From Patescibacteria group bacterium (GTDB lineage Bacteria; Patescibacteriota; Minisyncoccia; Moranbacterales; UBA2206): a stretch of DNA of 64,000 nt. The stretch is taken from the NCBI GenBank assembly GCA_030837625.1, contig JAUPKF010000002.1, positions 168-64,167 on the forward strand, read 5' to 3'. Each line of letters starts with the position of its first letter. Positions within the stretch are counted from its first letter, which is position 1. The translations under genes were made by a program, and so were the position numbers. The notes under the pieces were generated by a model. It saw only the letters and a list, made by a program, of their open reading frames with translations, had not been told where the DNA came from and did no database searches. Shown here one piece after another: positions 1 to 64,000 of this stretch.

Positions 1-133
1 CAAGCTTTCCTCTATCCTATCAAAAGAATGGCTATTAAAAACTACCTCTTATCGAGCACAAAGTAGCACGGGACGTTTGAATCAAGTAAATAAATTACTT
101 ATCAAAAATCCTCAAACATAAAGAATACAACCA

Positions 134-160
134 AAAAAGGCTTGATAAAGCCTTTTTTTG
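134..160. terminator. bidirectional rho-independent terminator hairpin (aaaaaaggcttgataaagccttttttt)
   Basis: perfect hairpin flanked by A-run and T-run, lies between tRNA genes. Confidence 0.6.
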
Positions 161-232
161 AGCGGGTAACGGGAATCGAACCCGTCTCTCGTCCTTGGCA
201 AGGACGTATAATAGCCACTATACGATACCCGC
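161..232 (-). tRNA. tRNA-Gly(GCC)
   Basis: hand-folded cloverleaf: acceptor gcgggta/tacccgc, anticodon loop ttGCCaa, T-loop ttcgatt. Confidence 0.85.
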
Positions 233-397
233 CTGCCGCATTTCCTTTTGATATTAAGTCCATAATACTCCATCAATAGATAATCCATAATCGGAGAGTA
301 ATAACTTTATATATCGTTAGGAAATGCCGCAGGCACGCCCATATCATTAGGAAATTTCGCGGGCGCGCCTGCTGCTTTTCATTTTTTAACTGTTTTT

Positions 398-473
<76 letters not shown>

Positions 474-477
474 GTGT

Positions 478-549
478 GGATCCTATAGGACTCGAACCTA
501 TGACATCTTCGATGTAAGCGAAGCGCTCTACCAACTGAGCTAAGGATCC
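478..549 (-). tRNA. tRNA-Val(TAC)
   Basis: acceptor ggatcct/aggatcc, anticodon stem cttcg/cgaag with loop ctTACat, T-loop ttcgagt. Confidence 0.8.
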
Positions 550-556
550 GAATATT

Positions 557-636
557 TAACGAATTGGGTAGACGAAGCGCTCTAGCCCCAGCCATAGGCT
601 GGTCAGCCTATGGCTGAAATTGAGCTAAGGATCCAA
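557..636 (-). pseudogene. truncated tRNA-Val-like 5' fragment with a 12-bp-stem hairpin inserted in the D-loop
   Basis: reverse complement reads ggatccttagctcaat[ttcagccataggctgaccagcctatggctg]gggctagagcgcttcg...; it shares the 5' acceptor/D and anticodon-stem 5' strand with the adjacent tRNA-Val(TAC) but lacks a 3' half. Confidence 0.5.
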
Positions 637-642
637 GAAGTG

Positions 643-727
643 TGCGAACGAGAGGACTTGAACCTCCATGGGATTGCTCCCACTACCACCTCAAGGTAGC
701 GCGTATACCAAGTTCCGCCACGTTCGC
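643..727 (-). tRNA. tRNA-Leu(GAG), class II with long variable arm
   Basis: acceptor gcgaacg/cgttcgc, anticodon loop ttGAGgt, variable arm tgggagcaatccca, T-loop ttcaagt. Confidence 0.85.
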
Positions 728-753
728 CTATCGCCTAAGCCAGCCAAAAAAAA

Positions 754-1224
754 CTATTTTTCCTCTTTGGTCATTTCTTTCGGGGCTTCTTCTTTCACTT
801 CCTCAACTGGCTTAACCGCTTCCGCCTGCGCGTATTGTTTGATATCCTTGTATTTCATCCGACTCTGCTTGGCGGTCAAGCTGCGGACATAATATAGCTT
901 GGCGCGCCGCACCTTGGCTCTTTTCACCAAGTCGATCTTCTCAATGTTTGGGGAATGGATTGGCAAGATCAATTCCACACCCACTCCGTGAGAGACTTTG
1001 CGAACGGTAATTTTCGGACTGGAGCTTTGGCGCGCAGAAATAGCGATAATCAGGCCTTCGAACATCTGGGTGCGTTCTTTCTCGCCTTCCTTGATGCGCA
1101 TATAAATTTTCACCACGTCTCCCGAGCGAAGGTCCGGCACAACTTTTGTCCTTTGATTCTTGTTGAATTCAATAACTTCCTGTCTCATATGATTTATTAT
1201 ATCAAAATTATTACTTTTAAACAA
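754..1224 (-). CDS. rplS: 50S ribosomal protein L19
   Basis: translation has the L19 core (GDVVKIY...ERTQMFEGLIIAI...ITVRKVSHGVGVE...KLYYVR) plus a Lys/Glu-rich C-terminal tail. Confidence 0.9.
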   Translation of the reverse strand: MFKSNNFDIINHMRQEVIEFNKNQRTKVVPDLRSGDVVKIYMRIKEGEKERTQMFEGLIIAISARQSSSPKITVRKVSHGVGVELILPIHSPNIEKIDLVKRAKVRRAKLYYVRSLTAKQSRMKYKDIKQYAQAEAVKPVEEVKEEAPKEMTKEEK

Positions 1225-1256
1225 AAAACAAGCTTTTAAAAGCTTTTTTGAAGCTT

Positions 1257-2213
1257 TTATATCCTATCTTCATTTCCAGCGTTTGTCAACGAATCCAGAA
1301 ATTTTTTCATATCTCCGGAGACATCCGTTTCGAAATAATACTTTTTGCCAAAAAGATTGAAACTTAGTTCTTTGGCGTGCAAAAGTTGCCTCCCGGCATC
1401 ATTTGCTCCGGAATATCTCTTGAGTTTATATATCTTGTCTCCCACAATCGGATGCCCGATTGATTTAAGATGAACCCTGATTTGATGCATTCGGCCGGTT
1501 TTTGGAGAAACTTCTACCAAAGAATAATCGGCAAATTTTTTTATAATCTTATATTCCGTAACAGCCTCCCTGATTTTAGTCTTGGTTTTTGTCCCAGCAA
1601 CGGTTTGTTTTTTATAATCAGCTGAACGCGCGATCGGTTTATCGATGATGCCGGAACTCCCCGGTTCGCCCAAATTGCCGTGCACTACCGCCCAGTAAGT
1701 TTTTTTAACTTCTCTTCTTTTGAATTTATTTTTAAGCTCCAAAAAGGTTTTCCGGTTGCGCGCCGCGATCATTATTCCGCTGGTGTCTTTGTCCAAGCGA
1801 TGAACTATTCCCGGCCGAACTTCCGGCGCGTCCCCGACGTTTTCAATTTCCGGAAACTTCGCCAAAAGCCCGCTGGCCAAAGTATCCTTCCTTTCCGCGC
1901 TGCTCGGATGGACAGTCAGTCCCGCCGGTTTATTGATAACAACAAAATTCTTGTCTTCAAAAATAATTTTGAATTTTATCTTCTCATTCGATCGTAACTT
2001 TATAATTTTTTCCGGAATATTTGTTTCTACTTTATCCCCTCCTTTTAGAATATAACTAGGCTTAACAGTTTTTTTATTCACTAAAACGTTTCCTTCTTTT
2101 ATATTTCGAACAATCTCGCCGCGAGTAGTGTTACCATTAAAAAAAATTTCCTCCTTGAGGAACTTATCAATTCTTTGACCTGAATTATTTTTTCCTGCAA
2201 TTATATTATTCAT
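1257..2213 (-). CDS. rluD: RluA-family 23S rRNA pseudouridine synthase (RluD-like, S4 domain + catalytic HRLDKDTSG)
   Basis: N-terminal S4-like RNA-binding region, catalytic motif HRLDKDTSGIMIAA, QIRVHL motif. Confidence 0.85.
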   Translation of the reverse strand: MNNIIAGKNNSGQRIDKFLKEEIFFNGNTTRGEIVRNIKEGNVLVNKKTVKPSYILKGGDKVETNIPEKIIKLRSNEKIKFKIIFEDKNFVVINKPAGLTVHPSSAERKDTLASGLLAKFPEIENVGDAPEVRPGIVHRLDKDTSGIMIAARNRKTFLELKNKFKRREVKKTYWAVVHGNLGEPGSSGIIDKPIARSADYKKQTVAGTKTKTKIREAVTEYKIIKKFADYSLVEVSPKTGRMHQIRVHLKSIGHPIVGDKIYKLKRYSGANDAGRQLLHAKELSFNLFGKKYYFETDVSGDMKKFLDSLTNAGNEDRI

Positions 2214-2215
2214 CG

Positions 2216-2299
2216 TGCGAATGAGAGGACTCGAACCTCCAAGGGATTGCTCCCACTAGCTCCTGAAGCTAGCGCGTATACCAATTCCGCCACATTCGC
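2216..2299 (-). tRNA. tRNA-Leu(CAG)
   Basis: acceptor gcgaatg/cattcgc, anticodon stem ctagc/gctag with loop ttCAGga, long variable arm tgggagcaatccc. Confidence 0.85.
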
Positions 2300-2320
2300 A
2301 AATTTATTACAGTGACTAAG

Positions 2321-2404
2321 TGCCGCGGGAGAGACTCGAACTCTCAAACCCTTGCGAGTACCAGTTCCTAAGACTGGCGCGTATGCCAATTCCGCCACCG
2401 CGGC
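2321..2404 (-). tRNA. tRNA-Leu(TAG)
   Basis: acceptor gccgcgg/ccgcggc, anticodon stem ccagt/actgg with loop ctTAGga, long variable arm. Confidence 0.85.
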
Positions 2405-2415
2405 TAATCTAGAAA

Positions 2416-2709
2416 TTATTCTAAGATATTCTTTAATCGTCTTACTTCATCTTTGAGCACCCCTTCGTTTTCATATTCCCCGTGATGGCGCGTTCCTTCT
2501 CCGTAAGTTTCCTTTTTCAAATCCAGATGGATATTTATCGTCATGTCCGCGCCGGACACTTTCACGTACATATGAAATCGCGGATAGCCTGACGCGCTGA
2601 ACGGCCGCACGAAACTCATCTCGTCCCCTTCGTGCCGCTGAAAAGCATACCCCGCCCGACGCAGCATACTGATAGCATTTTCTGTTATGTTTTTAATCTC
2701 TATAACCAT
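2416..2709 (-). CDS. hypothetical small protein (97 aa)
   Basis: intact ORF between the tRNA cluster and an AT-rich promoter-like region; no recognisable motif. Confidence 0.5.
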   Translation of the reverse strand: MVIEIKNITENAISMLRRAGYAFQRHEGDEMSFVRPFSASGYPRFHMYVKVSGADMTINIHLDLKKETYGEGTRHHGEYENEGVLKDEVRRLKNILE

Positions 2710-2804
2710 ATCGATTTTTTATCAAGACAAAGAAACTCTGTAAATGCAAAATGTAAATCTCAAAATGGAAAATTACAGATAAAAATTAAAAATATAATTT
2801 TAAA

Positions 2805-2860
2805 AATTTCACATTTTGCATTGTCATTTTTATTTTTGAGATTTGCATTTTGATTTGCTT
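2805..2860. repeat. low-complexity 'gatttgcattttgatt' repeat (GAATTT/GGATTTT family relative)
   Basis: cattttgcattgtcatttttatttttgagatttgcattttgatttg; related strings recur at 8455-8560. Confidence 0.5.
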
Positions 2861-2892
2861 GATTATTTATTCTTTACCACAAAGAATATCTT

Positions 2893-3741
2893 TTATAAAC
2901 TTAATATCTTTGTCGCAAGTATCGTATTCTTCACGAGCATCGCTATCGTCATCGGTCCGACTCCTCCTGGAACAGGAGTAATGGCGCCCGCCACATCCTT
3001 TACTTTTTCAAAATCAACATCCCCGATTATTTTTCCGTCTTCCGATCGATTAATTCCCACATCAATCACCGCCGCTCCCGACTTTATCATATCCGCGGTA
3101 ATCAAGCCGGCTTTTCCGGCGGCTGAAACCAAAATGTCCGCCTTCTCGCAATGGGCTTTCAAATCTTTAGTTCGAGAGTGGCATACCGTAACCGTCGCGC
3201 CCGCGTTGAGAAGCATCGCCGCCATCGGTTTTCCCACGATATTGCTCTTTCCGATAACCACCGCATCTTTCCCGACTATTTCAATTTCGTATTCTTTCAG
3301 CATTTCCATAACCCCCGCCGGAGTGCAAGGAAACATCCGACCGTTTCCGGAAAGCATCCGGCCGACATTCTCCGGATGGAAGCAATCCACGTCTTTTTTG
3401 GGATCAATCGCTTCAATGACTTCCTTTTCAACTATATGCCCAGGCAGCGGCAACTGGACTAGAATGCCGTGTATTTTTGAGTCGTTATTCAACTTTTCTA
3501 TCAAATTCATAACCTCCGCCTGATTTGTATCGCTATTGAGCCGATAAACTTTCGAATGAATTCCCAGCTCCTGACAAGCTTTTTCTTTATTGCTGACGTA
3601 AATCTTCGAAGCCGGATCATCCCCCGCCAACACCACAGCCAGCCCGGGAAAGACATTTCTTTCTTTCAACTCCTTAATGTCAACGCGAAGATTTTTTTTA
3701 ATTTTTCCAGAAAGCGCTTTGCCATCTATAATACATGCCAT
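2893..3741 (-). CDS. folD: bifunctional methylenetetrahydrofolate dehydrogenase/cyclohydrolase
   Basis: FolD hallmarks: GLAVVLAGDDPASKIYVSNK, GILVQLPLP, VIGKSNIVGKPMA, PVPGGVGPMTIAML. Confidence 0.92.
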   Translation of the reverse strand: MACIIDGKALSGKIKKNLRVDIKELKERNVFPGLAVVLAGDDPASKIYVSNKEKACQELGIHSKVYRLNSDTNQAEVMNLIEKLNNDSKIHGILVQLPLPGHIVEKEVIEAIDPKKDVDCFHPENVGRMLSGNGRMFPCTPAGVMEMLKEYEIEIVGKDAVVIGKSNIVGKPMAAMLLNAGATVTVCHSRTKDLKAHCEKADILVSAAGKAGLITADMIKSGAAVIDVGINRSEDGKIIGDVDFEKVKDVAGAITPVPGGVGPMTIAMLVKNTILATKILSL

Positions 3742-3742
3742 A

Positions 3743-4198
3743 CTATTTCCTTATCTTTATCTTGTTATGTTTCAAAAGTCCGTACATGGCCAGATAAGCC
3801 GCCGCCGCGATAATTAAAGCTATCATAAAAAATCCCAAAAGTAAAGGCAGAGTAAGATCAAGAAAAACAACTTTCCCGATAAAATATTCCCACCCAAAAT
3901 CAAATCCTTCCTTATATTGCATAGCCAAATCGGCGTAATCTTTGTCGGATATTTTGGCGCCGATAAATGCCGCCGCGGGCAAAAGGACTACCGACAGCCA
4001 AGTATTGGTGGCCATCGCTCCGGACAGCGCCGCCAACCGGTTCAACCCAAAAAAAGCGGCGATGCAAAGAGTGATGACCAAGCCCACTCCCGGGAAAATT
4101 CCGAAAAAAATGCCTAACGCAAAACCGCCGGCTATTTTTTCCGGCGTATCGTTGATTAAAAAAAACTTTTCAAAAAACCGCTTCACCCTGGATTTCAT
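3743..4198 (-). CDS. DUF2062-family membrane protein
   Basis: polytopic; GFALGIFFGIFPGVGLVITLCIAAFFGLNRLAA pattern typical of DUF2062; 1-nt gap to the folD stop, suggesting an operon. Confidence 0.7.
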   Translation of the reverse strand: MKSRVKRFFEKFFLINDTPEKIAGGFALGIFFGIFPGVGLVITLCIAAFFGLNRLAALSGAMATNTWLSVVLLPAAAFIGAKISDKDYADLAMQYKEGFDFGWEYFIGKVVFLDLTLPLLLGFFMIALIIAAAAYLAMYGLLKHNKIKIRK

Positions 4199-4344
4199 AA
4201 ATTTGAGACTTACGCACTTGGCGAGAAATTATTCCCTGACAACTAACTTCTCCGGAATAAACTGGCATTAAACAAGCAAGGGGTTTGGTAGTTTCCAAGC
4301 GGTTGTTTTAATAATTTTGAGCCAAGTGCGTAAGTCTCAAAAAA

Positions 4345-6015
4345 TCAAAACAAGCCTTCGATTACTCCTTTATCATTTACATCGATTTTCTCCGCCGCCG
4401 GGATTTTCGGCAGTCCCGGCATCGTCATGATGTCGCCGGCAATCGCCACAATAAAACCGGCTCCGTTGCTGAGTCGAAGCTCCGAAATTGTGATGGTGAA
4501 TTTTTTCGGCCGGCCAAGAATTTTTGGATCGTCCGTGAGAGAATATTGCGTCTTGGCGATGCAAACAGGAACTTTATCCAGTTTGTCTTTTTCGATTCGA
4601 TCCATCTGTTTTAAAACTTTCGAGCTAAATTCCACTTTCTGGGCGCCGTAAATTTTTTTGGCAATCGTTTCAATTTTAGTTTTGATATGTTGCGTTTCGC
4701 CGTAAAGCGTTTTGAAATTTGATTTCTTCTTCGCCAAGGTTTTCAGGACTTTCTCCGCTAATTCCTTTCCGCCATCCCCTCCTCGCGCCCACACCTCGCT
4801 AAGGGCCGCCTCCGCTCCCAGCGACTTGCATTTGGCCAGCACAAATTTGGTTTCCGCCGCCGTGTCGGTTGGAAAAACATTTATCGCCACCACCACCGGC
4901 ACGCCGAACTTTTTGAGATTTTCAATGTGTTTTTCCAAGTTAACTGTGCCGCGTTTGAGAAACATCAAGCTTGGCATAACCAGCGTATCCGCGTCCATTC
5001 CGCCGTTATATTTCAGCGCCCGCACCGTCGTCGTCAGCACCGCCGCGTCCGGTTTTAACCGGGCCAGGCGGCATTTGATATCGAAAAACTTTTCCGCTCC
5101 AAGATCGGCGCCGAAACCCGCTTCGGTAATCAAATAATCTCCGAGCTTCAGGCCATAACGCGTTGCTGCGATCGAATTGCACCCATGGGCGATGTTGGCA
5201 AAAGGCCCGCCGTGAATGAGAGCCGGGGTGTGTTCCAATGTTTGCACGAGATTCGGTTTCATCGCATCTTTCAGAAGCGCCGCCAACGCGCCGGCCGCTT
5301 TCAAATCTTTGGCGTACACCGGCTTTCCCGAGTATGAATAAGCGATAATTATTTTCTCCAGCTTTTTTTTCAAATCCGCCAAGTTTTCTGCCAAACATAA
5401 AATCGCCATAATTTCCGACGCGACCGTAATATTGAACCCGTCTTCCCGCGGCACTCCCTGCGCTTTTCCGCCGAGCCCGCAAACAACAAACCGTAGTTCC
5501 CGATCATTCAAATCCATACACCTTTTCCAAAGAATTTGCCGCGGATCGATTCCCAATTCGTTGCCCTGAAAAATATGATTATCAATCACCGCCGAAAGCA
5601 AATTGTTGGCGGTCGTGATAGCATGAATGTCACCGGTGAAATGCAAATTAATATCTTCCATCGGCATCACTTGGGAATATCCGCCGCCCGCCGCCCCGCC
5701 CTTCATTCCCATGCACGGCCCCAGCGATGGTTCACGAAGAGCCAGCATGGTTTTTTTGCCAAGCTTGTTCATCGCTTGCGCCAGACCGATGGAAGTAGTC
5801 GTCTTTCCCTCACCCATCGGAGTGGGGTTTATGGCCGTCACCAAAATCAGTTTTCCGTCTTTGTTATTTTTGATCCGCTCCCACAGCTCCGGCTTCAGCT
5901 TGGCCTTGTGGTCGCCGTAAAGCTCCAACTCATTTTCTCGGATGCCAACTTGCGCCGCGATTTCCTTGATATGTTTCATCTTCGCAACTTGCGCGATTTG
6001 AATGTCTGATTTCAT
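4345..6015 (-). CDS. fhs: formate--tetrahydrofolate ligase
   Basis: 556 aa; FTHFS motifs [52 protein letters not shown]. Confidence 0.95.
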
Positions 6016-6097
6016 ATAATTTACGAACTTACGAATTTAGCGAAAGTACGAAAAATAACACGTGTCTATTCGTAATTTCGTCAGATTCGTATTTTTG
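6016..6097. repeat. MITE-like 'tacgaa' element copy (TIR tttacgaacttacgaatttagcgaaagtacgaaa / ttcgtaatttcgtcagattcgtattt)
   Basis: inverted 'acgaa...ttcgt' ends; same family at 6546-6750, 18097-18195 and 21541-21580. Confidence 0.6.
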
Positions 6098-6101
6098 TGA
6101 A

Positions 6102-6545
6102 TTACTCCCCGATCATCTGCAGATTGATCATTCTCGGCCGGGCATTGTCGAGTTCGACTGCGAAGATTCTTTGCCATTTCCCCAATTGCAGTTTTTCTTC
6201 CACGATATTCAAAAACACGCCAGGAGTGAGAAACAAGGCTTTGCAATGAGAATGGCCGTTTATCGGTTCGTTGGGATTCATATTGACTGTGCGAATTTCG
6301 AAATTATCATGCATATATTTCATCGTCCGCGGCGCCACTTTCTCCAACGTCTTTTTAAGGTCGCCCAAAAGCAGCGGCTCGGCTTCTTGGATGATCACCG
6401 CCATGGTCGTATGCATCGACTGGATATTGATTACGCCGTCCTTTATCCCCTTCTCTTTGACAATTTTCACCACCTTGTCAGTGATATCGATAAAATCCAG
6501 CGTCGCGCTGGTAGTGAGTTTGATGATATGATTTTTTATTTTCAT
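6102..6545 (-). CDS. yjbQ: YjbQ/UPF0047 family protein (secondary thiamine-phosphate synthase-like)
   Basis: 147 aa; typical YjbQ pattern (ITD...VINIQSMHTTMAVII.E....DL...LE..AP). Confidence 0.75.
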   Translation of the reverse strand: MKIKNHIIKLTTSATLDFIDITDKVVKIVKEKGIKDGVINIQSMHTTMAVIIQEAEPLLLGDLKKTLEKVAPRTMKYMHDNFEIRTVNMNPNEPINGHSHCKALFLTPGVFLNIVEEKLQLGKWQRIFAVELDNARPRMINLQMIGE

Positions 6546-6750
6546 AGGTTACGAAATACGAAATTAACGAATTACGAAACGCTTTAATAAAATTAGTATT
6601 GCGCGGACACATTGTCCGCATTGCCATTAACTAAACTAAATCTGCCGTATTATTTACTCATTCAGCTATTCGATACATTGCGATACAATCATTACTACCT
6701 TTTAATGCGAAATGCTTTTCGTATTTCGCTTATTTCGTAGTTCGTAAAAT
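6546..6750. repeat. MITE-like 'tacgaa' element, about 200 bp, with terminal inverted repeats
   Basis: ggttacgaaatacgaaattaacgaattacgaaacgc ... gcttttcgtatttcgcttatttcgtagttcgtaaaat. Confidence 0.65.
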
Positions 6751-7388
6751 TATACGATTTCCAGACACACCTTCCCCAGAATCTCCACCGCTTTTTTGTT
6801 TTTTCTTAACTCTTCAACCGAAACCATAATCTCATTGAGGGCAAGTCTTGGTTGTTTATTTAAAAATATACGTATTGATCTATCATCCGGCTTCCCTTCC
6901 ACATACTTTGCCAAAATAGCATACCATAGATAAAAAGTTTCCTTTGTTACACCCACACCCGAATCAAAATAAGGCGGGTTATTGAAATAGCCGGTTATCT
7001 TTTCCCAGTTGTTATAATTCTCATAAACTATTTCGTCTTCCAGCATCTTTGCCGGATGATTATAAAGATCTGCCGCGTATTTCAAAGAATAAAAATCATA
7101 TTTATTCAAGATCTCTTCCCGCCGCATATCGCAAAAAAGATGAAACTTCCAGCCGGCTTCGAAAGAACTTAGCCCTTCAAAGTTTAAATCAAGCACAGGA
7201 AAACGCAAATGGGTATCTTTTCTTTTTATGTTGTCGTCAATGCGCCGGATATCCGGGAAAACGCATCCCAGCAAAAACTCGTCCCGATTCAAATTTTCGG
7301 GCGGAATATTATTATCGTCCGTTCCCATCTTATCCAACCGGTCGAAATATTTTTTCGCGTAAACAATGTGCGAAACTTGTGAAGCCAT
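6750..7388 (-). CDS. hypothetical protein (212 aa)
   Basis: intact ORF with coding-like composition; no motif recognised with confidence. Confidence 0.5.
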   Translation of the reverse strand: MASQVSHIVYAKKYFDRLDKMGTDDNNIPPENLNRDEFLLGCVFPDIRRIDDNIKRKDTHLRFPVLDLNFEGLSSFEAGWKFHLFCDMRREEILNKYDFYSLKYAADLYNHPAKMLEDEIVYENYNNWEKITGYFNNPPYFDSGVGVTKETFYLWYAILAKYVEGKPDDRSIRIFLNKQPRLALNEIMVSVEELRKNKKAVEILGKVCLEIV

Positions 7389-7519
7389 AAGAAAGTATCA
7401 GGTATCTTGTATGAAGTATAATGTATTCTTCCAAAAAAGAAAAACCGCCAAGCATACTGCCTGACAGCTTCTACTCATTCGCTCCCATTAGCGAAAATTA
7501 GCCCTGCTTTCGCGAGTAG

Positions 7520-9160
7520 TTATTCGACCCAGTACTTTTTTTTCATAAATTCTTCTTCTTTTTTATTCTCCTCCTCGATCTTATTCTTAGCCTGGTTTCG
7601 CAAGGTTCCGATATCTTCTTTATTCAATTCCGCGGATATTTTCAGCAAATCTTTTTTATTGTTCAGTTTGGGATCGTCAATAACTTTCATGAGCAAAACA
7701 TCCAAAATAGCTCCGATTTTCGGCCCGGGCCCCAGCGCCAATTTTTTTATCAAATCATCGCCGTTTATTTTCAGCTGTTTTACGGAAATGGCGTCACGCG
7801 AAACTTTTTCCACCATAAATTTGAAGTGACGGAGTTTATACGGCACGGCTTTTGGCACGCCCGAGCCAAGCCGATCAGCAATCCTGACGTCGATCAAATC
7901 ATTGATATTTTCCAAGCCGACTTTGCGAACCACCCGCCGCACACCGGCTTCCCCCACTTCATCAACGTTATAATAGAACATGTGATTTTTGACCAAAAGC
8001 GAAACCTTGTCGATTATATTTCTTGAAAACCTTAACCGCTCCAAAATCCTTTCAGCCATTTTCGCTCCGGCGTATTCGTGGTTATAAAAGGTCGCGTTTT
8101 CGCCCGCGCCTCTCTTAGTTTTCGGCTTGCCAATATCGTGCAGAAGCGCCGCCAGCCGCACTTCCAACTTTTCCGACGGACATTTTTCCAAACTAGCCAC
8201 CAAGTGTTTATAAACAGTATTATACGGGCCATAGTAATGATGATGGCTTTGAGTCACGCCGTATCCGGCTTCGATTTCGGGAATGATATATTGAAGCAAT
8301 CCTGTCTCATGAAGCAATTCAATCCCCCGCGCCGGAGCGGGAGATAGAATAATTTTCTCCAGTTCGTCTTTAATTCTTTCCGCTGAAATATATTTTAAAT
8401 TGGAAGCGTTTTTATTTATGGCCGCGAAAGTCTCGTTATCAATTTTCCAGCTTTGTATTTCTTTTTTATCATTTTTTAATTTTGCATTGTCATTTCGATT
8501 TTTTCGGCCAGAGGCTGATCCGCCTTTGGCGGAGATTTTTGATTTTTGATTTTCTAAAGTTACAGCAAACCTCACGGCGCGCATCATCCTCAACGCGTCT
8601 TCATCAAATCTTTCGTTCGCATCCCCTACTGCTTTAATAATTTTATTACTCAAATCCTCCCGCCCATTGTAAGGATCAACTATTCTATATTCACTCTCAT
8701 TCTCTTTAATTTGTTCCGCTTTAGCGAGTGCAATAGCGTTTATCGTAAAATCCCTTCTCGACAAATCTTCTTCCAAGCTTTTGGCAAACTTAATCTCATC
8801 CGGATGCCTCTTATCACTATATTTTGACTCAACCCGATAAGTAGTTATTTCAACTATGATGTACTTGTCTTCTTCTTTGCTGTTTTGGATTTTGTTTTTT
8901 GGATTTTGAGATTTATTTGGAATTTGGAATTTTGGATTTGGGATTTTAACAGCTACTGTCCCAAACTCATTCTCATACACACTATCCGGAAATAATTTCA
9001 AAATCTCCTCCGGCTTCGCGCTTGTCGCCACATCCCAATCTTTCGGAATTTTATCCAATAGCATATCCCGCACGCATCCGCCCACGACAAACGCCTCAAA
9101 GCCGTTTTCTTCAAGTTTTCCAATCACTTCAACAACATACTTTGGAATTTTTTTGATCAT
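7520..9160 (-). CDS. cca: CCA-adding tRNA nucleotidyltransferase / poly(A) polymerase family with HD domain, carrying in-frame repeat insertions
   Basis: N-term GGCVRDMLL...DWDVAT (PolyA_pol head), HD region HDIGKP; start set at the internal Met (MIKKIPKY, 9160) because the upstream 33 codons overlap the neighbouring gene; the segments NPKFQIPNKSQNPKNKIQNSKEE and KNDKKEIQSWKIDNE are encoded by GAATTT-family repeat DNA. Confidence 0.85.
   Translation of the reverse strand: MIKKIPKYVVEVIGKLEENGFEAFVVGGCVRDMLLDKIPKDWDVATSAKPEEILKLFPDSVYENEFGTVAVKIPNPKFQIPNKSQNPKNKIQNSKEEDKYIIVEITTYRVESKYSDKRHPDEIKFAKSLEEDLSRRDFTINAIALAKAEQIKENESEYRIVDPYNGREDLSNKIIKAVGDANERFDEDALRMMRAVRFAVTLENQKSKISAKGGSASGRKNRNDNAKLKNDKKEIQSWKIDNETFAAINKNASNLKYISAERIKDELEKIILSPAPARGIELLHETGLLQYIIPEIEAGYGVTQSHHHYYGPYNTVYKHLVASLEKCPSEKLEVRLAALLHDIGKPKTKRGAGENATFYNHEYAGAKMAERILERLRFSRNIIDKVSLLVKNHMFYYNVDEVGEAGVRRVVRKVGLENINDLIDVRIADRLGSGVPKAVPYKLRHFKFMVEKVSRDAISVKQLKINGDDLIKKLALGPGPKIGAILDVLLMKVIDDPKLNNKKDLLKISAELNKEDIGTLRNQAKNKIEEENKKEEEFMKKKYWVE
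8455..8560. repeat. GAATTT/GGATTTT low-complexity repeat inside the cca coding region
   Basis: attttttaattttgcattgtcatttcgatttt...gatttttgatttttgattttctaaag. Confidence 0.55.
8878..8952. repeat. GAATTT/GGATTTT low-complexity repeat inside the cca coding region
   Basis: gctgttttggattttgttttttggattttgagatttatttggaatttggaattttggatttgggattttaacagc; the gctgtt...aacagc ends are inverted. Confidence 0.65.
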
Positions 9161-9245
9161 AGCATCTTCATTATCCCTCTCTCCCATAATCGGGAGGGAT
9201 GTCCAACGTACTCGTTGGACAGAGAGGGCACAACCGCTGCTGGTA

Positions 9246-10010
9246 TTATACACTACCATCCACCGACGAAAAATTCAAATAATTTTCCCGTTCTATCGAA
9301 CTCCACACCATCTCAAACATCGACCGATACGTTGCAACTACATCCCCGCTTTCGATCACCACCGCCATTGGCGTGTCTTTGTAGGAAATGATTCCGACTT
9401 TGTTTCCAAAGATCACGTTATCGGTTGGAAGCATCCTCTCATTAGGCGCGATTTTGAATTGATGATTCTCGGAAGCATTGGTTTTGGCAAACTCGATTGA
9501 TTTTTCGTCACCTTGTAAAATCTCCCTGATCAGAACTTTCTCTTTCTTCACCACGTTCAGATATTTATTCACTTGCCGCAACACCCCCGGAGTTATTCGC
9601 CCGATTGATCCATAAAACAAAATTTCTTTTTCCTTGAATATCTCATCCCATAGCTTGGCCACGTTTTCTTCGCCTTGATAATACACCACTTTGGGCTTTT
9701 CTTTCTGGGAATTATATATAGCCATCAATTCTGGCAAATTTTGTTGGATTATCTCTTGCTTTTCTTCGTGTTCCTCCAAAAGTCTCTGCGGTGACTGAGC
9801 GGTATAGATAGCTTTTACTTTTTTAGGAAGCAGTGTCACTAGCCCCTTCATCCGCAATTCTTCCAAAAGGAGATAGGTAGTCGGCCGTTTTGTCCCGGCC
9901 TTAATCGAAATAGCCGGCACCGACCCGCTTCCCATCTGCAAAAGAGCCACATAAACCTTGGCTTGTTTTTCGTTTAGTCCCAGATGTTTCAGGGCTTCAA
10001 ATAGTTCCAT
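9246..10010 (-). CDS. TrmB-family transcriptional regulator
   Basis: N-terminal winged HTH (LGLNEKQAKVYVALLQMGSGSVPAISIKAGTKRPTTYLLLEELRMKGLV), TrmB-type C-terminal domain. Confidence 0.75.
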   Translation of the reverse strand: MELFEALKHLGLNEKQAKVYVALLQMGSGSVPAISIKAGTKRPTTYLLLEELRMKGLVTLLPKKVKAIYTAQSPQRLLEEHEEKQEIIQQNLPELMAIYNSQKEKPKVVYYQGEENVAKLWDEIFKEKEILFYGSIGRITPGVLRQVNKYLNVVKKEKVLIREILQGDEKSIEFAKTNASENHQFKIAPNERMLPTDNVIFGNKVGIISYKDTPMAVVIESGDVVATYRSMFEMVWSSIERENYLNFSSVDGSV

Positions 10011-10215
10011 ATTTCCACTATACCAGCCTGTACTAAAAAGTCAATACTTATGACAACATATTGTAGTTTTAGCGTGTATGAAGCAAAATATGGCATTATT
10101 TCTAGTCCTTGTTATTGACATTTTCCACTTTTTACACTATACTGACTTGTTAGGATGAAATGCCACCGGGGCTCCAATCCTGACCAGTATCGCACCTTTA
10201 AAAAGGAGAAGGAAA

Positions 10216-10455
10216 ATGAATACACCGGAAGATAAGAAAATTCTTATTACCAAAGAAGAGATGAAACAAATCCTCGAAGAAGAGGGGGCGGGCTATAATT
10301 TCTACCACTATGATCACTGGTTCGGCGTCCGCGTTGCCGCTGCGCTCTACTACAATGGACAGGAGATCAAGATCTGGCAATATGAAATGGATGCAGAACG
10401 ATTTCGGAAATATGTCCGCGAGCTTGTCCGGGCAAAGAAGCTCTATAATTGCTAA
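10216..10455 (+). CDS. hypothetical small protein (79 aa)
   Basis: strong RBS (aaaaggagaagg) 6 nt upstream of the ATG; followed by terminator hairpin 10498-10546. Confidence 0.55.
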   Translation: MNTPEDKKILITKEEMKQILEEEGAGYNFYHYDHWFGVRVAAALYYNGQEIKIWQYEMDAERFRKYVRELVRAKKLYNC

Positions 10456-10497
10456 CGCACTTTTAAAGCAGCTGATAGTTCCTTAACCACAACGTTT

Positions 10498-10546
10498 CGC
10501 CCGGACGCGTTCACCGCGAGCGCATCCGGGCTTTTTTATTTTTCAA
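10498..10546 (+). terminator. rho-independent terminator
   Basis: gcccggacgcgttcaccgcgagcgcatccgggc hairpin followed by ttttttatttttc. Confidence 0.6.
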
Positions 10547-10589
10547 AAATTCGTTATAATCACAACAATAATTAGCTAAGAAAAAAATA

Positions 10590-11048
10590 TGCTGGAAAAG
10601 CGAACAACTATTCTCGACCTTTTCGCCGAAAATGAACTCAAGATCAGCGAGTTATATGCCATATACTCCCGGAGATTTCCCGCTCATAAGGATTTCTGGA
10701 AAAAAACTTTCCGGTGAAGAAATTGTTCACTCTCAAGAAATTAAAGCGATGAAACAAGACAACTTTGAGAAGAATTTTCAAGAGAATAACTTTACCCGCG
10801 GCATCATCAAGTATGTCAGCAATTATGTGGACGAACAGCTCGAAGCCGCCAACAGCAAAAAACTTACCGTCGAAGAAGCGCTAAACATCGCTCTCCGCGT
10901 CGAGCAGTCTATGCTGGAAAAAAAATGTTTCGAAATTTTCATCCCAAACCACTCCACTCTCAAAGACGTGCTGGATCGTCTGAATAAAGACACCGACCGC
11001 CACGCCAATATGCTTCGTAAAGAACTGGAAAAAATTGCTAAGAAGTAA
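10590..11048 (+). CDS. hypothetical protein, possibly frameshifted at an A7 run (10590-10715 frame 1; 10632-11048 frame 2)
   Basis: the ATG at 10590 opens a 42-codon ORF (MLEKRTTILDLFAENELKISELYAIYSRRFPAHKDFWKKTF) that ends just after ggaaaaaaac, where the listed 138-aa ORF continues in the +1 frame. Confidence 0.45.
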   Translation, partial: CWKSEQLFSTFSPKMNSRSASYMPYTPGDFPLIRISGKKLSGEEIVHSQEIKAMKQDNFEKNFQENNFTRGIIKYVSNYVDEQLEAANSKKLTVEEALNIALRVEQSMLEKKCFEIFIPNHSTLKDVLDRLNKDTDRHANMLRKELEKIAKK

Positions 11049-11057
11049 ATCAACTTG

Positions 11058-11129
11058 TGTCCCCGCCAAGAATCGAACTTGGATCCAGAGCTTAGGAGTC
11101 TCTTGTTCTATCCGTTGAACTACGGGGAC
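11058..11129 (-). tRNA. tRNA-Arg(CCT)
   Basis: acceptor gtccccg/cggggac, D-arm gttcaacggatagaac, anticodon loop ctCCTaa, T-loop ttcgatt. Confidence 0.75.
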
Positions 11130-11142
11130 AGTAAATTCTTCG

Positions 11143-11215
11143 TGGACCCGAGGAGACTCGAACTCCTTACCTCCGCAATGCGAATGCGGCGCTCTACCAG
11201 ATGAGCTACGGGCCC
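11143..11215 (-). tRNA. tRNA-Ala(CGC)
   Basis: acceptor gggcccg with G3:U70 identity pair, anticodon stem ccgca/tgcgg with loop ttCGCat. Confidence 0.85.
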
Positions 11216-11324
11216 AGAACTAACGTGGACGATACTGGACTCCCCGCCTGCCGCGAAATCCCACATAGTCTCCTGTCAGTAAATTAGTTTTCTATCCTAA
11301 ATAATCAATAAGAATCTTTTTGGA

Positions 11325-11396
11325 GCGGCATTTCGGGCAGGGAACCAGTGACAGCCCGAATGTGAATCGAGCGCTCTAATTTATCCCCCCACCAAT
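11325..11396 (-). pseudogene. degenerate tRNA-Val(CAC)-like 3' portion (outer copy) adjacent to the intact tRNA-Val(CAC)
   Basis: reverse complement ggggggataaattagagcgctcgattcacattcgggctgtcactggttccctgcccga has an anticodon arm ctcga/ttCACat/tcggg but a degraded T-arm and acceptor; it parallels the intact outer copy at 28078-28150. Confidence 0.45.
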
Positions 11397-11400
11397 TGGG

Positions 11401-11474
<74 letters not shown>

Positions 11475-11534
11475 AATTGGTGGGGGGACGAGCTGAGCTA
11501 ATCGTCCAATAAATAGTACTGACACTTTTGATTG

Positions 11535-11607
11535 TGGACCCAAGGAGACTCGAACTCCTGACCCCTTCCATGCCATGGAAGTGCTCTACCAGCTGAGCTA
11601 TGGGCCC
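11535..11607 (-). tRNA. tRNA-Ala(GGC)
   Basis: acceptor gggccca with G3:U70, anticodon stem cttcc/ggaag with loop atGGCat. Confidence 0.85.
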
Positions 11608-11720
11608 ATATCTATATTATATCGAACTATAATTAATCATAGAGAACTAAACATAGTTAGTCAATAAAAAAATTAAGGCCGGCCGAAATGTTACCGACCG
11701 ACCTCGAGGAAAACTTACGA

Positions 11721-12830
11721 TCAAACCAGTGTACAGGCCTGGTCATACTCTTTAAGCAAGGAAGAAATCAACTCTTTTACTGACACAATATTGTCCACCT
11801 TGTAGGCGTTGTTGCCGGCGAAGGCAAAACCGTGTTTCAGGTTTCCCTTCTTGGCGTTGATCAAGGCGAAGGCAATGCAATAAGGGCTTTGTTTATAGTC
11901 GCACGTCGAAATGCAGTGATGGGGGCACTTGAAAGGCTTCTTCTTCCCGCTTTTCACGGCATCGAGGAACTCATTGCGGATGGCCCTTCCTGGCAGTCCC
12001 ACCGGACTCTGGATAACCACTAGGTCATCCTCTTTGGCATCGATGTACGACTGCTTGAAACGCATATCCGCGTCGCACTCGTGGGTGGCAACGAAGCGGG
12101 TCGCCATTTGCACCCCCGCCACTCCGAGCTTCAGGAACCTGCAAACATCCGCTCCAGTGTATATCCCTCCCGCGGCGATGATCGGGATATCCGCCTTCCG
12201 CTCCCAAGCGAACGACTTCACCGCCTCCAGAACTTCAGGGACGAGCTTATCCAGGGCGAAGTCGGGATTGTCCAGTTGGTTGGGAGAAAAACCGAGATGC
12301 CCTCCCGCCATGGGTCCTTCCACCACGAAGGCATCCGGCAGACGCTCAAACCTCGACAGCCACTTTTTGCAAATCAGCTTGGCGGCTCTCCCGGAGGAGA
12401 CTATGGGAACCAACTTGGTATTGATTCCATCCTTGAGATATTTCGGCAAGTCGAGGGGCAGCCCGGCACCGGAGAAGATAACGTCGATCCCCTCCTCGAT
12501 GGACGCCTTGACCATATCGGCAAAGTTGGTGAGCGCAACCATCACGTTGACGCCCAGGATGCCATTGGTCTTTTTCCTGGCCTTGCGGATTTCCTCTTTG
12601 AGTGCCCGTATATTGGCGTTCCTGTAGTCCGAATAGAAGTCTGGCTCGTTCATTCCGATTATGGCGGTGGCGATGACGCCGATCGCTCCTTCATTGGCAA
12701 CGGCCGAGGCAAGTCCGGAAAGGGAAATGCCTACTCCCATTCCACCCTGAATAATTGGGAGTTTTGCGATCAAATCGCCGATTTTCAGTGCCGGCATTTT
12801 TATTTCCATTGAACTCCTCCTCTTTTTCAA
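11721..12830 (-). CDS. nitronate monooxygenase / FabK-like enoyl-ACP reductase II family (NMO, FMN-binding TIM barrel)
   Basis: IIQGGMGVGIS, GAIGVI, PIIAAGGI, GVAGVQMATRF motifs; locally higher GC than the flanks. Confidence 0.8.
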   Translation of the reverse strand: MKKRRSSMEIKMPALKIGDLIAKLPIIQGGMGVGISLSGLASAVANEGAIGVIATAIIGMNEPDFYSDYRNANIRALKEEIRKARKKTNGILGVNVMVALTNFADMVKASIEEGIDVIFSGAGLPLDLPKYLKDGINTKLVPIVSSGRAAKLICKKWLSRFERLPDAFVVEGPMAGGHLGFSPNQLDNPDFALDKLVPEVLEAVKSFAWERKADIPIIAAGGIYTGADVCRFLKLGVAGVQMATRFVATHECDADMRFKQSYIDAKEDDLVVIQSPVGLPGRAIRNEFLDAVKSGKKKPFKCPHHCISTCDYKQSPYCIAFALINAKKGNLKHGFAFAGNNAYKVDNIVSVKELISSLLKEYDQACTLV

Positions 12831-12992
12831 TTATATATATTGCCAGAAAAAAATAAGTCCACATCGGACTTAGTGTTTTTTTAAAAAGAACTACTCGCAG
12901 TTTAGCACAAAGTTATTGAAAAAAGTAATTTTGTCCTCCCGCCAACACTGCTTTTCTTACTTTCTTAAAATACGCTATAATATAGCCAGTTT

Positions 12993-15083
12993 ATGGATAA
13001 TATTAAAACACTTTTTAAGAAAACAAAAAATCAACCAATTGATATATGGCTTTTCTTTTTATTTTTGTTGAGTTTTTCCTTAAGCGTAAGGAAAGTAGTC
13101 GACTATTTTCCTGTCGAAAGAACTGATCAAAGAACTTTTAATGAGTATGCCGGCATATACGTTTATATGTCCGATATATTCTTGACACTAGCCATAGTTT
13201 GTTGGATAGTATCTATACTATATAATAACTATATAAAACAGTCAAGTGTCAAGCTGTGGATAACTCTTCTTGTCCACAGAATACTCCTATATTTTAAAAA
13301 TATTGTTCCACCTGCCCGCTATGCTTCGAAATTTCACGCCGATAGTATTATCAGCAAAACCGTAAAACCTGACAAAGAAGGTACTCTGTCCCAATTGCAT
13401 AGCGAAGCAGGCGGGCGTGGAACAATCAAAAATAACGAGGCAGACGTGGAACGATTTTCTTTACAGGCTAGCATATTGTTTATTATTCCTTTGCTTTTAG
13501 TCATTTGGTCATTCATTTCGACTTTTTGGGCAAAAAATGAAACCGTTGCTTTATTTCGATCAATTAAACTGCTTGAGTTTTACCTACTATATGTTTACGT
13601 CGCCTTGCGATTAATTCCATTGTTCCATGCGGAACATAAATCAGCAACAATACTTACGAAAAACCAATCACACTACACCCCTCACGAAAATAGCTTCGAC
13701 AAAGTATCTATGATTGTTCCACGTGGAACAATCATAGGTGTCAAAGTGTTTGATGTATTTATATGGTTAATAATATTTATAGGCGTATTTCAGTCAATTA
13801 TCGCCATTTGGCAGTTCATAATCCAACACTCTGTCGGATTATTTTGGCTAAAGGAAAGCCTAATTTCGCCGGATGTTCCAGGAGTAGCTAAAATAGTTCT
13901 CAATAGTCATAAAATAATCCGGGCATACGGACTGTTTCCACATCCAAATATACTGGGCGGATTCTTACTGTTCTCAATAATTCTAACATTACTATACAAA
14001 AAATGTTCCACGTGGAACAATGCTAATGGTATTTCAACTGTTCTACATCAGTCTGCCGATAAAGCAAGCCAAACGATTGAAATAACCACCTGGACATCTC
14101 AAACCATTCGCTTTTTAACGAAAAAGTTAAGTTTGAGAAAAGTATGGCTTATCCAAGCCTCCCTGTTTATTCAGGCTTTGGCCTTATTTCTGACATTTTC
14201 CAAATCAGCCATAATCGGGATTATAATTGCTTTGGTATATATTAATGTTCCACCTGCCCGCTATGCTTCGAAATTTCACGCCAATAGTAGTATTGATAAA
14301 ACCGTAGAGTCTAATACAGAAGGTACTATGTCCCAATTGCATAGCGAAGCAGGCGGGCGTGGAACATATGATAAAAAATGGATATACAAAATGTTCCACG
14401 TGGAACAATGGCATGTGTTTTCCTTGGGTAGTAGAAAAGTAAGCAATACAAACAAGGCCAATAAAAATTCTCGTAATGGTAATTCCGTTGTTCCACGTGG
14501 AACAATGGGCAACAACCCACTGAAAGCCCAAAGTCACTCACTTTTCGGCAGAAAAGTCATTTTAATTCTGGTAATCCTTATTCTAAGCCTTTATTTGGCA
14601 AAGCCCGATTTAAGCGCTCTTTTTACCAAAAGCCTCAAAGAAAGGCTCTTTTATCTGAACGTTGCTTATGAGACAATTTTAGATAATCCGATCATTGGAG
14701 TGGGAGCGGGACAGTTCGTGTTGAACATTCCGCAGTATGCCAACCAAACTGTGGAACAATGGCAATTCCAACCCGTCCATAACATATTCCTACTAATTTG
14801 GTCGGAATTAGGTTTGGTCGGAGTGGGCGTATTTTTATGGTTTTTATGGGCTATTTGGAGAAAATCTATATTAAGCAATGATAGTCTAAACTTGTCAACT
14901 GCATTAATTCTGCGCTATTTCAAAGCAATTTTCCTCGGCTTTCTCTTTATTATGCTTTTCGATCACTATTTATGGGACATCCAACAGGGAAGCCTGCTAT
15001 TATGGACAACCCTCGGACTAATTGCCAGCATAGATAAAAGTTCACAAAGCTACCTAAATACAGAGAACCGACGGGGTTTATAG
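12993..15083 (+). CDS. O-antigen ligase (Wzy_C/WaaL)-like polytopic membrane protein carrying six in-frame repeat-element insertions
   Basis: C-terminal Wzy_C-like region (NPIIGVGAGQFVLN...QPVHNIFLLIWSELGLVGVGVF); two about 120-bp MITE copies (13304-13434, 14246-14366) are translated as VPPARYASKFHA...SQLHSEAGGRGT; four 16-bp palindromes tgttccacgtggaaca are translated as MFHVEQ/CSTWNN/VPRGT. Confidence 0.7.
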   Translation: MDNIKTLFKKTKNQPIDIWLFFLFLLSFSLSVRKVVDYFPVERTDQRTFNEYAGIYVYMSDIFLTLAIVCWIVSILYNNYIKQSSVKLWITLLVHRILLYFKNIVPPARYASKFHADSIISKTVKPDKEGTLSQLHSEAGGRGTIKNNEADVERFSLQASILFIIPLLLVIWSFISTFWAKNETVALFRSIKLLEFYLLYVYVALRLIPLFHAEHKSATILTKNQSHYTPHENSFDKVSMIVPRGTIIGVKVFDVFIWLIIFIGVFQSIIAIWQFIIQHSVGLFWLKESLISPDVPGVAKIVLNSHKIIRAYGLFPHPNILGGFLLFSIILTLLYKKCSTWNNANGISTVLHQSADKASQTIEITTWTSQTIRFLTKKLSLRKVWLIQASLFIQALALFLTFSKSAIIGIIIALVYINVPPARYASKFHANSSIDKTVESNTEGTMSQLHSEAGGRGTYDKKWIYKMFHVEQWHVFSLGSRKVSNTNKANKNSRNGNSVVPRGTMGNNPLKAQSHSLFGRKVILILVILILSLYLAKPDLSALFTKSLKERLFYLNVAYETILDNPIIGVGAGQFVLNIPQYANQTVEQWQFQPVHNIFLLIWSELGLVGVGVFLWFLWAIWRKSILSNDSLNLSTALILRYFKAIFLGFLFIMLFDHYLWDIQQGSLLLWTTLGLIASIDKSSQSYLNTENRRGL
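13304..13434. mobile_element. MITE copy (gttccacctgcccgctatgcttcgaaat ... agcgaagcaggcgggcgtggaac) inserted in-frame in the ligase-like gene
   Basis: same TIR core (ctgcccg..atgcttcgaa / ttcgaagcaggcggg) as the intergenic copies at 18853, 24778 and 39521. Confidence 0.65.
13718..14512. repeat. four dispersed 16-bp perfect palindromes tgttccacgtggaaca (near 13720, 14010, 14392, 14493); putative joined-TIR footprints
   Basis: identical palindromes matching the gttccac...gtggaac ends of the two full MITE copies in the same ORF. Confidence 0.55.
14246..14366. mobile_element. second in-frame MITE copy, nearly identical to 13304-13434
   Basis: gttccacctgcccgctatgcttcgaaatttcacgcc...ttgcatagcgaagcaggcgggcgtggaaca. 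Confidence 0.65.
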
Positions 15084-15159
15084 AAAAATAGGCAGAATAA
15101 TAAAGTAGAGCCGAGGCAATGCCTCGGCTCTACGCGTTTATATAATGCGCGTCTGTGGA

Positions 15160-17628
15160 TTATAATACCGTACTCGCCGATACTTTATCGCCTGGCTGCG
15201 GCCGCATAACCCTCACGCCTTGGGTGGCTCGGCCGAGAGCGGAAACGCTGGAAAGGGGAATGCGAATGATCTGGCCTTGTTCGGAAGTAAGAATTAAATC
15301 GGCTTCCAGCGCGTCAAGGTTCACAACATTGGCACCGATAAGTTTGCCGGTTTTAGCCGTCACACTGGCGGTTTTAATTCCCGATCCGCCGCGCTTTTGA
15401 ATTTTATATGATTTCAGATCCGATCTTTTGCCATAACCGTTTTCAGTAATAATCATCAGCTGATTGCCTTTTTGCCCTTTGAACGTTACGTCCATCCCGA
15501 CAACTTTGTCATCTGATTTCAATTTCATGCCCCGCACGCCGGTAGCTGACCTGCCCATCGGACGAACATCCGATTCTTTGAAGCGAATGGCTTGGCCACC
15601 CCGGGTAGCGATAACTATTTCGTCCGATCCAGTGGTAGCGTCCACCCAGCGAAGCGCGTCGCCTTTTTCCAGCTTTATGGCCAAAAGTCCGCTGCGGCGA
15701 ACATTGTCGAATTCGTCCAGGGTTGTTTTTTTGACCGTGCCGTTTTCCGTCGCCATAAAAAGATACTTGTAATTATCATCCTTGTTAAACGCCACCACCG
15801 CTGTTACTGACTCTTCCTGCGAAAGAGACAGGAAATTGACAATCGACTGACCCTTGGCAATCCGGGTCGATTCGGGAATTTCGTACGCCTTGGTCTGAAA
15901 AACTTTTCCCGTATTGGTAAAGAAAAGCAAGTTATCGTGCGCCATAACGCCCAAGAGTTTGGTAATTTCGTCGCCCTCCTTGGTAGTCGCCCCAATCACG
16001 CCTTTTCCTCCACGTTTTTGAACTTTGTAAACAGTCGGATTCATCCGTTTGATATAGCCTTCTTTGGAAATAGTGATAATGGCTTCTTCGTTTGGCACAA
16101 GATCTTCCTGTTTAAATTCTCCCACCGCGCCTTTTATAATCCGGGTTTTTCTTTCGTCGCCGTATTTTTCTTTAACACGCGCCAATTCATCCTTCACGAT
16201 ACCCAGAATTTTTTTCTCGCTTTTCAAGATTGCTTCCAGTTCGGTGATAAGTTTCAGTTTTTCCGCCAGCTCGTCTTCAATCTTCTTTCTTTCCAACCCG
16301 GCCAGAGTTTGCAAACGCATTTCCAAAATAGCCGTAGCTTGTTTTTCTGAAAGCTTGAATTTCTTTATCAAATTCCTGTGCGCTTCCTCTTTGGTGGGGG
16401 ATTTCTTGATCGTTTCAATAACCGCGTCAATATTGTCCAACGCGATTTTCAAGCCTTCCAAAATATGGGCTCGGTCGCGGGCTTTTTCCAAATCAAATTT
16501 GGTCCTTCGAGCAATGACGATTTTCCGATGCGCCACATATTCTTCCAAAATATCTTTCAGATTTAGGACTTTCGGTTCAATTCCGCCGACAAGCGCCAGC
16601 ATATTGACGCCGAAATTCTTTTGGAGATCGGTATAAGAATAAAGCTTATTGAGAACTTTCTGGGGATAGGCGTCTTTTTTGAGATCAATTACCACTCGCA
16701 CCCCGTCTTTGCTGGATTCGTCGCGAATGTCTCTGATACCGACTATCTTTCCCTCGCGCACCAAATCAGCCATTTTTTCAATAAGCGTGGCTTTGTTGGT
16801 GGCATAAGTCATTTCGGTCACGATTATTTGGAACGCTCCGGCTTTGGTTTCGGTAATTTCGACTTTAGCCCGGGTAAGGATTTTTCCCCGTCCGGTGCGA
16901 TACGCTTCTAAAATGTCTTTTTTGTTGTAAATTATGCCGCCGGTCGGAAAATCAGGCCCTTTCACGAATTCCCCCAGATCGTCCACCGACGCTTCTGGGT
17001 TTTCGATCAGATGGCTTATGCCGTCGATAAGCTCCGTAAGGTTATGCGGAGGAATATTAGTCGCCATTCCCACGGCGATTCCCATCGAACCGTTGAGGAG
17101 AAGCTGAGGAAGGCCGGCCGGCAACACGGTCGGTTCCTTGTGCTGGCCGTCAAAATTGGGTACAAAGTCCACCGTATCTTTTTCAATATCAAAAAGCATT
17201 TCCTCGGCAATGGCGGAAAGCTTGGCTTCGGTGTATCGATAAGCCGCTGGAGAATCGCCGTCCATTGAGCCAAAGTTTCCCTGACCGCGAACAAGCGGGT
17301 AGCGCAAAGAAAAATCCTGAGCCATGCGTACCATCGAATCATACACTGCCACGTCGCCGTGCGGATGATATTTCCCCAACACTTCTCCCACTACTGTGGC
17401 CGATTTTCGAAATTTGGCGTTAGCGCGCAGTCCCGTGTTCCACATGGAATATAAAATCCTGCGATGGACCGGCTTCAAGCCGTCTCGCACGTCCGGCAAA
17501 GCTCGCGCCACAATCACGCTCATCGCGTAATCCAGATAGGATTGGGAAATTTCCTCAGTTATCTCGCGAGGAGTGACATTATTTGGTTGAATATTCTCTT
17601 GTGGTTTGGTGTTTTTATGCATAATCAA
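15160..17628 (-). CDS. gyrA: DNA gyrase subunit A
   Basis: 822 aa; the active-site Tyr region is the [10 protein letters not shown] motif in the N-terminal DNA-breakage domain; multiple C-terminal beta-pinwheel repeats. Confidence 0.95.
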
Positions 17629-17629
17629 A

Positions 17630-17765
17630 AAATTACAAATTCAAAATTACAAATCACAAATAAATTCAAAAATCAAAACTCCAAAAATCAAAACTGTTTT
17701 TCTGCGTTTTGAATTTTGAAAATTGTAATTTATTTGGAATTTGTAATTTTGGATTTTGAATTTAT
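17630..17765. repeat. about 135-bp imperfect palindrome of the GAATTT/GGATTTT family immediately upstream of the gyrA start
   Basis: aaaattacaaattcaaaattacaaatcacaaataaattcaaaaatcaaaac ... gttttgaattttgaaaattgtaatttatttggaatttgtaattttggattttgaatttat. Confidence 0.7.
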
Positions 17766-17771
17766 ATCCAA

Positions 17772-18092
17772 CTATTCAGGCATAAATCCTTCTCCTCCAA
17801 TATTATTCTGTACATCGTCTAGATTTTTTTGGTTCTTAATCCCCTCCAACGCTCCTTTCATTTGCCCGGTTGTGTCTTGCAGGGATTTCTTTTGGGTTCC
17901 GAAATCTTCAAAAAGCTTTTTCTGGTCTTCGCTGATAAGCGGCTCGCGGTTAGCGTCTCTTTGAGCGGCTAGCGACAAAAACCAAACAGCCACTACCAAG
18001 GCCGTGAAAAAGATGGCGTATCCGCAAGCATACCGCATCCGGACGTGTTCTGGTTTTCGGCGAATTTGTTCAATTTTATTCTGAATACTCAT
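17772..18092 (-). CDS. hypothetical single-pass membrane protein (106 aa)
   Basis: one predicted TM (FFTALVVAVWFLSLAA) followed by a charged tail. Confidence 0.5.
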   Translation of the reverse strand: MSIQNKIEQIRRKPEHVRMRYACGYAIFFTALVVAVWFLSLAAQRDANREPLISEDQKKLFEDFGTQKKSLQDTTGQMKGALEGIKNQKNLDDVQNNIGGEGFMPE

Positions 18093-18096
18093 TCAT

Positions 18097-18195
18097 TTAC
18101 GAACTACGAAATAAGCGAATTACGAAATGCTCACAGCGACCCAGCAATCATAAGTCTTTTTTTCGTAGTTAGCTTATTTCGTAGTTCGTAAATTA
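18097..18195. repeat. MITE-like 'tacgaa' element (TIR tttacgaactacgaaataagcgaattacgaaatgc / ttttcgtagttagcttatttcgtagttcgtaaat)
   Basis: near-perfect terminal inverted repeats around a 30-bp core. Confidence 0.65.
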
Positions 18196-18852
18196 TTCAA
18201 CGGACATCAGTATTGTTTCCATGCTCTTTTCTTCTATATCTTTCTTTTTCAAACTTATTCTATTCACCTTTTGAGAAGGGCAGTTGCCCATTTCCGAGCA
18301 GAACTTCTTTTCATCGGACACGTCCACCGTGGAACCGTTGATTTTGTAGTGCATCGGGATAACCACATTCGGCTCGATTTTCCGGACAAGATCGCAAGCC
18401 TTTTCGCCGTCGATAGTGTATTTCCCGCCGATCGGCACCATCAATATATCCACTCCGTTTATCGCTTCCAACTGCTTTTCACTGAGATCATGCCCCAAAT
18501 CTCCCAGATGGCAAAGGCGCATTTCCTCCGATTCCAAAACAAAAATGGTGTTTTGTCCGCGCTCTGCGCCCTCTTTGGCATCGTGAAACGAGCTTATCCC
18601 CATGATATTCACTCCTCTCACGGAATATTCGCCGGGAATGTCCACCACATTCGGCTCGCCCTTCAGCGCCTCTACATTATTATGGTCGGGATGGTCATGC
18701 GTAACTAAAACCAAGTTAGCATTGCCTTGCGGCGGTCTGAGTCCCACGGATTTGTCAAACGGATCGATAAAAATCACCACATCCTCTTGCCCGCGGCCGG
18801 CGGGTTTGGTGGTTATCTTGAAGCAGGAATGGCCGTAATATTGGATTTGCAT
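18193..18852 (-). CDS. MBL-fold metal-dependent hydrolase (UPF0173 family)
   Basis: YYGHSCF...LVTHDHPDH motif. Confidence 0.8.
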   Translation of the reverse strand: MQIQYYGHSCFKITTKPAGRGQEDVVIFIDPFDKSVGLRPPQGNANLVLVTHDHPDHNNVEALKGEPNVVDIPGEYSVRGVNIMGISSFHDAKEGAERGQNTIFVLESEEMRLCHLGDLGHDLSEKQLEAINGVDILMVPIGGKYTIDGEKACDLVRKIEPNVVIPMHYKINGSTVDVSDEKKFCSEMGNCPSQKVNRISLKKKDIEEKSMETILMSVE

Positions 18853-18995
18853 AGTTTACGAACTACCTGCCCGAAATGCTTCGATACTAAATCAGATTAA
18901 TAATTTCTGACGGTTTAGTTTAAGTTGTCCAAGAAGTACTTAATAACAACTTGGCATTTCGAAGCAGGCGGGCGAAATTAACGAAATACGAAATT
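18853..18995. mobile_element. MITE, about 140 bp (tttacgaactacctgcccgaaatgcttcga ... ggcatttcgaagcaggcgggcgaaattaacgaaatacgaaa)
   Basis: 26-bp terminal inverted repeats; paralogs at 24778-24928 (inverted) and 39521-39665. Confidence 0.75.
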
Positions 18996-19234
18996 TTACT
19001 TATTCATTCTAACACGATAAAATCAGTTCATCAAGGTTGACGACAGGCTACTTTTACTGTACCTTAAGCATACAAAAAATAAGGAGGCTCGAGGATAAAC
19101 TTTTCTTCGGGATTTTTAATAATTGAGTTCATTGACAAACTACTACGTAATCCGAAGAAGTTTTCGGTTTTGAGATATGGGGGAAATAAAAGTTACTATC
19201 TTCAGAAATATGAACTCGAAGAGGAGAAAAGATC

Positions 19235-20128
19235 ATGGCAGAAATTATTGGTTTTAGACAGAAACTGATTAATCGTCAACGGAAAGTCGGATCACTTGTT
19301 TGCATGGGTCTCGACCCGATCATGGAGAAGTGCCCCGACATTATCCGGAAATCGTATCCGAGCGACTGGCGGCGATGTGCCAGATGGATGACCGAAGAAA
19401 TCGATGCATCCGCTCCATATATCTTGCATTTCAAGCCACAAGTCGCCCATTACGAGGCAATTGAAGATGGGCGTCGGGCTCTTCAGACAATCGTCGACCA
19501 CATCCACAAGTTTCACCCGGGCATCCCAGTCTTCCTCGATTGCAAAAGAGGGGACATCGACCGGACACAGCAACGTTACCGCATTGCACACTTGGAAATC
19601 GACGGTGTGGACGGCATGAATTTCAGTCCCTATATGGGATGGGAGTGCATGGAAAACTTGATCAGCAATACGACTCCCGGCAAAGCCATTGTCGGTCTTT
19701 GTTACACCAGCAACAAATCTGCACGTGAGGTTCAGGACGTCAAACTGACAGACGGAAGGCATTATTGGGAATTCATCGCCGACCGTATTATGAGTTGGGC
19801 AGAGAAATTTGGCGTCATGGCCGATGCAGGCCTCGTCATGGCAGCCGCCTACGAGCCTGAAAAGGGCTCCGGCAATATCTTTTCCTGGCACCTTTCCCGC
19901 TGTCGAGAAATCGTTAGGGATTACCTCTGGTTTCTCGTGCCTGGAATCGGAACACAGGAAGGATTCATTTTTCAGACAGTTCAGGCTGGTTATAGTGGTC
20001 CAGGAAGTATGTCAATCAACAACTCTTCCGGCATCAATTTCGCTTCCGCTGATTCTGACTTCGCTGAAGCATCTGCCAGAGTGGCCATGAAGATGCAAAA
20101 GAATATCAATGAGGCATTGGGAGCATAG
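19235..20128 (+). CDS. pyrF: orotidine 5'-phosphate decarboxylase (type 2, long form)
   Basis: VCMGLDP, DCKRGDI, LVPGIG motifs; locally elevated GC. Confidence 0.85.
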   Translation: MAEIIGFRQKLINRQRKVGSLVCMGLDPIMEKCPDIIRKSYPSDWRRCARWMTEEIDASAPYILHFKPQVAHYEAIEDGRRALQTIVDHIHKFHPGIPVFLDCKRGDIDRTQQRYRIAHLEIDGVDGMNFSPYMGWECMENLISNTTPGKAIVGLCYTSNKSAREVQDVKLTDGRHYWEFIADRIMSWAEKFGVMADAGLVMAAAYEPEKGSGNIFSWHLSRCREIVRDYLWFLVPGIGTQEGFIFQTVQAGYSGPGSMSINNSSGINFASADSDFAEASARVAMKMQKNINEALGA

Positions 20129-20178
20129 ACTATACAACCAAGTCCCGACGCAAGGTCGGGGCGGAAAGGAAGAACTTA

Positions 20179-20856
20179 ATGCTTACACGAGATCAAGAAA
20201 AGGTAGCAGTTAGAATTTTCATGAGAGGAGCGTTCAAATTTGGAGCTTTTAAGCTGAAGCTCCATGAAAAGAACCCGGGTGCTCCGCTCTCGCCGTTCTT
20301 CATCCACCTGCGAAACAAAACCAACCCGAAGCCTGGCCCGCTGATTGAGAAAGACTACTTGCTAATCGCGAAGTGTCTTCTAGAAACCATTTCCCAGAGC
20401 GATTTCGTGTTTGATGCCATTGCTGGGATACCTCGAGCCGGAGATCCAATTGTCGATGCTATTCAGTGGATGCAGGAATATGATCCCAAATTTCAGCAAG
20501 GTGACTTCCGAATCATCCGCCTTGCCAAAGAAGAAAAGGACGGTCTTCGGAAAATCGTCCCACTTCCTGGTTTCGAGTATAGAAAAGACGAGCGCGTACT
20601 CCTCATCGACGATTTAGTAACAAAAGCAGACACCAAGTTGGAGGCCATTAGAGCCGTGGAATCACAAGGGGCGATCGTTGTCGGTGTGGTAGTTTTGGTA
20701 GACCGACAGCAAGGCGGCAAGAACGAGCTGGAAAAAGCCGGATACAAGTTGCTTGCCTCGCTCACTGTTCGTGACCTTTTCAATTTCTACTTCCAGACGG
20801 AAATGATCTCCGCCGAAAAGTACCAAGAGGCGATAAACTACGTTTCCAATAATTAG
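20179..20856 (+). CDS. pyrE: orotate phosphoribosyltransferase
   Basis: PRTase motif VLLIDDLVTKADT; lies downstream of pyrF. Confidence 0.8.
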   Translation: MLTRDQEKVAVRIFMRGAFKFGAFKLKLHEKNPGAPLSPFFIHLRNKTNPKPGPLIEKDYLLIAKCLLETISQSDFVFDAIAGIPRAGDPIVDAIQWMQEYDPKFQQGDFRIIRLAKEEKDGLRKIVPLPGFEYRKDERVLLIDDLVTKADTKLEAIRAVESQGAIVVGVVVLVDRQQGGKNELEKAGYKLLASLTVRDLFNFYFQTEMISAEKYQEAINYVSNN

Positions 20857-20988
20857 GAACAAGCTACTTATTCCAACCCCGCGAAAAACACACAAAAGAA
20901 GGTGAAAACCTGTGTGGATCGCGTGGTTGGTTTTTTTATTTTCGAAATATACTTCCTACTTTCTGCATAATACTTTATACTCATTATT

Positions 20989-21540
20989 ATGGACATACTT
21001 GCGCACTCCCTTTGGGCCGGGGCGGCTGGAAAGGCCGTCAATATTAAGAAGAAAAAACCGCTAAAAGTCTGGGTTATGGCTTTTTTCGGCTTTTTCCCGG
21101 ATCTTTTCGCCTTTGCACCGGCTTTCGCCTATATGTTCGCCTCGTATATTTTCCCGGGAATTCCGAAAATGTACCATCCAGGACCGAATAATATCGAACC
21201 AGCTACCAGAGATACTCTGCTGATAAGCAACTTGACGCACAATCTGTATAATTTAAGCCACAGTTTAATCATATTCTTTCTAATCTTTGGCCTTGTTTGG
21301 CTCATTTTCAAGCGACCGATTTGGGAACTGGGAGGTTGGCTTGTTCATATTTTAATGGATATTCCTTCCCACTCCTATGATTTCTATCCCACGCCATTTC
21401 TCTGGCCGGTTTCTAATTTTATGATAAACGGAACCCACTGGGGAACGCCTTGGTTTATAATTGTTAACTATTCTCTTCTTATTGCTGTATATTTTATTTT
21501 TTGGATCATAAAAAGAAAGTCTTTAAGTCATAAGCCATAA
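20989..21540 (+). CDS. membrane-bound metal-dependent hydrolase (DUF457/YdjM-like)
   Basis: MDILAHSLWAGA start, multiple TMs, HILMDIPSH motif. Confidence 0.65.
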   Translation: MDILAHSLWAGAAGKAVNIKKKKPLKVWVMAFFGFFPDLFAFAPAFAYMFASYIFPGIPKMYHPGPNNIEPATRDTLLISNLTHNLYNLSHSLIIFFLIFGLVWLIFKRPIWELGGWLVHILMDIPSHSYDFYPTPFLWPVSNFMINGTHWGTPWFIIVNYSLLIAVYFIFWIIKRKSLSHKP

Positions 21541-21580
21541 TTTTTTCGTAGTTCGCTTATTTCGTAGTTCGTAAATGCAA
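21541..21580. repeat. solo TIR of the 'tacgaa' MITE family
   Basis: ttttttcgtagttcgcttatttcgtagttcgtaaatgc. Confidence 0.55.
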
Positions 21581-21782
21581 AAGTTTGACAATATAACAAT
21601 TTAACAATATACTCTAATCACGGTTAATTATTAAGAAAAATTGAATAGGGGATGGTTTAATCTCCTTTTATCCACCCCGTAAAGTTGCTTCGCAACCACG
21701 GGGCAAGCAGTAAGATGTGTGGATAACTTCTTAATAATTACCCTCCGCTGGGTATTTTTTAATTTTTAATAACTGTTTTACC

Positions 21783-23153
21783 ATGAATGACATTCTAGAC
21801 AATTTGGCCAAAGAAGTAGACAAGATATCTGAAGAAGACATCTCCTCAAAGCAAGAAACTCCTAAAGAAGCTCCATCCGAGCCAAAAAAAGAAACGGGAG
21901 ATGCGCCCGTTTCGGCAATGGACGCCCTTTTGTCCCAAATCAGTTATCCGGAAGTCGGCGACAATATCGTGGGAAAAGTGATCGAAGTTTCCTCTTCGGA
22001 AATTTACGTTGATTTGGCACCTTTCGGAACCGGCATAGTCCTGGGAAAAGAAATCAAGGACGGTATGGGCGGCGGCAAGGTAAAAATCGGCGATGAAATT
22101 TCCGCGGCGGTGATGGAAACGGAAAACGAAGACGGCTTCATCGAACTTTCCATCAGGGAAGCTTCGTATGAACGCGCCTGGGAAGACATTGAGGAGAAAA
22201 GAATCAAGAAAGAAAAAGTCGCTACCAAGATAATCAACGCCAATAAAGGCGGACTTTTGGTGGAAATCAACGGCATTTCCGGATTTTTGCCGGTTTCCCA
22301 GCTGTCCAGCGCCAATTATCCCCGCGTGGAAGACGGAGACCGCAACAAGATTCTCAATTTGCTCAAAAAACTGGTCGGCAAAGAGCTGGAAGTGCGTATT
22401 TTGGACGCGGACAGAGAAGCAGAGAAGCTGATTGTCAGTGAAAAAGCCGCCCAAAGCGAAAAAGACAAAAAAATAATTTCCAATCTTCATCTTGGCGACG
22501 TCATTTCCGGGGAAATAAGCGGCGTGGTTGATTTCGGCGCTTTCGTCAAGTTTTCTCCCGCCGGCGCGGATGATTCTGCCGGAGAAAAGCTGGAAGGCTT
22601 GGCGCATATATCGGAACTGGCCTGGCAGCTTATCGAAGACCCCAGGACTATCGTGAAAGTGGGGGACAAGGTAGAAGCGAAAATCATCGGCATCGACAAT
22701 GACAAGATTTCCCTTTCCCTTCGCGCTCTGCAAAAAGATCCTTGGAGCGAGATTGAAGAAAAATACAAGGCCGGCGACATCGTGGAAGGAACGGTGAACA
22801 AGATCAATCATTTCGGCGCTTTTGTTTACCTAGACAAAGACATCCACGGCTTGGCGCACATTTCCGAAATGTCGGAAGCTTACCCGGGGAAAACCCTGGG
22901 AGAACTCATCAAATTGGGCGAGTCTTACTCTTGGAAAATACTTTCCATTGAACCCAAGTCCCACCGCATGGGATTAGTTTTGGCTGACAAGAAAAAAGAA
23001 GGAGGAAGTGAGAAGAAAGAAGGAAAGAAAAAAGACGAAGAGGTTGTGGAAAAGAAAGAAGTAAAAAACAAGAAAAAAGAAAAAGTAGAAAAGAAAGAAA
23101 CCGAGAAAGAACCGGAGGAGAAAAAGAAAAAGACTTCCAAGAAGAAAGAATAA
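21783..23153 (+). CDS. rpsA: 30S ribosomal protein S1-like (multiple S1 domains) with a Lys/Glu-rich C-terminal tail
   Basis: repeated S1-domain signatures (GDIVEGTV..INHFGAFVYL, GDVISGEISGVVDFGAFVKF); about 60-aa KE-rich low-complexity tail. Confidence 0.8.
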   Translation: MNDILDNLAKEVDKISEEDISSKQETPKEAPSEPKKETGDAPVSAMDALLSQISYPEVGDNIVGKVIEVSSSEIYVDLAPFGTGIVLGKEIKDGMGGGKVKIGDEISAAVMETENEDGFIELSIREASYERAWEDIEEKRIKKEKVATKIINANKGGLLVEINGISGFLPVSQLSSANYPRVEDGDRNKILNLLKKLVGKELEVRILDADREAEKLIVSEKAAQSEKDKKIISNLHLGDVISGEISGVVDFGAFVKFSPAGADDSAGEKLEGLAHISELAWQLIEDPRTIVKVGDKVEAKIIGIDNDKISLSLRALQKDPWSEIEEKYKAGDIVEGTVNKINHFGAFVYLDKDIHGLAHISEMSEAYPGKTLGELIKLGESYSWKILSIEPKSHRMGLVLADKKKEGGSEKKEGKKKDEEVVEKKEVKNKKKEKVEKKETEKEPEEKKKKTSKKKE

Positions 23154-23200
23154 AAAAAATCGTTGCATACTGCCACTTTTAAACGTTACCCATTATTCAT

Positions 23201-23779
23201 ATGGCTAATATCTTTATTATTTCCGGCCCGTCGGGAGTCGGAGAAGATTCCGTGATTGAGGGTCTTCGGAAATACTTTGAAATTGAAAGGGTCAAAACAA
23301 CCACAACCCGTTCAATGCGGCCAGGAGAATCAGACGGGAATCCCTACTACTTCATATCCAAAGACGAATTCCGAAAAAATATACAGGGGGAAAAAATGGC
23401 AGAGTACGCCGAAGAATACAACAGTAATCTTTACGGCGTAACCGTTTCAGAACTTGATCGAGTTGCAAGCTCTCGCAGGATTGGCATCTGGAAAATTGAA
23501 TACAAAGGAGTGATCACCGCCAAAAAAAAATTTCCAGAAATAAAATCCATATACATCGCGGCGCCATCTTTGGATATTCTTAAAAAAAGAATATTAAAAA
23601 GAGACCCCGGCGTAAGTGAAAAATATCTAGCTGAAAGGATGGAATATACGAAAGAATGGATGAAGCATGAGAACATTTATGATTATAAAGTTGTCAATGA
23701 AGAAGGAAAGCTAGACGAAACGATAAAAAAGGTGGCGGAAATTATAAAAAGTAATTTAAATGCAGAGAAACTTGATTAA
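23201..23779 (+). CDS. gmk: guanylate kinase
   Basis: P-loop IISGPSGVGEDS, NPYYFIS...EFR, GNLYG motifs. Confidence 0.85.
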   Translation: MANIFIISGPSGVGEDSVIEGLRKYFEIERVKTTTTRSMRPGESDGNPYYFISKDEFRKNIQGEKMAEYAEEYNSNLYGVTVSELDRVASSRRIGIWKIEYKGVITAKKKFPEIKSIYIAAPSLDILKKRILKRDPGVSEKYLAERMEYTKEWMKHENIYDYKVVNEEGKLDETIKKVAEIIKSNLNAEKLD

Positions 23780-24734
23780 AAAAGTTCAAAATACTATCTT
23801 CCAATATAGCTTGTTAAAAAGAGACGATAAGATCATAGTTGCGGTTTCCGGCGGGCCGGATTCGACCGCGATGCTGGATATCTTTTCCAAGCTGAAAAAA
23901 AAATATGATCTTGATTTGATTGTCGCGCATGTGAATTATAATCTCCGCGGAAACGACAGCAAAAAAGACGAGGCGTTTGCGAGAAAACTGGCGGAGAAAT
24001 ATAATTTGGAAATTTTCGTTTTGCGTCCGGTAGAGACGCAAAATTTTGCGTCTCTACCACAGCGCAAAAAACACCCTTCCGAAAATACGTTGCGCGACAT
24101 TCGTTACGCTTTTTTTGAAAAGATAAGATTGGAAAATAAATTTGACCATATCGCCGTCGCGCACAACGCCGACGACCAAGTGGAAACGTTTTTGTCGCGC
24201 GTCATCCGGGGAGCGGGACTTCTCGGCCTTTCCGCGATGCGGCATAAAAATAACAGCATTATCCGACCACTTCTTGATGTTCCGCGCTGCGAAATTCTAA
24301 AGTATCTGAAAGAAAACAAACTCACTTACCGCGTCGACAAAACTAATTTGGAATCGGAATTTTTGCGCAATAAAATCCGCAACAAACTTCTGCCGTATCT
24401 GGAAAAAAATTTCAACCCGGCCATCCGCCAAACTATTTTTGACGCCACCGTTTCCATTTCAGAAGATTATTCCTTGGTTTCAAATTTGATCGAAAAAAAA
24501 TACAAGAAGCTGAACGAGCTCGACGTAAAAAATATAGAAAAACTGCATCCGGCCGTCCAAAAAGGCATCGTCAGAAAAATGCTGAAAGAAAAAAAAGGCA
24601 ACCTTCAAAACATTGGCGCGGCCAACATCGAAGAAATTCTAAAAATCATAAAAAGCACGAAAAACAAAGCCCAAACTGTAGTATTTAAAGGATTGAAAAT
24701 TACCCGCAAAGGTGATAAAATCAAAATAGAATAG
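23760..24734 (+). CDS. tilS: tRNA(Ile)-lysidine synthetase
   Basis: PP-loop VAVSGGPDSTAML; located upstream of ftsH (conserved synteny). Confidence 0.85.
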   Translation: MQRNLIKKVQNTIFQYSLLKRDDKIIVAVSGGPDSTAMLDIFSKLKKKYDLDLIVAHVNYNLRGNDSKKDEAFARKLAEKYNLEIFVLRPVETQNFASLPQRKKHPSENTLRDIRYAFFEKIRLENKFDHIAVAHNADDQVETFLSRVIRGAGLLGLSAMRHKNNSIIRPLLDVPRCEILKYLKENKLTYRVDKTNLESEFLRNKIRNKLLPYLEKNFNPAIRQTIFDATVSISEDYSLVSNLIEKKYKKLNELDVKNIEKLHPAVQKGIVRKMLKEKKGNLQNIGAANIEEILKIIKSTKNKAQTVVFKGLKITRKGDKIKIE

Positions 24735-24777
24735 CTTTTGTAAATTCAACTCATAACTCATTCTTTGCTTAATAATG

Positions 24778-24928
24778 AATTCGTATTTCGTACATTCGTA
24801 CAAATTCGCCCGCCTGCTTCGAAATGTTAAGCGGCTATTAAGTACCCAACCCTGTCAGATTATATTTTTAAAAAAACCTATTACCAGCTCAATTAGTATC
24901 GAAGCATTTCGGGCAGGTAATTCGTAGA
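24778..24928. mobile_element. MITE (ctgcccgaaatgcttcga family), inverted orientation
   Basis: ttcgtatttcgtacattcgtacaaattcgcccgcctgcttcgaaatg ... atcgaagcatttcgggcaggtaattcgtag. Confidence 0.75.
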
Positions 24929-24936
24929 GATTATAC

Positions 24937-26814
24937 ATGAATAGTCTAATAAAAAACATCGGTATCGTTCTCTTGGTTTTTTTGTTCCTTTCGGGAATAT
25001 TCGTCCTTTACGGAGCTCCCCAGCAAAAACCCCAGAGCGTCACGCTTTCCGAACTGGTGACCCAAATCAACGAAAGCCGAGTCAAAAAAATAACCATCAG
25101 CAACGACGATTTGTCCATCGAGCTCAATGAAGGAAAGGTGGAAAAATCTATCAAAGAACGCGAATCGGGACTAACTGAATCGCTCAAAAACTACGGAGTG
25201 GACAGCGAAAAACTCCGCGAGGTGGATATCGCCATTAAAGAAGAATCCTCGATGGGAATATTTCTAGGAAGCGTCCTGCCGTTCCTCTTGCCATTTGTCC
25301 TCATCGCCGCTTTTATCTGGTTTATGCTTAAACAAGCGCAAAGAGGCAACAGCCAAGCCCTTTCTTTCGGGATGTCCAAAGCTCGCATGCTTGACCCGAA
25401 AAACAAACAACAGCGGATTACATTCAAAGACGTAGCTGGAGCCAAAGAAGCCAAGGAGGAACTCTATGAAATCGTGGAATTTTTGAAAAATCCCAAGAAA
25501 TTTTTGGGACTAGGTGCGAAAATACCCAAAGGCGTTTTGCTTCTAGGACAGCCTGGAACAGGGAAAACTCTCATTTCCAAAGCCGTGGCCGGCGAAGCCA
25601 ATGTGCCATTTTTTAATATTTCCGGCTCGGAATTTGTGGAAATGTTTGTCGGAGTAGGCGCATCTCGAGTACGCGACCTTTTCAAGCAAGCCAAAAAAAA
25701 CGCTCCCTCAATTATATTCATTGACGAAATTGACGCTGTCGGGCGCCATCGCGGAGCCGGATTGGGAGGGGGACACGATGAGCGCGAACAAACTCTAAAC
25801 CAGATTTTGGTGGAAATGGATGGATTTGATACCAACACTAATGTCATTATTATCGCCGCTACCAACCGCCCTGACGTTCTCGACCCGGCGCTTCTTCGCC
25901 CCGGACGCTTTGACCGCCGGGTGGTAATGGACTTGCCTGATATCGAAGAGCGCATCTCTATCCTAAAAATCCACGCCAAAAACAAACCCCTATCTAAAGA
26001 AACTAACCTAAGAGTGATCGCCCAAAGAACGCCGGGATTTTCCGGCGCTGATTTATCCAATCTTCTCAATGAAGCGGCCATTCTCGCCGCCCGGCGCAAC
26101 AAAAAAATTATCGACATGTCGGAACTGACTGAATCCATTGAAAAAGTAATTTTGGGTCCAGAACGCAAGAGCAAACGAATCGATGAAGATGAAAAGAAAA
26201 TAATTGCTTACCATGAAGCCGGACACGCCCTCATCGGAGCCACTCTTGAAAATGCCGACCCTATCCAGAAAGTTTCCATTATCTCGCGGGGGCACGCCGG
26301 AGGATATACTTTGAGCGCTCCGCAAAAAGACAAACGATTGCTTTCTAAAAACTATTTTATCGACGAGCTATCGGTGCTTTTAGGGGGATACGTCAGCGAG
26401 AAAATGATTTTCGGCGACGTGACCACTGGGGCATCCAACGATTTGGAGAGAGCAACTAACATTGCCAGAAATCTGGTGACTCGCTACGGAATGAGCAACC
26501 TTGGACCGCGAACTTTCGGACACAAAGAAGAAATGATCTTTCTAGGCAAAGAACTCCACGAAGAAAAAAACTATTCTGAAAAAACTTCCGAGGATATCGA
26601 CAAGGAAATTTTCCAATTCATCGGCGATGCCTACAAAGTGGCTGAGAAAATTCTTATCGAAAAGAAACCTGTTTTGGAAAAAATTACAGCAGTCCTTCTG
26701 GAAAAAGAAACTATCGAGCAGGAAGAATTCAATAAACTAGCGGGAATAAAAAAGGAAAAGGAAGAAGATGATAAGGAATTAAAAAATATTCCTCTGCCGG
26801 AAAATTTAGCCTAA
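24937..26814 (+). CDS. ftsH: ATP-dependent zinc metalloprotease FtsH
   Basis: Walker A GQPGTGKT, second region of homology, HEAGHAL zinc site, N-terminal TM pair. Confidence 0.95.
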
Positions 26815-26886
26815 AATCTAGTTTTCTGGTTAAACTGGTTAGCTGGTTAGTTATAACAGCTAAGTCCGCTTCAGTTAAAAACGCTT

Positions 26887-27873
26887 ATGCGTAAAGTAAA
26901 TTACATCGGCGCAGTAAAAGATGCCTGGAATATAACCTGGCGCAACCGCTATCTTTGGTGGCTGGGCTTTCTGGCGTCTCTTTGCGGTTTTGGCGGAATG
27001 AATTATATCTCTAATAACGGCCAGCTGGAAAATAACGAATTTGAAAAACAAGCGTTGGATTTCATTTCCCAAAGTTACCAGTGGTTTTTATGGTTGGGCA
27101 TATTCCTCGTTTTGATATTCATCCTGCTATTGGTCGCGTCCACCATCGGTCGAGCGGGACTCATCGCCTCAATCAACTCGGAAATAAAGGGAGAAAAGAA
27201 AACTTTCAAGGAGGGTTGGCGGGAGGGTAAAAAGTATTTTTGGAAGTTTTTGCTTTTGGGTTTTTTTCTGATATTATCCATTTTGGCAATAATCATTATT
27301 TTAGCCACTCCAATCGCCGTCCTTTTCGCCAGCCACGCTTATTTCACCGGCGCGTTTCTTTCGATGTTTGCCGTCCTTATCATAATTCCAATCATTTTTC
27401 TTCTGGTGTTTCTCAAAATATACGGGCAAATTTACATAGCCGTGGGAAAACTTTCCGTCCGCGCGGCTGTGGAAAACGCCTGCCGCCTTTTCCAAAAAAA
27501 TCTCTGGGAAAGCGTTGTGATGAGTTTGTTCTTTATCCCGCTGGGAATCGTCTGGTTTTTCTCCGTCATCACGCTCCTCATTCCATTCTTAATTGTTTTC
27601 GGCGCTTCGGCTTTCGTTATCTATTTATTGGCCGGAAAAATCGGCGCCATTGCCATCGCTTCCATCGGGTTTATACTGTTTTTAGCCGGCGTCCTTTTCC
27701 TGCGTTCAGTCTATGAAACTTTCGCCCAATCTATCTGGATTTTCTTCTTCCGCGAGATCGCTTCTCCAAAAGAAGAAGAAAAAGTAACTGAACCTGAAAC
27801 CGAAAAAGAAACATCCCCGCTCGCCGCGCCAACTCCCGCCGCACCGATCAAGACAGCAGGAATAGAAAAATAG
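26887..27873 (+). CDS. hypothetical polytopic membrane protein (328 aa)
   Basis: 6-7 predicted TMs; C-terminal EEEK/Pro-Ala tail. Confidence 0.55.
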   Translation: MRKVNYIGAVKDAWNITWRNRYLWWLGFLASLCGFGGMNYISNNGQLENNEFEKQALDFISQSYQWFLWLGIFLVLIFILLLVASTIGRAGLIASINSEIKGEKKTFKEGWREGKKYFWKFLLLGFFLILSILAIIIILATPIAVLFASHAYFTGAFLSMFAVLIIIPIIFLLVFLKIYGQIYIAVGKLSVRAAVENACRLFQKNLWESVVMSLFFIPLGIVWFFSVITLLIPFLIVFGASAFVIYLLAGKIGAIAIASIGFILFLAGVLFLRSVYETFAQSIWIFFFREIASPKEEEKVTEPETEKETSPLAAPTPAAPIKTAGIEK

Positions 27874-27952
27874 TTACCGTGAAAAATTAAATCCGCTCCT
27901 TTTGAGCGGTTTTATTGACTCGAGAGATGTTTTGAAATAGTATGGATATTAG

Positions 27953-27988
27953 CAGGGGTCTGTAGCTCAGCTCGTCCCCCCACCAATT
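27953..27988 (+). pseudogene. 5' part of an outer tRNA-Val(GAC)-like gene (acceptor + D-stem 5' strand) interrupted in its D-loop
   Basis: gggtctgtagctcagct then cgtccccccaccaattgg leads into the inner tRNA; together with 28078-28150 it folds as a tRNA with a 6/7-paired acceptor. Confidence 0.45.
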
Positions 27989-28062
27989 GGGTGTTTAGCT
28001 CAGCTGGTTAGAGCGCCACATTGACATTGTGGAGGTCACTGGTTCGAGTCCAGTAATACCCA
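27989..28062 (+). tRNA. tRNA-Val(GAC), nested inside the D-loop of an outer tRNA-Val-like gene
   Basis: acceptor gggtgtt/aataccc, anticodon stem ccaca/tgtgg with loop ttGACat, T-loop ttcgagt; flanked by the 18-bp perfect inverted repeat ccccccaccaattgggtg / cacccaattggtgggggg. Confidence 0.85.
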
Positions 28063-28077
28063 CCCAATTGGTGGGGG

Positions 28078-28150
28078 GATAAATCAGAGCGCTACATTGA
28101 CATTGTAGAGGTTTCAGAGGTTCGAGTCCTCTCACGCCCACAGGAAGTTT
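28078..28150 (+). pseudogene. 3' part of the outer tRNA-Val(GAC)-like gene (D-stem 3' strand, anticodon arm, T-arm, acceptor 3' strand)
   Basis: ataaatcagagcgc tacattgacattgta(anticodon GAC) gaggtttc agaggttcgagtcctct cacgccc a. Confidence 0.5.
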
Positions 28151-28165
28151 TTTAAAAAAATGATT

Positions 28166-28458
28166 GGGACCATAGCTCAGCGGTAGAGCAGGCGGCTCAA
28201 AAAATATTTAGGGCTGTTTGAGAAGTAATTTTCAAGCGAATATCTGTCAAACTCGGGGAAACCTAAGGCGCCAAAAGCGCTACGGCAATCCCGAGCCAAG
28301 CCCCGACGCGTGTCGTGGAAGGTGTAGAGACTAGACGGCAGACATCCCGATATCATCGGGATGAAGGGATAGTCCAGCTCCCAAACTCGAGAGGGGTTGC
28401 GAAAGCAATAGTGAGAAGCATAACCGCTTGGTCGCTGGTTCGAATCCAGCTGGTCCCA
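28166..28458 (+). tRNA. tRNA-Met(CAT) (elongator-type or tRNA-Ile2 precursor) interrupted by a group I intron; exons 28166-28197 and 28419-28458
   Basis: exon1 gggaccatagctcagcggtagagcaggcggct + exon2 cataaccgcttggtcgctggttcgaatccagctggtccca folds into a canonical cloverleaf with anticodon CAT; G1:C72, so it is not an initiator. Confidence 0.8.
28198..28418 (+). other. group I intron (221 nt) in the anticodon loop of tRNA-Met(CAT), inserted after U33
   Basis: 5' exon ends in U and the intron ends in G; conserved group I core elements R (gtgtagagactagacgg) and S (gaagggatagtccag) pair gacta/tagtc to form P7. Confidence 0.75.
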
Positions 28459-28501
28459 CAGATAAAAAACTCGACTTTTTAAAAAGCCGAGTTTTTTAAA
28501 T

Positions 28502-29491
28502 TTATTTTTTTCTTCTCCTTCCGTGAAACGCTTGATGGACTTCTTTGAGCTGCTTGTTGGTAACGTGGGTGTAAATTTGGGTGGTGGTGATGGAAGAATG
28601 GCCGAGCATAGCTTGCACCGAGCGGATGTCGGCGCCATTAATCAGTAAATCCGTAGCAAAAGAATGGCGAAGCGTGTGCGGATGGACATCTTTGACAATT
28701 CCGGCTTTGGCGGCGTAATATTTGACGATTCTCTGGACGGAGCGGGGGGTTAATCTTAAACCAGCGTTATTATCCGTAGGGGTTCGATTAATCGAACCCC
28801 TACTTTTATTTTCGAATTTTGCCAGTCCTTTAACATCTCTCACAAACAAAGCCGGATCAATATCCATCCGCTTATCCAGATACGTCTCCAGCGCTTTCTT
28901 GGCACTTTCTGAAATAAAAACCACCCGAATTTTGTCGCCTTTTCCTCGCACGGAGAGTTCCCCGGATCCCAAATTCAACTTATCCCGATTGATGCTGACG
29001 AGTTCCGATACTCGCATTCCGGCCGAAAAAAGCATCTCCAGCATCGCTCGGTCGCGAAGCGACTTAAAATCAATTCCAGACGCCGCCCCGATAATCCTTT
29101 CCACTTCTTCCGGTTCCAAAAATTCAATTTCGCGCGCCGGAGATTTCCCAATCTCGACCTTTTCCGCGATCAATGTCTTAATGTCCCGCTTTGCCAGATA
29201 TTTAAGAAAGCTTCGAAGGGCTATAACGTAATAGCCCTGGGTAGCTTTTTTCAAGCCTTTTCCATTCTCATCTTTGTAGCGGCTCAGATGCAAGCGAAAG
29301 TTTCTTACCAATTCATCTGTAATTTCGGACGGCTTCGCTATTTTTGCCCAATCAAAAAACACCCGCAAATATCGACTATAATTTTCAATAGTCTTTTGCG
29401 AACGGTTCTTTTCTATTTCAAGATATTCCAGAAACTGAGTTTTTAGTCGCTCAATTCCACTTTTTTGTATCTTTTCTGTTTCATGTTTCAT
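28502..29491 (-). CDS. xerC: tyrosine site-specific recombinase (XerC/XerD-like integrase)
   Basis: catalytic region HTLRHSFATDLLINGADIRSVQAMLGHSSITTTQIYTHV; N-terminal SAM-like core-binding domain; 3' end lies 44 bp from the tRNA-Met 3' end. Confidence 0.85.
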   Translation of the reverse strand: MKHETEKIQKSGIERLKTQFLEYLEIEKNRSQKTIENYSRYLRVFFDWAKIAKPSEITDELVRNFRLHLSRYKDENGKGLKKATQGYYVIALRSFLKYLAKRDIKTLIAEKVEIGKSPAREIEFLEPEEVERIIGAASGIDFKSLRDRAMLEMLFSAGMRVSELVSINRDKLNLGSGELSVRGKGDKIRVVFISESAKKALETYLDKRMDIDPALFVRDVKGLAKFENKSRGSINRTPTDNNAGLRLTPRSVQRIVKYYAAKAGIVKDVHPHTLRHSFATDLLINGADIRSVQAMLGHSSITTTQIYTHVTNKQLKEVHQAFHGRRRKK

Positions 29492-29546
29492 GTTTTATGC
29501 TTCATGATAATGTGCGACATTCCCATTATACAGTGGATAACTTGCT

Positions 29547-29578
29547 TTGACAAAAAACCTCCTCTTGTGTATACTAAG
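29547..29578 (+). promoter_or_regulatory. sigma70-like promoter (TTGACA-17-TATACT)
   Basis: ttgacaaaaaacctcctcttgtgtatactaagc, upstream of the LysM/CHAP gene. Confidence 0.5.
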
Positions 29579-29709
29579 CGGCAGGTAAAAATTAGGGTTT
29601 TGGGCGGGCGGAATCAGCCGAAAAGCGTTTTTTTGGAGATTCCCAAGTCAAAACCAATGAAAGGTTTAACGCCATTAGTAAACTAGTTATTGCCATATCT
29701 CGAAGTTTA

Positions 29710-30861
29710 TTGGGCCGTGAAAATCTATACAGCTTTGCTGAAAAAGTTCAGCTTACCCAGAAAAATATCGTCAGTTTCATAAAAGAGCGAAGGACCGTCA
29801 AAGTCCTTCACTTGCTGAGAAATTATTCCGCTTTGATTGTCGTAATTTCCAGCGCTCTTTTGGTTTCTGCCACAAACTTAGCCGCAGGGCGGGAGTCCAG
29901 TGGTTTTTTATTTGGCTATTTTGGCTCGGGAGACAACTACGAAAACCCGCTGAAAGACAAAATGTATCTAAAAACCAGCGCCAAATCAAGTCTGGCCCTG
30001 GCCCCCCTAGCTCAAGCTAACACTAATCCCGATCCGGAAATGAACAATACTGAAGAGGCTGAAGCTCCCATATTGCAAGGGCAAGCTTTGGTGGCCGGAA
30101 CATGCCCCGTTAAAAAAGATCCTGAGGAAGAAGGGGGACTGATAATTTACGAAGTGAAAGACGGCGACACGGTAAGTGCCATCGCCGCTAACAATAATAT
30201 CACTGTCAATACAATACTCTGGGCGAACGAGTTGGACAATGTCAATTCCATTATGCCTGGCGATAAAATATTCATCTTGCCCATTTCCGGCCTTTCCTAC
30301 ACGGTCAAAAAAGGAGACACTATCGACAGCATTGCCGATAAATATAAGGCTGAAAAAGACAAAATTATCGCGTTCAACGAACTTCCTGCCAACGGAGAGC
30401 TGAAAGAAAGCCAGGAAATAGTTATCCCGGGCGGGGAAAAAGAAATTCCCGTAACTCAAAACACTCCTTCACAAAGCGGAAGTTTGGGAATCGCCCAGCG
30501 CCCTTACGAATCATTTGAATCAACCGGCAAATCCACCCTGTCCGGACGAGCCGGCGCCGGACACAGTTTCCCTTACGGGTACTGTACTTGGTACGTGGCG
30601 CAAAGGAAATATGTTCCTTGGGGAGGAAACGCCGGAACCTGGCTATATCACGCCAAAGCGGCCGGATACGCCACTGGAAAAACTCCGCGAGTCGGATCCA
30701 TTATGGTCTCCTCCGAATCTTGGTGGGGACACGTCGGCATCGTAGAAAAAGTCAGCGGCGGAAGCATCACTATTTCCGAGATGAACTACAAAGGCTGGGC
30801 CAAAAAATCCACCCGCACCCTCAGCGCCTCCAGCCGGGTGATTAAGGGATTCATTTACTAA
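29710..30861 (+). CDS. LysM-repeat + CHAP-domain peptidoglycan hydrolase
   Basis: two LysM motifs (YEVKDGDTVSAIAANNNITVNTILWANEL; YTVKKGDTIDSIADKYKAEKDKIIAFNEL); C-terminal CHAP (CTWYVAQRKYVPWGGNAGTW...GHVGIVE); TTG start in the ORF track, so the true start may be downstream. Confidence 0.8.
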   Translation: MGRENLYSFAEKVQLTQKNIVSFIKERRTVKVLHLLRNYSALIVVISSALLVSATNLAAGRESSGFLFGYFGSGDNYENPLKDKMYLKTSAKSSLALAPLAQANTNPDPEMNNTEEAEAPILQGQALVAGTCPVKKDPEEEGGLIIYEVKDGDTVSAIAANNNITVNTILWANELDNVNSIMPGDKIFILPISGLSYTVKKGDTIDSIADKYKAEKDKIIAFNELPANGELKESQEIVIPGGEKEIPVTQNTPSQSGSLGIAQRPYESFESTGKSTLSGRAGAGHSFPYGYCTWYVAQRKYVPWGGNAGTWLYHAKAAGYATGKTPRVGSIMVSSESWWGHVGIVEKVSGGSITISEMNYKGWAKKSTRTLSASSRVIKGFIY

Positions 30862-30930
30862 ATTCAACACTTCTGAATATTTAAAAAGCTTCGGTTTATA
30901 CCGGAGCTTTTTGCTTTATGAGAACCATAT

Positions 30931-31083
30931 CAAATTTCTAATTCACCTAATTTCTAATTCACCTAATAAAATTCAAAATTCATCAATACCTAATACAAAA
31001 AGTTATTTAGATTTTAACATTTTATTTTGCTATTTTGACTTTTATTAGGTGAATTAGGTAATTAGACAATTAGGTGAATTTTT
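30931..31083. repeat. about 150-bp imperfect palindromic element with 'ttcacctaatt' arms (copy 1)
   Basis: ttcacctaatttctaattcacctaataaaattc ... ttttattaggtgaattaggtaattagacaattaggtgaattt; the arms are exact reverse complements of the arms at 47028-47201. Confidence 0.75.
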
Positions 31084-33442
31084 AAACCCTCTTCAGCTTC
31101 GCGATACTCGCCGAAAGCTTCTTGAGACCAACTTTATTGAAAGCCACTGTCACAACATCTCCCTGCGACGCCACAATCATTCCCTCGCCAAAAGCTTCGT
31201 GACAAACGCGGTCACCATCTTTGAAATTGGTATTTGATATTTTGTATCCAGTGTCTAATGTTCCAAGTTTTGAATTTTGCTTGCCCGCCAAAGCGTTAGC
31301 GGCGGCGGGGTCATTGGAATTTTGATATTGTTTGGAATTTAGTGCTTGTGATTTGGAATTTGCGCTTTCGAAAAGGTGTTCGGGGACATCTTCAAGAAAG
31401 CGCGAGGGGGGATTGATTTGCGTCGATCCGTAAATATTTCTTTCCATCGTGAAAAGCAAATAAACTTTCTTTCTGGCCCGCGTAATTCCTACATACATTA
31501 GCCGCCGCTCTTCTTCCATTTGATTGGGATCAAGCATACTGCGCGAATGCGGCATAATCCCTTCTTCAAGACCCGCGATAAAAACATACTCGAATTCCAA
31601 GCCCTTGGCGCTGTGAAGTGTCATAAGATGCACCGCGTCGGACGCCTGATCGATTTTATCCGTGTCAGCTTGAAGCGCGATTTCTTCCAAAAACAAATTC
31701 AGGCCTTCCCCGCCTCGCGTCGACAAGCGATTGTCTTCGCGAGTCGAGGCGGGTTCAGCTTCGTATTCATCATATTTTTTGGCGACACTCAGAAGTTCCT
31801 GAACATTCTCATGACGCATCATTCCTTCGTCAGTTCCATCCAGCAGAAACTTTTCATACCCGGATTCAACATAAACTTTCTGGATTAGATCGGTCAGTTG
31901 CAACTTATTCTTCAACTCCGACATCCGTTTTATAAATTCACAAAACTTCGCGATTGGATCCAGTTTTGAATTTTGTATTTTGTATTTGGAATTTATTTGT
32001 AATTTGTAATTTGTAATTTGTAATTTCAAACCAAGTTCAATCGGACTTACATTTTCTTCTTTGGCGCCTTTCAGCCAATGTGCAAGAGTAACTCCCCCGA
32101 TAGAACGCCTCGGTTCATTGATTATCCTCTCCAGCGAAACCTCGTCATTAAAATTATTGATCAGCCGCAAATACGCCACCATGTCTTTTATTTCTTTCCG
32201 CTGGTAAAACTTCACCCCGCCGATTATCCGATAGGGAACGGAATTTCTAAGCATCGCTTCTTCAATAATCCGCGACTGAGCGTTAGTGCGATAGAGAACG
32301 ACAAAGCTGTTTAGGTTAATATTCTCTTTGTTTCTTAATTCATCGATCTCTGAAATTATGAACTCCGCTTCGTCCCGCTCGTTGTCCGCTTCGTATGAAG
32401 TTATCAAATGCCCGCCTTTGTTTTCGGTCCAAATTTTTTTATCTTTCCGGTTGACGTTTTTGGAAATGACGCCGTAAGCCGCGTCCAAAATCGTTTGCGT
32501 CGAACGATAATTTTGCTCCAATTTCACCACCGTCGCATCCGGATAATCTTTTTCAAAATCCAGTATATTTTGAATATCCGCCCCCCGCCAAGAATACACT
32601 CCTTGCCAATCGTCTCCACACACCCAGATATTGCGATACTTTTGCGAAAGCATTTTCACCAAAGTATATTGCGCGTGATTAGTGTCCTGGTATTCGTCCA
32701 CCATAATGTAGCGGAAAAAGTTTTGATATTTTTCCAAGATTTCCGGATAAGCTTTAAAGATTTTTACCGTCAGCATCAAGATATCGTCAAAGTCCAGCGC
32801 GTCCTGATCTTTCAATCTTTTTTGATAAGCGGTATAAATTTTTGCCACTACATCTTCCCAGTACCCACCCGCGCCTGCCGCAAATTTTTCCGCTTCAACG
32901 AGTTCGTTTTTAGCTTTGGAAATGGCGCCCAAGATCGCTTTCGGCTTGAACTGATCAATATTGATCTGCATCTCCTTCATCACTTTCTTCATCAGCGACT
33001 GCTGATCCTGATCATCGAAAATATTAAACGAGCTTTTATATCCAACCTTCTCAATCTCCCGCCTGAGAATTTTCACGCAAACCGAATGAAAAGTCCCAAT
33101 CGTCGGCAACCGATTCGAATCTACGGATGTATGCGAATCTTCGAATCTACGAATGCCCCCATCTTGTGATTCGTGAATTCGTGAATTCGGATTCATTCGT
33201 TGATTCGCATCGGATAATAATTTCATAATCCTCTCTTTCATCTCGCTCGCCGCCTTATTGGTAAACGTCACCGCCAAAATCCGCCTTGGCGAAATCTTTT
33301 TCTCCAAAATCAAATACGCCACCCGATGCGTCAGCGCCCGCGTTTTCCCCGACCCCGCCCCGGCGATAACAAGTACCGGCCCTTCCGTCGTCTCCACCGC
33401 CTGGCGTTGGGGAGGATTAAGTTTTTTGAGAATTTCACTCAT
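31082..33442 (-). CDS. uvrD: UvrD/PcrA-family ATP-dependent DNA helicase with three in-frame repeat insertions
   Basis: Walker A AGAGSGKT, motifs Ia/II (VDEYQDTN), VI (VGITRAR); start set at MSEILKK (33442); insertions: REP/MITE 33110-33214 (...HTSVDSNRL...), GAATTT repeats 31958-32032 (NYKLQINSKYKIQNSKL) and 31290-31340. Confidence 0.9.
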   Translation of the reverse strand: MSEILKKLNPPQRQAVETTEGPVLVIAGAGSGKTRALTHRVAYLILEKKISPRRILAVTFTNKAASEMKERIMKLLSDANQRMNPNSRIHESQDGGIRRFEDSHTSVDSNRLPTIGTFHSVCVKILRREIEKVGYKSSFNIFDDQDQQSLMKKVMKEMQINIDQFKPKAILGAISKAKNELVEAEKFAAGAGGYWEDVVAKIYTAYQKRLKDQDALDFDDILMLTVKIFKAYPEILEKYQNFFRYIMVDEYQDTNHAQYTLVKMLSQKYRNIWVCGDDWQGVYSWRGADIQNILDFEKDYPDATVVKLEQNYRSTQTILDAAYGVISKNVNRKDKKIWTENKGGHLITSYEADNERDEAEFIISEIDELRNKENINLNSFVVLYRTNAQSRIIEEAMLRNSVPYRIIGGVKFYQRKEIKDMVAYLRLINNFNDEVSLERIINEPRRSIGGVTLAHWLKGAKEENVSPIELGLKLQITNYKLQINSKYKIQNSKLDPIAKFCEFIKRMSELKNKLQLTDLIQKVYVESGYEKFLLDGTDEGMMRHENVQELLSVAKKYDEYEAEPASTREDNRLSTRGGEGLNLFLEEIALQADTDKIDQASDAVHLMTLHSAKGLEFEYVFIAGLEEGIMPHSRSMLDPNQMEEERRLMYVGITRARKKVYLLFTMERNIYGSTQINPPSRFLEDVPEHLFESANSKSQALNSKQYQNSNDPAAANALAGKQNSKLGTLDTGYKISNTNFKDGDRVCHEAFGEGMIVASQGDVVTVAFNKVGLKKLSASIAKLKRV
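33110..33214. mobile_element. REP/MITE (ccgattcgaatctacgaatg family) inserted in-frame inside uvrD between helicase motifs I and Ia
   Basis: ccgattcgaatctacggatgtatgcgaatcttcgaatctacgaatgcccccatcttgtgattcgtgaattcgtgaattcggattcattcgttgattcgcatcgg. Confidence 0.7.
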
Positions 33443-33460
33443 AACTAACCAATTATAGCA

Positions 33461-33500
33461 CAAAAGAAAAAAAACCCCGATTAACGCTGTCATCGGGGTG
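33461..33500 (-). terminator. rho-independent terminator (minus strand)
   Basis: ccccgatgacagcgttaatcgggg followed by ttttttttt on the minus strand. Confidence 0.6.
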
Positions 33501-33517
33501 GAACCGAGAGAAATCTT

Positions 33518-33690
33518 ACACGAATTTATCCTCACTGAGCCATTTTATAGCCCGCTCAATGAGTTTTTTCTGCCTCTCTGAAACATCTTCCCATGTATCT
33601 TCTTTCGCTGAATTCCAATACTCAGAGCTTTCATCTTCAAATAAGTATCTACCTTCATATACCGTTTCAACCTCTATCTTTATCCTCATT
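33518..33690 (-). CDS. hypothetical small protein (57 aa, MRIKIEVETVYEGRYLFEDESSEYW...)
   Basis: ORF not in the supplied track (below 60 aa), found by reading; followed by the terminator. Confidence 0.35.
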
Positions 33691-33736
33691 TTTTCTTATC
33701 CTTTTTTAAAGAGTTTGCTTGCAAACGACCAAATGG

Positions 33737-34027
33737 TTAATTTTTGTCTACGCCAGTTACTTTCCCCATGTAATCAAACATTTTTTCCTCGAGTATTTTT
33801 TCCCAAGCATCAGCTTCTCTCTGCAAATGACATAGTGCCCATTTAATTTCTCGGGTAGCACTAAGACTTTTTAGGAAATCATTTCTTGAACTCAAGTCAG
33901 CTTCTGAGTTTAGTTCGGCCTCTATCGTGATAGTTCTTTCGCCATCCGAAATCTGAACCATAACTTTTCTTATACTCACATCGCTCTCCTTTTTAATGAG
34001 CTGTTTGTTATTTGCCATACCTTTCAT
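33737..34027 (-). CDS. hypothetical protein (96 aa)
   Basis: intact ORF upstream of and co-oriented with the 57-aa ORF. Confidence 0.45.
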   Translation of the reverse strand: MKGMANNKQLIKKESDVSIRKVMVQISDGERTITIEAELNSEADLSSRNDFLKSLSATREIKWALCHLQREADAWEKILEEKMFDYMGKVTGVDKN

Positions 34028-34135
34028 TTCTCATCTTAACAACCCATTATATATCAAAATATACTTTTTGTCAATATTGATTGATGATAATAAATATGAT
34101 ATTATGAAGCCATAAATAAGCTAATATCATAAATT

Positions 34136-34903
34136 ATGTCAAATAATATTGATAAAAACAAAAAAAGCGAAATTCTGACGGACTTAAAATCACTCGGCTT
34201 AAGCGAGAAAGAAATAGAAGTATATATCGCCCTTTTGGGCTTGGGGGAAGTGGGAAGCTCAAAAATAGTTAAAAAAACCGGCCTTCACGGCCAATTCGTC
34301 TACAATGCGCTTGGTAGTTTGGAAGAAAAAGGCTTAGTTGGACATATAATCAAGCGTGGGAGAAAAAAATTCAATGCTAAAAATCCTCGTGTTTTGGAAA
34401 GACTAGCCGAGCATCAAAAAAGAATCGCTCAAAGCGTGGCGGAAAAGCTTAATCAAATAATGGTTTTACCGGCCGAACAAGAATATGAGGTTTTTCAGGG
34501 CAAAGAATCCTATATCGCGCACGAATTCGAACTTCTGGAAAAAGCGGACGAGAATAGCGAGTTGCTAATTATCGGAGGATCGGGTGATGAATTTATCGCC
34601 CATATGAAAGATGAATTTAAGAGATACGAGAAAATAAGGAGAAACAAAAAAATTCGCATAAAGTACCTCGGAAGCGAAGACCAGTTGGAATATTTAAAAG
34701 ATAACGCTAAAAGTAGGGATTTCTTTGAGTATAAAGTCCTGCCCGGGCTTTTTACTGGAATGGTCAACACTAATATTTGGCAAGGATTTATCGCATTCAA
34801 TATTTTTGGAGAACCAGTCACAAGTTTTGTAGTTTTAAATCCAATTATCGCCAGCTCCTACAAGCAATTCTTTGAAACTTTATGGCGATTAGCAAAAAAA
34901 TAG
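34136..34903 (+). CDS. TrmB-family transcriptional regulator
   Basis: HTH LGLSEKEIEVYIALLGLGEVGSSKIVKKTGLHGQFVYNALGSLEEKGLV; paralog of 9246-10010 and 35929-36672. Confidence 0.75.
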   Translation: MSNNIDKNKKSEILTDLKSLGLSEKEIEVYIALLGLGEVGSSKIVKKTGLHGQFVYNALGSLEEKGLVGHIIKRGRKKFNAKNPRVLERLAEHQKRIAQSVAEKLNQIMVLPAEQEYEVFQGKESYIAHEFELLEKADENSELLIIGGSGDEFIAHMKDEFKRYEKIRRNKKIRIKYLGSEDQLEYLKDNAKSRDFFEYKVLPGLFTGMVNTNIWQGFIAFNIFGEPVTSFVVLNPIIASSYKQFFETLWRLAKK

Positions 34904-34924
34904 GGCTTTTGCCACAAGGGTTCC

Positions 34925-34960
34925 GGCGAGTTTGCGCAGTGCGCAGCTCGCCTTTTTTTA
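34925..34960 (+). terminator. rho-independent terminator
   Basis: ggcgagtttgcgcagtgcgcagctcgcc hairpin followed by tttttttatttg. Confidence 0.65.
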
Positions 34961-35057
34961 TTTGAAAAAGAAGTTATCCACAGATAATCCTTGCGCAAAG
35001 CTGGACAAATCTTATTTAAAATGATACTATATCACTGTAATAATTTAATCCAACAAA

Positions 35058-35894
35058 ATGGAGAAAACAAAAATTGCCTTATGGCAAGGAAATGAAATCA
35101 GAAGAACAATTTTTGACAATACTTGGTGGTTCGTTGTGGAAGATATAGTATTGGCACTCATTGATTCGAATGACCCTAAACAATACATACAAAGAATGAA
35201 ACAACGAGACGAAGAATTAACCAAAGGATGGGTACAAATTGTACATACCCTTGATGTGCCAACTAAGGGCGGCAAACAAAAAATGAATTGCGCCAATGTT
35301 GAAGGCATTCTTCGTATAGTTCAATCTATCCCATCCTCCAAGGCCGAGCCATTTAAACGCTGGCTGGCGAAAGTGGGCTATGAAAGAGTGCAGGAAATTG
35401 AAAATCCAGAGCTAGCAGCTCAAAGAGCAAGAACACTTTATCGCGTCAAAGGTTATCCCGAAAGCTGGATAGAAAAAAGAATGCGTGGAATTGAAGTGCG
35501 AGAAACCCTGACCAATGAGTGGAAAAATCGCGGCGCTAAAGAGAATATCGAATTTGGAATTCTTACCAATGAAATTTTGAAAGGCGCTTTCGATATGACA
35601 GCGGGAGATTATAAAAAATTCAAAGGCCTAAAAAGAGAGAGCTTGCGCGATCATATGGACGACATCGAACTCGTCCTTACCATACTCGGCGAAGCGACCA
35701 CCACCCGACTTCATCAAGGCAGAGATTCTCGGGGATTTCAACCACTTAAAAAGGATGCGAAAGACGGCGGAGATATCGCCGGCAGAACCAGAAAGGACAT
35801 CGAGCAAAAGTTAGGCAAACCGGTAATTTCCAGAAAAAATTTCAAACATTTGAACAATAAGAATAAACTGAGAAGCGGCCGAAGTTTACAATAA
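35058..35894 (+). CDS. Bro-N domain protein (DinD / phage antirepressor-like)
   Basis: N-terminal Bro-N-like region (WWFVVEDIVLAL...); a typically phage-associated family. Confidence 0.6.
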   Translation: MEKTKIALWQGNEIRRTIFDNTWWFVVEDIVLALIDSNDPKQYIQRMKQRDEELTKGWVQIVHTLDVPTKGGKQKMNCANVEGILRIVQSIPSSKAEPFKRWLAKVGYERVQEIENPELAAQRARTLYRVKGYPESWIEKRMRGIEVRETLTNEWKNRGAKENIEFGILTNEILKGAFDMTAGDYKKFKGLKRESLRDHMDDIELVLTILGEATTTRLHQGRDSRGFQPLKKDAKDGGDIAGRTRKDIEQKLGKPVISRKNFKHLNNKNKLRSGRSLQ

Positions 35895-35928
35895 TCATTG
35901 TAAAGATCCTCAATAAAGAGCAAGCAAT

Positions 35929-36672
35929 TTAAAATACGACGCAAGAGCGGACAGTCAAATCCCAAATCACTTCAAAAAAACTTTTTTGCGTGTCGTGGAT
36001 TTTCTGGCTTTCAATAATAATCGCGATTTCTTCGTCATAGGACACCAGACCGACTTTATTATTCCCATAAATCACCATTTCAATTTCAACTTTGAACTTA
36101 TCCGACAAAACCAACTTGCTTTGAAAAAAATGCTCTTTTTCGTTTTGGGCAACACCTCGAAGTTCCGGATTATCCTGAAAAAGAATTCTCGCCCAGATCT
36201 TTTTCTCTTTTCTTTTGGGAATGAAGTATTCCGTGAAGTAATTACCATAATTCCAAAATTTTTCATTGAACGTGCCTAACATTTCGTTGTCCGGATATTT
36301 CAAAACATCGCCAAAAACATCCTTGTAGGATTCTTTTCCTTCGAAATAACGAATTTTGGGCTTTTTGTCGATGAGATTGTTAAAAGCCAGAAGCTCCGGC
36401 AGAATTTTGTCGAGAGCTCTTTTCTTGTTTTCGAGCATTTCCGCGAGCTTTTTAGGGTTCTCGGCATAGCAAATAATGACGTTATTGCGATGATATTCAC
36501 TCATTAAGCCTTTTTCTTTCAAGTTTTCCACCGCCAAATACGTCGTCGTCCTTTTTACGCCAGATTTCTTAGCCAGGCGATAGACGCTAGTTTCCCCCAA
36601 TTCCAACGCCGCCATATATACTTTAGCCTCGTTTTCGCTTAATCCAGCATTTTTTAGTTCATCAATATGCAT
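35929..36672 (-). CDS. TrmB-family transcriptional regulator
   Basis: HTH AGLSENEAKVYMAALELGETSVYRLAKKSGVKRTTTYLAVENLKEKGLM. Confidence 0.75.
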   Translation of the reverse strand: MHIDELKNAGLSENEAKVYMAALELGETSVYRLAKKSGVKRTTTYLAVENLKEKGLMSEYHRNNVIICYAENPKKLAEMLENKKRALDKILPELLAFNNLIDKKPKIRYFEGKESYKDVFGDVLKYPDNEMLGTFNEKFWNYGNYFTEYFIPKRKEKKIWARILFQDNPELRGVAQNEKEHFFQSKLVLSDKFKVEIEMVIYGNNKVGLVSYDEEIAIIIESQKIHDTQKSFFEVIWDLTVRSCVVF

Positions 36673-36897
36673 GATTTCGATACTTTAGAGTTACTGTCAT
36701 CAATTATGACGACACTACGATTGTAACATATAATATAAAAAATGCAATGTTAAAGCCACTAATATTATACTTGCCATGTTCGTACTCTCTTGATTAGTCT
36801 CTCTGTATGGACTAATAGCCGAAATAATGTTATACTACGCAGTCAAGCTGGAGAAGGGCTTCAGTAAGACAAGAACCTTAAAAAATGGAGACGGAAA

Positions 36898-37224
36898 ATG
36901 AAGAAGAAAAAAGCATCGATAGAAGAAATTATCGCCGTAATCAAGAAGATTAGGGACGACTACGAAATTGGAGAACGGGTCTGTGAAAAGGTGCTTGAAA
37001 AATATAAGAGTGGCGAGTTAACGTATTACTACGAAACTGAAGAAATGGACCTCTACTACCTTAGGATACAAATAGAAGCGAATATCGAAAAAACCTTACG
37101 GGATTCTTGGCTACCAAGCATATGTTACGGGCCACGTGCGGGGAATAGTGGCATCTTTGTTGAGTTATCGCCCCAGAATACTTTAAAACCATACTTTTGG
37201 AGAGTTAAACGACGAGGAAGATGA
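36898..37224 (+). CDS. hypothetical protein (108 aa)
   Basis: GGAG RBS; its stop overlaps the start of the next gene (atga), indicating an operon. Confidence 0.5.
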   Translation: MKKKKASIEEIIAVIKKIRDDYEIGERVCEKVLEKYKSGELTYYYETEEMDLYYLRIQIEANIEKTLRDSWLPSICYGPRAGNSGIFVELSPQNTLKPYFWRVKRRGR

Positions 37225-37874
37225 GAAGTTTTCAGAAGAAAGGAGGTGACAGTTCTTTTACCACAAGGGTTTTGGCGGGCATGTGCAAAGCATACACATC
37301 GCTCGCCTTTTTTATTATTCAAAAATTATGGTATAATAAGCAAATGCGAAAAGAAAAACAAAATTTAGAAGAAGTTGTTATTGATCCAGGAACAAGGGCC
37401 AAGTTTTTGGCAGGAATACTTGATAAGCAAACCAAATTGCTCCAACATTTAGATTCTCAAACAAATATCTTAATCGGCATCAGCTCGGCTATGTTTGCAT
37501 TCATGACTGCCGGATTTCGTCTTAACAACTTGTCCTGGCCGCAAATCATCCTTGGATTCTTCTCGGCATTAACAGCTCTATTAGGTTTGTATGCGATACA
37601 TCCTCCAAGATTCATGAGGAAAAAGGGTCAAAAAGAAAGCGTCATGTATAGCGGTAAGATATCTGATTTTTCTTCTCCTTCTATTTACAAGAAAGAGCTG
37701 GGAAACATTGTATCTGATCAAAATAAAATGCTCGAGCAATATTCGATAGAAATATACAACGTGGCTAAATATTATTATGACCCCAAACGCAAAATTTTCA
37801 AAATTGCCCGCAACATTCTTTTGATTGGGTTTTTTATAAGTATAATACTTTTTTTGGCGCCTCTATTTTCCTAA
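37221..37874 (+). CDS. hypothetical membrane protein (2 central TMs + C-terminal TM)
   Basis: translationally coupled to 36898-37224; TMs ILIGISSAMFAFMTAGF, IILGFFSALTALLGLYAI, ILLIGFFISIILFLAPLF. Confidence 0.5.
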   Translation: MRSFQKKGGDSSFTTRVLAGMCKAYTSLAFFIIQKLWYNKQMRKEKQNLEEVVIDPGTRAKFLAGILDKQTKLLQHLDSQTNILIGISSAMFAFMTAGFRLNNLSWPQIILGFFSALTALLGLYAIHPPRFMRKKGQKESVMYSGKISDFSSPSIYKKELGNIVSDQNKMLEQYSIEIYNVAKYYYDPKRKIFKIARNILLIGFFISIILFLAPLFS

Positions 37875-37937
37875 ACATAAACAGCCAACAATCTTTTATA
37901 TCCAGAAAATAACGAGTACAACTCGTTTTTTGTTTGC

Positions 37938-38534
37938 TCATAAGTCTTCTTTGACAAATCGCAATTTCTTGGATTCATACCTGAAACCTTTTGCCGGAGT
38001 ATACCTTATTTGAAGATGGAACCCTTTCACTATTTCATCCAGCGCTTTGTTGGAACTTTTCCCATTATCCAAATCAGCAATCGCCCTTGACATATCATAG
38101 CCGAAAAAGGGATTCAGATCCCCCTCAATCAACTGTGTACTCTTGGTTTTTCTCAAAGTTATATACCCACATACCTCTCCCGTGTCAATATCTCTTTGGG
38201 CGATATGCATAGCATTTTGCCTTGAACCGAATTTTTGCGATAAAAAATGACCCAAGTCATCCCCACTGGGAGTGGCGACCAACATAGGTTCTTCTTCTCT
38301 GCCAACAAAAGAGTGCTCATGCAGAGTCGAATAATTTCCTGAATAATCCCTGGTTGCCAATTCAGTCTTTTCCATATCGACGTCGACGCTATCTCGGGAT
38401 GATACTTTCGAAACGTCGACCATCTCCTTGCCAGGCACGCGCAAATAAGCATGCTCGACAGCAGGATCGGTTTTTTCAATAATTTCTTTCGGGCTGATTT
38501 TTTTAATCACTCCTTCATATTTTGATTCTTTCAT
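37938..38534 (-). CDS. hypothetical protein (198 aa)
   Basis: intact ORF, no recognised motif. Confidence 0.45.
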   Translation of the reverse strand: MKESKYEGVIKKISPKEIIEKTDPAVEHAYLRVPGKEMVDVSKVSSRDSVDVDMEKTELATRDYSGNYSTLHEHSFVGREEEPMLVATPSGDDLGHFLSQKFGSRQNAMHIAQRDIDTGEVCGYITLRKTKSTQLIEGDLNPFFGYDMSRAIADLDNGKSSNKALDEIVKGFHLQIRYTPAKGFRYESKKLRFVKEDL

Positions 38535-38754
38535 ACTCTTTTTTTAAAGTTAACCTTTTAAACGACGCTTCCTGTTTCTAATATTACCAAAATCAACCCG
38601 CAACATCAAGAACATGTACAAGTCCACCCACAATATGCAATTGACTGGACAAAAGTCCATTTGTAGTATATGGTTAATCCATAATAATCTTATCTAGCCG
38701 ACACTGGTTTTGCCGACGGGGGATTCCCGCAACGAGTGTCTGGCCGAAAAAACT

Positions 38755-39024
38755 ATGGCATTGAACGCCAAGCAGAAGCAAAAAGTCACCAAAGAAGTGG
38801 TGCGGCACGAAAAGGACACCGGTTCGCCGGAATACCAGATCGCGCTTTTTACCGAGCAAATTAAGAAACTCACCGCTCATCTCAAAAAAAACGCTAAAGA
38901 TTTCCACTCCCGCCGCGGACTTTTGAAAATGGTTTCCAAAAGAAAAAAACTGATGGAATACCTGAAGAAAACTAATGAGAAAGCGTACAAAGCGGTTATT
39001 AAAAAATTAGGATTAAAAGGATAA
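38755..39024 (+). CDS. rpsO: 30S ribosomal protein S15
   Basis: [11 protein letters not shown]...[50 protein letters not shown] matches S15 throughout; start set at the internal ATG. Confidence 0.9.
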
Positions 39025-39521
39025 TGTCAATTTACAAAGAACAACGTGTCGGCGTGCTCGTCGACATTCAAAATCTCTACTACTCCGCCAAAGTCATCCA
39101 TCAAAAAAAGGTTAACTTTGGAGCGGTTTTGAAAGCGGCGGTGGGCGATCGCAAACTTATACGCGCCATCGCTTACGGCATCAAAACGATGGAAGGATTG
39201 GAAGAAAAGTTTTTTGAAGCTTTGGAAAAACAGGGGTTTGAAGTCAAAACCAAAGACTTGCAAATTTTTCCCGGCGGAGCCAAAAAAGGCGACTGGGACG
39301 TGGGCATCGCCGTGGATGCTATCAAAATGTCCAAAAGCTTGGATGCCATCGTTCTGATTTCCGGCGATGGGGATTACATCCCGCTGGTGAAATACATCCA
39401 ATCCACCACCGGCTGCCGCGTCGAAGGCGCCGCCTTCAAAGAATCCACTAGCGGAAAATTGGTCGAAGAACTGGATGACTTCATCAACATCAGCGAGAAC
39501 AAGAAAAAATTTCTTATTTAA
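39024..39521 (+). CDS. NYN-domain (LabA-like, PIN-like) protein
   Basis: VGVLVDIQNLYYS...VLISGDGDYIPLV, typical NYN pattern; lies between rpsO and pnp. Confidence 0.7.
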   Translation: MSIYKEQRVGVLVDIQNLYYSAKVIHQKKVNFGAVLKAAVGDRKLIRAIAYGIKTMEGLEEKFFEALEKQGFEVKTKDLQIFPGGAKKGDWDVGIAVDAIKMSKSLDAIVLISGDGDYIPLVKYIQSTTGCRVEGAAFKESTSGKLVEELDDFINISENKKKFLI

Positions 39522-39665
39522 TTTACGAACTACCTGCCCGAAATGCTTCGACGCTATCTGAGGTTAAATAATAACCTACGAGCTGAATTAGTTAATCAGT
39601 GTCGATAATAAGCAACCAGTTGGCATTTCGAAGCAGGCGGGCGAAATTAACAGCATACGAAAAAT
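39521..39665. mobile_element. MITE (ctgcccgaaatgcttcga family)
   Basis: aatttacgaactacctgcccgaaatgcttcgacgc ... ggcatttcgaagcaggcgggcgaaattaacagcatacgaaaaatg. Confidence 0.75.
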
Positions 39666-39923
39666 GCCCGAAAGGGCGTTTTTTATACCAAAAATTTGAC
39701 AAAGCGCTTGAAATAAGCTATATTTTATCCACTAATCAAAGTAAATTTATAACTAAACAAGGGCTTTTTTGAGCGAAGGTAAGCTCAAAGATTAGAATCA
39801 GAAAACAAAGCCACAACCCAGAGCTTAAAGAATTAAGTTTTGAGTTGTAGTTTTGACTTCTTTTTCTAACTTCCGCCTATGGCGGAGAATTTACTTCTAT
39901 CGCGCGAAAGGCCTTGCATAATT

Positions 39924-42026
39924 ATGCAAGCAAAAAAATGGTCTCTCCAAATCGGAGGGAGAATTCTTGAGGTTGAAACCGGACTTTTAGCCGGACAAGC
40001 CAACGGAGCAGTGACTGCGCGCTATGGCGACACGGTCGTTTTAGCCACCGCGGTTATGAGCAAATCGGCTTCGAGAATAAGCGGCTATTTTCCACTGATG
40101 GTGGATTTTGAAGAGCGCTATTACGCTGCCGGAAAAATCAAAGGTTCCCGCTTTATCAAACGCGAAGGCCGGCCGTCAGACGACGCAGTTCTGGCCGGAC
40201 GGGCGGTTGATCGAACTATCCGACCGCTTTTCAATTCCCGGATGAGAAATGACGTGCAAGTAATTTGCACCGTTTTGAGTTACGATGGAGAGAACGACCC
40301 AGATATCGTGGCTATCATCGCCGCCTCCACCGCCCTTTCCATTTCCAACATCCCTTGGAACGGACCAGTGGCAGCTGTTCGCGTGGGGCAAGTTGGAGAA
40401 GAATTGATTCTTAATCCGGTAAACGGAGAACTCGCTGAAGGAAAATTAGACCTAGTTCTTTCGGGAACCGAGAATAAGATAAATATGGTTGAATGCGCCG
40501 CCAAAGAAGTGCCGGAAGACGAAGTGCTCAAGGCTTTTAGCTTTGGACAAGAAGCCATAAACAAAATTGCTTTATTTATAAAAGAAATCCAAAAAGAAGT
40601 CGGGAAAGAAAAAATGACGCCAGCCTTGGTGCAAGGAACTCCGGAATTTGAAGCCAAGATAAAAGAAATTTTGATGACCGAAGGATTAGCCGAAGCGCTG
40701 TACGACAAAGATAAACAGGTTATTGAAGAAAAAACCAAAGCCATCGGTGAAAAAGTTAATGAATACATAACCTCTAATTTTTCTGAAGGGATTGATAAAT
40801 TAAAAGAAATCGCCGAAATTGTCACAGAAGAGGTTTCCGACGAAATTGTGCATAAGAACGTTCTGGAAAAAGAACAGCGCCCAGACGGCCGGAAATTGGA
40901 CGAGATCAGAAACATCGATTGTCAAGTCGGCATTTTGCCCCGAACGCACGGCACCGGACTTTTCACTCGCGGAGAAACCCAAGCCCTCACAGTAACCACG
41001 CTCGGCGCGCCTGGCGATCAACAAGTTATCGACACGATGGAAGTGGATATGAAAAAAAGATACATTCATCTGTATAACTTCCCTCCATATTCAGTCGGCG
41101 AAGTCCGCCCGATGCGAGGACCAGGAAGGCGCGAAGTGGGCCACGGAGCGCTAGCTGAAAAAGCGCTTGTTCCCGTACTTCCTGATAAAGACGAGTTTCC
41201 CTACACCATACTTCTAGTTTCAGAAGTGCTTTCTTCCAACGGATCATCCTCGATGGCTTCCACCTGCGGATCAACCTTGTCCTTGATGGACGCCGGCGTG
41301 CCAATCAAGCGTCCGGTCAGCGGAATCGCCATGGGGATAATCGTTGGTGATGATAAATTCAAAGTATTGACCGATATCCAGGGACTGGAAGATCATTACG
41401 GAGATATGGATTTCAAAGCGGCCGGAACGGAAAAAGGACTGACCGCACTGCAAATGGACGTCAAAGTCGACGGAGTAACTCTGGAAATGCTGGAAGCCGT
41501 TCTTAAACAGTCGCATAACAACCGAATGGATATTCTCGAAAAAATCGTTGCCGCCATCCCCGCGCCTCGAACTGAAATGAGCCAATACGCGCCTAGGATT
41601 GTCATCATGCACATCAATCCGGACAAGATTCGAAACGTCATCGGCACCGGCGGAAAAATTATCAACGAAATAATCGACGAAACCGGAGTGGAAATCGACA
41701 TCGAAGACGACGGCTCAATATTCATCACCTCCACCGACAAAACTTCCGCCCAAAAAGCTCAGGAATGGATCGACAACCTCACTCATGAAGTAAAAGCTGG
41801 AGAAATATTCAACGCCAAGGTAACCCGCATCATGAACTTCGGAGCTTTCGCCGAAATCCTTCCTGGGCAAGAAGGACTGATTCATATTTCCGAAATTGCC
41901 GACCGCCGGATTGACCACGTGGAAGATGTCTTGAAAGTCGGAGATATAGTGCCGGTAAAAGTCAAAGAAATCGACCAGCAAGGCCGGATAAATCTATCCG
42001 CCCGAGCCGCGGCCAAAATATCCTAG
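39924..42026 (+). CDS. pnp: polyribonucleotide nucleotidyltransferase (PNPase)
   Basis: two RNase PH domains, KH (IGTGGKIINEI) and S1 (GEIFNAKVTRIMNFGAFAEI) domains; start set at MQAKKWS. Confidence 0.95.
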   Translation: MQAKKWSLQIGGRILEVETGLLAGQANGAVTARYGDTVVLATAVMSKSASRISGYFPLMVDFEERYYAAGKIKGSRFIKREGRPSDDAVLAGRAVDRTIRPLFNSRMRNDVQVICTVLSYDGENDPDIVAIIAASTALSISNIPWNGPVAAVRVGQVGEELILNPVNGELAEGKLDLVLSGTENKINMVECAAKEVPEDEVLKAFSFGQEAINKIALFIKEIQKEVGKEKMTPALVQGTPEFEAKIKEILMTEGLAEALYDKDKQVIEEKTKAIGEKVNEYITSNFSEGIDKLKEIAEIVTEEVSDEIVHKNVLEKEQRPDGRKLDEIRNIDCQVGILPRTHGTGLFTRGETQALTVTTLGAPGDQQVIDTMEVDMKKRYIHLYNFPPYSVGEVRPMRGPGRREVGHGALAEKALVPVLPDKDEFPYTILLVSEVLSSNGSSSMASTCGSTLSLMDAGVPIKRPVSGIAMGIIVGDDKFKVLTDIQGLEDHYGDMDFKAAGTEKGLTALQMDVKVDGVTLEMLEAVLKQSHNNRMDILEKIVAAIPAPRTEMSQYAPRIVIMHINPDKIRNVIGTGGKIINEIIDETGVEIDIEDDGSIFITSTDKTSAQKAQEWIDNLTHEVKAGEIFNAKVTRIMNFGAFAEILPGQEGLIHISEIADRRIDHVEDVLKVGDIVPVKVKEIDQQGRINLSARAAAKIS

Positions 42027-42122
42027 TCGAAGCCTAGCCAATAATCAGAGTTTGTTGTAAAATAAAGGTGGATTGATTTCCATCTTTATTTTTATTTTTA
42101 AAAAGAACCCTCCAACAAAAAA

Positions 42123-43382
42123 ATGTTTGAAAACAAAAACTTTTCTTTCGGCAAAAAAAGCTCGCCGGCCGCAATTCCAAGCTCAAGCGGAATAGACGCA
42201 AGCGCCCCCATCTATACTATGGAAAAAGATCTGGCAAGCCTGGAAACATCAACCGCAGATCTCCCGCAAAATAAAAAAATATCTTTCCAGGATCTATCCC
42301 GCGAAACAAAGCTAGACAAAAAAGAACCGACTTCCGCTCCGGAGAAAAACTACGTCCCAAGTCCTTTTTTAGCAGCTTCCGCGCCGGCGAGCGCTCCCGC
42401 GGAGAAGAAATTTGCCCCAACTTTACCCGGCAATAACCTCTCTAATAACATTCCCGTCAAAACCCCCGTCAAAAAAGAGGCTTACACCCAAAACATAACT
42501 GCGCATCCTTCGATAAAAATAACAAAAACAGCGTCCATTTGGGGAAAAACTATCCACATATCCGTGACTATTTTTATCATCCTTCTTCTGGCTTCAGGCG
42601 GCTATTATTATTTTCTCAATTATGGCGCGAATCTTTCCGGTTTTGAAAAAATAACAAACTTGCTTAAATCAGTTATGCCTGGAGAAAACCCTCCCGCCGC
42701 CGATAAAAATAATCCAATTGAGCCAGTAGGAGAAACAGCAGAAGAAACCGAGGAAATTGTTCCGAAAAACATTCTTTTTTCGATTGAAAATCCCAACTAT
42801 CTCAACGTGAATCAGGAAGATCTGACCGCGAACAAAGCAAAAGAAATATTGCTCCAGCAAGGCAAAAAAATTAAGGAGCAAAGTATAAGCACTCCCGTAG
42901 AATTTATCGTTTCTGACAAAAGCAATAACCCAATCGGATTCAAAGTTTTCTCCGCCGCGCTGGGAATAAACCTTTCCCAAACAACACTCTCCGGATTAGG
43001 AGAAGATTTCAGCCTGTTTCTTTACAACGAAAACGGCATAACCAAATTAGGACTGTCCATAACATCAATTGAAGACAAGGAACTGGAAAAATCCATCTTG
43101 GCCGAAGAAAAGAACCTCGCTCGCGCCATCGAACCGCTATTTTTGTCCAACAATTACACCATCATCGATAAAGACTTTTCCTCAAGCTCGCACGGCGACG
43201 CCAAAATCCGCTTCATAAATATAGTTTCCCCGGAAGACCTTTCCATCGACTGGACGGTTTACAAAGGAAAACTGATGATCGGAACCACCCGAATGACGCT
43301 CCGATCCATAATTGACTATACTGCCAAAACGAATAATTCTAGTTTGCTTGAAAATAGCGAACAAACTGTGGATAACTTGTAG
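42123..43382 (+). CDS. hypothetical protein with Ala/Pro-rich N-terminus and one TM (419 aa)
   Basis: TM IHISVTIFIILLLASGGYYYF; low-complexity N-terminal region. Confidence 0.5.
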   Translation: MFENKNFSFGKKSSPAAIPSSSGIDASAPIYTMEKDLASLETSTADLPQNKKISFQDLSRETKLDKKEPTSAPEKNYVPSPFLAASAPASAPAEKKFAPTLPGNNLSNNIPVKTPVKKEAYTQNITAHPSIKITKTASIWGKTIHISVTIFIILLLASGGYYYFLNYGANLSGFEKITNLLKSVMPGENPPAADKNNPIEPVGETAEETEEIVPKNILFSIENPNYLNVNQEDLTANKAKEILLQQGKKIKEQSISTPVEFIVSDKSNNPIGFKVFSAALGINLSQTTLSGLGEDFSLFLYNENGITKLGLSITSIEDKELEKSILAEEKNLARAIEPLFLSNNYTIIDKDFSSSSHGDAKIRFINIVSPEDLSIDWTVYKGKLMIGTTRMTLRSIIDYTAKTNNSSLLENSEQTVDNL

Positions 43383-43526
43383 GAAACCCTCCCGAATCGC
43401 TCTTTCTATAAGTTCTAAGCAAATAAAGAGATTCTCTTTTCTCCCGAGAAGCCAGCGATAAATTTAAAAGATAATCGAACAAGAAGCAAAAATACTGTTA
43501 TAAGAGGGCTTTTCTGGATTTCACAT

Positions 43527-43555
43527 TGACGCGCTGCCGATTTTTTGCTATAATG
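43527..43555 (+). promoter_or_regulatory. near-consensus sigma70 promoter (TTGACG-17-TATAAT) driving a non-coding region
   Basis: ttgacgcgctgccgattttttgctataat. Confidence 0.55.
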
Positions 43556-43561
43556 AACAAG

Positions 43562-43725
43562 TAGATTGGAACTTTAACAACTCGTTTCTCTCCAAACGAA
43601 TGGCAGAAAAGTTTTCAATCGCAATTTCCCCCTATTTGCGATTGAAAACTTTTCTGCTGTCCAAGTGTCCCGACCAACGCGTCGAGACCGCTCCGACTTC
43701 TGATATCGGAGACCCTAAACAAAAA
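43562..43725 (+). ncRNA. candidate small structured RNA of unknown class
   Basis: immediately downstream of the promoter; 22-bp perfect hairpin ggcagaaaagttttcaatcgcaa/ttgcgattgaaaacttttctgc and a second hairpin tccgacttctgatatcgga; no ORF. Confidence 0.3.
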
Positions 43726-44066
43726 CAAAAAATTTTTTATTAAAATAAAAATAAAAAATAAAAAATAAGTTCTTTTCAATCCAAAGGCTAAAAGCCAGAG
43801 GATGGCAGAAAAAAGGCAAGTTAAATCAGAAACTATGCCATAAAAAGTCGTACATAAAATACACGCGGTCTAATAATCGTCGAATATGCCTCTCACCCGG
43901 GCTATAACGGTTGCCGACCCACGTGTTAGTATGACCAACACTGTGGGCGTCAGCCTATAATTTTTATTTATCGGGCTTCGACGCCCACGGTTTCCAACCA
44001 AAAAAGTCATTTTTGAGGAACGCCGTGAGGCTGTTTTTTTGTTGCTTTTTACTCTATAATACGCAT

Positions 44067-44453
44067 ATGACAATTACACCAAAACGAAACTTCGGCGATC
44101 TGGGCGAGAAATTAGCCGCCAAATACCTGAAAGACAAAGGTTATCAAATTTTAGATACCAATTTTCAAAATAACCTGGGGCGAAGATTGGGCGAAATAGA
44201 CATAATCGCCAAAGACACCGCCAAAAATGAATTGGTTTTCGCGGAAGTGAAAACCAGGGAACTGTCAAAATACGGCGATACTCTGCCGGAAGAAAACATC
44301 ACCCGCGGCAAAATGATTCGCCTCGCAAAAATCGCCGGCGCCTACATCCGACTCAAACGACTAGAAGATATGGATTATCGTTTTGACGCCTTGTCCGTCT
44401 GGCTGGACGCGCTATCTAAAAAAGCCAAAATCAAACACATAGAAAGCCTGTAG
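44067..44453 (+). CDS. yraN: YraN-family endonuclease (UPF0102)
   Basis: LGEKLAAKYLKDKGYQILDTNF...GEIDIIA...VFAEVKTR...RFDALSV pattern; -10 tataat at 44054. Confidence 0.75.
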   Translation: MTITPKRNFGDLGEKLAAKYLKDKGYQILDTNFQNNLGRRLGEIDIIAKDTAKNELVFAEVKTRELSKYGDTLPEENITRGKMIRLAKIAGAYIRLKRLEDMDYRFDALSVWLDALSKKAKIKHIESL

Positions 44454-44541
44454 ACAATAAATATTTTTCTTGCTAGAGTTGTAGTATAACAGCCCGTAAA
44501 CTTATAAATTCATAAAGCAATAAGCGGTTATTGTTTTTTGA

Positions 44542-44913
44542 GTGGTTGAAAAACATATGACACTGGACAAAAAAACATTAGAAGAACTTAGGACGACGCT
44601 CTTGAAGGAAAAAGAAGAATTGGAAAAAAACTTAGGAAAAATCGCGCGCCCGATTGACAAGGAAGAAGGGGATTATGAAACAACTTTTTCCGAAATCGGA
44701 ACCGACAAGGAGGATAATGCCACGGAAGTGGACCAATACACCCAAAATCTCTCCGTGGAAAACACCTTGGAAAAGAAGCTCCAGGATGTTTTGGACGCGC
44801 TGGAACGCTTTGAAAACGGAACTTACGGAAAATGCGAAAATTGCGACAAGGAAATCCCGCTCGAAAGGCTTAAAGCTAATCCATCCGCTAGAACATGCAT
44901 AAAATGTAAATAA
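44542..44913 (+). CDS. DksA/TraR-family C4 zinc-finger protein
   Basis: coiled-coil N-terminus; C-terminal CENCDKEIPLERLKANPSARTCIKC. Confidence 0.75.
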   Translation: MVEKHMTLDKKTLEELRTTLLKEKEELEKNLGKIARPIDKEEGDYETTFSEIGTDKEDNATEVDQYTQNLSVENTLEKKLQDVLDALERFENGTYGKCENCDKEIPLERLKANPSARTCIKCK

Positions 44914-44953
44914 CCCGATTCGAATCTGCGAATGAATCCGAATTTACGAATGA
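44914..44953. repeat. REP/MITE half-element (cccgattcgaatctgcgaatgaatccgaatttacgaatg) at the dksA-like stop / lspA start
   Basis: begins at the taa stop codon; supplies the atgaatccgaat (MNPN) start of the next ORF. Confidence 0.65.
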
Positions 44954-45450
44954 AACACATTGTTCTATCTTTTCCTATATTATTTTTGATTTCCATCGAC
45001 CAGCTTTCTAAATATATTATCCGCGTAAAAGGCGGATTTTATATTTGCAACACCGACCTGGCTTTTGGATTGAAACCATCGTATTTTTTAGTATTTGCTA
45101 TAATATTAATAGCTATATTATCCTTAGTCGCGGTCGGAAATAGCAAATTCAAAATTACAAATTTCAAACAAATAACAATATCAAAATGCAAAACTCAAAA
45201 ATCGCTCTGGTTTGAAAAATTTGAATTTGTAATTTTGAATTTATTTGGAATTTGGAGTTTTGGATTTGGGATTTTACTCATTGCCTCCGGTGCGATATCA
45301 AATATAATCGACAGAGTATTATATGGCTGCGTCATCGACTTCATCGACCTTCATTTCTGGCCGGTATTCAATTTGGCGGATGCCTTTATCACGATTGGTG
45401 GTATAATGATAATCATGAAACACGTAGCATACAACACGAAACAACCATAG
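44932..45450 (+). CDS. lspA: lipoprotein signal peptidase II with an in-frame GAATTT-repeat insertion
   Basis: LspA motifs ([23 protein letters not shown]); the segment [20 protein letters not shown]...[18 protein letters not shown] is encoded by repeat 45118-45262; the N-terminal MNPNLR is repeat-derived and the true start may be MKHIV (44950). Confidence 0.75.
45118..45262. repeat. GAATTT/GGATTTT repeat with internal dyad symmetry inside lspA
   Basis: aaattcaaaattacaaatttcaaacaaata...aaatttgaatttgtaattttgaatttatttggaatttggagttttggatttgggatttt. Confidence 0.65.
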
Positions 45451-45494
45451 CAAATTTCTTGTTGTATGTTTCATGTTTTATGCTTCATGAGCTT

Positions 45495-47021
45495 ATGTCT
45501 TCCAAAGTACTCTCCGCCACAACTATCGGACTCAAAAGCGAGCTTGTCGAAGTGGAAGCGGACACGGTTACGGCCGGCCTTCACCAGTTCAATATTGTGG
45601 GGCTACCTGACGCGGCCGTCAAAGAATCGCGTGACCGAGTCGGCGCGGCTATCAGAAATTCCGGTTTCAAGCCGCCGCACCGAGCCGGACGCGTCACGGT
45701 CAACCTGGCTCCGGCCGATCTGAAAAAAGAAGGGCCGATTTATGATCTGCCCATCGCTCTCGGCTTTCTCCTGACGACAAAGCAAGCTTTTTTCGATTTC
45801 AAGAACAAACTATTTCTGGGAGAACTGTCCCTGGATGGAAAAGTGCGGCCAGTAAAAGGAGTCCTTTCGATGGCGATTTTTGCCAAAGAAAAAAATATCG
45901 CCGAAATATACGTTCCGCGTGAAAACGCCCAGGAAGCCTCCGTTATAGAGGAAATTTCCGTTATTCCAGTCGGCTCTCTCTTGGAAGTTTTAGCCCATTT
46001 GGCGGGAGAAACGCTAATCGCCCCCGCGCCCAAAATAAATCTCGATGAACTTTTTCTTGACGAGGAGCATCTAGTGGATATGTCTCACATCAAGGGCCAG
46101 GAACACGCCAAACGCGCTTTGGAAATCGCCGCGTCCGGAGGACATAATGTCATCCTTAATGGTCCGCCCGGATCGGGAAAAACCCTTTTGGCTAAAACGA
46201 TGGTTTCCATTTTGCCCAAACTTACTATCCCGGAAGCTCTGGAAGTAACCAAGATATTTTCCATTGCCGGACAACTTCCGCGCGGCCAAGCTCTTATCAC
46301 CAAGAGGCAATTCCGCTCACCGCACCATAGCGCCAGCGCCGTATCGCTGGTGGGCGGAGGAACGTTTCCTAAACCCGGAGAGATCAGCCTGGGTCACCGC
46401 GGAATTTTATTTTTAGACGAGTTTCCCGAATTCCAGCGTTCGGTTTTGGAAAACCTCCGCCAGCCCCTGGAAAACGGCATGATTTCCGTTTCCCGGGCGC
46501 AAGGCACGTTGGAGTTTCCCGCCCGTTTCACACTGGTGGCCGCCATGAACCCTTGCCCTTGCGGCAACGCCACCGATCCGGAAAAGGCCTGCTCTTGCAA
46601 TCCCGCCTCGGTCATACGATACCAGCAAAAAATTTCCGGTCCGATTATGGACAGAATCGACCTTCACGTAGAAGTGCCCCGCCTAAAATTCGAAAAGTTG
46701 TCCCAAAGCTCGACCAGCGAAGATTCGAAAGCGATCAGAGAAAGAGTGGAAAAAGCCAGAACCATCCAAAAAGAAAGATTTTCCGGCTCCAAAATAGTCA
46801 CCAACAGCGAAATGGAAAGCGAGCAAATCAAAAAGTTTTGCCAACTCGACTCTTCTTGCATTGAGCTGATGAAAAGCGCAGTCACCAGTTTGCACTTGAG
46901 CGCGCGCTCATATTATCGTATAATCAAAGCCGCCCGCACCATCGCCGATCTGAGCCAATCCGAAAACATCCGACAAGAACATATCGCCGAAGCGCTGCAG
47001 TATAGGTTTAAAACAGAGTAG
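45495..47021 (+). CDS. comM: YifB/ComM-family Mg-chelatase-like AAA+ ATPase
   Basis: N-terminal Lon-like domain (ELVEVEADTV...FNIVGLPD), Walker A GPPGSGKT, Walker B ILFLDEFPEF, C-terminal Mg-chelatase domain; start set at MSSKVL. Confidence 0.9.
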   Translation: MSSKVLSATTIGLKSELVEVEADTVTAGLHQFNIVGLPDAAVKESRDRVGAAIRNSGFKPPHRAGRVTVNLAPADLKKEGPIYDLPIALGFLLTTKQAFFDFKNKLFLGELSLDGKVRPVKGVLSMAIFAKEKNIAEIYVPRENAQEASVIEEISVIPVGSLLEVLAHLAGETLIAPAPKINLDELFLDEEHLVDMSHIKGQEHAKRALEIAASGGHNVILNGPPGSGKTLLAKTMVSILPKLTIPEALEVTKIFSIAGQLPRGQALITKRQFRSPHHSASAVSLVGGGTFPKPGEISLGHRGILFLDEFPEFQRSVLENLRQPLENGMISVSRAQGTLEFPARFTLVAAMNPCPCGNATDPEKACSCNPASVIRYQQKISGPIMDRIDLHVEVPRLKFEKLSQSSTSEDSKAIRERVEKARTIQKERFSGSKIVTNSEMESEQIKKFCQLDSSCIELMKSAVTSLHLSARSYYRIIKAARTIADLSQSENIRQEHIAEALQYRFKTE

Positions 47022-47027
47022 GAAAAA

Positions 47028-47201
47028 ATTCACCTAATTGTCTAATTACCTAATTCACCTAATAAAATTCCCAAACGACCCAAGGTCAAATAAAATTCCT
47101 AATGCCCGAATCAAAAAACATTTGGAACTTGGAATTTTACTGAAGAATTTTTAATTTGACATTTTATTAGGTGAATTAGAAATTAGGTGAATTAGAAATT
47201 T
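47028..47201. repeat. about 170-bp imperfect palindromic 'ttcacctaatt' element (copy 2), inverted relative to copy 1
   Basis: ttcacctaattgtctaattacctaattcacctaataaaattc ... ttttattaggtgaattagaaattaggtgaattagaaattt. Confidence 0.75.
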
Positions 47202-47210
47202 GGGCACAAT

Positions 47211-48170
47211 ATGTTTCCACTAAATCTAAAAAGAATACTTAAATTATCCATCTTTCTGCTCATCATCTTTTCATCCTTCAGGGTTTTCGCTTTCTTCTCC
47301 GACCCCAAAGAAACGGCTGATTTTTCTTCTTCCAAAAAAACAGTGCGCATTAACGACAACGGTTTTGAATTCAGAACTGCGTCTTTAGGAAATACCGTCG
47401 GAGATTTGCTGGAAGAGAAGAACATAAAACTTTCCCAATATGATCAAATCATCCCCGGCAAAACGGAAAAAATATTTCCCGGAACCAATATAGAAATCAA
47501 GCGGGCGATAAAAGTTAAAATCGAAGTTGACGGCAAAACATTCGAAAAAAATACTCTGCAAAAAAATATCGGGCTGGTCTTGGGAGAAAGCGATATCAAA
47601 TTGGGACGGCTCGACAAAGTGTCTCCGGATGTTAATGGTTCGCCGCGAAACAATGAAACAATTTCCGTCACCCGAATAAACGTGGAAGAAAAAGTTGTCC
47701 CCGGAGAAATCGATTTCAAGACGACAATCAAAAACGATCCCAAACTGGGCTGGCGCGAGAAAAAGATCGAAACAAAAGGGGAAAAAGGAATCAAAGAAGT
47801 AAAATACAAGATCACATACAAAGACGGAAAAGAAGTTTCGCGCGTAGTTTTAGAAAAAAACATAACCAAAGAACCGGTCACGCAAGTTGAAACCCAAGGC
47901 ACGTACGTCAAATGCGGCAAAGCCAACAAGGGCCAGGCGACCTGGTACGCGTATCAAGGCGGAATGTTCGCCGCCAGCACAACCATTCCCAAAGGGGGTT
48001 ACGCCAAAGTAACCAGCACCGCCACGGGAAAATCCGTCATTGTCCAAATAAACGACTACGGCCCGCAAGGCAAAGGACGCGTCATCGATCTCGACAAGGT
48101 CGCTTTCCAAAAACTCGCTTCGCTCGGCGCCGGCGTGATTGGAGTGAAAGTGGAAGAAGTGCTCAACTAA
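47211..48170 (+). CDS. secreted G5-domain + RlpA-like double-psi beta-barrel (3D) protein
   Basis: signal peptide/TM, central G5-like region, C-terminal GQATWYAYQGGMFAASTTIPKGGYAKVTSTATGKSVIVQINDYGP (RlpA/DPBB signature). Confidence 0.7.
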   Translation: MFPLNLKRILKLSIFLLIIFSSFRVFAFFSDPKETADFSSSKKTVRINDNGFEFRTASLGNTVGDLLEEKNIKLSQYDQIIPGKTEKIFPGTNIEIKRAIKVKIEVDGKTFEKNTLQKNIGLVLGESDIKLGRLDKVSPDVNGSPRNNETISVTRINVEEKVVPGEIDFKTTIKNDPKLGWREKKIETKGEKGIKEVKYKITYKDGKEVSRVVLEKNITKEPVTQVETQGTYVKCGKANKGQATWYAYQGGMFAASTTIPKGGYAKVTSTATGKSVIVQINDYGPQGKGRVIDLDKVAFQKLASLGAGVIGVKVEEVLN

Positions 48171-48320
48171 TTTTTTCGTAAGAAAAAATTAGTTGAGCAT
48201 CCTGAGCGAAAGCGAAGGATCTATTTTTGCTTGAAAGTTTCCAGATAACTCGCTAGAATAAACAACTGATGCGAAGTTGGAAAATTTAAAAGGGCAATTC
48301 CTGAAATTAGGAATCGCCCC

Positions 48321-48530
48321 TTAGAAAAGATTCAGATAAACTTGTACGGCGCCTAGGAAGAGGAACCAAAGGATAAACGCTATGCGCGCCGCCCTTTCCT
48401 CCTGATAGTGCTTGTAGCACTGAAAGTCCATTGCGTCAATTTCCACCGCGCTTATAAAAAAATAAATGGAAAGCGCGCCGGACAAAAAAAGAGCTGTGAT
48501 ACTGAAAACATAATTTAAAAAAACCCGCAT
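48321..48530 (-). CDS. hypothetical small membrane protein (69 aa)
   Basis: two hydrophobic helices; weak support. Confidence 0.3.
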   Translation of the reverse strand: MRVFLNYVFSITALFLSGALSIYFFISAVEIDAMDFQCYKHYQEERAARIAFILWFLFLGAVQVYLNLF

Positions 48531-48592
48531 ATCCTCCTCCTCCTTTTCTTGAGAGAAAATCTTTTAAGTCAATATACCACATTTTATACTTT

Positions 48593-49459
48593 ATGCAACC
48601 AAAGAAATCACTAGGACAGAATTTCCTCAGAGATAAAAATATTCTTGATAAAATAATCCGAGCCGCTGATTTAAAGGCGGATGATTTTGTAATTGAAATT
48701 GGTCCCGGAGAAGGCGTACTGACTCTTAAGCTAATTAAACATACTAGTAAGGTTATTGCCATTGAGAAAGACGAGAATCTGGCGGAAAAGTTAGCTAAGA
48801 ATTTTCAATTTTCAATTTTCAGTTTTCAATCAATTTCCAATGATCCAATTTTAAATTTTAAAAATAAAGCCGCTGTTATTGTCGGAGATATGCTTAAAGC
48901 TAACTTGCCCTTACTCATAGAAAATAATTTCGTAAATTCGGATTTATTCGTAGATTCGAATCGGTTTAATTATAAAGTTATCGCCAATATTCCGTATTAC
49001 ATAACGTCGCCGATTATTAAGTTGTTTTTGGAAACAAAATATCCGCCCAAGGAAATGATTCTGATGGTGCAAAAAGAAGTGGCGGAGCGTATCTGCGCCA
49101 GCCCCGGACAAATGAGCATCTTGGCGGTGAGCGTGCGATATTACGCCAAAGCAGAGCTGTTATTTCACGTCGACAGAAAAAGTTTTTGGCCGGCGCCGGA
49201 AGTGGATTCGGCGGTGATACGAATTCATGAAACACGAAACATGAAACATGAAACAAAAGAAGACACAAAGAACTTTTTTAGAATAGTTAAGGCTGGGTTT
49301 TCGGCTAAAAGAAAAATGTTATTAAATAATTTATCCAGCAGTTTGCATTTGGAGAAAAAAATAGTCGAGGAAAAATTGAAAAAGGTCGGGATAGATCCTA
49401 GTCGAAGAGCGCAAGAACTTTCTGTTGAAGAATGGAAAAAATTAGCGAAAATTATGTAG
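48593..49459 (+). CDS. ksgA: 16S rRNA (adenine1518/1519-N6)-dimethyltransferase with three in-frame repeat insertions
   Basis: SLGQNFL, EIGPGEGVLT motifs; inserted segments NFQFSIFSFQSISNDPILNFKNK (GAATTT repeat), FVNSDLFVDSNRF (REP/MITE 48930-48964), IRIHETRNMKHETKED (catgaaac repeat). Confidence 0.85.
   Translation: MQPKKSLGQNFLRDKNILDKIIRAADLKADDFVIEIGPGEGVLTLKLIKHTSKVIAIEKDENLAEKLAKNFQFSIFSFQSISNDPILNFKNKAAVIVGDMLKANLPLLIENNFVNSDLFVDSNRFNYKVIANIPYYITSPIIKLFLETKYPPKEMILMVQKEVAERICASPGQMSILAVSVRYYAKAELLFHVDRKSFWPAPEVDSAVIRIHETRNMKHETKEDTKNFFRIVKAGFSAKRKMLLNNLSSSLHLEKKIVEEKLKKVGIDPSRRAQELSVEEWKKLAKIM
48930..48964. repeat. REP/MITE right-end fragment inserted in-frame in ksgA
   Basis: tcgtaaattcggatttattcgtagattcgaatcgg. 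Confidence 0.6.
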
Positions 49460-49533
49460 GGATTTGATTTATCAAATCCGCCCCGAGGTTTAATAAATTA
49501 CCCCTACACACCAGGGTTTAATAAATTAAACCC

Positions 49534-51300
49534 CTACAGAAAAACAACCCTTACTAAAATCACCCCATAAACAAACACCAACCCCAAAACCGGCCAAAAC
49601 AACTGGCGCGGTTTTATTTTAGGCGAATTTACAACCAAGAACGTCAACGTCCCAAAAATCACCGCCCAAAGAAAAAGATTCAGTTCGTTTAAGAAAAAAA
49701 CGCTTAGCATATACGAGATAAAAAGGTTCGCGGCCACAATAAGTCGTCCTTTTTTTTCGCCAAAAATTACCGGCACCGTCCATATTTCCCCGGCCTTGTC
49801 GCCGGCAATGTCCTTGAAATCCTTAATCGGCAAGGAAATAGTGTACGCAATCAGCAAAAGCAAAGATATTTTCCAGGACAAACTGTGGATAGACTGATCG
49901 TCAGCCGCTAAAATATAGCCCAGAAACAAAATCATAAGCAAAGCCAGCGAGCTGGTGAAAGTCGCCAAAAAAGGAAACTTTTTGAGCCGATATGGAGGCG
50001 CGCTATAAAACCAAGCCAGAATCTGGTACGCCAAAAGCAAGGCGGCAAATGGAAATCCCAGCGTAAGACCGCCCAAAAGCGAGAGTAAAAAACAGGTTAT
50101 CCCCAGCTCCGCGTACTCTTTTGGCTGAAGCACGCCTTTTTGCAAAGGACGCTCCGGATTGGAAATGGCGTCTATTTCAAAATCATATATGTCATTTACC
50201 ACCACTGAAGCAAACCACGCCAGCCAAACGCTGATAAGCAAGGCGAAAACCGCCCCCACGGAAAACAGAGTCAGCTCAAAATTGCCGGGATACGCCAATA
50301 TTCCCAAGCCCAAACCTGCCAAAAACAGCCCCGAATGGTAAACAACCTGTGGATAACGATAGTTTTTTAGCACTGCCGCCAGTTTTTCCCGACTTATTAA
50401 ATAAAATAAGGCCGAGAGTAAAAGGACTAGAAACGGAAAGTAAATTATGTCAAGTTTCCAGGCAAAGGCGTATTTGAGGCTTTCGAAATTAATGCCCCAA
50501 AGCTTGCCTGAAGCGCCAAAAAATTGGGCAATATGAAAGCCCTGGATATCGGAAACAGCCATTTTTCCGCTGAAAAAGTTAAAAACAAAGAAAAAAACTG
50601 ACGGAAATGCTCCCATAAAGAACAGAACAATATATGTTCCCACTGCCGAGAACGCGGTTTTTGCCCAATCTTTTGTCCTCAAAAAAACAAAGGCTGAAAT
50701 AAGGCCGATCGCCAAAAGAAAAGTGATTTTGGTGCCAAAATAGACAATTCCACTGGGCAAATTGCCAAATATCGAAACAAAATAGCCAAACAGCTCTTTG
50801 GGACCGCCCAAAAGGTAAAAACTCCAGAATATTTCTCCGCCGGTTCTGGCCATATCGATAAGCGGGGGAAGAAGCATAAGGAGAAACGACCAAACAAAAA
50901 GATAAGCCAGTTTTTGCGGCTTGGTTTTGAGAACAAGACTTATGAATATCCAAATCAGAAGATAGGTCAGGGAAAAGAAAAATAAGTTATGCGCCAATTC
51001 GATGACCGCTTCTTCCGGCGTAACCGGCGAAGTAAGGGCAATAAATTGTTCGATGAAATTACGCAAAATCAAAATCGCCAAAAAAATCGCCACGCATGAA
51101 ACGAGTCTGATTTCTTTTTTGGTGATTTCCCTCGCGAAAGACGCCAATCTTTTCATATTTTCAATGTAACAGACAAAAGATATTCCAGCAACTATAAAAA
51201 AGTTATCAACAGCCATATTTTCTTTTCCGAATTTACAAAAAGTGTGGTATAATTTTGTCAAGAATGAATACTCCAAAGACAGCCAAGCTAATTTTGGCAA
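49534..51300 (-). CDS. polytopic membrane protein: N-terminal membrane domain fused to a UbiA-family prenyltransferase domain
   Basis: Asp-rich motif VNDIYDFEIDAI at about aa 370 followed by UbiA-like TMs; about 10 N-terminal TMs. Confidence 0.6.
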   Translation of the reverse strand: MPKLAWLSLEYSFLTKLYHTFCKFGKENMAVDNFFIVAGISFVCYIENMKRLASFAREITKKEIRLVSCVAIFLAILILRNFIEQFIALTSPVTPEEAVIELAHNLFFFSLTYLLIWIFISLVLKTKPQKLAYLFVWSFLLMLLPPLIDMARTGGEIFWSFYLLGGPKELFGYFVSIFGNLPSGIVYFGTKITFLLAIGLISAFVFLRTKDWAKTAFSAVGTYIVLFFMGAFPSVFFFVFNFFSGKMAVSDIQGFHIAQFFGASGKLWGINFESLKYAFAWKLDIIYFPFLVLLLSALFYLISREKLAAVLKNYRYPQVVYHSGLFLAGLGLGILAYPGNFELTLFSVGAVFALLISVWLAWFASVVVNDIYDFEIDAISNPERPLQKGVLQPKEYAELGITCFLLSLLGGLTLGFPFAALLLAYQILAWFYSAPPYRLKKFPFLATFTSSLALLMILFLGYILAADDQSIHSLSWKISLLLLIAYTISLPIKDFKDIAGDKAGEIWTVPVIFGEKKGRLIVAANLFISYMLSVFFLNELNLFLWAVIFGTLTFLVVNSPKIKPRQLFWPVLGLVFVYGVILVRVVFL

Positions 51301-52313
51301 GCTTAGTTTTTTTAAGCTTGGTTTTTCGTTTTTCCATTGAAAACAGTCTTGGCACTACCAACAATATTTTTCTTGATTCCGACCAAGACGGACTTACTGA
51401 CGCCGAAGAAAGAACTTACGGCACCGATCCGCGAAACCGCGACACGGACAGCGACAGCTACTGCGACGGCGCGGAAGTAAAGGCTGGTTACGACCCGCTG
51501 AAACCGGCGCCAGGCGACAGGATTGTGAGTGCGGAAATAACACCCAGTGAGAAGAACGACACAGTGAGCGAGGTGCTTGGAGAAAACACGGAAAACAAAA
51601 ATTTGACCCAGGAGATGGCGGAAAAGTTATCCGAGATAACCAAAGAAATCGACTCGGAAAACCAAGAAGTAACTTTGGAAGAAATCCAGAGCCTCATCGA
51701 TGACGCTTTGAACTCGGGACAAAAAGAAATCGAACTGCCGGAAGTTACCAAAGACGACATTCAAATCAAAAAACAAAACTACTCCGGACTCTCCGAAGAA
51801 GAAGCGCAAGAAAGAAGAAAAGAAGATTTTTCCGAGTACATCATCGGCGTTTACTATATTTTCTCCAGCAATTCGCCCAAACCCATCACCTCTTTTTCCG
51901 ACATCAACAAAGTTATGTCATCCTTCACTAATGAAATCATTTACGCCCTCGATTCCAAAAGTTCGTCTTCCTTGGACGATTTGAGCCAAATCAGCGAAAA
52001 GTCCCTGGAACAGCTCCAAGACGTGGAAGTGCCGGAAGAATTGGTTGACTTGCATATCAAAGCTCTGAAATTCGCCATGTACGCCCAGTCTCTCAAAAGC
52101 AACATCGATTCCGAACAGGACGATCCGTTGGAAGACATTGTCCGGCTTTCCAAAATCCAGGTCTACGTGGAAAATCTGATGAGTTTTTCCACCGAAGCCG
52201 CCATGAAGTTCGAAGAATACGGAATGGAATACGACGACGGCACCAAAGAAATTTTGAAAAAATACGGACTGGAGTTTGAAAATGAGAGCGAGGAGGATGA
52301 TGAGGATGAATAA
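51255..52313 (+). CDS. secreted acidic protein with thrombospondin-type-3-like Ca-binding repeat (DSDQDGLTDAEE...DTDSDSYCDG)
   Basis: signal peptide; DxDxDG repeats; highly acidic C-terminal tail. Confidence 0.55.
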   Translation: MSRMNTPKTAKLILASLVFLSLVFRFSIENSLGTTNNIFLDSDQDGLTDAEERTYGTDPRNRDTDSDSYCDGAEVKAGYDPLKPAPGDRIVSAEITPSEKNDTVSEVLGENTENKNLTQEMAEKLSEITKEIDSENQEVTLEEIQSLIDDALNSGQKEIELPEVTKDDIQIKKQNYSGLSEEEAQERRKEDFSEYIIGVYYIFSSNSPKPITSFSDINKVMSSFTNEIIYALDSKSSSSLDDLSQISEKSLEQLQDVEVPEELVDLHIKALKFAMYAQSLKSNIDSEQDDPLEDIVRLSKIQVYVENLMSFSTEAAMKFEEYGMEYDDGTKEILKKYGLEFENESEEDDEDE

Positions 52314-52315
52314 AC

Positions 52316-52440
52316 GTATACTAAAATCCAAATTTCCAAATCCAAATGTCAAATAAAACCCCAAATCAAAAATCCAAAATTTGTCATTGAGATTTGGGAT
52401 TTTGTTGGATATTGAGATTTTGTCATTGGGATTTTTGAAA
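52316..52440. repeat. GGATTTT/CCAAAT low-complexity repeat, intergenic
   Basis: ctaaaatccaaatttccaaatccaaatgtcaaataaaaccccaaatcaaaaatccaaaatttgtcattgagatttgggattttgttggatattgagattttgtcattgggatttttgaaag. Confidence 0.6.
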
Positions 52441-52447
52441 GTTTTTT

Positions 52448-53434
52448 ATGTTAAATATAAAAACAATATATAAAAAATTCTTCACCGTAATCTTCGTCTT
52501 TGTTGTTTTCCTGTTTTCTCCCATAAAATCAGCCAACGCCGCGCTCTGGCCGGCCATTGATCCGCAGTACAAGCAGATGCTGGAAGAAATCCACGAGCGC
52601 ATCACCGGCATTATGCTGGGAATGCTCAAGCAACAAGCTATGACGATGCTCAACCAGCAAATCAGCAAACTGGTCGGCGGCAGTTCCACGTCTTCCGCTA
52701 TGTTCATCACCGATTGGCAAAGCTACCTGGTCAAAGAACCGGAGGAGAAAACCAAACTGTATATGAACGATTATTTGAGCCAAGTCACCAAAGGCCGCGG
52801 CTCGTCAACAGGTTACATCGGCGAAGGATTTTCCGGCTCGGGAAATTATTCCAAGCAGTTGGTGGAAATCGGCAAGAAAACCACCGTGGACAAACCGGCC
52901 GTTCCACAGATGACCTATGAAGGCGATCCGTCGCAAATGTTCGCCGGCGGAAATTTCAAAAACCTGAGCCTGTATCTTTCCGGCATCAACAACCCCTGGG
53001 CTTTTTCCATCAACGCCCAAAGCGAATATCAGAAAAAACTGGAAGAGGAAAAGAAAATCGCCGAAACCAAAGCCGTCGCCAACGAAGCTTTCAAGAGCAA
53101 CGAAAAAAAAGTTGACGACAAGGGCAAGACCATCGTAATCACGCCCGGTTCGCTCATCAAAGAAAATATGGCCAATGTCCAAGATCTTGGCAACAAGATC
53201 ATCGCCTCCGCCACCCATCCGGAAGAAATCATTTCAGCCGTCGTCCAGCAAATGATCACCAAAGCCATCCAGCAAGGCGTCGGAGAGATTGAAAAAGCGG
53301 TTCAGAAAGAATTCGACAGTGTCAGCGGAAAAATCGGCACCCAGCTCAACACCCAAACATCCACCAGCGGTCCCGGAACGCAATACAAAACCGAATACGC
53401 CAAGTGGCTGGAGAAGATGAAAACAGGGAACTAA
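52448..53434 (+). CDS. secreted hypothetical protein (328 aa)
   Basis: signal peptide ...PIKSANAA; the 5' leader and first codons (MLNIK) are near-identical to those of the gene at 53925. Confidence 0.55.
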   Translation: MLNIKTIYKKFFTVIFVFVVFLFSPIKSANAALWPAIDPQYKQMLEEIHERITGIMLGMLKQQAMTMLNQQISKLVGGSSTSSAMFITDWQSYLVKEPEEKTKLYMNDYLSQVTKGRGSSTGYIGEGFSGSGNYSKQLVEIGKKTTVDKPAVPQMTYEGDPSQMFAGGNFKNLSLYLSGINNPWAFSINAQSEYQKKLEEEKKIAETKAVANEAFKSNEKKVDDKGKTIVITPGSLIKENMANVQDLGNKIIASATHPEEIISAVVQQMITKAIQQGVGEIEKAVQKEFDSVSGKIGTQLNTQTSTSGPGTQYKTEYAKWLEKMKTGN

Positions 53435-53464
53435 TCAGCAGAAAATCCAAATTTCCAAATCTCA

Positions 53465-53863
53465 ATGCCAAACAAAATCCAAAATCCCAACAAAAATAGC
53501 AACAGCTACGACCTCATAGAAAGAACGGCTAAATTTGGAGAAGATGTTATTGAGTTTGCCGGAACATTACCTAGAAATGAAATTAATCGACCACTTTTAA
53601 GTCAAATAGTGAGATCTGGAACAAGCATTGGAGCTAATTATATGGAAGCCGATGGAGCAGTATCGAAAAAAGATTTTGAAAACAAGATTGGCATTTGCCG
53701 AAAAGAAGCTAAGGAGAGTATGCATTGGTTTAGAATGATTGCCAAAGCCAACCCGAACCATAAAGACAAATGCAGAGAGCTATATAAAGAATCCCAGGAA
53801 TTTGTATGGATATTTTCATCCATCATAAATAGTTCCAAAAACAACAGCAAGAACAAAAAATAA
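53465..53863 (+). CDS. four-helix-bundle protein (TIGR02436-like)
   Basis: YDLIERTAKFGEDVIEF...SQIVRSGTSIGANYMEADGAVSKKDFENKIGICRKEAKESMHW, typical of this family. Confidence 0.7.
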   Translation: MPNKIQNPNKNSNSYDLIERTAKFGEDVIEFAGTLPRNEINRPLLSQIVRSGTSIGANYMEADGAVSKKDFENKIGICRKEAKESMHWFRMIAKANPNHKDKCRELYKESQEFVWIFSSIINSSKNNSKNKK

Positions 53864-53920
53864 TTGTGATTTGGGATTTTATTGGATATTGAGATTTTGT
53901 CATTGAGATTTTTGAAAGCT
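53862..53920. repeat. GGATTTT repeat / duplicated leader
   Basis: aattgtgatttgggattttattggatattgagattttgtcattgagatttttgaaagc, near-identical to 52380-52440. Confidence 0.6.
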
Positions 53921-53924
53921 TTTT

Positions 53925-56060
53925 ATGTTAAATATAAAAATAAAAAATAACTTAATTCTGGCTGTCTTTTTTATCATGGCGGTTGTTTTGGGATTTGGCG
54001 CCGTCAAAGTCGAAAGCGCAAGCGCTTGGGATTGCGTCTGTGCAGGGAAAAACCTTACAGATCCAGGAACAATCATTCGCGTAAAGTGTAATGACACTGG
54101 TTGGTGGCCAACTCAAGACTGTAGAGATGTCTGTAGTAAGGATTGTAAAGATAAAGGATTTACCGGAGGAGTAATATCAGTAACAGGAGCCCCTCCTGGA
54201 GCCAAGATGGAAGGAGCAAATGATGTATGCCAAGGGCTTGGCATTACCACCGCCAGCGTATCCACATTGTTCAATTGTCTATTGCTTCATGTACTAAACT
54301 TTTTAACTTGGATTCTACAGGCAGCGGCATCCCTTTTTATAGCCATAATCGATCCGAAAAATTTAACCGATGTTATAAGCAATAAAATCATATACGAGAT
54401 ATGGACACTGGTTAGAGACACACTGAACGTCGCTTTTATTTTGACGCTTCTTTTTTCCGCCTTCGCTACTATTTTCCAGGTAGACAAATTCAGCTATAAG
54501 AAAATCCTCCTCACGCTCGTCATTATGGCGCTTCTGGTCAATTTCAGTTTTCCTATCGCCCGCGTCATTATTGATTTCTCCAATGTCATAATGTATTACT
54601 TTCTCAATGGACTTGAGTTCAAACTTCAAAACAAGACAGGAATAAGCAGCTTGTTCTCCAACATAGCCGATTTTGGAAGACTTAAAGACATTTTACATCC
54701 TAAGGCTGGAATTTATGCAGATACTTCATACCTGGTAGCCTCCGTTATTTTTGTTTTCATTTTGGGAGTAACTTTCCTGACTATCGCTATCCTATTCGTT
54801 ATACGAACCATCGCTCTAGGCGTCCTAATGATTTTCTCTCCTCTGGCCTTTGTCGGATCAATTGTCCCATTTCTTTCTTCCCACGCCAGCAAATGGTGGA
54901 CTAATCTTTTCAATTATTCTTTTTTTGGACCAATAATGGTTTTTATGATCTATGTTTCCGTGAGAATGATGGACTCGATTAGCGTTGCAGGAGCATCCAT
55001 AGACAGCATTGCATCCACCACGTCCGGAGACCCAAGCGTTGTTGCGGCTATCTCATTTTTTGCCATTCCCATCGTCATCCTTTGGATCGGCATCGGCACC
55101 GCGCAAAGTATGTCCATCGCCGGCGCCGGCGCGGTAGTGGGGAGAGCGAATAAGTTTATGAATTGGGCGGGAATGAAGTTCAGTGGCCTTGATTGGGGAA
55201 ATAGAAGACTTAAGGCGTACCAAACAGAAAGAAAGAAAAGAGCAGATGAACGATTCAAGGATAATTGGGGTCAAAGATTGGGACGAAGTATCAACAGGAC
55301 ACAAGACAGAATTCATGGCGCATTGCCTATCCCAGGCAGAGCAAGAGCTCAAAGAAGATTGGAGAATTTGCACAATGCCGACGTCAGAGAACATATGCAA
55401 AGAATCAATGACATAACAAATGAAGATGAGCTAGCAAATCTATTTGATCAAGCAGGAAGTGAGGCTGAAAGGGAAGCTATTCTTAGAAGAGCGGCTGCAA
55501 TTGGCGGCACAAGCACCATTTTGAATAGAGCAGGACAAACCAACGACATTGATGGTTTCACCACTTTCATGCAAAATAACTTCGGAAATACTGACAGATC
55601 GGCAAGGCTCGCATCTACAATATCTGGTTTGGAGAGCGCTCGACACAATACTCAATTTAGCGGAGTTTCATCATATGTTGGAAATCAATATCAATATAAT
55701 CAAGGAACGCCTGGTGGAGCGAATCGCATCGATGATGCGGTTTTCGCCGCAGTTGCTGGAGAACATCAGCAAAATATGTTCAGGAACCTAAGAGCCGGGC
55801 AAATAGTTACACGGGGTGCCGGAGGAAACATAGTAGGAATGAACAACCAATTTGAAGCTGTTTTGCAAAGAGTGGGGGATGATGCCTTGTTCGGCCAATA
55901 TATAACTCCGGCCGCGGGAAATAACAATTATCAATTAAATCAAGTTCCTCAAGCTGTTGTTGACCAATTGACACAAGCGGTAAACGCGGGACACCTACCA
56001 CCTGCCGGATCAAGAACGGAAGCCTTCTTTGAAGCTCTTAGAGCACAAGGAAGAATTTGA
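53925..56060 (+). CDS. VirB6/TrbL-like polytopic membrane protein with N-terminal Cys-rich ectodomain and Gln/Asn/Gly-rich C-terminal tail
   Basis: signal peptide; 8-Cys module (WDCVCAGKN...KCNDTGWWPTQDCRDVCSKDCKDKGF); at least 8 TMs; low-complexity tail; neighbours are VirB3/VirB4 homologs. Confidence 0.6.
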   Translation: MLNIKIKNNLILAVFFIMAVVLGFGAVKVESASAWDCVCAGKNLTDPGTIIRVKCNDTGWWPTQDCRDVCSKDCKDKGFTGGVISVTGAPPGAKMEGANDVCQGLGITTASVSTLFNCLLLHVLNFLTWILQAAASLFIAIIDPKNLTDVISNKIIYEIWTLVRDTLNVAFILTLLFSAFATIFQVDKFSYKKILLTLVIMALLVNFSFPIARVIIDFSNVIMYYFLNGLEFKLQNKTGISSLFSNIADFGRLKDILHPKAGIYADTSYLVASVIFVFILGVTFLTIAILFVIRTIALGVLMIFSPLAFVGSIVPFLSSHASKWWTNLFNYSFFGPIMVFMIYVSVRMMDSISVAGASIDSIASTTSGDPSVVAAISFFAIPIVILWIGIGTAQSMSIAGAGAVVGRANKFMNWAGMKFSGLDWGNRRLKAYQTERKKRADERFKDNWGQRLGRSINRTQDRIHGALPIPGRARAQRRLENLHNADVREHMQRINDITNEDELANLFDQAGSEAEREAILRRAAAIGGTSTILNRAGQTNDIDGFTTFMQNNFGNTDRSARLASTISGLESARHNTQFSGVSSYVGNQYQYNQGTPGGANRIDDAVFAAVAGEHQQNMFRNLRAGQIVTRGAGGNIVGMNNQFEAVLQRVGDDALFGQYITPAAGNNNYQLNQVPQAVVDQLTQAVNAGHLPPAGSRTEAFFEALRAQGRI

Positions 56061-56075
56061 TTATTTTAGACTTAT

Positions 56076-57383
56076 ATGCAAAATAGCTTAGAACAAACAA
56101 GAAAAAGGCTTGAAGAAATAATTGCCTTGGATGACATTCAAAAAGCTTTTAAGCTTGAAAAAGAATTAGAAGAGGGCTTAAAAAAATATCATTTTTCTGA
56201 TAACGATAAGAATATTTGGTCAAGCTTGCTTTACAAGCTACGTGGACATTTTTTGCCATGGGCCACATCTAACAAGTTTGAGAATCTGATACAAAATGAT
56301 CTTTTGAATTTATTGCAAAGCATAGACATTAACCTAAAAGATCGCTTTAATTTGCGAGTCATGCCCTTTCCCAAAGATTCGCAAGATTTTGTAAAAATTG
56401 ATTACCTGAAAATGTTTCTAAAAAACAGGGAATTTATTGGCAAAATAACTATATCGCGCTGGCTCAAGGAATATGAAGAGTTTGTAAATTACAAACAAGG
56501 AACAAGCCTTGACAAAAAAAATTTCTTAGCCAGTAATAAAAACTCCACGGAACTAATCGATGAAGAAAAGACTACTTTAATAAAGGTTCTGGATATTTTC
56601 GACTATATCAAACCAAGCTTCGATTACAAAGACGACATAATCAATCAAAAAATTTATGATACGCCCTCGACTGAAGCAGCTGTAGCGACAAGAAGTGCAC
56701 TTAACAACATGCCTCCTGAAGCTAAGCTGATAAAACTATCTTTCTCCGACGCGCTGAAGAAATATCCCGAGCTGGGCGAACAGTTGGTGACGTCGAATAA
56801 AATCAGGCTGAAAAGTTTTCCCGATTCGGTGCGGCCGTCGATCAAGAACTGGCTGTCGGATTATACTTTTAATCTGGGATACGAAAACCACAACACCATC
56901 GTTCGCGGAAATTATTTGTTCCAAAACGAAAACGCGCGAGCGTTGAATTCACTTGATCGGGAAAAACTTAGCTATGTTTTGAAAAGTTTTGATGAAAACG
57001 GATTGGTGACAGTGAACATAACAACTAAGCAAATTGTGTTTCCGGCACCGTCAAGGAGCAATGAGCAAGAAACAATGAACAATAGAATTTCTAATCCGCC
57101 TAATAAAATTACAAATCCCTCTGTAGGCTCAGGTTTCCGCCCTGAACCTGCAAGCAGAAATATTGAACCTGAGATAAGAACAGAAAGAATTCCTGAACCG
57201 GCAAAAACCAGCCTGCCTTCCAACAACAATATGGACAAAATGCAATTTTCCTCTCCGCAAACGCTGCCTTTCGAAAAAGAAAAACTCGCACCCCAAAGCC
57301 TGCCTCTCCGCATCACACCCATCCCCAGGAAGAATGTTGAAGAAAGAGAACTGCCGAGGAACTTGGTGAACTTAAAAGAGTAA
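56076..57383 (+). CDS. hypothetical protein with Pro-rich C-terminus (435 aa)
   Basis: intact ORF inside the secretion-like cluster; followed by a REP/MITE at the stop codon. Confidence 0.5.
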   Translation: MQNSLEQTRKRLEEIIALDDIQKAFKLEKELEEGLKKYHFSDNDKNIWSSLLYKLRGHFLPWATSNKFENLIQNDLLNLLQSIDINLKDRFNLRVMPFPKDSQDFVKIDYLKMFLKNREFIGKITISRWLKEYEEFVNYKQGTSLDKKNFLASNKNSTELIDEEKTTLIKVLDIFDYIKPSFDYKDDIINQKIYDTPSTEAAVATRSALNNMPPEAKLIKLSFSDALKKYPELGEQLVTSNKIRLKSFPDSVRPSIKNWLSDYTFNLGYENHNTIVRGNYLFQNENARALNSLDREKLSYVLKSFDENGLVTVNITTKQIVFPAPSRSNEQETMNNRISNPPNKITNPSVGSGFRPEPASRNIEPEIRTERIPEPAKTSLPSNNNMDKMQFSSPQTLPFEKEKLAPQSLPLRITPIPRKNVEERELPRNLVNLKE

Positions 57384-57452
57384 CCCGATTCGAATCTACG
57401 AATAGCATTCGTAAATTCGCAGATTTGTAGACATTCGTTGATTCGAATCGGA
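57384..57452. mobile_element. REP/MITE (ccgattcgaatctacgaat...attcgttgattcgaatcgg)
   Basis: starts at the taa stop; terminal inverted repeats ccgattcgaatc / gattcgaatcgg. Confidence 0.7.
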
Positions 57453-57460
57453 TAAAGATT

Positions 57461-57850
57461 ATGCTATTCAACGTCCCACAATTCATCGACATCGAAGACA
57501 AAATCGTCGGCCCGCTGACCGCCAAACAGCTGGGCTGGTTGGGATTGGCCGGAGTGATTCTTCTGATTCTCTGGAATTTTCTCGACACTCAAGCGATGAT
57601 CATCGCCGCCGTTGTCGTCGGCGGAGTTTTCGGCGCGCTGGCGTTCTACCGCCCGTACAACCAATCTCTCATCCAATTTATTTTTTCCTCATTCCTCTTC
57701 GCCACCCGCCCCAAAATCTATATCTGGCGGAGATTCTATGATAGTATGAATACAGAAAAGAAAACCGACAAAAAAATTGAAATCGTTAAGGAAAGAAAAA
57801 AGTTGAACAGGGAGAAGATAGGAGAAATAGCGAAGAGACTGAATTCTTAA
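57461..57850 (+). CDS. PrgI/VirB3-like small membrane protein
   Basis: N-terminal VPQFIDIEDKIVGPLTAKQLGWLGLAGV, matching the PrgI-family signature; two TMs. Confidence 0.6.
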   Translation: MLFNVPQFIDIEDKIVGPLTAKQLGWLGLAGVILLILWNFLDTQAMIIAAVVVGGVFGALAFYRPYNQSLIQFIFSSFLFATRPKIYIWRRFYDSMNTEKKTDKKIEIVKERKKLNREKIGEIAKRLNS

Positions 57851-57888
57851 CCCGATTCGAATCTACGAATGAATCCGAATTCACGAAT
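57851..57888. repeat. REP/MITE left-half element
   Basis: cccgattcgaatctacgaatgaatccgaattcacgaat, starting at the stop codon; contains the atgaatccgaat used as the start of the next ORF. Confidence 0.65.
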
Positions 57889-58270
57889 AATAAAAACAAG
57901 CATAAATGTTTTATATCCGGAACTATCTTACACTATAAACGGGATTTGTTTTAATGTGCATAATAAATTAGGAAGGTTTTGCAGAGAAGTTCAATACGCC
58001 GATGAATTGGAAGCGGAACTTATCAAGAAAAAAATTCCCTATAAAAGAGAATCCAGAATATTAAAACAAGATAAATTTACTCGGAACATAATCGACTTTA
58101 TTGTAAACGACTGCATAATACTGGAACTCAAGGCAAAAAGCATTATAACAAAAGATGATTATTATCAAGCAAAGAGATACCTGATCTCATCCAATAAACA
58201 ACTGTGTCTTATTGTCAACTTCAGAGATACCTACTTAAAGCCTAAAAGAATTTTGCATAATAATTCGTAA
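57869..58270 (+). CDS. GxxExxY-family protein (PD-(D/E)XK-like)
   Basis: LSYTINGICFNVHNKLGRFCREVQYADELEAEL...IIDFIVNDCIILELKAKS...YYQAKRYLISSNKQLCLIVNF matches the GxxExxY family; the N-terminal MNPNSR is repeat-derived. Confidence 0.65.
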   Translation: MNPNSRIIKTSINVLYPELSYTINGICFNVHNKLGRFCREVQYADELEAELIKKKIPYKRESRILKQDKFTRNIIDFIVNDCIILELKAKSIITKDDYYQAKRYLISSNKQLCLIVNFRDTYLKPKRILHNNS

Positions 58271-58307
58271 ATTCGCAGATTCGCATACATTCGTAGATTC
58301 GAATCGG
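58264..58307. repeat. REP/MITE right-half element
   Basis: ttcgtaaattcgcagattcgcatacattcgtagattcgaatcgg. Confidence 0.65.
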
Positions 58308-58311
58308 TATT

Positions 58312-59001
58312 ATGGAGACTCTACATTCCTCACAACTAGCCAACAAAGCCACGACCACCGCCACCCAAAAGTATCTCGACGTTGCGGAAGTTAAGGAAGA
58401 CGTGGTGGTTTTGAAATCCGGATCTATTCGGGCGATTTTAGCCGTATCGGCTATCAATTTCGAGCTCAAATCCACCGAGGAACAGGAAGCGATTATCGGG
58501 CAATACCAGAACTTTCTCAATTCCATCGATTTTCCCTTGCAAATCCTCATCAGCTCCCGGCGGCTCAATATGGAAAATTATTTGAGTTTCCTAACCGATA
58601 AAGAAAAGCAGCAGCCCAACGAGCTTTTGCGGATGCAAATCGCCGAATACAAAAACTTCATCGACCAGCTCGTCAGCGTTTCCAACATAATGGACAAGAA
58701 TTTCTACATCATCGTTCCTTTTTCGCCGATTGAAAACAAAGACAAGGGATTCTTCTCCAAAGTTTCCAGTATGCTAAACCCCAAAAGAGAAATTATGGAA
58801 AAAAGAGAAAGTTTTGAAATGATGAAAAGCCAGCTATACCAAAGAGTCGACCACATCATCGCCGGACTGGCCGGCATTGGTCTTCGCATAATTCCGCTCA
58901 AAACCGAAGAACTGATCGAACTGCTGTTCAACTCCTACAACCCCAGCGTGTACAATTCAGTGGAATTGAAGGAAGTAAGCAAGCTGGAGCTACTGAAATA
59001 A
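58312..59001 (+). CDS. virB4: VirB4/TrbE N-terminal domain, encoded as a separate ORF
   Basis: YLDVAEVKEDVVVLKSGSIRAILAVSAINFELKSTEEQEAIIGQYQNFLNSIDFPLQILI fits the conserved VirB4 N-terminal pattern; 229 + 604 aa together match full-length VirB4. Confidence 0.6.
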   Translation: METLHSSQLANKATTTATQKYLDVAEVKEDVVVLKSGSIRAILAVSAINFELKSTEEQEAIIGQYQNFLNSIDFPLQILISSRRLNMENYLSFLTDKEKQQPNELLRMQIAEYKNFIDQLVSVSNIMDKNFYIIVPFSPIENKDKGFFSKVSSMLNPKREIMEKRESFEMMKSQLYQRVDHIIAGLAGIGLRIIPLKTEELIELLFNSYNPSVYNSVELKEVSKLELLK

Positions 59002-59152
59002 CCCGATTCGAATCTACGAATGAATCCGAATTCACGTATCCGAATAGCCTGCTACGAATAGGCACATTCGAATGGGCGCATTCGTAGCGCGCTATTCGGA
59101 TGCTTTCATTCGTAAATTCGCAGATTCGCATACATTCGTAGATTCGAATCGG
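59002..59152. mobile_element. full-length REP/MITE, about 150 bp, separating the two VirB4 ORFs
   Basis: cccgattcgaatctacgaatgaatccgaattcacg...internal palindrome ccgaatagcctgctacgaataggcacattcgaatgggcgcattcgtagcgcgctattcgg...cattcgtaaattcgcagattcgcatacattcgtagattcgaatcgg. Confidence 0.75.
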
Positions 59153-59159
59153 CTAAATT

Positions 59160-60974
59160 ATGTTTAATCTATTCAAAAAACAAAATACCGCCGAGAATCT
59201 GGATGAAATCATCGCTTCTGAGAAATTCTATCAAGAGGGCGTGGCGCGCCTCAATGATTTGATCGCGCCCGCGGCCATCAAAATCACGCCGCGCCACATC
59301 CGCGTGGGCGAAACCTTGGCGGAAACGATATTCATCATCACTTACCCCCGCTACCTCCACAGCAACTGGTTTTCTCCGATCATAAACATCGACATGCCGA
59401 TTGATATTTCAATGTTTATCCATCCCATCGAAACCTATGATATCTTGAAGACTCTTCGCAAAAACGCCACCCGGGTGGAATCCCAAGTCCATATCGAACA
59501 GGAGAAAGGACTTATCCGCGATCCGGCTTTGGAAACAGCTATGCAAGACATTGATGAACTGCGCGACAAGCTCCAGCAAGGAACGGAAAAGTTTTTCCGC
59601 TACGGCCTCTATATCACCGCTTACGGCGAGACGGAAAAAGAACTCAACGAACTGGTTCGCAGCATTGAAGCCATTTTGGAAGCGCAGTTGGTTTACGTGA
59701 AACCGGCTATTTTCAAAGCCGAACAAGGCTACAATTCTTCTTTGCCTTTAGCCAACGACGAACTGGACATCGGCACCAGCATGAACAGCGCGCCGCTTTC
59801 CACCACCTTTCCTTTCGTTTCCTCAACCTTGTCTTCCAACACCGGCATCCTCTACGGTGTCAACCGCCACAACAACAGTTTGGTCATCTTTGACCGCTTC
59901 AGCATGGAAAACGCCAATATGGTCATTTTCGCCAAGTCCGGCGCCGGAAAAAGCTATACTGTGAAATTGGAAGTTTTGCGTTCGATGATGCTGGGCACGG
60001 ACGTCGTCATCATCGACCCGGAAAACGAATACAAGCATCTCTGTGAAACTGTCGGTGGAAACTTCGTAAAAATCTCTTTGAATTCCAAAAATCATCTCAA
60101 TCCGTTCGATCTGCCGAAAGTGGCCGAAGATGAAGATCCGGCCGACATTCTCCGAAACAACATTGCTTCACTTTTGGGACTTTTGCACATAATGCTCGGC
60201 AATATCACGCCGGAAGAAGATTCGGTACTCGACCGCGCCATCCGGGAAACTTACGACGCCCGCGACATCACAGCGCAGTCCAATTTGAATATGCTCACGC
60301 CGGAATCCTTTCCCACGATGACTGACCTTTACCAAATTCTCCGCAGTCTGGAAGGCGGAGAAAACTTGGCCATCCGCTTGGAAAAATATACTGAAGGAAT
60401 TTTCGCCGGATTTCTCAACAACACCACCAACATCAAATCCGACAATCAGCTGACGGTTTTCAACATCCGCGATATGGAAGAAGAACTGCGCCCGGTGGCG
60501 ATGTATACCGTCATGCAGTTCATCTGGAACGAAATGCGGACCAACCTGAAAAAAAGATTGGTACTGGTGGACGAAGCCTGGGTAATGATGAAATATGAAG
60601 ACGCCGCTTCCTTTATGTTTGGAATTGCGAAAAGGTGTCGAAAATATTATACTGGACTTACCACCGTCACCCAGGACGTGAATGATTTTTTGAGCTCGCG
60701 CTACGGCAAAGCCATCGTAACCAACTCCTCCATCCAACTGCTTCTCAGACAATCTCCGGCCGGCATCGACGTTATCTCGGAAACATTTTATCTGACCGAT
60801 CAGGAAAAGTTTTTGCTTTTGGAATCCAACGTCGGAGAAGGAATATTTTTCGCCGGCACCAAGCACGTCGCCATCCGCGTGGAAGCATCGTACTCTGAAG
60901 ACCAAATCATCACCACCGACCCCGCCCAGCTTTTGGAAATTGAGAGGGCCAAGAAGGAGTTTGAGGAAGAATAA
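59160..60974 (+). CDS. virB4: VirB4/TraC-type conjugative ATPase (ATPase domain)
   Basis: Walker A FAKSGAGKSYT, Walker B LVLVDEAWVMM, TTVTQDVNDF motif. Confidence 0.8.
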   Translation: MFNLFKKQNTAENLDEIIASEKFYQEGVARLNDLIAPAAIKITPRHIRVGETLAETIFIITYPRYLHSNWFSPIINIDMPIDISMFIHPIETYDILKTLRKNATRVESQVHIEQEKGLIRDPALETAMQDIDELRDKLQQGTEKFFRYGLYITAYGETEKELNELVRSIEAILEAQLVYVKPAIFKAEQGYNSSLPLANDELDIGTSMNSAPLSTTFPFVSSTLSSNTGILYGVNRHNNSLVIFDRFSMENANMVIFAKSGAGKSYTVKLEVLRSMMLGTDVVIIDPENEYKHLCETVGGNFVKISLNSKNHLNPFDLPKVAEDEDPADILRNNIASLLGLLHIMLGNITPEEDSVLDRAIRETYDARDITAQSNLNMLTPESFPTMTDLYQILRSLEGGENLAIRLEKYTEGIFAGFLNNTTNIKSDNQLTVFNIRDMEEELRPVAMYTVMQFIWNEMRTNLKKRLVLVDEAWVMMKYEDAASFMFGIAKRCRKYYTGLTTVTQDVNDFLSSRYGKAIVTNSSIQLLLRQSPAGIDVISETFYLTDQEKFLLLESNVGEGIFFAGTKHVAIRVEASYSEDQIITTDPAQLLEIERAKKEFEEE

Positions 60975-60977
60975 AAC

Positions 60978-61106
60978 CCGATTCGAATCTACGAATGAAT
61001 CCGAATTCACGAATAAAGGCATCCGAATAGCACACTACAAATGTGCCCATCCGAATAACTTCATTCGTGAATTCGTAGATTCGCATACATTCGTAGATTC
61101 GAATCG
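60978..61106. mobile_element. full-length REP/MITE
   Basis: cccgattcgaatctacgaatgaatccgaattcacgaat...catccgaatagcacactacaaatgtgcccatccgaata...attcgtgaattcgtagattcgcatacattcgtagattcgaatcgg. Confidence 0.75.
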
Positions 61107-61115
61107 GATAACGAA

Positions 61116-61688
61116 GTGCTATACGATTACCAAAAACAACAAGCGCTGGAAGAGGCGAGGAGGAGAGATAAAGAGAAAAAAGCCAGAGAAACACTGAAAA
61201 AATACAATGCTGGAAAAAATAAAGGACAGGCAAAAAACGTAACTCAAGACGTTAAAAACAACGCTGAAGCCATAAAGAAAGCTATGACACCGCTGGGATT
61301 CCTCTCGCTTCTTTTCCAAATAAGTATTTTTTCCGATTGGATGTATGGACTGGCTATTTTCGCCGCCGTTCTCAAAGACATCATCGATTTCACCGGACTC
61401 GGCTCACTCCCGGGAATCGGCACTGTCATCACTTTTTGCATATCGATTTTCATCGGCTTTATGATGCTCCTGGGGAGCTTTACGAACGGCGCAGGGAGAA
61501 GACACCAAAAGATTATCAAAAGCTGGTTGATCCTGCTTGGCGGGACAACGATCGAAATGCTTTTTGGCCTAAATTTTCTGCCCGTAGAAACCCTGACTGT
61601 TTTATCCGTTTATGTCTTATATTTAGCCGGCAAGAAACAAGCCCGGGAAGAAAATAAAAGAACATCCGCGCAAGAAAGCTACGCGTGA
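61116..61688 (+). CDS. hypothetical membrane protein (190 aa), member of the secretion-like cluster
   Basis: charged N-terminus followed by 4 TMs. Confidence 0.5.
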   Translation: MLYDYQKQQALEEARRRDKEKKARETLKKYNAGKNKGQAKNVTQDVKNNAEAIKKAMTPLGFLSLLFQISIFSDWMYGLAIFAAVLKDIIDFTGLGSLPGIGTVITFCISIFIGFMMLLGSFTNGAGRRHQKIIKSWLILLGGTTIEMLFGLNFLPVETLTVLSVYVLYLAGKKQAREENKRTSAQESYA

Positions 61689-61693
61689 TAAAA

Positions 61694-61791
61694 CCCGATT
61701 CGAATCAACGAATATATGCAAATCTACAAATACTTCCCTTGTTATTATTTGTAGATTCGTGAATTCGAATTCATTCGTGGATTCGAATCGG
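61694..61791. mobile_element. REP/MITE copy
   Basis: cccgattcgaatcaacgaat...tgtagattcgtgaattcgaattcattcgtggattcgaatcgg. Confidence 0.7.
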
Positions 61792-61802
61792 AATTAGAAG
61801 TT

Positions 61803-62456
61803 ATGTTTATTCTCTCAAAAACATTAATTCAAAACAAAGAATTTCTGACAACCCTGGCGGTGATTTCGGTTTGCCTGGTTTTGCTATTGGCTTTTCCGGC
61901 CGAAAACTCCGCCCAAAACATTACCAAAAGTTTTTTCTTTCTGGTTTTGCTTCCGGCGCTATACATAAAATTTATTCTCAAAAAAAACTTGGCTGAATAC
62001 GGATTAAACGTAAACAATAAAAAGCGCGGAATCGTTTGGGGAGCTTTCGGACTGGCTTTCTCGCTGGCAATCTTTTATTCTCTGGCCAATTACACAAGCC
62101 TCTCCTCCAATTATATTCTGCCCGCTTACGCCATAAGCGATTTCCGTTTTTTCCTGCTGTACGAACTCACTTTCGTTCTTTTCTTTCTTTTTATTAACGA
62201 ATTTTTTTGGCGGGGATTTGTCCTGTTCAGCTTGTCGGAAAAACTTTTTTGGCTGTCCGTGCCGACACAAGCGCTGATTTACCTCACTTTGGCCGCAATC
62301 ACCAAAACTTCCCTCTGGCAGTTGGCACCCTATTTCATATTGTCAGTCACCAGTGGGATTGTCGCCTATAAGACCAAATCGATTGCTTTTTCTTTTGCCG
62401 CTGGAATGTTATTTTTCATAATTTCCGACAGCTACATAGTTTATTCTCTAAAATAA
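61803..62456 (+). CDS. CPBP-family intramembrane glutamic endopeptidase (CAAX protease-like)
   Basis: EExxxR-type motif (INEFFWRGFVLFSL) and a multi-TM topology. Confidence 0.65.
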   Translation: MFILSKTLIQNKEFLTTLAVISVCLVLLLAFPAENSAQNITKSFFFLVLLPALYIKFILKKNLAEYGLNVNNKKRGIVWGAFGLAFSLAIFYSLANYTSLSSNYILPAYAISDFRFFLLYELTFVLFFLFINEFFWRGFVLFSLSEKLFWLSVPTQALIYLTLAAITKTSLWQLAPYFILSVTSGIVAYKTKSIAFSFAAGMLFFIISDSYIVYSLK

Positions 62457-62457
62457 A

Positions 62458-64000
62458 ATGTCAAAACTAAACAAAAAACTCGCGTCAATCTTTATTCTGA
62501 TTTCACTGCTATTTTTTTCCGCAATACCCGGCGCGTCAGCCTTTGGCGACTTGGCCGATATTAGCGCGCCGAGCGCGATGAATGACGTTATGAGTGATCT
62601 GGGCGTTGACAAGGACGAATTGAAATACCACATCCAAACTTTCAATGTTTCCCGCCGAAAAAAACAACAGCCGCAGGTCCAGATCAATTTTGATCCCGCC
62701 AATCCCGCCCCGGGCAGAAAAGTCACCGCGGTCGCCACTCCTCTCTATTTTATGAACGATTCGGAAGATTTGTATTTCACCTGGTACCTAAAACCGGCCA
62801 TTTGCCCAGACGAAAGAGAACCTAATGTCACGGGTGAAAAAAAAGAAAAATGCGACCTGAACGGCGACGGCGACGCCACCATCGAGGACTACAAGATAAA
62901 GGCGATGCGGACTTTGGCTAACAATGATTTTGAATGGGAAAAAGAAAGCTATTCCAGCGACTCCGACGGCGACGGCTATAAGGCTATTTGGGGAGGCGAC
63001 GATCAGGGAGGGAAAGAGGAATATTGCTTTATTCATAATATAGACTCAGGCGATGAATATGAAATCGAGTGCGACCAGCATCTTTTCCCCAATATGGATT
63101 CGGACAGCGACATTGAGGCGGGCGACGGATCTTTCGGCGTAAGCGAGGAAGAATTTTGGCGCACCAATCCTCACGACCCGGACACGGCCGACACGGGAAA
63201 CGGCGACGAAGCCAATGTTATCGGACTTGGAATGACTTCTTTTTCCTGGTTTTATGAAGCCGGCGATGAAATCGGCGTAGTTGTTGAAGGCGTTTCCGTC
63301 GAACCGACCCAAGAAGAAGATTCCTCTTATCGCACGATGTGGGCGCTGGTCAACAATAAATGCGAAACAGGCGGAGATGACACTGATTATCCAAAAACAG
63401 ACATAACCGGTCCGACCACCGAAGATGCCGGGGACTGCGTTGACGGATTTGGGACAAAGACGGGGGATACTAACAGACAAACGACGATTGAAAAAGAAGA
63501 ATTCATCGTATCCAACGCCGCCAACATCGCCACCATACGAACAAAATACACCACCACAGTGAGAACCGACGCCGATTGCGACGGACAATATTCCGCTGGC
63601 GAAACTGTCGTCACGATTACAGCATCTTGCCCCGGCGGCGATCTTGATAACGGAGATGCTCATCCCGATATAAATGGCGCTACTTGCAGCGGCATAGATG
63701 TGCCCGAAAATCTCGGCGGCGAATTTACTTCCGAAGACATAAAAAAGGCCTCCGATATCAACGGCTGTTTGTATAGCAACTTGATTGATCCGATGGACGG
63801 CGGAGGGATCGCGGAAAAAATGGAAGTTAATCTATCCTACTTGCCGGAATTTCCCATCAATGACACCAGCGACAACAAAGACGGCGACCAGCTGGTTGTC
63901 CACTCCACCGTGACCAATGCTATGAATACTGGCTATCTGAACTACAAATGGGAAGTATTTGAAAACGACGAACCCAACCCGGATTCCTGGGGAGACGCTA
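62458..64000 (+). CDS. large secreted Asp/Gly-rich (Ca-binding-like, DGDG/DSDSD repeat) protein, 5' partial (runs off the window)
   Basis: signal peptide ...AIPGASAFG; open frame to the window end; repeated DxDxDG, DSDGDG and Cys pairs. Confidence 0.6.
   Translation, partial: MSKLNKKLASIFILISLLFFSAIPGASAFGDLADISAPSAMNDVMSDLGVDKDELKYHIQTFNVSRRKKQQPQVQINFDPANPAPGRKVTAVATPLYFMNDSEDLYFTWYLKPAICPDEREPNVTGEKKEKCDLNGDGDATIEDYKIKAMRTLANNDFEWEKESYSSDSDGDGYKAIWGGDDQGGKEEYCFIHNIDSGDEYEIECDQHLFPNMDSDSDIEAGDGSFGVSEEEFWRTNPHDPDTADTGNGDEANVIGLGMTSFSWFYEAGDEIGVVVEGVSVEPTQEEDSSYRTMWALVNNKCETGGDDTDYPKTDITGPTTEDAGDCVDGFGTKTGDTNRQTTIEKEEFIVSNAANIATIRTKYTTTVRTDADCDGQYSAGETVVTITASCPGGDLDNGDAHPDINGATCSGIDVPENLGGEFTSEDIKKASDINGCLYSNLIDPMDGGGIAEKMEVNLSYLPEFPINDTSDNKDGDQLVVHSTVTNAMNTGYLNYKWEVFENDEPNPDSWGDA

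Follow-up and report, generated by a model that had tools for sequence, protein, structure and literature searches.

SegB of phage T4 is a free-standing GIY-YIG homing endonuclease encoded in a tRNA cluster; it cuts tRNA genes at the conserved T-psi-C sequence and homes without an intron (PMC2330249), neighbouring tRNA genes spreading along with it, and in T6 SegB drives tandem amplification of a unit consisting of a tRNA plus segB (PMC13096335). Characterised GIY-YIG homing endonucleases combine a catalytic domain with a separate DNA-binding part. The Ssn proteins are single-domain GIY-YIG nucleases that act site-specifically on ssDNA at cognate hairpin repeats (NTS/SRM) flanking their own gene, in the order repeat-ssn-repeat, and the same study draws a comparison with REP/IS200 (PMC11893778). 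Mobile-element integration that yields partial tRNA genes has been used to explain a tRNA-Thr 5′ fragment in Caldiarchaeum (PMC3293823; PMC9897764). In CPR bacteria, rRNA genes carry insertions that are not intron-like, some of which encode GIY-YIG proteins (PMC11270868).

Here we analysed a tRNA-Val(UAC) locus (locus A) in a 64-kb stretch of DNA, called the window throughout, together with two further tRNA-Val loci in it (loci B and C; Table 1). An earlier note on this DNA had described a partial tRNA-Val, interrupted in its D-loop and missing its 3′ half, directly 5′ of tRNA-Val(TAC), and we confirmed such a fragment at 634-569 on the minus strand. It comprises ~36 nt from the 5′ end of a tRNA-Val(UAC) gene, split by a palindrome, and the 3′ limit of the displaced gene lies in or near the anticodon. 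This break point resembles those in the related loci L006 and L013 (after …TTTA) and L016 (after …CTTA). Fragment and intact gene have stretches of 14 nt (GGATCCTTAGCTCA) and 12 nt (TAGAGCGCTTCG) in common, and the 14-mer occurs twice in the window versus 0.00 occurrences expected from 100 shuffles.

Table 1. Features of loci A, B and C and the second hairpin-repeat copy in the window
Feature	Position	Strand	Sequence or basis
tRNA-Leu(GAG), upstream neighbour, reference point for the ancestral position	642..727	-	ARAGORN
Locus A, displaced tRNA-Val(UAC), 5′ part: acceptor 5′ strand, D-stem 5′ strand, first part of D-loop	618..634	-	GGATCCTTAGCTCAATT
Locus A, 30-nt palindromic insert at D-loop position 17/18	588..617	-	TCAGCCATAGGCTGACCAGCCTATGGCTGG, halves TCAGCCATAGGCTGA-CCAGCCTATGGCTGG; copy of a dispersed repeat
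Locus A, remainder of displaced gene: rest of D-loop, D-stem 3′ strand, anticodon-stem 5′ strand, degenerate anticodon loop	569..587	-	GGCTAGAGCGCTTCGTCTA (GGCTAGAGCGCTTCG-TCTA)
Locus A, 19-nt spacer between dead fragment and new gene	550..568	-	CCCAATTCGTTAAATATTC
Locus A, intact canonical tRNA-Val(UAC), probable replacement copy	476..549	-	ARAGORN; Rfam RF00005, 73.5 bits
Second copy of the tandem-hairpin family, in frame within the CCA-adding enzyme ORF	8504..8533	-	TCCGCCAAAGGCGGATCAGCCTCTGGCCGA
Locus B, outer (ancestral) tRNA-Val(CAC), split by two inserts	11226..11507	-	Outer gene matches Val(CAC) of L012
Locus B, D-loop insert: inverted repeats around inner intact tRNA-Val(CAC)	11475-11490, 11379-11400; inner 11401-11474	-	
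Locus B, second insert, 99 nt, in T-loop	11243-11341	-	
Locus C, outer (ancestral) tRNA-Val(GAC) with D-loop insert	27956..28140	+	Outer gene matches Val(GAC) of L048, L058, L084
Locus C, insert: inverted repeats around inner intact tRNA-Val(GAC)	27973-27988, 28063-28084; inner 27989-28062	+	

The T-arm and the 3′ acceptor strand are absent from the fragment, which therefore falls short of the canonical four-arm cloverleaf of RF00005, and we found no second copy of the Val T-arm or acceptor near locus A that could serve as its own 3′ half. A tRNA covariance-model search had been suggested as a check on the fragment; no tRNA match was obtained on 550-641 at E<=10 in either the whole-window or the focused Rfam scan. 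Rfam likewise assigned no known RNA family to the fragment or the hairpin, only sub-threshold microRNA-like matches to the stem. As the earlier note had allowed, assembly might have created the fragment artificially, by collapsing reads of the adjacent gene or joining them into a chimera. The source is metagenome-assembled and the region contains short direct repeats, but an independent Logan assembly of a different run (L001, SRR24011133) is identical over 330 nt, fragment, spacer and gene included, and the same architecture occurs in dozens of unrelated assemblies and in one finished isolate genome. An artefact can be practically dismissed.

The position of the fragment identifies which of the two copies is the older. 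The order tRNA-Leu(GAG) followed by tRNA-Val(UAC) was found at 64 loci. The start of the intact Val gene lies 5-31 nt past Leu in 19 compact relatives (within 24 nt in 18 of them), Val 5′ fragments in L011, L017, L029 and L076 begin 5-11 nt past it, and the locus A fragment starts at 7 nt. Positions 618-634 match the intact Val(UAC) of L003/L004 at 17/17 nucleotides, and the D-loop of the fragment (CAATT..GGCTAGAGC) is that of the L003/L004 orthologue, L004 being the closest named relative. In the acceptor, T-arm and anticodon stem the sequence of the intact gene equals that of the orthologue, with which the fragment agrees where present; the D-loop of the intact gene (CAGTTGGTA) is unlike that of either. 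Because it starts 7 nt after tRNA-Leu(GAG), as the intact Val genes of relatives do, and has the D-loop of the closest relative, the fragment is the ancestral gene and not a paralogue, and the intact gene is the newcomer. This reverses the polarity of the earlier description, in which the fragment was a partial copy of the functional gene.

REP/BIME sequences and the Rickettsia palindromic elements are short, multi-copy, hairpin-forming repeats that are tolerated in frame in protein genes. The palindrome at 617-588 can be compared with them. It folds as a continuous 15-bp stem with no bulges (MFE of the 81-nt stretch, -33 kcal/mol; z = -4.45) or, alternatively, as a tandem of two 6-bp hairpins, and it is this second form that related copies conserve. 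Members of this tandem-hairpin family were located at 588-617 and 8504-8533 in the window, at 4328-4357 and 10642-10671 in L013 and at 1216-1245 in L085. As with REP/BIME and the Rickettsia elements, the copy at 8504-8533 is in frame, in a 34-aa insertion of the CCA-adding enzyme that the L004 orthologue does not have. The D-loop site occupied at locus A also holds a hairpin in the displaced tRNA copies of L061, L068, L016, L023, L033, L045 and L049, and another palindrome, CCTGCCTGCCGGCAGGCAGG, was found at ~32 sites, about half of them in loops of displaced tRNA copies. With multiple hairpin-forming copies that are tolerated within genes, this is a dispersed palindromic repeat of the REP/RPE-like kind; the locus A hairpin is a copy of it and not a feature of the tRNA. 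The repeats differ from REP/BIME in their length of 15-30 nt and their strong bias towards positions 17/18 and 56/57 of displaced tRNA copies, and the tyrosine transposase associated with REP was not seen here. Since the displaced fragments of L006, L013 and L011 have no hairpin, hairpins are not obligatory to the process. Two other readings of the locus A hairpin were dropped: an intrinsic terminator, because no T-run lies 3′ of it, and a bulge-helix-bulge intron, because the stem has no bulges.

The other two Val genes of the window were also reported to be associated with interrupted copies, and both are: the intact genes for CAC (11401-11474, minus strand) and GAC (27989-28062, plus strand) each lie within the D-loop of an outer Val gene with the same anticodon. 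The outer genes match intact Val genes of relatives, and the inner ones are later arrivals, like the intact gene at locus A. Long stems flank the inner tRNAs, and the stem sequences vary from locus to locus. We take the insertion or duplication at the three Val loci for a real process directed at tRNA genes and not for chance; it affects all 3 Val genes of the window and 0 of the 9 other tRNA genes (8 called by ARAGORN and an intron-split tRNA(CAU)). The Val-specific insertion or duplication mechanism that had been proposed on this basis did not survive comparison with relatives.

We compared 83 related loci, almost all from Moraniibacteriota (CPR), with 501 intact tRNAs of 22 isoacceptors. 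A fragment with the same anticodon was present within 160 nt of 60 intact tRNAs, at 39 of the loci and for 15 of the isoacceptors. Among the fragments near an intact tRNA, 72 adjoin a same-anticodon gene and 39 do not. The affected genes include those for Leu(GAG) (16/79), Val(UAC) (9/70), Phe (6/56), Leu(UAG) (5/33), Pro (4/6), Ile (4/6), Arg(CCU) (4/28) and Cys (3/31), as well as Ser, Gly, Ala and Leu(UAA). Presence and absence differ between related genomes: L004 has a nested tRNA-Phe and an intact Val(UAC), the window a displaced Val(UAC). Break points cluster in tRNA loops, and one layout recurs in related genomes for many tRNA species, in which the 5′ fragment bears a GC-rich hairpin in one of its loops and precedes an intact tRNA with the same anticodon.

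These data bear on whether the fragment could be a functional RNA, either because the hairpin is intron-like and the fragment serves as another 5′ exon, joined by splicing to the 3′ half that lies downstream, or because it is a processing or regulatory leader of the array. The fragment lies within an apparent transcription unit, inserts are found in D, anticodon and T loops as archaeal introns are, and the stems around the inner tRNAs are long and variable in sequence. However, archaeal-type disrupted tRNAs have a bulge-helix-bulge and a complete set of exons, and locus A has neither: the hairpin is fully paired, its repeat family also occurs inside a protein ORF, and the fragment lacks both its own 3′ half and a tRNA score. 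Any product would duplicate an existing tRNA. The outer copies also decay, with acceptor mismatches and loss of the D-loop GG (G18/G19) at locus C, the second, 99-nt insert at locus B, a mutated anticodon loop in the outer Leu of L006 and loss of one anticodon-stem strand in the outer Val of L029. Bacteria are not known to have the tRNA splicing endonuclease, which also counts against splicing. We consider a functional RNA very unlikely; in the window, locus A is only a relic, with no present function that we can see.

In the best-preserved cases among the relatives, an ORF of 65-90 aa for a single-domain GIY-YIG nuclease lies between the hairpin-bearing 5′ fragment and the intact tRNA, ending a few nucleotides from the new tRNA or overlapping its start. 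This order was found with identical 5′ ends of fragment and intact gene in L068 (Leu(GAG)), L016 (Leu(UAG)), L008 (Leu(CAG)) and L062 (Asn), and with differing acceptor stems in L091 (Leu(CAA)). Related layouts are present in L017, L022 and L029 (Val(UAC)) and in L039 and L079 (Ile), L039 having five 92-nt repeats. Four representative ORFs matched Pfam PF01541 with 49-61 bits, Tyr, Tyr, Gly, Arg, His and Glu are invariant in an alignment of 15 ORFs, and among solved structures UPF0213 BH0048 (E = 5.5e-18) and SLX1 come closest. All 19 non-redundant ORFs lie <=231 nt from a tRNA or fragment, whereas just 8% of the sequence lies <=100 nt from a tRNA. Four homologues picked by protein similarity alone in a profile search, from Kerfeldbacteria, a Patescibacteria MAG, a metagenome and the isolate Melioribacter roseus, all abut a same-strand tRNA accompanied by hairpin-bearing duplicate tRNA copies; in the finished genome of M. 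roseus (L090, CP003557 near 2,297,000) the module is at tRNA-Cys. From these features the ORFs seem to encode active, tRNA-associated nucleases. Searched with a GIY-YIG protein, a phage collection gave a single marginal match (E = 1e-3), so nothing in it points to carriage of the modules by phages. Within the 64-kb window tblastn detected no GIY-YIG ORF or remnant, the only low-E matches being tRNA sequence read through by over-extended query ORFs. A metagenome scan with CCTTAGCTCAATTN{14,44}GGCTAGAGC, seeking variants of locus A with a different or larger insert, gave 0 matches.

The relatives' ORFs resemble SegB in their position directly beside tRNAs and in the partial or tandem tRNA duplicates on their flanks (e.g. 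L039). SegB is a phage protein, whereas these ORFs are chromosomal (CPR, Ignavibacteria), consist of the catalytic domain only, and are sited inside a disrupted copy of the tRNA that accompanies them; nothing in the SegB system corresponds to the GC-rich hairpin repeats of the disrupted copy, and the window locus has no ORF. With Ssn they share the small single-domain GIY-YIG architecture and flanking GC-rich hairpins that are also dispersed, arranged hairpin-nuclease-hairpin in L017, L039, L090 and L092. Nuclease and flanking hairpins occur together in relatives; locus A of the window retains the hairpin alone. The SRM consensus HGTCWYN(0-2)YYVSBRHN(0-5)WNVSBRGN(0-2)RNCYNB had 8 matches in 1.29 Mb compared with 2-4 in each of five shuffles, which is not an enrichment, and none was at the hairpins concerned. 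The context of tRNA duplication and replacement also differs from that of Ssn, whose description is silent on tRNA genes (PMC11893778), and this context appears to be new. The CPR rRNA insertions are found in the same lineage and likewise break structured-RNA genes at the tops or bases of stem-loops with short inserts and occasional GIY-YIG ORFs; there the interrupted gene stays the functional copy, whereas here a second, intact tRNA accompanies the interrupted one.

We think it probable that locus A is the scar of a tRNA-gene replacement by a selfish module. Such a module, consisting of a nuclease ORF plus a tRNA or of a tRNA flanked by inverted repeats as at loci B and C, would insert close to the anticodon loop of the resident gene. 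It might do so through a nuclease-made break that is repaired by recombination from a module-bearing copy or via short homologies, and repair of the latter kind would duplicate part of the tRNA. The tRNA-Val(UAC) gene is presumed to be single-copy, as in CPR genomes in general. Its disruption would be tolerated because the module brings a working tRNA with the same anticodon. Later, the ORF and the old 3′ half would be lost, leaving 19 nt, and the redundant fragment would gain a hairpin repeat. Because the window contains no detectable GIY-YIG ORF or remnant, any part played by a nuclease at locus A is argued by analogy with the relatives.

By the same analogy, we infer that the 19-nt spacer may be a remnant of the left part of the inserted module. 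It resembles the sequence just 5′ of the new tRNA-Val in L034 (TCCAATTACAAATAAATATTC) and L006 (…TTAAATATTAT) and the CACCAATT core of the inverted-repeat family, all of these similarities being short, and the equivalent position holds the GIY-YIG ORF in L068, L016, L008, L062 and L091. A spacer of 19 nt does not suffice to establish that it derives from an ORF or an inverted-repeat element. The acceptor, T-arm and anticodon-stem sequence that the intact gene shares with fragment and orthologue would fit a purely local partial duplication equally well. In addition, the ORFs have no DNA-binding domain, unlike characterised homing endonucleases, and cleavage by them is a prediction.

A plain partial tandem duplication of the tRNA 5′ half, by replication slippage or unequal recombination, would need neither mobile element nor nuclease, the palindromic repeat having been inserted later by chance. 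It would account for the identity of the acceptor 5′ strand and the anticodon-stem strand in fragment and intact gene, for a window that has no nuclease ORF, and for members of the palindrome family that lie away from tRNAs. But slippage leaves unexplained both the unrelated 19 nt between the repeats and the differing D-loop of the fragment; break points are clustered in tRNA loops, and the layout has recurred independently, with a GIY-YIG ORF precisely where the spacer lies, for 10 or more tRNA species and also in other phyla. We regard a duplication of this kind as unlikely.

Partial tRNA duplicates beside intact tRNAs are a classic signature of integrative elements (PMC9897764), with an archaeal case of a 5′ fragment (PMC3293823), and locus A might instead be an att-site duplication left by integrase-mediated integration and excision, as at genomic islands and prophages. 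As in Caldiarchaeum, a non-functional 5′ fragment lies upstream of an intact tRNA with the same anticodon, with mobile DNA between them, and the window encodes a tyrosine recombinase (28502-29491). This gene is 28 kb away, however, and no integrase is adjacent to locus A. Moreover, the 5′ half and not a 3′ segment is duplicated, the break is in the anticodon loop and the copies are just 19 nt apart. In cases of the Caldiarchaeum type an integrase or recombinase is at work and the element measures kilobases; what lies between the copies here is a nuclease ORF of ~250 nt or nothing, the breaks are in tRNA loops, and the gene that intervenes in relatives is a GIY-YIG nuclease, never an integrase. 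The chance that an integrase made this scar is slight indeed.

Beyond the scar at locus A, we tentatively suggest that small single-domain GIY-YIG nucleases, GC-rich hairpin repeats and spare tRNAs could form an undescribed class of selfish modules that overwrite essential chromosomal tRNA genes and carry the replacement along, a proposal that may well prove wrong. In a variant, the tRNA would sit at the tip of a mobile hairpin inside the D-loop of the gene that it replaces, one tRNA within another (loci B and C). The hairpins might mark or block nuclease target sites in tRNA loops, and the class would reach across phyla, from CPR to Ignavibacteria. Searches of the literature on nested or displaced tRNA genes in CPR, or on small GIY-YIG genes linked to tRNAs, turned up no description, which is not proof of absence. 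If the proposal is correct, carrying a spare gene copy would be a third way for homing-type nucleases to colonise an essential conserved gene, an alternative to hiding in a self-splicing intron or an intein. It would also explain the fragments and nested genes that confuse annotation of CPR tRNA sets and the exchange or replacement of tRNA genes between lineages (here, all three Val isoacceptor genes would have been replaced), and it could provide a context for thousands of uncharacterised tRNA-adjacent 'GIY-YIG nuclease family proteins'. Because M. roseus is available as an isolate and its genome is finished, the idea can be put to bench tests on its module.

At locus A, a promoter-like site (1289-1261) and a terminator-like site (158-133) place the fragment inside the apparent transcription unit, and in RNA its diagnostic D-loop would read AAUU..GGCUA.

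In the window, the ribosomal protein L19 gene is followed downstream by a tight minus-strand tRNA array, in which an interrupted tRNA-Val fragment lies between tRNA-Leu(GAG) and an intact tRNA-Val(UAC) (locus A; for coordinates, see the table). The fragment comprises two pieces, GGATCCTTAGCTCAATT and GGCTAGAGCGCTTCGTCTA, on either side of a 30-nt palindrome (TCAGCCATAGGCTGACCAGCCTATGGCTGG) that folds into a 15-bp stem (z = −4.45), and is followed by a spacer (CCCAATTCGTTAAATATTC). It is exactly identical to the intact Val(UAC) over 14 + 12 nt, the shared 14-mer being found twice in the window versus 0.00 expected by chance, and it has no T-arm or 3′ acceptor strand. Because an independent assembly of another run (L001) is base-for-base the same, locus A is real and not an assembly artefact of the adjacent gene; this and a re-reading of the sequence bear out the partial, hairpin-bearing tRNA-Val beside Val(UAC) described in an earlier note. 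Locus A fits none of the established categories: the fragment received no tRNA score even in a focused covariance-model scan, the fold of the stem speaks against a bulge-helix-bulge intron, and the duplicated 5′ half with no integrase nearby speaks against an integrase att scar. Locus A is today an inert relic.

Coordinates of features in the window and in related or other loci (L handles)
Feature	Source	Position	Strand	Context
tRNA-Leu(GAG)	window	727–642	−	array at locus A
Val fragment, first piece	window	634–618	−	locus A
30-nt palindrome	window	617–588	−	locus A
Val fragment, second piece	window	587–569	−	locus A
Spacer	window	568–550	−	locus A
tRNA-Val(UAC), intact	window	549–476	−	array at locus A
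tRNA-Phe	window	472–398	−	array at locus A
tRNA-Gly	window	232–160	−	array at locus A
Nested Val(CAC)	window	11226–11507	−	locus B
Nested Val(GAC)	window	27956–28140	+	locus C
Second 30-nt repeat copy	window	8504–8533	−	inside ORF 7520–9259
Split tRNA(CAU)	window	28166–28459	+	
Group I intron	window	28188–28394		in tRNA(CAU)
Tyrosine recombinase gene	window	28502–29491	−	adjoins tRNA(CAU)
~ 100-nt element	window	231–334	−	between tRNA-Phe and tRNA-Gly
~ 100-nt element	window	11243–11341	−	T-loop insert of outer Val(CAC), locus B
~ 100-nt element	L004	10645–10742		between Val and Phe
ORF/tRNA overlap	L017	3536–3545		
ORF/tRNA overlap	L022	11048–11057		
ORF/tRNA overlap	L029	10938–10947		
ORF/tRNA overlap	L092	1837–1851		
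Five tandem 92-nt repeats	L039	10990–11458		upstream of intact Ile
Cys module	L090	1310–1975		Melioribacter roseus CP003557, ~ 2.297 Mb

The earlier note had taken the fragment for a copy of the functional gene. The window comes from a Patescibacteria (CPR) MAG near Candidatus Moranbacteria/Moraniibacteriota, and its L19 is 83% identical to that of RIFOXYA12_FULL_44_15. We compared the syntenic RluD–L19–tRNA region of RIFOXYA12_FULL_44_15, others, and 80 GTDB species representatives, almost all of them Moraniibacteriota or related CPR MAGs. The order Leu(GAG)–Val(UAC) is kept in 64 loci. Val starts about 5–24 nt past Leu in compact relatives; in the window, it is the fragment that starts 7 nt past Leu, with the intact Val(UAC) starting 92 nt past it. 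Once the palindrome is deleted, the fragment has the D-loop CAATT GGCTAGAGC, as does the intact orthologue in the closest named relative (L004); the D-loop of the window's intact gene is CAGTTGGTAGAGC. Because of this ancestral position and L004-type D-loop, the comparison marks the fragment as the remnant of the resident gene and Val(UAC) as the later copy, reversing the proposed polarity.

The companion claim that the other two Val genes also have D-loop-interrupted partners proved correct at loci B and C, where perfect 13-nt inverted repeats (TCCCCCCACCAAT / ATTGGTGGGGGGA) enclose intact inner Val(CAC) and Val(GAC) genes in the D-loops of older same-anticodon genes. With the inserts deleted, outer B matches the ordinary Val(CAC) of L012, and outer C the ordinary Val(GAC) of L048, L058 and L084, which on sequence grounds argues that here, too, the outer gene is the resident one and the inner gene the later copy. 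The outer genes show decay: the D-loop GG is gone, the acceptor of outer C is mismatched, and outer B carries a second insert of 99 nt in its T-loop. The inner genes differ from each other only in the anticodon arm and at one D-loop position, and this mosaic suggests gene conversion.

A Val-specific mechanism had been proposed from these three loci. We compared ARAGORN-called tRNAs with the same loci after masking intact tRNAs, and counted same-anticodon fragments on the same strand ≤ 160 nt from an intact tRNA. Such fragments accompany 60 of 501 intact tRNAs; they involve 15 of the 22 isoacceptors and occur in 39 of the 83 non-redundant loci: Leu(GAG) (16/79), Val(UAC) (9/70), Phe (6/56), Leu(UAG) (5/33), Pro (4/6), Ile (4/6), Arg(CCU) (4/28), Cys (3/31) and further isoacceptors. 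Half-tRNA pairs 240–650 nt apart were treated separately; these are Phe and Met genes of relatives that are interrupted, probably by group I introns, one of which is confirmed in the window's own tRNA(CAU). In L004 the nested tRNA is Phe, its inner copy flanked by inverted repeats (TCCCGCACC…GGTGCGGGATAAA) and its outer copy orthologous to the window's intact Phe; in L006, Leu(GAG) and Val(UAC) are nested. A real, tRNA-gene-directed process thus stands, and its Val specificity does not. In the window, all three Val genes and none of the nine other tRNA genes are affected, probably reflecting two related events at B and C, whose inverted repeats are identical, and one at A.

Several relatives have the locus A layout, but with a GIY-YIG ORF where the window has the spacer. 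When every ORF of the loci was searched with a profile, 21 GIY-YIG ORFs emerged (19 non-redundant), every one in a tRNA array, on the tRNA strand and ≤ 231 nt from a tRNA or fragment; as background, only 8% of the total sequence lies ≤ 100 nt from a tRNA. For 12 of the 21, a same-strand tRNA starts −9 to +66 nt from the ORF end. The 15 distinct ORFs in our alignment are 65–90 aa long with invariant Tyr, Tyr, Gly, Arg, His and Glu; Pfam PF01541 matches four representatives at 49–61 bits, and these consist of the catalytic domain alone. In L068, GCCCAGGTGGCGGAATT[CCTGCCTGCCGGCAGGCAGG]GGTATACGCGCAGCGCG is followed by the ORF and an intact Leu(GAG) that shares its 5′ half with the fragment. L016 (Leu(UAG), fragment ending in the anticodon loop at …CTTA), L008 (Leu(CAG)) and L062 (Asn) share this layout. 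The ORF and a new Val(UAC) lie within an old Val(UAC) in L017, L022 and L029; in L039 and L079 the order is intact Ile, ORF, hairpin and Ile 3′ half. Each tandem repeat in L039 is an Ile 5′ fragment with the hairpin CTCGCCACGGCGAG. L016, L079 and L090 contain truncated ORFs, and we detected no GIY-YIG ORF or remnant in the 64-kb window.

In several modules the GIY-YIG frame enters the downstream tRNA by 9–15 nt and its stop codon lies inside the tRNA, so that the two are very tightly coupled. The final codons of the L039 ORF come from the D-arm and hairpin of the old tRNA.

A profile of the 15 ORFs retrieved > 5,000 "GIY-YIG nuclease family" proteins from many phyla. As an unbiased test, four homologues were picked on protein identity only, and their genomic context was then looked up. 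All four adjoin a same-strand tRNA with a hairpin-bearing duplicate: a Leu(CAA) 5′ fragment with CCTGCCGGCAGGCAGG, ORF and intact gene in Kerfeldbacteria (L091); an old Cys copy with CCCGCCTTCGGCGGG, ORF and intact gene in a metagenome (L094); Gln in Patescibacteria, its old pieces bearing D-, anticodon- and T-loop hairpins (L092); and an old Cys with CCCGCCTCAGGCGGG, intact Cys and ORF in Melioribacter roseus (L090), after which come an incomplete Cys that bears this hairpin again and another ORF, this one truncated. Nuclease, tRNA duplicate and hairpin thus go together as a general pattern that extends beyond CPR. M. roseus is an isolate outside CPR with a finished genome, and its tRNA-Cys module is a tractable experimental system.

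The hairpin, which the earlier note had linked to tRNA-Val, is a generic repeat. Like the other members of its family, the window palindrome consists of two 15-nt hairpins in tandem (TCNSCC-NNN-GGSNGA); copies occur in L013 (two) and L085, one beside a Leu 3′ fragment and one beside a Pro 3′ fragment. The second window copy lies in frame in the CCA-adding enzyme gene, as part of a 34-aa insertion missing from the L004 orthologue (72% identical), and resembles Rickettsia palindromic elements within protein genes. Other GC-rich palindromes behave similarly: CCTGCCTGCCGGCAGGCAGG occurs at ~ 32 sites, about half in displaced tRNA copies and the rest kilobases from any tRNA. In displaced copies, insertions recur at D-loop nucleotide 17 | G18 (window A, L061, L068, L016, L023, L033, L045, L049) and at or beside T-loop C56/R57 (window B, L061, L034, L033, L026, L041, L085), and displaced fragments in L006, L013 and L011 have no hairpin. 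The hairpin is a dispersed repeat strongly favouring loops of redundant tRNA copies, not a structural part of a tRNA.

In a second type of module among the loci studied, ten intact tRNAs have perfect inverted repeats, each ≥ 12 nt long, on either side (Leu(GAG), Leu(UAG), Phe, Pro, Val(CAC) or Val(GAC)), eight of which lie within a same-anticodon gene; a Ser(CGA) gene has a similar, shorter repeat of 9 nt. The cores are CCCCGCACCA / TGGTGCGGGG or a sub-family, TCCC(C)…GGGATAAA, that includes window B and C, and the sequence adjoining the tRNA differs by locus yet remains complementary. Cutting the inner tRNA out of the B/C insert between two CCAATTGG copies would leave a perfect palindrome, an "empty" D-loop hairpin like that of locus A. 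The locus A spacer holds ACCCAATT, similar to the core CACCAATT; in L034 and L006, the sequence to the left of the new Val genes resembles this spacer too. Locus A may thus descend from either the nuclease-linked or the inverted-repeat type. It is probably the relic of a replacement module.

T4 SegB, whose cleavage site in tRNA genes is the T-psi-C motif, spreads together with neighbouring tRNAs (PMC2330249), and in T6 it produced tandem tRNA-plus-segB repeats (PMC13096335). Ssn, a single-domain GIY-YIG nuclease, cuts ssDNA next to cognate hairpin repeats flanking ssn genes (PMC11893778); the locus A hairpin fails the published Ssn consensus. A study of CPR rRNA insertions reported non-intron inserts encoding GIY-YIG proteins and did not cover tRNAs (PMC11270868). 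Classical homing endonucleases have a DNA-binding domain, whereas the relatives' GIY-YIG ORFs do not; among solved structures, UPF0213 proteins and SLX1 come closest to them. We propose that the nuclease would make a break in a tRNA gene, to be repaired from a module-bearing template (homing) or via short homologies, the latter yielding a partial tRNA duplication. The module would persist because a working same-anticodon tRNA comes with it; the ORF and old 3′ half would decay later, as expected of homing-endonuclease genes once fixed. We speculate that the hairpins mark or occlude nuclease target sites, given their positions in tRNA loops, one of them the loop that SegB recognises. Full-text literature searches turned up no account of CPR tRNA genes that are displaced or nested, nor of tRNA-linked small GIY-YIG modules. 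We regard the features as a variation on known kinds, namely intronless homing, mobile-element-derived tRNA fragments and nuclease-plus-hairpin-repeat systems; a wider reading, in which nuclease, hairpin and spare tRNA together make up a selfish system not yet described, is tentative and somewhat short of an even chance.

The ~ 100-nt element has terminal inverted repeats (GCCTGCGGCATTTCC … GGAAATGCGGCAGGC), occupies three sites and matches no Rfam family; a small RNA and a miniature mobile element are candidates. The window's tRNA(CAU), a Met- or Ile2-type gene, received no ARAGORN call and is interrupted by a group I intron, which scores 71 bits against Rfam RF00028; the two tRNA halves match relatives' Met(CAU) genes. 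Beside it, ~ 360 nt from nested locus C, lies the gene for a tyrosine recombinase of the phage-integrase family (XerC/D-like).

Follow-up and report, generated by a model that had tools for sequence, protein, structure and literature searches.

The low-complexity strings that recur across the 64-kb window analysed here (the whole stretch of DNA, from a Moranbacteria-like MAG of the Patescibacteria, or CPR) are probably several families of short, non-autonomous palindromic repeats, similar to the Rickettsia palindromic elements (RPEs) and to the intervening sequences (IVSs) of 23S rRNA, whose copies have been filtered by selection. The strings fall into distinct families, form palindromes and share DNA homology across genes and orientations. 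Within coding sequence they stand as inserts, and in lspA the two arms of a palindrome pair in orthologues as well.

Repeat families, spacers and enclosed reading frames

At least seven types of repeat are present in the window: A1, A2, B, C, D, E and a TTTTCAA type (Table 1). A1 and A2 are both degenerate 7-nt arrays, the former found in cca, upstream of gyrA, in uvrD and in lspA, the latter at 52.3 kb and as two further arms at 53.4 and 53.9 kb. Units of the form TTG[GTA]0-2ATTT make up 10 clusters of at least three, where Markov shuffles lead one to expect 0.26. The arrays have a period of 7 nt, with 8-9 copies per arm and 64-79% matches (TRF); a perfect tandem run of four TTTGTAAT units at 31995-32026 in uvrD lies within arrays of period 7 to 8. 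The arms are 55-70 nt long with 25% G+C, and C makes up 3% of the T-rich strand. Paired in inverted orientation, they form palindromes of 140 and 143 bp (A1) and 119 bp (A2), with folding z-scores from -2.9 to -7.7.

Table 1. Repeat features and enclosed reading frames, in window coordinates
Coordinates	Strand	Feature	Details
8455-8560	-	cca site 2, family E	two same-strand AT-rich arms flank twin GC-rich hairpin CGGCCAGAGGCTGATCCGCCTTTGGCGGA
8876-8950	-	cca site 1, A1 single arm	head-domain loop of CCA-adding enzyme; encodes ..KIPNPKFQIPNKSQNPKNKIQNSK..
17627-17766	.	A1 full palindrome upstream of gyrA	arms 17630-17693 and 17700-17763, 64 nt, 75% complementary
31283-31365	-	uvrD-a, A-like T-rich stretches around GC-rich tip	linker before Tudor domain, ..NSKSQALNSKQYQNSNDPAAANALAGKQNSK..
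31958-32030	-	A1 single arm in uvrD	2B-domain loop; encodes LQITNYKLQINSKYKIQNSK
33107-33217	-	family-B (CGAATC-type) full palindrome (CCGATTCGAATC.../...GATTCGAATCGG) in uvrD	in frame, ..NQRMNPNSRIHESQDGGIRRFEDSHTSVDSNR..
44912-44953	+	family-B left arm	D4, 93% to reference
45136-45278	+	A1 full palindrome in lspA	TM2-TM3 cytoplasmic loop; arms encode 22-residue peptides each
48796-48862	+	TTTTCAA heptamer-array insert in ksgA, not family A	encodes NFQFSIFSFQSISNDPILNFKNK
48906-48968	+	family-B arm in ksgA	in frame, ..FVNSDLFVDSNRF..; D1
52316-52473	+	A2 palindrome and shared right-end leader	arms 52323-52378 and 52380-52435
53436-53497	+	A2 left arm	contains start and first ~11 codons of four-helix-bundle ORF
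53465-53863	+	four-helix bundle / 23S rRNA intervening-sequence protein ORF in A2 hairpin loop	PF05635, TIGR02436
53862-53950	+	A2 right arm and shared leader	ATG, MLNIK codons of ORF 53925-56060
57849-58311	+	family-B inverted arms enclosing ORF	arms 57852-57888 / 58271-58307, 37 nt, 86%

The sequence-only reading had placed all of its coordinates in one GAATTT/GGATTTT family. Every one of these places is indeed low-complexity, either T/G/A-rich or complementary A/C-rich. Similarity within A1 and within A2 exceeds the Markov null (for A2, three of six pairs remain at null level), but the ksgA insert, cca site 2 and uvrD 31290-31340 show no demonstrable homology to A1 and are assigned to other low-complexity or GC-tip families. 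The element had also been called expansion-prone, which agrees with the period-7 to period-8 arrays and their perfect tandem runs, although the basic unit is a hairpin rather than an expanding microsatellite. Its dyad symmetry is confirmed by inverted repeats and folding for the lspA palindrome, for 52323-52435 and for the palindrome of about 135 bp described directly upstream of gyrA.

The density of family-A bases per kb is 4.2-fold higher outside coding DNA than within it; coding sequence holds 53% of them. The palindrome upstream of gyrA folds at -39.9 and -38.7 kcal/mol on the two strands (z = -6.3 and -7.7). It fills the spacer from the stop of ORF 17772-18092 (minus) to the gyrA ATG at 17622 (minus). 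No family-A hairpin was found in the inspected subset of gyrA-upstream regions from related loci. In the comM-G5 spacer, four genomes have four different contents. Family-B arms begin at stop codons and finish 5-8 nt short of start codons; the arm upstream of lspA overlaps a dksA-like stop codon and provides the lspA start (MNPNLRM).

The A2 leader at 52.3 kb supplies the ATG and first codons (MLNIK) of ORF 52448-53434. This right end recurs at 53863-53950 as an 88-nt repeat of 92% identity (D10), and the two ORFs that follow the shared end with its ATG encode unrelated proteins. The strings at 53436-53480 and 53862-53920, previously counted as separate copies, together form the stem of one element: arms 53442-53490 and 53864-53912 (49 nt, 78%) are a single inverted repeat around an IVS-type ORF, which matches the four-helix-bundle families of Pfam (E = 1.2e-14) and NCBIfam (E = 2.8e-22). 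Another hairpin loop holds the second IVS-type ORF, at 57869-58270, which encodes a GxxExxY / PD-(D/E)XK_3 protein (PF13366, TIGR04256). In two other genomes (L052 and L059), IVS-type ORFs likewise sit in hairpin loops.

Inserts in housekeeping genes

The cca, uvrD, lspA and ksgA genes are intact with full Pfam domain sets, and the repeat segments within them are inserts relative to homologues. These inserts occupy loops and linkers, as judged by gaps against the PcrA structure 1pjr, variable loop lengths and LspA pLDDT. The claim of in-frame copies holds for cca, uvrD and lspA by Pfam and homologue alignments; the ksgA insert is also in frame, but of another family. The encoded peptides had been described as N/K/Q/F-rich, and they are either N/K/Q/I/P-rich or F/G/I/L/W-rich. 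The inserts are predicted to be simply translated. In the suggested comparison with relatives, the KsgA, CCA, LspA and UvrD inserts are variously present, absent or replaced by other repeat families. The sole second assembly (L001) is 100% identical to the window.

At cca site 1 the A-rich strand is the sense strand. The corresponding loop is 8-46 aa long in homologues, in which the insert is missing or of other repeat types, and its length varies almost continuously across 68 species. The closest relatives (P0144 and P0148) have the same insert, and a similar AAATCCC-array insert lies at a third cca site in another locus (L044). Site 2, which encodes ..KSKISAKGGSASGRKNRNDNAKLKNDKKEIQ.., has no insert in most homologues. 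Its positions 8464-8503 show an 80% match to one arm, 2798-2837, of a further palindrome (D14), and its GC motif also occurs in a spacer of L165. Over-long cca matches in nine species were considered as ORF-bearing hairpins and rejected; the extra length is an inserted in-frame domain of about 200 aa, unrelated to the repeats. This domain, in the same loop, has what we take by eye to be HD-like motifs.

The uvrD insert at 31958-32030 also has the A-rich strand as sense. PcrA 1pjr and most representatives lack it; the nearest relative (P0361) has a similar insert. The linker that holds uvrD-a is variable among homologues. The family-B palindrome of uvrD, which matches D1 and D4, folds at -38.4 kcal/mol and adds about 30 aa that PcrA and 45 representatives lack. 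The gaps in uvrD fall at loop positions of 1pjr. On folding, the single arms in cca and uvrD showed no structure.

In ksgA, the TTTTCAA insert is conserved within one KsgA clade and missing from other homologues. Compared with one orthologue (L163), it has 87% nucleotide identity where the remainder of the gene has 70%. Two further pairs (L162 and L165) showed no codon-identity excess, the insert there being different or barely alignable. The family-B site downstream is a hot spot, with many different inserts among homologues.

The lspA palindrome folds at -34.6 kcal/mol (z = -4.4) and lies between TM2 and TM3, where residues 78-108 have an AlphaFold pLDDT below 50. The insert is present in most homologues at 45-59% identity and missing from a few. 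A metagenome scan for lspA gave mostly distant matches and about 10 useful loci. Across 10 orthologues, 81.9% of cells in the arms are paired, compared with at most 61% after the partner has been shifted by 1-3 columns, and compensatory double changes occupy 11 cells where 5.5 are expected. Covariation scores 0.142, where shuffling gives a mean of 0.108 and 0 of 500 shuffles reach the observed value, the shuffles ignoring relatedness. Judged by this pairing, the lspA palindrome appears to be old. The coding copies had been said to invade these genes, but not all of them are recent: the lspA and ksgA inserts are common to orthologues of 51-70% protein identity. Within-genome concerted evolution of the lspA arms was dropped as an explanation, since the arms of lspA orthologues elsewhere are as good a match to the window's non-lspA copies as the window's own lspA arms are.

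A rival idea is that the hairpins are primarily functional cis-elements. They would be either intercistronic signals for RNA processing, stability or translational coupling, which RNase III cuts as it does rRNA IVS stems, or DNA structural or binding sites, with the coding copies, that in lspA above all, selected as palindromes for this function rather than tolerated as junk. Besides the arm pairing and compensatory changes, this idea draws on the unusual conservation of synonymous sites. For conserved residues, the codon is identical in 82-94% of cases inside the inserts and 49-63% outside (five lspA orthologues and the L163 ksgA), and the amino-acid identity of the lspA insert is lower than that of the rest of the protein. 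The higher nucleotide identity of the ksgA insert, the hairpins that fill nearly all spacers from stop to start codon and the IVS-type ORFs found in loops in four of four cases point the same way. However, positions and families vary between genomes, as in the gyrA-upstream subset and the comM-G5 spacer, and the single arms of cca and uvrD are unstructured. In lspA the apical helix has been poorly retained (63%), the hairpin is weak in some orthologues (z = -0.9 to -2.2), and intrastrand repair can also preserve palindrome symmetry without function. A primary cis-acting role is judged unlikely. It is likewise unlikely that Moranbacteria and related CPR carry lineage-wide IVS-like hairpins that are functional and not merely selfish, marking cistron boundaries, supplying start and stop codons, hosting S23p and GxxExxY genes and including lspA-type palindromes under nucleotide-level selection. 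If such a functional reading were true, it would imply RNA-level control or unusual decoding or processing in coding regions, such as RNase III cleavage or structure-dependent translation.

The preferred reading is that of palindromic repeats filtered by selection. Each arm is a degenerate array of 7-8-nt units with a T/G-rich strand opposite an A/C-rich strand, and two inverted arms give an AU-rich hairpin of 50-65 bp, at times with a GC-rich tip. Such elements fill almost all spacers of co-oriented genes from stop to start codon, sometimes donating those codons, and the loops of two of them hold the two protein families typical of 23S rRNA IVSs, the four-helix bundle and GxxExxY. Whole palindromes or single arms have also become fixed within housekeeping genes, where they are predicted to be translated. 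What had been read as selection for frame preservation is better termed a survivorship filter that acts on reading frame, stop codons, orientation and position in loops. Copies that persist in coding sequence would be those that are in frame, free of stops and in permissive loops or linkers. Stop codons are unevenly distributed between the strands: of 33 frames, 19 are open on the A-rich strands, as against 7 of 33 on the T-rich. In soluble proteins, an A-rich sense strand would give hydrophilic N/K/Q/I/P/S peptides and would put no hairpin-plus-T-tract into the sense transcript. LspA, a membrane protein, keeps the full palindrome, of which the A-rich arm would give a Lys-rich cytoplasmic loop and the T-rich arm a hydrophobic extension of TM3. 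Slippage in the 7-8-nt arrays could contribute length variation.

Copying or slippage in place

Arms were scored pairwise without gaps against order-2 to order-4 Markov nulls trained on those same arms. Pairs among the A1 arms (cca 8878-8950, gyrA left and right, uvrD 31958-32030, lspA left and right) score 16-35, where the null has a 99th percentile of 17-21 and a maximum of 25. A2 pairs score 15-44, with 44 for right/right, 27 for left/left and three of six pairs (15-16) at null level. By the same scoring, A1 against A2 is at null level, and uvrD 31310-31365 is borderline against A1 (maximum score 18). Between the cca and lspA copies 36 of 37 nt are identical, yet the two are translated from opposite strands (KIPNPKFQIPNK as against a 12-residue peptide), which is evidence for copying at the DNA level. 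The elements have probably spread by copying.

It has also to be considered that nothing moved, and that 7-8-nt units slipped independently in place in an AT-rich genome, with the likeness arising from composition and codon constraints. The A1, A2, ksgA, cca site-2 and uvrD-a copies have only a "grammar" in common, so slippage or composition could account for part of the pattern. The null-level scores of A1 against A2, the borderline uvrD-a, the assignment of the ksgA and cca site-2 copies to other types, the perfect tandem runs and the near-continuous loop lengths at cca site 1 all suit it. Even so, slippage is quite unlikely as the whole explanation. It gives no prediction of the exact inverted-repeat organisation, and scores within A1 and within A2 exceed even the order-4 nulls (with the exception noted for A2). 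It does not lead one to expect the near-identity of the cca and lspA copies despite their opposite coding strands, the 88-nt right end with its ATG ahead of two unrelated genes, or the same families in both spacers and coding sequence. A simple tandem repeat is likewise insufficient, since the arrays are paired in inverted orientation, a higher-order order of units is common across loci and the non-repeat ends are conserved, as in D10.

An assembly or binning artefact, or a CRISPR/TIGR-type guide-RNA array misread as repeats, is extremely improbable: a Logan contig does end within the 52.3-kb palindrome and TIGR arrays have been reported from Patescibacteria (PMC12045711), but the inserts lie within intact ORFs, the same structures recur where other samples were assembled independently, the 7-8-nt units have no spacers between them, and neither Cas nor Tas genes in the Pfam scans nor any Rfam match to the repeats were found in the window. 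TIGR-Tas arrays in particular were ruled out by the 7-nt units and the lack of spacers and of a Tas gene.

Relation to known elements

The RPEs (Ogata et al. 2000, Science 290:347, in the summary of PMC10969869) are among the closest described parallels. Both systems comprise several families of palindromic repeats, about 100-150 bp long and dispersed between genes and in frame within unrelated housekeeping genes. Both appear to add peptide segments at fold-compatible positions, translation being a prediction in the present case. Both also occur in a reduced genome without an associated transposase, which was scanned for here in the 64-kb window. The differences are several. The host here belongs to a different phylum (CPR) and the sequences are presumably unrelated, the comparison with RPE-1 to RPE-10 being one of description. 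Arrays of 7-8-nt units make up the arms, and single arms occur besides full palindromes. There are hot-spot loops where one family takes the place of another from species to species. Elements extend over start and stop codons, IVS-type ORFs sit in the loops of some of them, and palindromic pairing is kept across deep lspA orthologues. Because of the Patescibacteria host and the heptamer-array units, the elements are treated as a probable analogue of RPEs and not as a member.

The 23S rRNA IVSs with S23p/four-helix-bundle or GxxExxY ORFs, such as the Coxiella burnetii IVS, have stems that are RNase III substrates (PMC4990558). The elements at 53436-53950 and 57849-58311 are similar in that terminal inverted repeats form a long stem around a PF05635/TIGR02436 or TIGR04256 ORF; stems without an ORF also occur. 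By analogy, the RNA hairpins may act as RNase III-type processing or stability elements. In contrast to IVSs, they are found between and inside protein-coding genes, and low-complexity heptamer arrays make up their stems. An mRNA would not survive such an excision, and the copies in coding sequence appear to be read through. The window holds no rRNA, and none of the elements lies in 23S helix 9, 25 or 45. A conserved 23S motif had no match in 178 loci. Rfam at gathering thresholds returned tRNAs and one group I intron from the window, with no match for the hairpins.

MITE, REP and BIME elements (ERIC, Correia, REP) are also small non-coding hairpin repeats concentrated in operon spacers, and ERIC and other MITEs have occasional in-frame intragenic copies (PMC3733652 and the account in PMC10969869). 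The element as a whole is an inverted repeat, with the terminal inverted repeats, small size and lack of coding capacity of a MITE. The share of coding copies is much higher here than in MITEs or REPs. No target-site duplication was visible by eye at the gyrA-upstream, lspA and cca copies, the empty-site orthologues being about 30% diverged. Pfam scans of the 54 ORFs in the window found no transposase, RAYT, Y1 transposase or other mobilising enzyme, nor a cognate autonomous IS with shared terminal repeats; the sole recombinase is XerC/D-like, of the tyrosine type. Whereas REP/BIME units are imperfect palindromes of 20-40 nt, GC-rich, strictly extragenic and associated with a RAYT, the arms here are longer, AT-rich and 53% coding, with no GTAG/CGTC head.

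No description of palindromic or in-frame repeats in CPR/Patescibacteria was found in the literature, and this group is a huge and poorly understood share of bacterial diversity. If confirmed genome-wide, the elements would be a second clear case, after the Rickettsia RPEs, of palindromic repeats that lie routinely in frame in essential genes. They would also account for N/K/Q-rich, PKADQPLAE-like segments in CPR protein predictions, for inflated length variation among CPR orthologues and for assembly breaks at repeats. Such segments would be tied to the long-unexplained rRNA IVSs and S23p/GxxExxY proteins, and the inserts would form a natural catalogue of loops that tolerate insertion. That the lspA palindrome has been retained so deeply poses the testable question of whether hairpins within mRNAs are selected.

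Viral-contig scans gave no evidence for a phage vector: matches to the A1 core are mostly chance matches in one phage gene. The twin GC motif has three matches in viral contigs, in two distinct contexts, each adjoining hairpin-like sequence.

Repeat arrays and palindrome families

The source genome is, judging by its proteins, a Patescibacteria (CPR) MAG close to Candidatus Moranbacteria: its KsgA, CCA-adding enzyme and LspA are 100% identical to NCBI proteins of a Patescibacteria MAG, and their nearest non-identical relatives are Moranbacteria and Paceibacteria proteins at 55-72% identity. The identity of all five repeat-associated genes (cca, gyrA, uvrD, lspA and ksgA) was confirmed by Pfam. 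An independent Logan assembly (L001, run SRR24011159) is 100% identical to the window over 5.2 kb (47175-52395). As this contig ends inside the 52.3-kb palindrome, hairpins of this kind break short-read assemblies.

The sequence-only reading had described a single GAATTT/GGATTTT family at ten sets of coordinates, and every one of these is indeed T/G/A-rich or the A/C-rich complement. Units of the form TTG[GTA]0-2ATTT make up 10 clusters of at least three units, compared with 0.26 expected from Markov shuffles. The arms contain 3% C, with autocorrelation maxima at lags 7 and 14, and TRF reports period-7 arrays of 8-9 copies with 64-79% matches. The palindrome proposed upstream of gyrA was recovered as a 64+64-nt inverted repeat (75% complementary, 6-nt loop) folding at approximately -39 kcal/mol (z = -6.3 and -7.7 for the two strands). 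The dyad symmetry ascribed to several copies is present in lspA (z = -4.4) and at 52316-52442 (z = -2.9), whereas cca 8870-8955 and uvrD 31955-32035 are unstructured single arms. The segments 53436-53480 and 53862-53920, taken for two separate intergenic copies, together make up a single inverted repeat (arms of 49 nt, 78% complementary) around an ORF, 53465-53863.

For homology, 11 arms were scored pairwise without gaps (+1/-2). The null, Markov chains of orders 2, 3 and 4 fitted to these same arms, mimics their low-complexity "grammar"; its 99th percentiles were 17-21 and its maximum 25 (300 trials). Homology, on which the notion of one family depends, holds within each of two sub-families, while A1 against A2 scores at null level and other items belong elsewhere. 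Six arms form sub-family A1, namely cca 8878-8950, uvrD 31958-32030 and the arm pairs of the gyrA-upstream and lspA palindromes, with scores up to 35. Four 69-nt A1 arms align in register at 68-78% identity in a repeat search, and the cca and lspA copies have TTTATTTGGAATTTGGA[A/G]TTTTGGATTTGGGATTTTA in common (36/37 nt). Sub-family A2 comprises the arms at 52.3 kb and 53.4/53.9 kb (scores 15-44, highest in two same-side pairs). The uvrD copy at 31310-31365 is borderline to A1, with a maximum score of 18. Two presumed members fall outside: cca 8464-8503 matches, at 80% identity, an arm of another palindrome (2747-2852), and the ksgA insert consists of (AATTTTC)n repeats.

Further low-complexity palindrome families in the window are B (CCGATTCGAATCTACGAAT...), C (TTACGAAATACGAAAT...), D (CTAATTCACCTAAT...) and a CATGAAA type. 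Only about 8 family-A-type clusters occur in 1.3 Mb of related loci, compared with 11 arms in the 64-kb window, and thus each genome has its own mix of families.

The cca 8464-8503 segment flanks a twin GC-rich hairpin with a conserved motif, C[AG]GCCA[AG]AGGCTGATCCGCCT[AT]TGGCGGA. This motif recurs in spacers, coding inserts and viral contigs (L165 6143-6172, the lspA of L086, and viral contigs L172 and L174), and its translations, PKADQPLAE and SAKGGSASG, are present in many CPR KsgA, LspA and CCA homologues.

Features of the window and their coordinates
Feature	Position	Strand	Basis or remark
cca	7520-9259	minus	Pfam
gyrA	ATG at 17622	minus	Pfam
uvrD/pcrA	31082-33535	minus	Pfam
lspA	44932-45450	plus	Pfam
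ksgA/rsmA	48593-49459	plus	Pfam
Family-B full palindrome, coding	33107-33217		in uvrD
Family-B arm, coding	48906-48968		in ksgA
Family-B arm	44912-44953		in coding sequence; overlaps dksA-like stop codon; supplies lspA start MNPNLRM
CATGAAACACG-type hairpin	45411-45485		left arm codes LspA C-terminus; right arm precedes comM start
(CATGAAA)x4	49226-49255		in ksgA; ..HETRNMKHETK..
Twin GC-rich motif	8506-8535
Wzy_C (O-antigen-ligase-like) ORF	12993-15083
Palindrome TGTTCCACGTGGAACA, four copies	13705-14507		in Wzy_C ORF
124-nt direct repeat	13301-13424 and 14243-14366		in Wzy_C ORF; 89% identity
VirB4-like ATPase, N-terminal part	58312-59001
VirB4-like ATPase, TraC/CagE and P-loop part	59160-60974
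Family-B palindrome	58996-59159		TAA at left-arm start; ATG directly after right arm

Inserts in coding sequence and their retention

The coding copies had been proposed to invade housekeeping genes. In comparison with homologues, the CCA, KsgA, UvrD and LspA copies are inserts that are absent in some homologues or swapped for other repeats. Site 1 of the CCA enzyme is a β-hairpin loop in the head domain; among 68 species, its shortest form is 8 aa (GVKSDIGV) and its longest 46 aa, with 33 aa in the window. Some homologues have no insert here (KIK-EGEETIDV), some have an insert of the window type (P0144: KIPNSKFQIPNKSQNPK), and others carry visibly different repeat families (for example, KSKIKNTDKNAK, HEARNLPTGQAGTKHET, RTDSKLRNESEST, PHPNPLL.KERG and CHAELVSASQ...). 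Most homologues have nothing at site 2, where others hold various N/K/Q/S arrays, and the cca gene of L044 has an (AAATCCC)n array at a third site. In nine related species (L061, L068, L069, L072, L073, L075, L077, L078 and L081), the site-1 loop holds an in-frame insert of ~200 aa with H..H / HD-like motifs by eye, seemingly an entire additional domain placed in a permissive loop.

The TTTTCAA-type insert of KsgA is common to one clade down to ~60% identity and is missing from the remaining homologues; a second KsgA site, following INLPELI, is a hot spot at which many unrelated inserts are found. Three UvrD inserts, namely the A1 arm, the family-B palindrome and the GC-rich EPASTREDNRLSTRGG, lie at gaps relative to PcrA 1pjr and 45 representatives. 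Where the window has the A1 arm, its nearest relative (65% identity) carries a similar insert of A type. At UvrD residues ~590-612 (31700-31770), the GC-rich insert EPASTREDNRLSTRGGEG, additional relative to PcrA and the 45 representatives, is of the same kind as LPRLVETTTRRREAG in the lspA of L084; the equivalent loop of P0388 holds an AT-type insert, ILKFEILSKFKSQNLKSKI.

The counts suggest that the coding copies passed through a selection filter. Stop-free frames number 19/33 on A-rich strands versus 7/33 on T-rich strands. Wherever a single arm was seen in a soluble protein, its A-rich strand is the sense strand (cca site 1, the two arms of cca site 2, both uvrD copies, and copies in L044, L079 and L073). 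In this orientation, GC-tip variants put no hairpin plus T-tract into the sense transcript. Family-A bases per kb are 4.2-fold denser in non-coding than in coding DNA. Only one full A1 palindrome lies in coding sequence, and its host is a membrane protein, LspA: a Lys/Asn-rich segment following TM2 comes from the A-rich arm, and a hydrophobic segment into TM3 from the T-rich arm. The AlphaFold model of LspA, of moderate quality (mean pLDDT 65), has four helices, with residues 78-108 below a pLDDT of 50.

Most LspA homologues at 45-59% identity carry the lspA insert, with its paired hydrophilic-arm and hydrophobic-arm peptides; a few lack it. Orthologue DNA was recovered for nine (L082, L162-L165 and L175-L178). 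Across 10 sequences, the inferred hairpin of 42 pairs has standard pairs in 81.9% of cells, compared with at most 61% after a shift of the 3′ partner by 1-3 columns; a six-sequence version is 89.7% paired. Compensatory double changes occur in 11 cells versus 5.5 expected, and the covariation score is 0.142 versus 0.108 (0/500 shuffles as high in either case, the shuffles ignoring relatedness). Because of this property of the shuffles, the weak folding of some orthologues (z = -0.9 to -2.2) and an apical helix that is only 63% paired, the data are taken to mean that the palindrome was retained with some compensation, short of proof of function.

Conserved residues use an identical codon in 82-94% of cases inside the inserts versus 49-63% outside (five lspA orthologues; ksgA against L163). 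No such excess exists in the ksgA comparisons with L162 and L165, where the insert is different or barely alignable. Relative to the rest of the gene, the lspA insert has lower amino-acid identity and equal or higher nucleotide identity. When aligned with the gyrA-upstream, uvrD and cca copies of the window, lspA arms from other genomes match just as well as the window's own lspA arms do; therefore, A1 is an element type common to several genomes. Comparison of the window lspA arms with its other copies and with orthologue arms did not demonstrate within-genome concerted evolution.

Probable DNA-level copying and turnover between genes

Three observations are evidence that the repeats probably reflect copying of DNA rather than convergence of proteins. 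Firstly, the near-identical segments of cca and lspA are read from opposite strands, the common 36/37-nt segment yielding KIPNPKFQIPNK in CCA and a peptide of 12 residues in LspA. Secondly, the right end of A2 recurs in front of two otherwise unrelated genes (BLASTP E = 1.6): 52386-52473 and 53863-53950 are 92% identical over 88 nt, extending beyond the arm through a short leader and the ATG to the first codons (MLNIK). Thirdly, the ends of family-B arms lie at stop codons or close to start codons all along the T4SS-like gene string at 56-62 kb, where left arms start exactly at stop codons (TAA|CCCGATTCGAATC) and right arms stop 5-8 nt ahead of the next start codon.

The region 51255-62456 as a whole encodes PrgI-like, VirB4-like, CD3337/EF1877-type membrane and TSP3-repeat proteins and looks like a T4SS or conjugation-like cluster, with an A2 or family-B hairpin in every spacer. 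Its VirB4-like conjugation/T4SS ATPase (58312-60974) is in two ORFs, divided exactly at a family-B palindrome; this fits either a gene split by the hairpin or a naturally two-part gene.

Hairpin positions also differ between genomes. The family-A hairpin upstream of gyrA was found in none of the related loci that were read, which form part of the set. The comM-G5 spacer differs in each of four syntenic genomes, with a family-D palindrome in the window, an A-like palindrome in L163, an A-arm / twin-GC-hairpin / A-arm element in L165 and a short GC hairpin in L162. Such turnover is compatible both with frequent insertion and replacement and with a need for "some hairpin" at cistron boundaries.

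Loop ORFs and comparison with known elements

Two hairpins enclose ORFs of the type found in 23S rRNA intervening sequences (IVSs). ORF 53465-53863 encodes a four-helix-bundle / 23S-rRNA-IVS protein (PF05635, TIGR02436), and ORF 57869-58270, between family-B arms, a GxxExxY / PDDEXK_3 protein (TIGR04256). The ORF-less hairpin at 52323-52435 is the same element as 53442-53912 minus the loop ORF. Among the loci examined for them, the two protein families have members in L052 and L059 only, and these also lie between inverted arms, of 67 nt (79% complementary) in L052 and of 24 nt and the window family-C type (88% complementary) in L059; both inverted-repeat scores are above the 99th percentile of 400 random controls. 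In classical IVSs, terminal inverted repeats form a stem that is cut by RNase III, with an S23p ORF optional in the loop (PMC4990558). The ORF-bearing hairpins share this architecture, although they lie outside rRNA, and by analogy the intergenic hairpins may be RNase III substrates.

Pfam scans of the window found no transposase, RAYT or similar enzyme; its only recombinase is XerC/D-like, and no target-site duplications were recognised. Slippage clearly operates within arrays, as there are perfect TTTGTAAT x4 and AAATCCC x4 runs. The window elements depart from the REP and MITE definitions in GC content, head motif and extragenic restriction and, within the window, in having no cognate transposase or recognisable target-site duplication. 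The nearest known system in architecture is the rRNA IVS and in behaviour the Rickettsia palindromic element (RPE), described in PMC10969869, citing Ogata et al. 2000, as in-frame "selfish DNA" in housekeeping genes. The window elements are treated as analogues of both and members of neither; sequences, host and location differ. Full-text literature searches gave no description of such elements in CPR, which is absence of evidence only; the phenomenon itself is of more interest than this particular window.

A group I catalytic intron was detected by Rfam at 28188-28394 (+) with 71 bits (gathering threshold 50). A tRNA gene (27989-28062) lies ~125 nt upstream of it, and an ORF on the opposite strand (28177-28638) overlaps the intron.

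Follow-up and report, generated by a model that had tools for sequence, protein, structure and literature searches.

A Wzy_C-like membrane protein gene whose DNA probably doubles as a parS centromere region in a Patescibacteria group bacterium

How does a reading frame stay open when its DNA holds two long repeats and several copies of one 16-bp palindrome, and what are these palindromes? The question is raised by a gene in a 64,000-nt window, the whole stretch of DNA analyzed here, from a Patescibacteria group bacterium (GCA_030837625.1, contig JAUPKF010000002.1, positions 168 to 64,167, forward strand). We propose, with a probability of roughly 0.84, that this Wzy_C-like gene encodes a conserved membrane protein whose DNA also serves as a chromosome centromere region, the palindromes being parS sites.

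The host gene and its palindromes

The frame of the gene is uninterrupted, as the first-pass annotation had stated, and gives a product of 696 aa; each of the five remaining frames contains 26-53 stops across this segment. The same architecture was found in independent ENA, JGI and NCBI assemblies, and the earlier worry that the repeats are assembly collapses can therefore be set aside. The product matched Pfam Wzy_C (PF04932) at E 1.2e-11 and 45 bits, above the gathering cut-off of 31.7, and its AlphaFold model (pTM 0.79) had WaaL 7TPG as best PDB match, with a probability of 1.00 and weak scores (E 0.0099, TM 0.54). Both the Pfam score and the predicted polytopic, WaaL-like fold place the protein in the Wzy_C/O-antigen ligase (WaaL-like) family, in which 14 residues were invariant across 65 homologues compared and the protein length spans 250-924 aa among the 233 collected. 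In all five genomes in which the neighborhood was compared (the window and the related loci L121, L123, L124 and L127), the gene adjoins gyrA.

Four perfect copies of the palindrome TGTTCCACGTGGAACA are present inside the ORF, in line with the first description of the locus. Their GTTCCACGTGGAAC cores start at 13716, 14005, 14393 and 14490, and a copy with two mismatches starts at 13622. The 64 kb contain six matches to the core with two or fewer mismatches (0.11 expected), five of them inside the Wzy_C gene; perfect ones occur nowhere else in the 64 kb, and the putative parS sites of the window all lie in a 1.2-kb part of this one gene. The palindrome agrees at 16 of 16 bases with the consensus of canonical chromosomal parS, the centromere site bound by ParB (TGTTNCACGTGAAACA), and is identical to parS2 and parS3 of P. 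aeruginosa. The exact 16-mer was found across many phyla, often several times per locus, and of 120 sampled 8-kb loci that contain it, 25 also include a ParB gene (recognized by its GERRxRA box). We also considered whether, among bacteria in general, the palindrome occurs only in Wzy_C genes and rejected this, as the family HMM matched none of the palindrome-covering ORFs in 120 loci from other phyla. Rfam searches, run on the whole window at the gathering threshold and on the gene alone with E-values of up to 10, returned no relevant match to the palindromes or the inserts. The real Rfam matches in the window, tRNAs and a group I intron, are located elsewhere than the Wzy_C gene.

No reading frame of parS contains a stop codon, and the site consequently appears in the protein as VPRGT, FHVEQ or CSTWN, depending on the frame. 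The gene, its putative sites and its neighbor are as follows (see below for the sites split by a repeat).

12993-15083, forward: Wzy_C/O-antigen-ligase-like polytopic membrane protein gene, host of the putative parS cluster (open ORF, 696 aa; Pfam Wzy_C)
13621-13636, no strand: degenerate parS TGTTCCATGCGGAACA, two mismatches, read LFHAEH (the aligned L121 site is a perfect parS)
13715-13730, no strand: perfect parS, read VPRGT (motif match and translation)
14004-14019, no strand: perfect parS, read CSTWN (motif match; kept in L121 at the aligned position)
14392-14407, no strand: perfect parS, read FHVEQ (motif match and translation)
14489-14504, no strand: perfect parS, read VPRGT (motif match and translation)
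15105-15133, no strand: terminator-like hairpin, bidirectional, between the convergent Wzy_C and gyrA genes (repeat/hairpin detection)
15160-17628, reverse: gyrA, conserved neighbor (synteny in L121, L123, L124 and L127)

Conservation of the sites and turnover of the loops

Orthologous genes from four related loci carried 6, 7, 9 and 3 perfect parS in addition to near-perfect ones, all of them within the gene; the 10-kb flanks had none (L121, L123, L124 and L127). The parS peptides were recovered in 118 of 120 homologues, with exact VPRGT, FHVEQ and CSTWN counts of 261, 110 and 159 against about 0.01 expected, and in 106 of 113 further representatives of 50%-identity clusters collected by an index-free search. 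Overall, about 95% of 233 homologues, spanning more than 150 clusters at 50% identity, carry at least one of the three peptides. Fourfold-degenerate sites of the five orthologues are only 27% identical, and 29 perfect 16-mers are kept in those genes. Since synonymous sites are saturated between orthologues while parS persists, selection appears to act on the DNA itself. It is this, together with the 16-bp consensus match and a small number of clustered sites far above chance, that assigns the palindromes to parS, and the gene, which had been described as an insertion hotspot, is better viewed as the conserved host of the lineage's putative parS cluster.

All parS sites and inserts of the window fall in segments of the model with pLDDT <50 (105-144, 211-247, 349-366, 425-460 and 469-517), including the two inserts for which a topology prediction had been proposed. 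These loops are predicted to be cytoplasmic, given the parity of TM helices counted from the conserved periplasmic Wzy_C loop and a net positive charge. In L124 a three-site parS module is present three times, with up to 12 sites in 1.2 kb, and L127 contains parS half-site arrays in tandem 23-bp units, of which the G+C-rich junction CCTGCCCCG beside the parS halves is a part. This junction, a candidate relative of the window's hairpin element, has no intergenic copies within 10 kb in L121, L123, L124 or L127. The 23-bp units of L127 are read in three successive frames, and the spacer is changed in the two units whose frame would otherwise give a TAA stop there, which bears out the earlier proposal that selection keeps the frame open. 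The loops thus turn over rapidly, as modules containing the putative parS are gained, lost and duplicated in frame.

Such turnover could also be expected if the palindrome were the binding or recombination site of another protein. Candidates would be an invertase or recombinase whose activity shuffles the loops, varying the cell surface or a phage receptor, and a Noc-like factor derived from ParB. The loops do evolve very fast relative to gyrA (54-62% vs. 94% identity), and the repeated module of L124 and the arrays of L127 indicate that parS modules are copied between loops. However, the universal parS is matched at 16 of 16 positions, no invertase is located beside the gene, and the only recombinase of the window is 13 kb away; a gene with the same Pfam families as this recombinase adjoins FtsH in L124 too. 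The loops, moreover, are predicted to be cytoplasmic rather than surface-exposed, and inverted variants were absent among the assemblies compared. We regard a different reader of this kind as quite unlikely.

The evident tandem and dispersed duplication of site-bearing modules, and the failure to find ParB nearby, would likewise suit non-functional passengers, identical to parS and spread by slippage or gene conversion specific to this gene, with the working centromere elsewhere. Passengers would not be expected to stay perfect where synonymous positions are saturated, or to recur in roughly 95% of homologues from so many clusters, and other parS are absent from the 64-kb window and from every 10-kb flank. 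This explanation is very unlikely.

A hairpin repeat within two of the sites

The two long repeats of the gene (13301-13424 and 14243-14366) are 89% identical and share a reading frame, in which each encodes VPPARYASKFHA(D/N)S...SQLHSEAGGRGT. They had been annotated as two copies of a MITE. The sequence comparisons uphold true insertions of an interspersed, non-coding hairpin family, but the element proper is shorter, at 13311-13415 and 14253-14357, and lacks a target duplication. Its copies and the sites that it interrupts are listed here.

13304-13310, no strand: left part (TGTTCCA) of the parS split by element copy 1 (deleting 13311-13415 restores TGTTCCACGTGGAACA)
13311-13415, forward: hairpin element copy 1, 105 bp, CCTGCCCG...CAGGCGGG, translated PARYASKFHAD...SEAGG (repeat alignment)
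13416-13424, no strand: right part CGTGGAACA of split parS 1 (sequence; junction alignment)
13438-13455, no strand: degenerate second right junction AGGCAGACGTGGAACGAT, the G+C-rich end plus a parS right half-site (83% identical to 13409-13426)
14246-14252, no strand: left part of the parS split by element copy 2 (alignment to L121)
14253-14357, forward: hairpin element copy 2, 105 bp (the corresponding loop of L121 contains an unsplit parS)
14358-14366, no strand: right part of split parS 2 (sequence; junction alignment)
18866-18972, forward: intergenic copy, 107 bp, within a TACGAA repeat array (repeat search)
24809-24917, reverse: intergenic copy, 109 bp (repeat search)
39533-39641, forward: intergenic copy, 109 bp (repeat search)

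Together with eight metagenome loci, the five copies in the window make 13, and the alignment of all copies that had been called for gave the same ends, CCTGCCCG...CAGGCGGG, in each. Copies are 104-109 bp long and non-coding, and only two of the 13 lie in a gene. Pairing between the ends gives stems of 6 + 7 bp (CCUGCC/GGCGGG and UGCUUCG/CGAAGCA), which form imperfect terminal inverted repeats, and the element folds as a long hairpin (z -3.5 to -5); the interiors diverge (50-83% identity), with GTACT as the only motif in common. RNAalifold on 12 copies recovered the terminal stems only, with zero covariation, and the element was rejected as a structured RNA. Small, dispersed, non-coding copies, terminal inverted repeats and a filled and an empty site all agree with a MITE, whereas a target-site duplication, the classical criterion, was seen at none of 11 distinct insertion sites. 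Insertion 3' of YYAC, in the manner of IS608, was abandoned after the metagenome copies set the true left end at CCTGCCCG; the shared feature is a target A^CG, at 7 of the 11 sites. Pfam scans of the 42 window proteins found no transposase.

Each in-gene copy is located inside a parS (TGTTCCA^CGTGGAACA), and excising either one restores a perfect site. At 105 bp, or 35 codons, both copies are a multiple of three in length, the first check that had been suggested, and as inserts they leave the host ORF intact and fall in loops with pLDDT <50. Comparison with a relative provided the empty site for copy 2: L121, whose GyrA is 94% identical, has one intact parS in the loop where the window has a parS split by the element plus two additional parS, a difference of 243 bp (81 codons). 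Judging from these junctions, the hairpin repeat has split two putative parS sites. A further site, at 13621, has decayed.

The first-pass annotation had instead taken the palindromes for joined terminal inverted repeats, that is, excision footprints of a MITE that forms the inserts of about 120 bp. The half-sites do look like element ends, because GTTCCA and CGTGGAAC border both in-gene copies. These flanks, however, are outside the element: the three intergenic and eight metagenome copies share its ends and have unrelated flanks, with GTTCCAC beside none of the 11. The bare palindrome is also identical in distant phyla, near ParB genes, and orthologues with no such element within 10 kb still carry 6-12 perfect or one-mismatch palindromes. 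Joined repeat ends are thus a highly improbable source of the palindromes.

The elements had also been thought to tolerate translation, and they do not appear to be built for it. Stops occur in almost all frames of the intergenic copies and in four of the five unused frames of the in-gene ones; the possibility that the inserts are stop-free in all six frames was discarded, as the in-gene copies are open only in the used frame and one reverse frame. Instead, ordinary purifying selection on the protein, together with a parS that is free of stops, would account for the open ORF. That VPRGT, FHVEQ and CSTWN are functional protein motifs, as their position at helix-loop boundaries in many homologues might suggest, with the DNA palindrome a by-product, has a negligible probability, given that the three peptides, unrelated to one another, are precisely what one 16-mer encodes in its three frames, that the same loop bears the site in differing frames among orthologues, which contradicts it, and that the parS DNA was perfect in every orthologue case checked.

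Origin context, known systems and implications

By analogy with studied bacteria, ParB dimers would bind the parS sites in the Wzy_C-like gene, load as CTP-dependent clamps and spread nearby, and this spreading would single out the region for SMC loading and for segregation driven by ParA. Neither motif scans nor an HMM built from 26 ParBs detected ParB, ParA or DnaA genes in the 64-kb window or in the related loci fetched (L026 and L121-L135), and the reader protein is for this reason assumed. The long disordered loops to which the sites are confined would tolerate extra residues, and purifying selection on the protein would remove out-of-frame or stop-bearing variants. The hairpin repeat appears to insert without target duplication, mostly at A^CG, a target that the parS core CA^CGTG offers one base off its dyad, and two sites were probably split in this manner. 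We found nothing relevant in the literature on parS or ParB with Patescibacteria, CPR taxa or O-antigen ligase, and nothing on chromosome segregation in Moranbacteria-like Patescibacteria in the literature searched.

Across the window, cumulative GC skew declines steadily and shows no turning point. DnaA-box-like 9-mers number 32 against 13.6 expected, one pair of which is located in the gene, and a perfect DnaA box was found at the same loop in four of five orthologues.

13255-13278, no strand: DnaA-box-like 9-mer pair, TGTGGATAA perfect and TTGTCCACA with one mismatch, encoded LWIT..VH (motif match)

A more elaborate but unlikely version would make this a dedicated centromere scaffold gene, in which coupled transcription, translation and membrane insertion of the polytopic product attach the ParB-parS complex, along with the DnaA boxes close by, to the membrane, and in which the repeat, through its preference for the CA^CG core of parS, could also tune the number of active centromere sites. 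If true, this would provide an origin anchor for tiny cells otherwise without one.

Chromosomal parS bound by ParB/Spo0J have been described as four oriC-proximal sites in P. aeruginosa and 22 in M. xanthus (PMC4368675, PMC7022226). In P. aeruginosa PAO1, 9 of 10 parS are intragenic. The cluster described here resembles these in its identical 16-bp palindrome, in having several sites in a short stretch and in its intragenic location, which is common. In contrast to known clusters, the whole of it (4-7 sites in the window) is in one conserved protein-coding gene, a large uncultivated lineage shares the host gene and its gyrA neighborhood, the sites are found in each of the three reading frames, half-site arrays and split sites occur, and the parAB operon is absent from the flanks searched.

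The F plasmid centromere sopC consists of 12 tandem 43-bp units. Tandem 19-23-bp half-site units in the orthologues and the thrice-repeated three-site modules recall such iterated plasmid centromeres, with the difference that the arrays here lie within an open reading frame that constrains them. Palindromic repeats in frame within protein-coding genes were reportedly described by Ogata et al. in 2000 as Rickettsia palindromic elements. The in-gene copies appear similar in being palindromic repeats of roughly 100 bp, in frame in an ORF and read as an extra surface or loop segment of an intact host protein. Unlike those elements, only two of 13 copies are in a gene, they are not stop-free by design, both in-gene insertions hit a parS, and the element does not include the bare 16-mers. 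Small hairpin repeats include the MITE, REP, ERIC and Correia types, and some elements insert into palindromes; IS1397 inserts into REP units, and IS200/IS605 insert beside a short target without duplication. The element described here is similar to the former in its 104-109 bp, non-coding sequence, complementary ends, long hairpin and intergenic copies in several genomes, and to IS200/IS605 insertion in its short preferred target, A^CG, and absent target duplication. It differs from MITEs in the missing duplication, the strongly varying interiors (50-83%) and the lack of a transposase in the window.

On the reading of the palindromes as parS, an apparent transposon oddity becomes two codes in one DNA, in which the same bases serve as a centromere array and encode a conserved membrane protein, and a hairpin repeat able to split centromere sites is brought to light. 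The same reading would account for the otherwise odd VPRGT, FHVEQ and CSTWN peptides, and for protein lengths that vary so widely within the family. The parS-bearing gene would be a simple sequence marker of the partition locus in uncultivated, small-genome Moranbacteria-like Patescibacteria, and a parS-bearing segment could help stabilize plasmids in genetic tools for these organisms. As judged from the homologues collected, the proposed centromere use of this gene spans a large group of uncultivated bacteria.

A parS cluster within a Wzy_C-like gene

The gene under study encodes a protein that matches the Pfam family Wzy_C (O-antigen ligase) with a score over the curated cut-off. Its reading frame is open, as the first-pass annotation had claimed, with 696 uninterrupted codons against 26-53 stops in each of the five remaining frames. 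An identical protein from a 'Patescibacteria group bacterium' MAG is already recorded as hypothetical, and the annotation of its homologues is mostly Candidatus Moranbacteria. In all five genomes gyrA adjoins the gene, and the same NMO and Lactamase_B_3 genes are usually neighbours as well.

Host gene, its neighbour and the 16-mer cores (window coordinates)
12993-15083 (+), Wzy_C-like host gene
15160-17628 (-), gyrA
13716, 14005, 14393 and 14490, perfect GTTCCACGTGGAAC cores within the host gene
13622, copy of GTTCCACGTGGAAC with two mismatches

With up to two mismatches allowed, the 64-kb window holds six hits where 0.11 would be expected, and five of the six lie inside the host gene. These palindromes had been taken for joined ends of a transposable element; judged by its sequence, the 16-mer is instead canonical chromosomal parS, to which the partition protein ParB binds. 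As TGTTCCACGTGGAACA, it is identical to the P. aeruginosa sites parS2 and parS3 (PMC4368675) and conforms to the general parS consensus TGTTNCACGTGAAACA (PMC7022226). Intragenic parS is also normal, as nine of the ten sites in PAO1 are within coding sequence (PMC4368675). When one genome of each bacterial species was scanned, exact TGTTCCACGTGGAACA turned up in many phyla (Pseudomonas, Myxococcus, Sphingomonas, Bacteroidota, Acidobacteriota and Planctomycetota among them), often in two to five copies per few hundred bases and sometimes alongside tgtttcacgtgaaaca variants, and a ParB-box (GERRxRA) protein was encoded in 25 of 120 sampled 8-kb loci that contain an exact copy. A ParB gene was not found in the window or in any flank fetched. 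The dnaA gene is absent from the window, where GC skew has no turning point.

The window has more DnaA-box-like 9-mers than expected (32 vs. 13.6). A perfect box, TGTGGATAA (encoded LWIT), lies inside the host gene at 13255-13263, followed 6 bp on by a one-mismatch box (13270-13278). Further box-like 9-mers are at 12992-13000 and 15154-15162. Four of five orthologues have a perfect box in the same loop, and xWIT occurs in 43 of 233 homologues.

Translated in its three reading frames, TGTTCCACGTGGAACA gives the peptides VPRGT, FHVEQ and CSTWN. In the first protein alignment, homologues 46-61% identical to the window protein carried VPRGT, FHVEQ/FHVEH or CSTWN at matching loop positions, with different members of the trio at one position in different orthologues. 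A word-index search recovered at least one parS peptide in 118 of 120 homologues, with exact counts of 261 (VPRGT), 110 (FHVEQ) and 159 (CSTWN) against about 0.01 expected from composition. An index-free phmmer search, which eliminates possible word bias, matched 350 clusters at E <= 1e-30, and 106 of 113 further 50%-identity cluster representatives contained a parS peptide. At four orthologous loci in related genomes, the gene contained every site and the 10-kb flanks had none.

Perfect 16-mers and one-mismatch sites at the orthologous loci
L121/L122: 6 perfect, 0 one-mismatch
L123: 7 perfect, 1 one-mismatch
L124: 9 perfect, 3 one-mismatch
L127: 3 perfect, 0 one-mismatch

At invariant fourfold-degenerate codons, the five orthologues share only 27% identity in the third position, that is, saturation, yet 29 perfect 16-mers are retained across them; what maintains the palindrome is therefore selection on DNA rather than recency or protein function. 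In L026, another Patescibacteria genome, parS sites lie in and beside a tRNA-synthetase gene, and the association with the Wzy_C gene is therefore lineage-specific. From these comparisons, the gene is this lineage's conserved host of the parS cluster.

Reading frame, loop location and turnover

No frame of parS contains a stop codon. In L127, tandem 23-bp units, TTGTTCCACGCCTGCCCCGTTAA, run through the three frames in succession (VPRLPRE-LFHACPV-NCSTLAPL-IVPRLPRG-LFHVEQ), and the spacer ...CGTTAA is altered to GAGAG or GTGGA in the two units whose frame would give a TAA stop. These spacer changes are the clearest sign of dual constraint. Half-site arrays flank a central full parS on both sides; at 10448-10600, 10825-10965 and 11111-11185 of L127, tandem half-site units with rotating frames, 23 bp long on the left and 19 bp on the right, lie on either side of each full parS. 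The earlier proposal that retention of the frame reflects selection is borne out by these spacers and by purifying selection on the protein (14 invariant and about 60 nearly invariant residues in 65 sequences). Its suggestion that the long inserts suit translation fared less well: the in-gene copies have stops in four of the other frames, intergenic copies in almost all, and the inserts are not 'designed' for translation.

In an AlphaFold prediction based on 65 homologues (pTM 0.79), with which the hydropathy profile agrees, the helical core is confident and pLDDT is <50 in residues 105-144, 211-247, 349-366, 425-460 and 469-517, exactly the stretches where the parS sites and both inserts lie. 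The top solved-structure match was the WaaL O-antigen ligase 7TPG, with weak scores. Topology was derived from the number of helices lying between each loop and the conserved Wzy_C loop (537-597), which bears invariant R551 and H596; the equivalent loop is periplasmic in WaaL. On this model the parS loops would lie on the cytoplasmic side, a placement that fits their net positive charge (+7, +1 and +8; N-terminus +3). The conserved extracytoplasmic loops are free of inserts with the sole exception of 'NVSRGT', which occurs family-wide and whose DNA is itself a one-mismatch parS (TGTTTCACGTGGAACA in L124). This site is lost in the window and kept in L121, but split there by a 34-bp hairpin.

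L121 comes from a close relative, with GyrA 94% identical over 624 residues (window 15160-17628 vs. L121 12564-14438). The neighbouring Wzy_C proteins are only 54-62% identical, mostly differing by in-frame loop indels, so the evolution of the parS host gene is unusually rapid. In L124, a module of roughly 110 bp with three parS in three frames (FHVEQ...CSTWNN...VPRGT) has been copied into three loops (10670-10790, 10955-11070 and 11375-11490). Split or nested forms occur in many homologues (VPPAS.AGGRGT, VPRPPAGEAGGT, VPRLPRG-MFHVEH-FLRGGT), and the G+C-rich junction TGTTCCACGCCTGCCCCG is translated as CSTPAP, VPRLPR or FHACP.

A hairpin repeat in two of the sites

The two long in-frame repeats reported previously (13301-13424 and 14243-14366) are indeed near-identical (89%) and read in the same frame. 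The five window copies of the element fold into long hairpins (z -3.5 to -5) and have only their ends in common, ACCTGCCCG..ATGCTTCGA and TCGAAGCAGGCGGGCG. Eight additional loci were recovered by a gapped-pattern scan of metagenome contigs, and these fixed the true ends as CCTGCCCG...CAGGCGGG and the length as 104-109 bp.

Copies of the hairpin repeat in the window, with adjoining features
13311-13415, in the host gene; positions 9-10 at 13319-13320, matching 3' bases at 13401-13402
14253-14357, in the host gene; positions 9-10 at 14261-14262, matching 3' bases at 14343-14344
18866-18972, intergenic; TACGAA arrays 18848-18865 and 18973-19000
24809-24917, intergenic; TACGAA arrays 24780-24808 and 24918-24935
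39533-39641, intergenic; TACGAA arrays 39520-39532 and 39642-39665

Element interiors are 50-83% identical and diverged except for a GTACT motif, and RNAalifold found no covarying structure past the terminal stems of the element copies. Target duplication is absent at the copies. An A^CG target was found at 7 of 11 distinct insertion sites, five times as TA^CGAA within TACGAA repeat arrays and twice as CA^CGTG, the parS core. Deleting either in-gene copy restores a perfect parS, and the copy-2 loop of L121 has a single intact parS where the window has 243 more bases (81 codons), comprising the element and two additional parS. It follows that a MITE/REP-like hairpin repeat has genuinely inserted into parS sites that were already there. 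The first-pass annotation was thus accurate in its observation and partly so in its mobile-element reading, which holds for the two long inserts and not for the 16-bp palindromes, which are parS. No transposase was found among the window proteins. As the in-gene copies are 87% identical to each other and at most 63% to any other copy, one insertion followed by copying to the second parS would be as likely as two independent hits.

The intergenic copies lie within short TACGAA(A/C/T) arrays, also seen in L128 and L129, and removal of the element restores one further TACGAA unit. Across element positions 9-10 and their matching 3' bases, CTATGC...GCATAG is found in the in-gene copies, where the 11 outside copies have AAATGC and most of them GCATTT. 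This is a double compensatory change, and the helix competes with the predicted terminal stem.

Other features of the window
27988-28066, tRNA-Val, then a partial second copy of its 3' part at about 28080-28142 (region 27960-28145), flanked by inverted ccccccaccaattgg / ccaattggtgggggg
28167-28460 (+), tRNA gene, apparently anticodon CAU, missed by ARAGORN; anticodon loop split by a group I intron at 28188-28394 (Rfam RF00028, 71.3 bits, full-length match)
28502-29491 (-), tyrosine recombinase gene just downstream of the tRNA-Val region
34000-38600, low GC (0.37-0.39), with two TrmB-type regulators, a Bro-N protein and a weak Pycsar-effector (PycTM) match
53465-61000, conjugation / type IV secretion-like cluster
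53465-53863, 23S rRNA intervening-sequence protein gene
57461-57850, PrgI
59160-60974, TraG/VirB4-like ATPase

The tRNA-Val repeat and recombinase may represent an integration scar, and 34000-38600 may be a mobile or defence island. In L124, a gene of the same Pfam families as the recombinase adjoins FtsH. The secretion-like cluster also occurs in L126, a matching contig of a second assembly, which has T4SS_pilin genes.

Proposed function and precedents

These data are best explained as a centromeric parS cluster that lies within the coding sequence of a membrane protein and has had two of its sites broken up by a hairpin repeat. By analogy with established ParABS systems, dimers of ParB would bind to those parS that are intact, load there as CTP-dependent clamps and spread, which would mark the region for segregation by ParA and for the loading of SMC. 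Among known repeats, Rickettsia palindromic elements come closest to the in-frame palindromic inserts, and REP, ERIC and Correia elements to the hairpin repeat itself. In an incomplete search of the literature, we found no publication connecting parS/ParB with CPR/Patescibacteria or O-antigen ligase genes. The sites themselves are ordinary parS. What is new is an entire cluster, of up to 12 sites in 1.2 kb, in one conserved ORF, with host gene and neighbourhood conserved over >150 sequence clusters of an uncultivated lineage, where parS sites rotate through three reading frames, half-site arrays are maintained under ORF constraint and centromere sites are split by a hairpin repeat.
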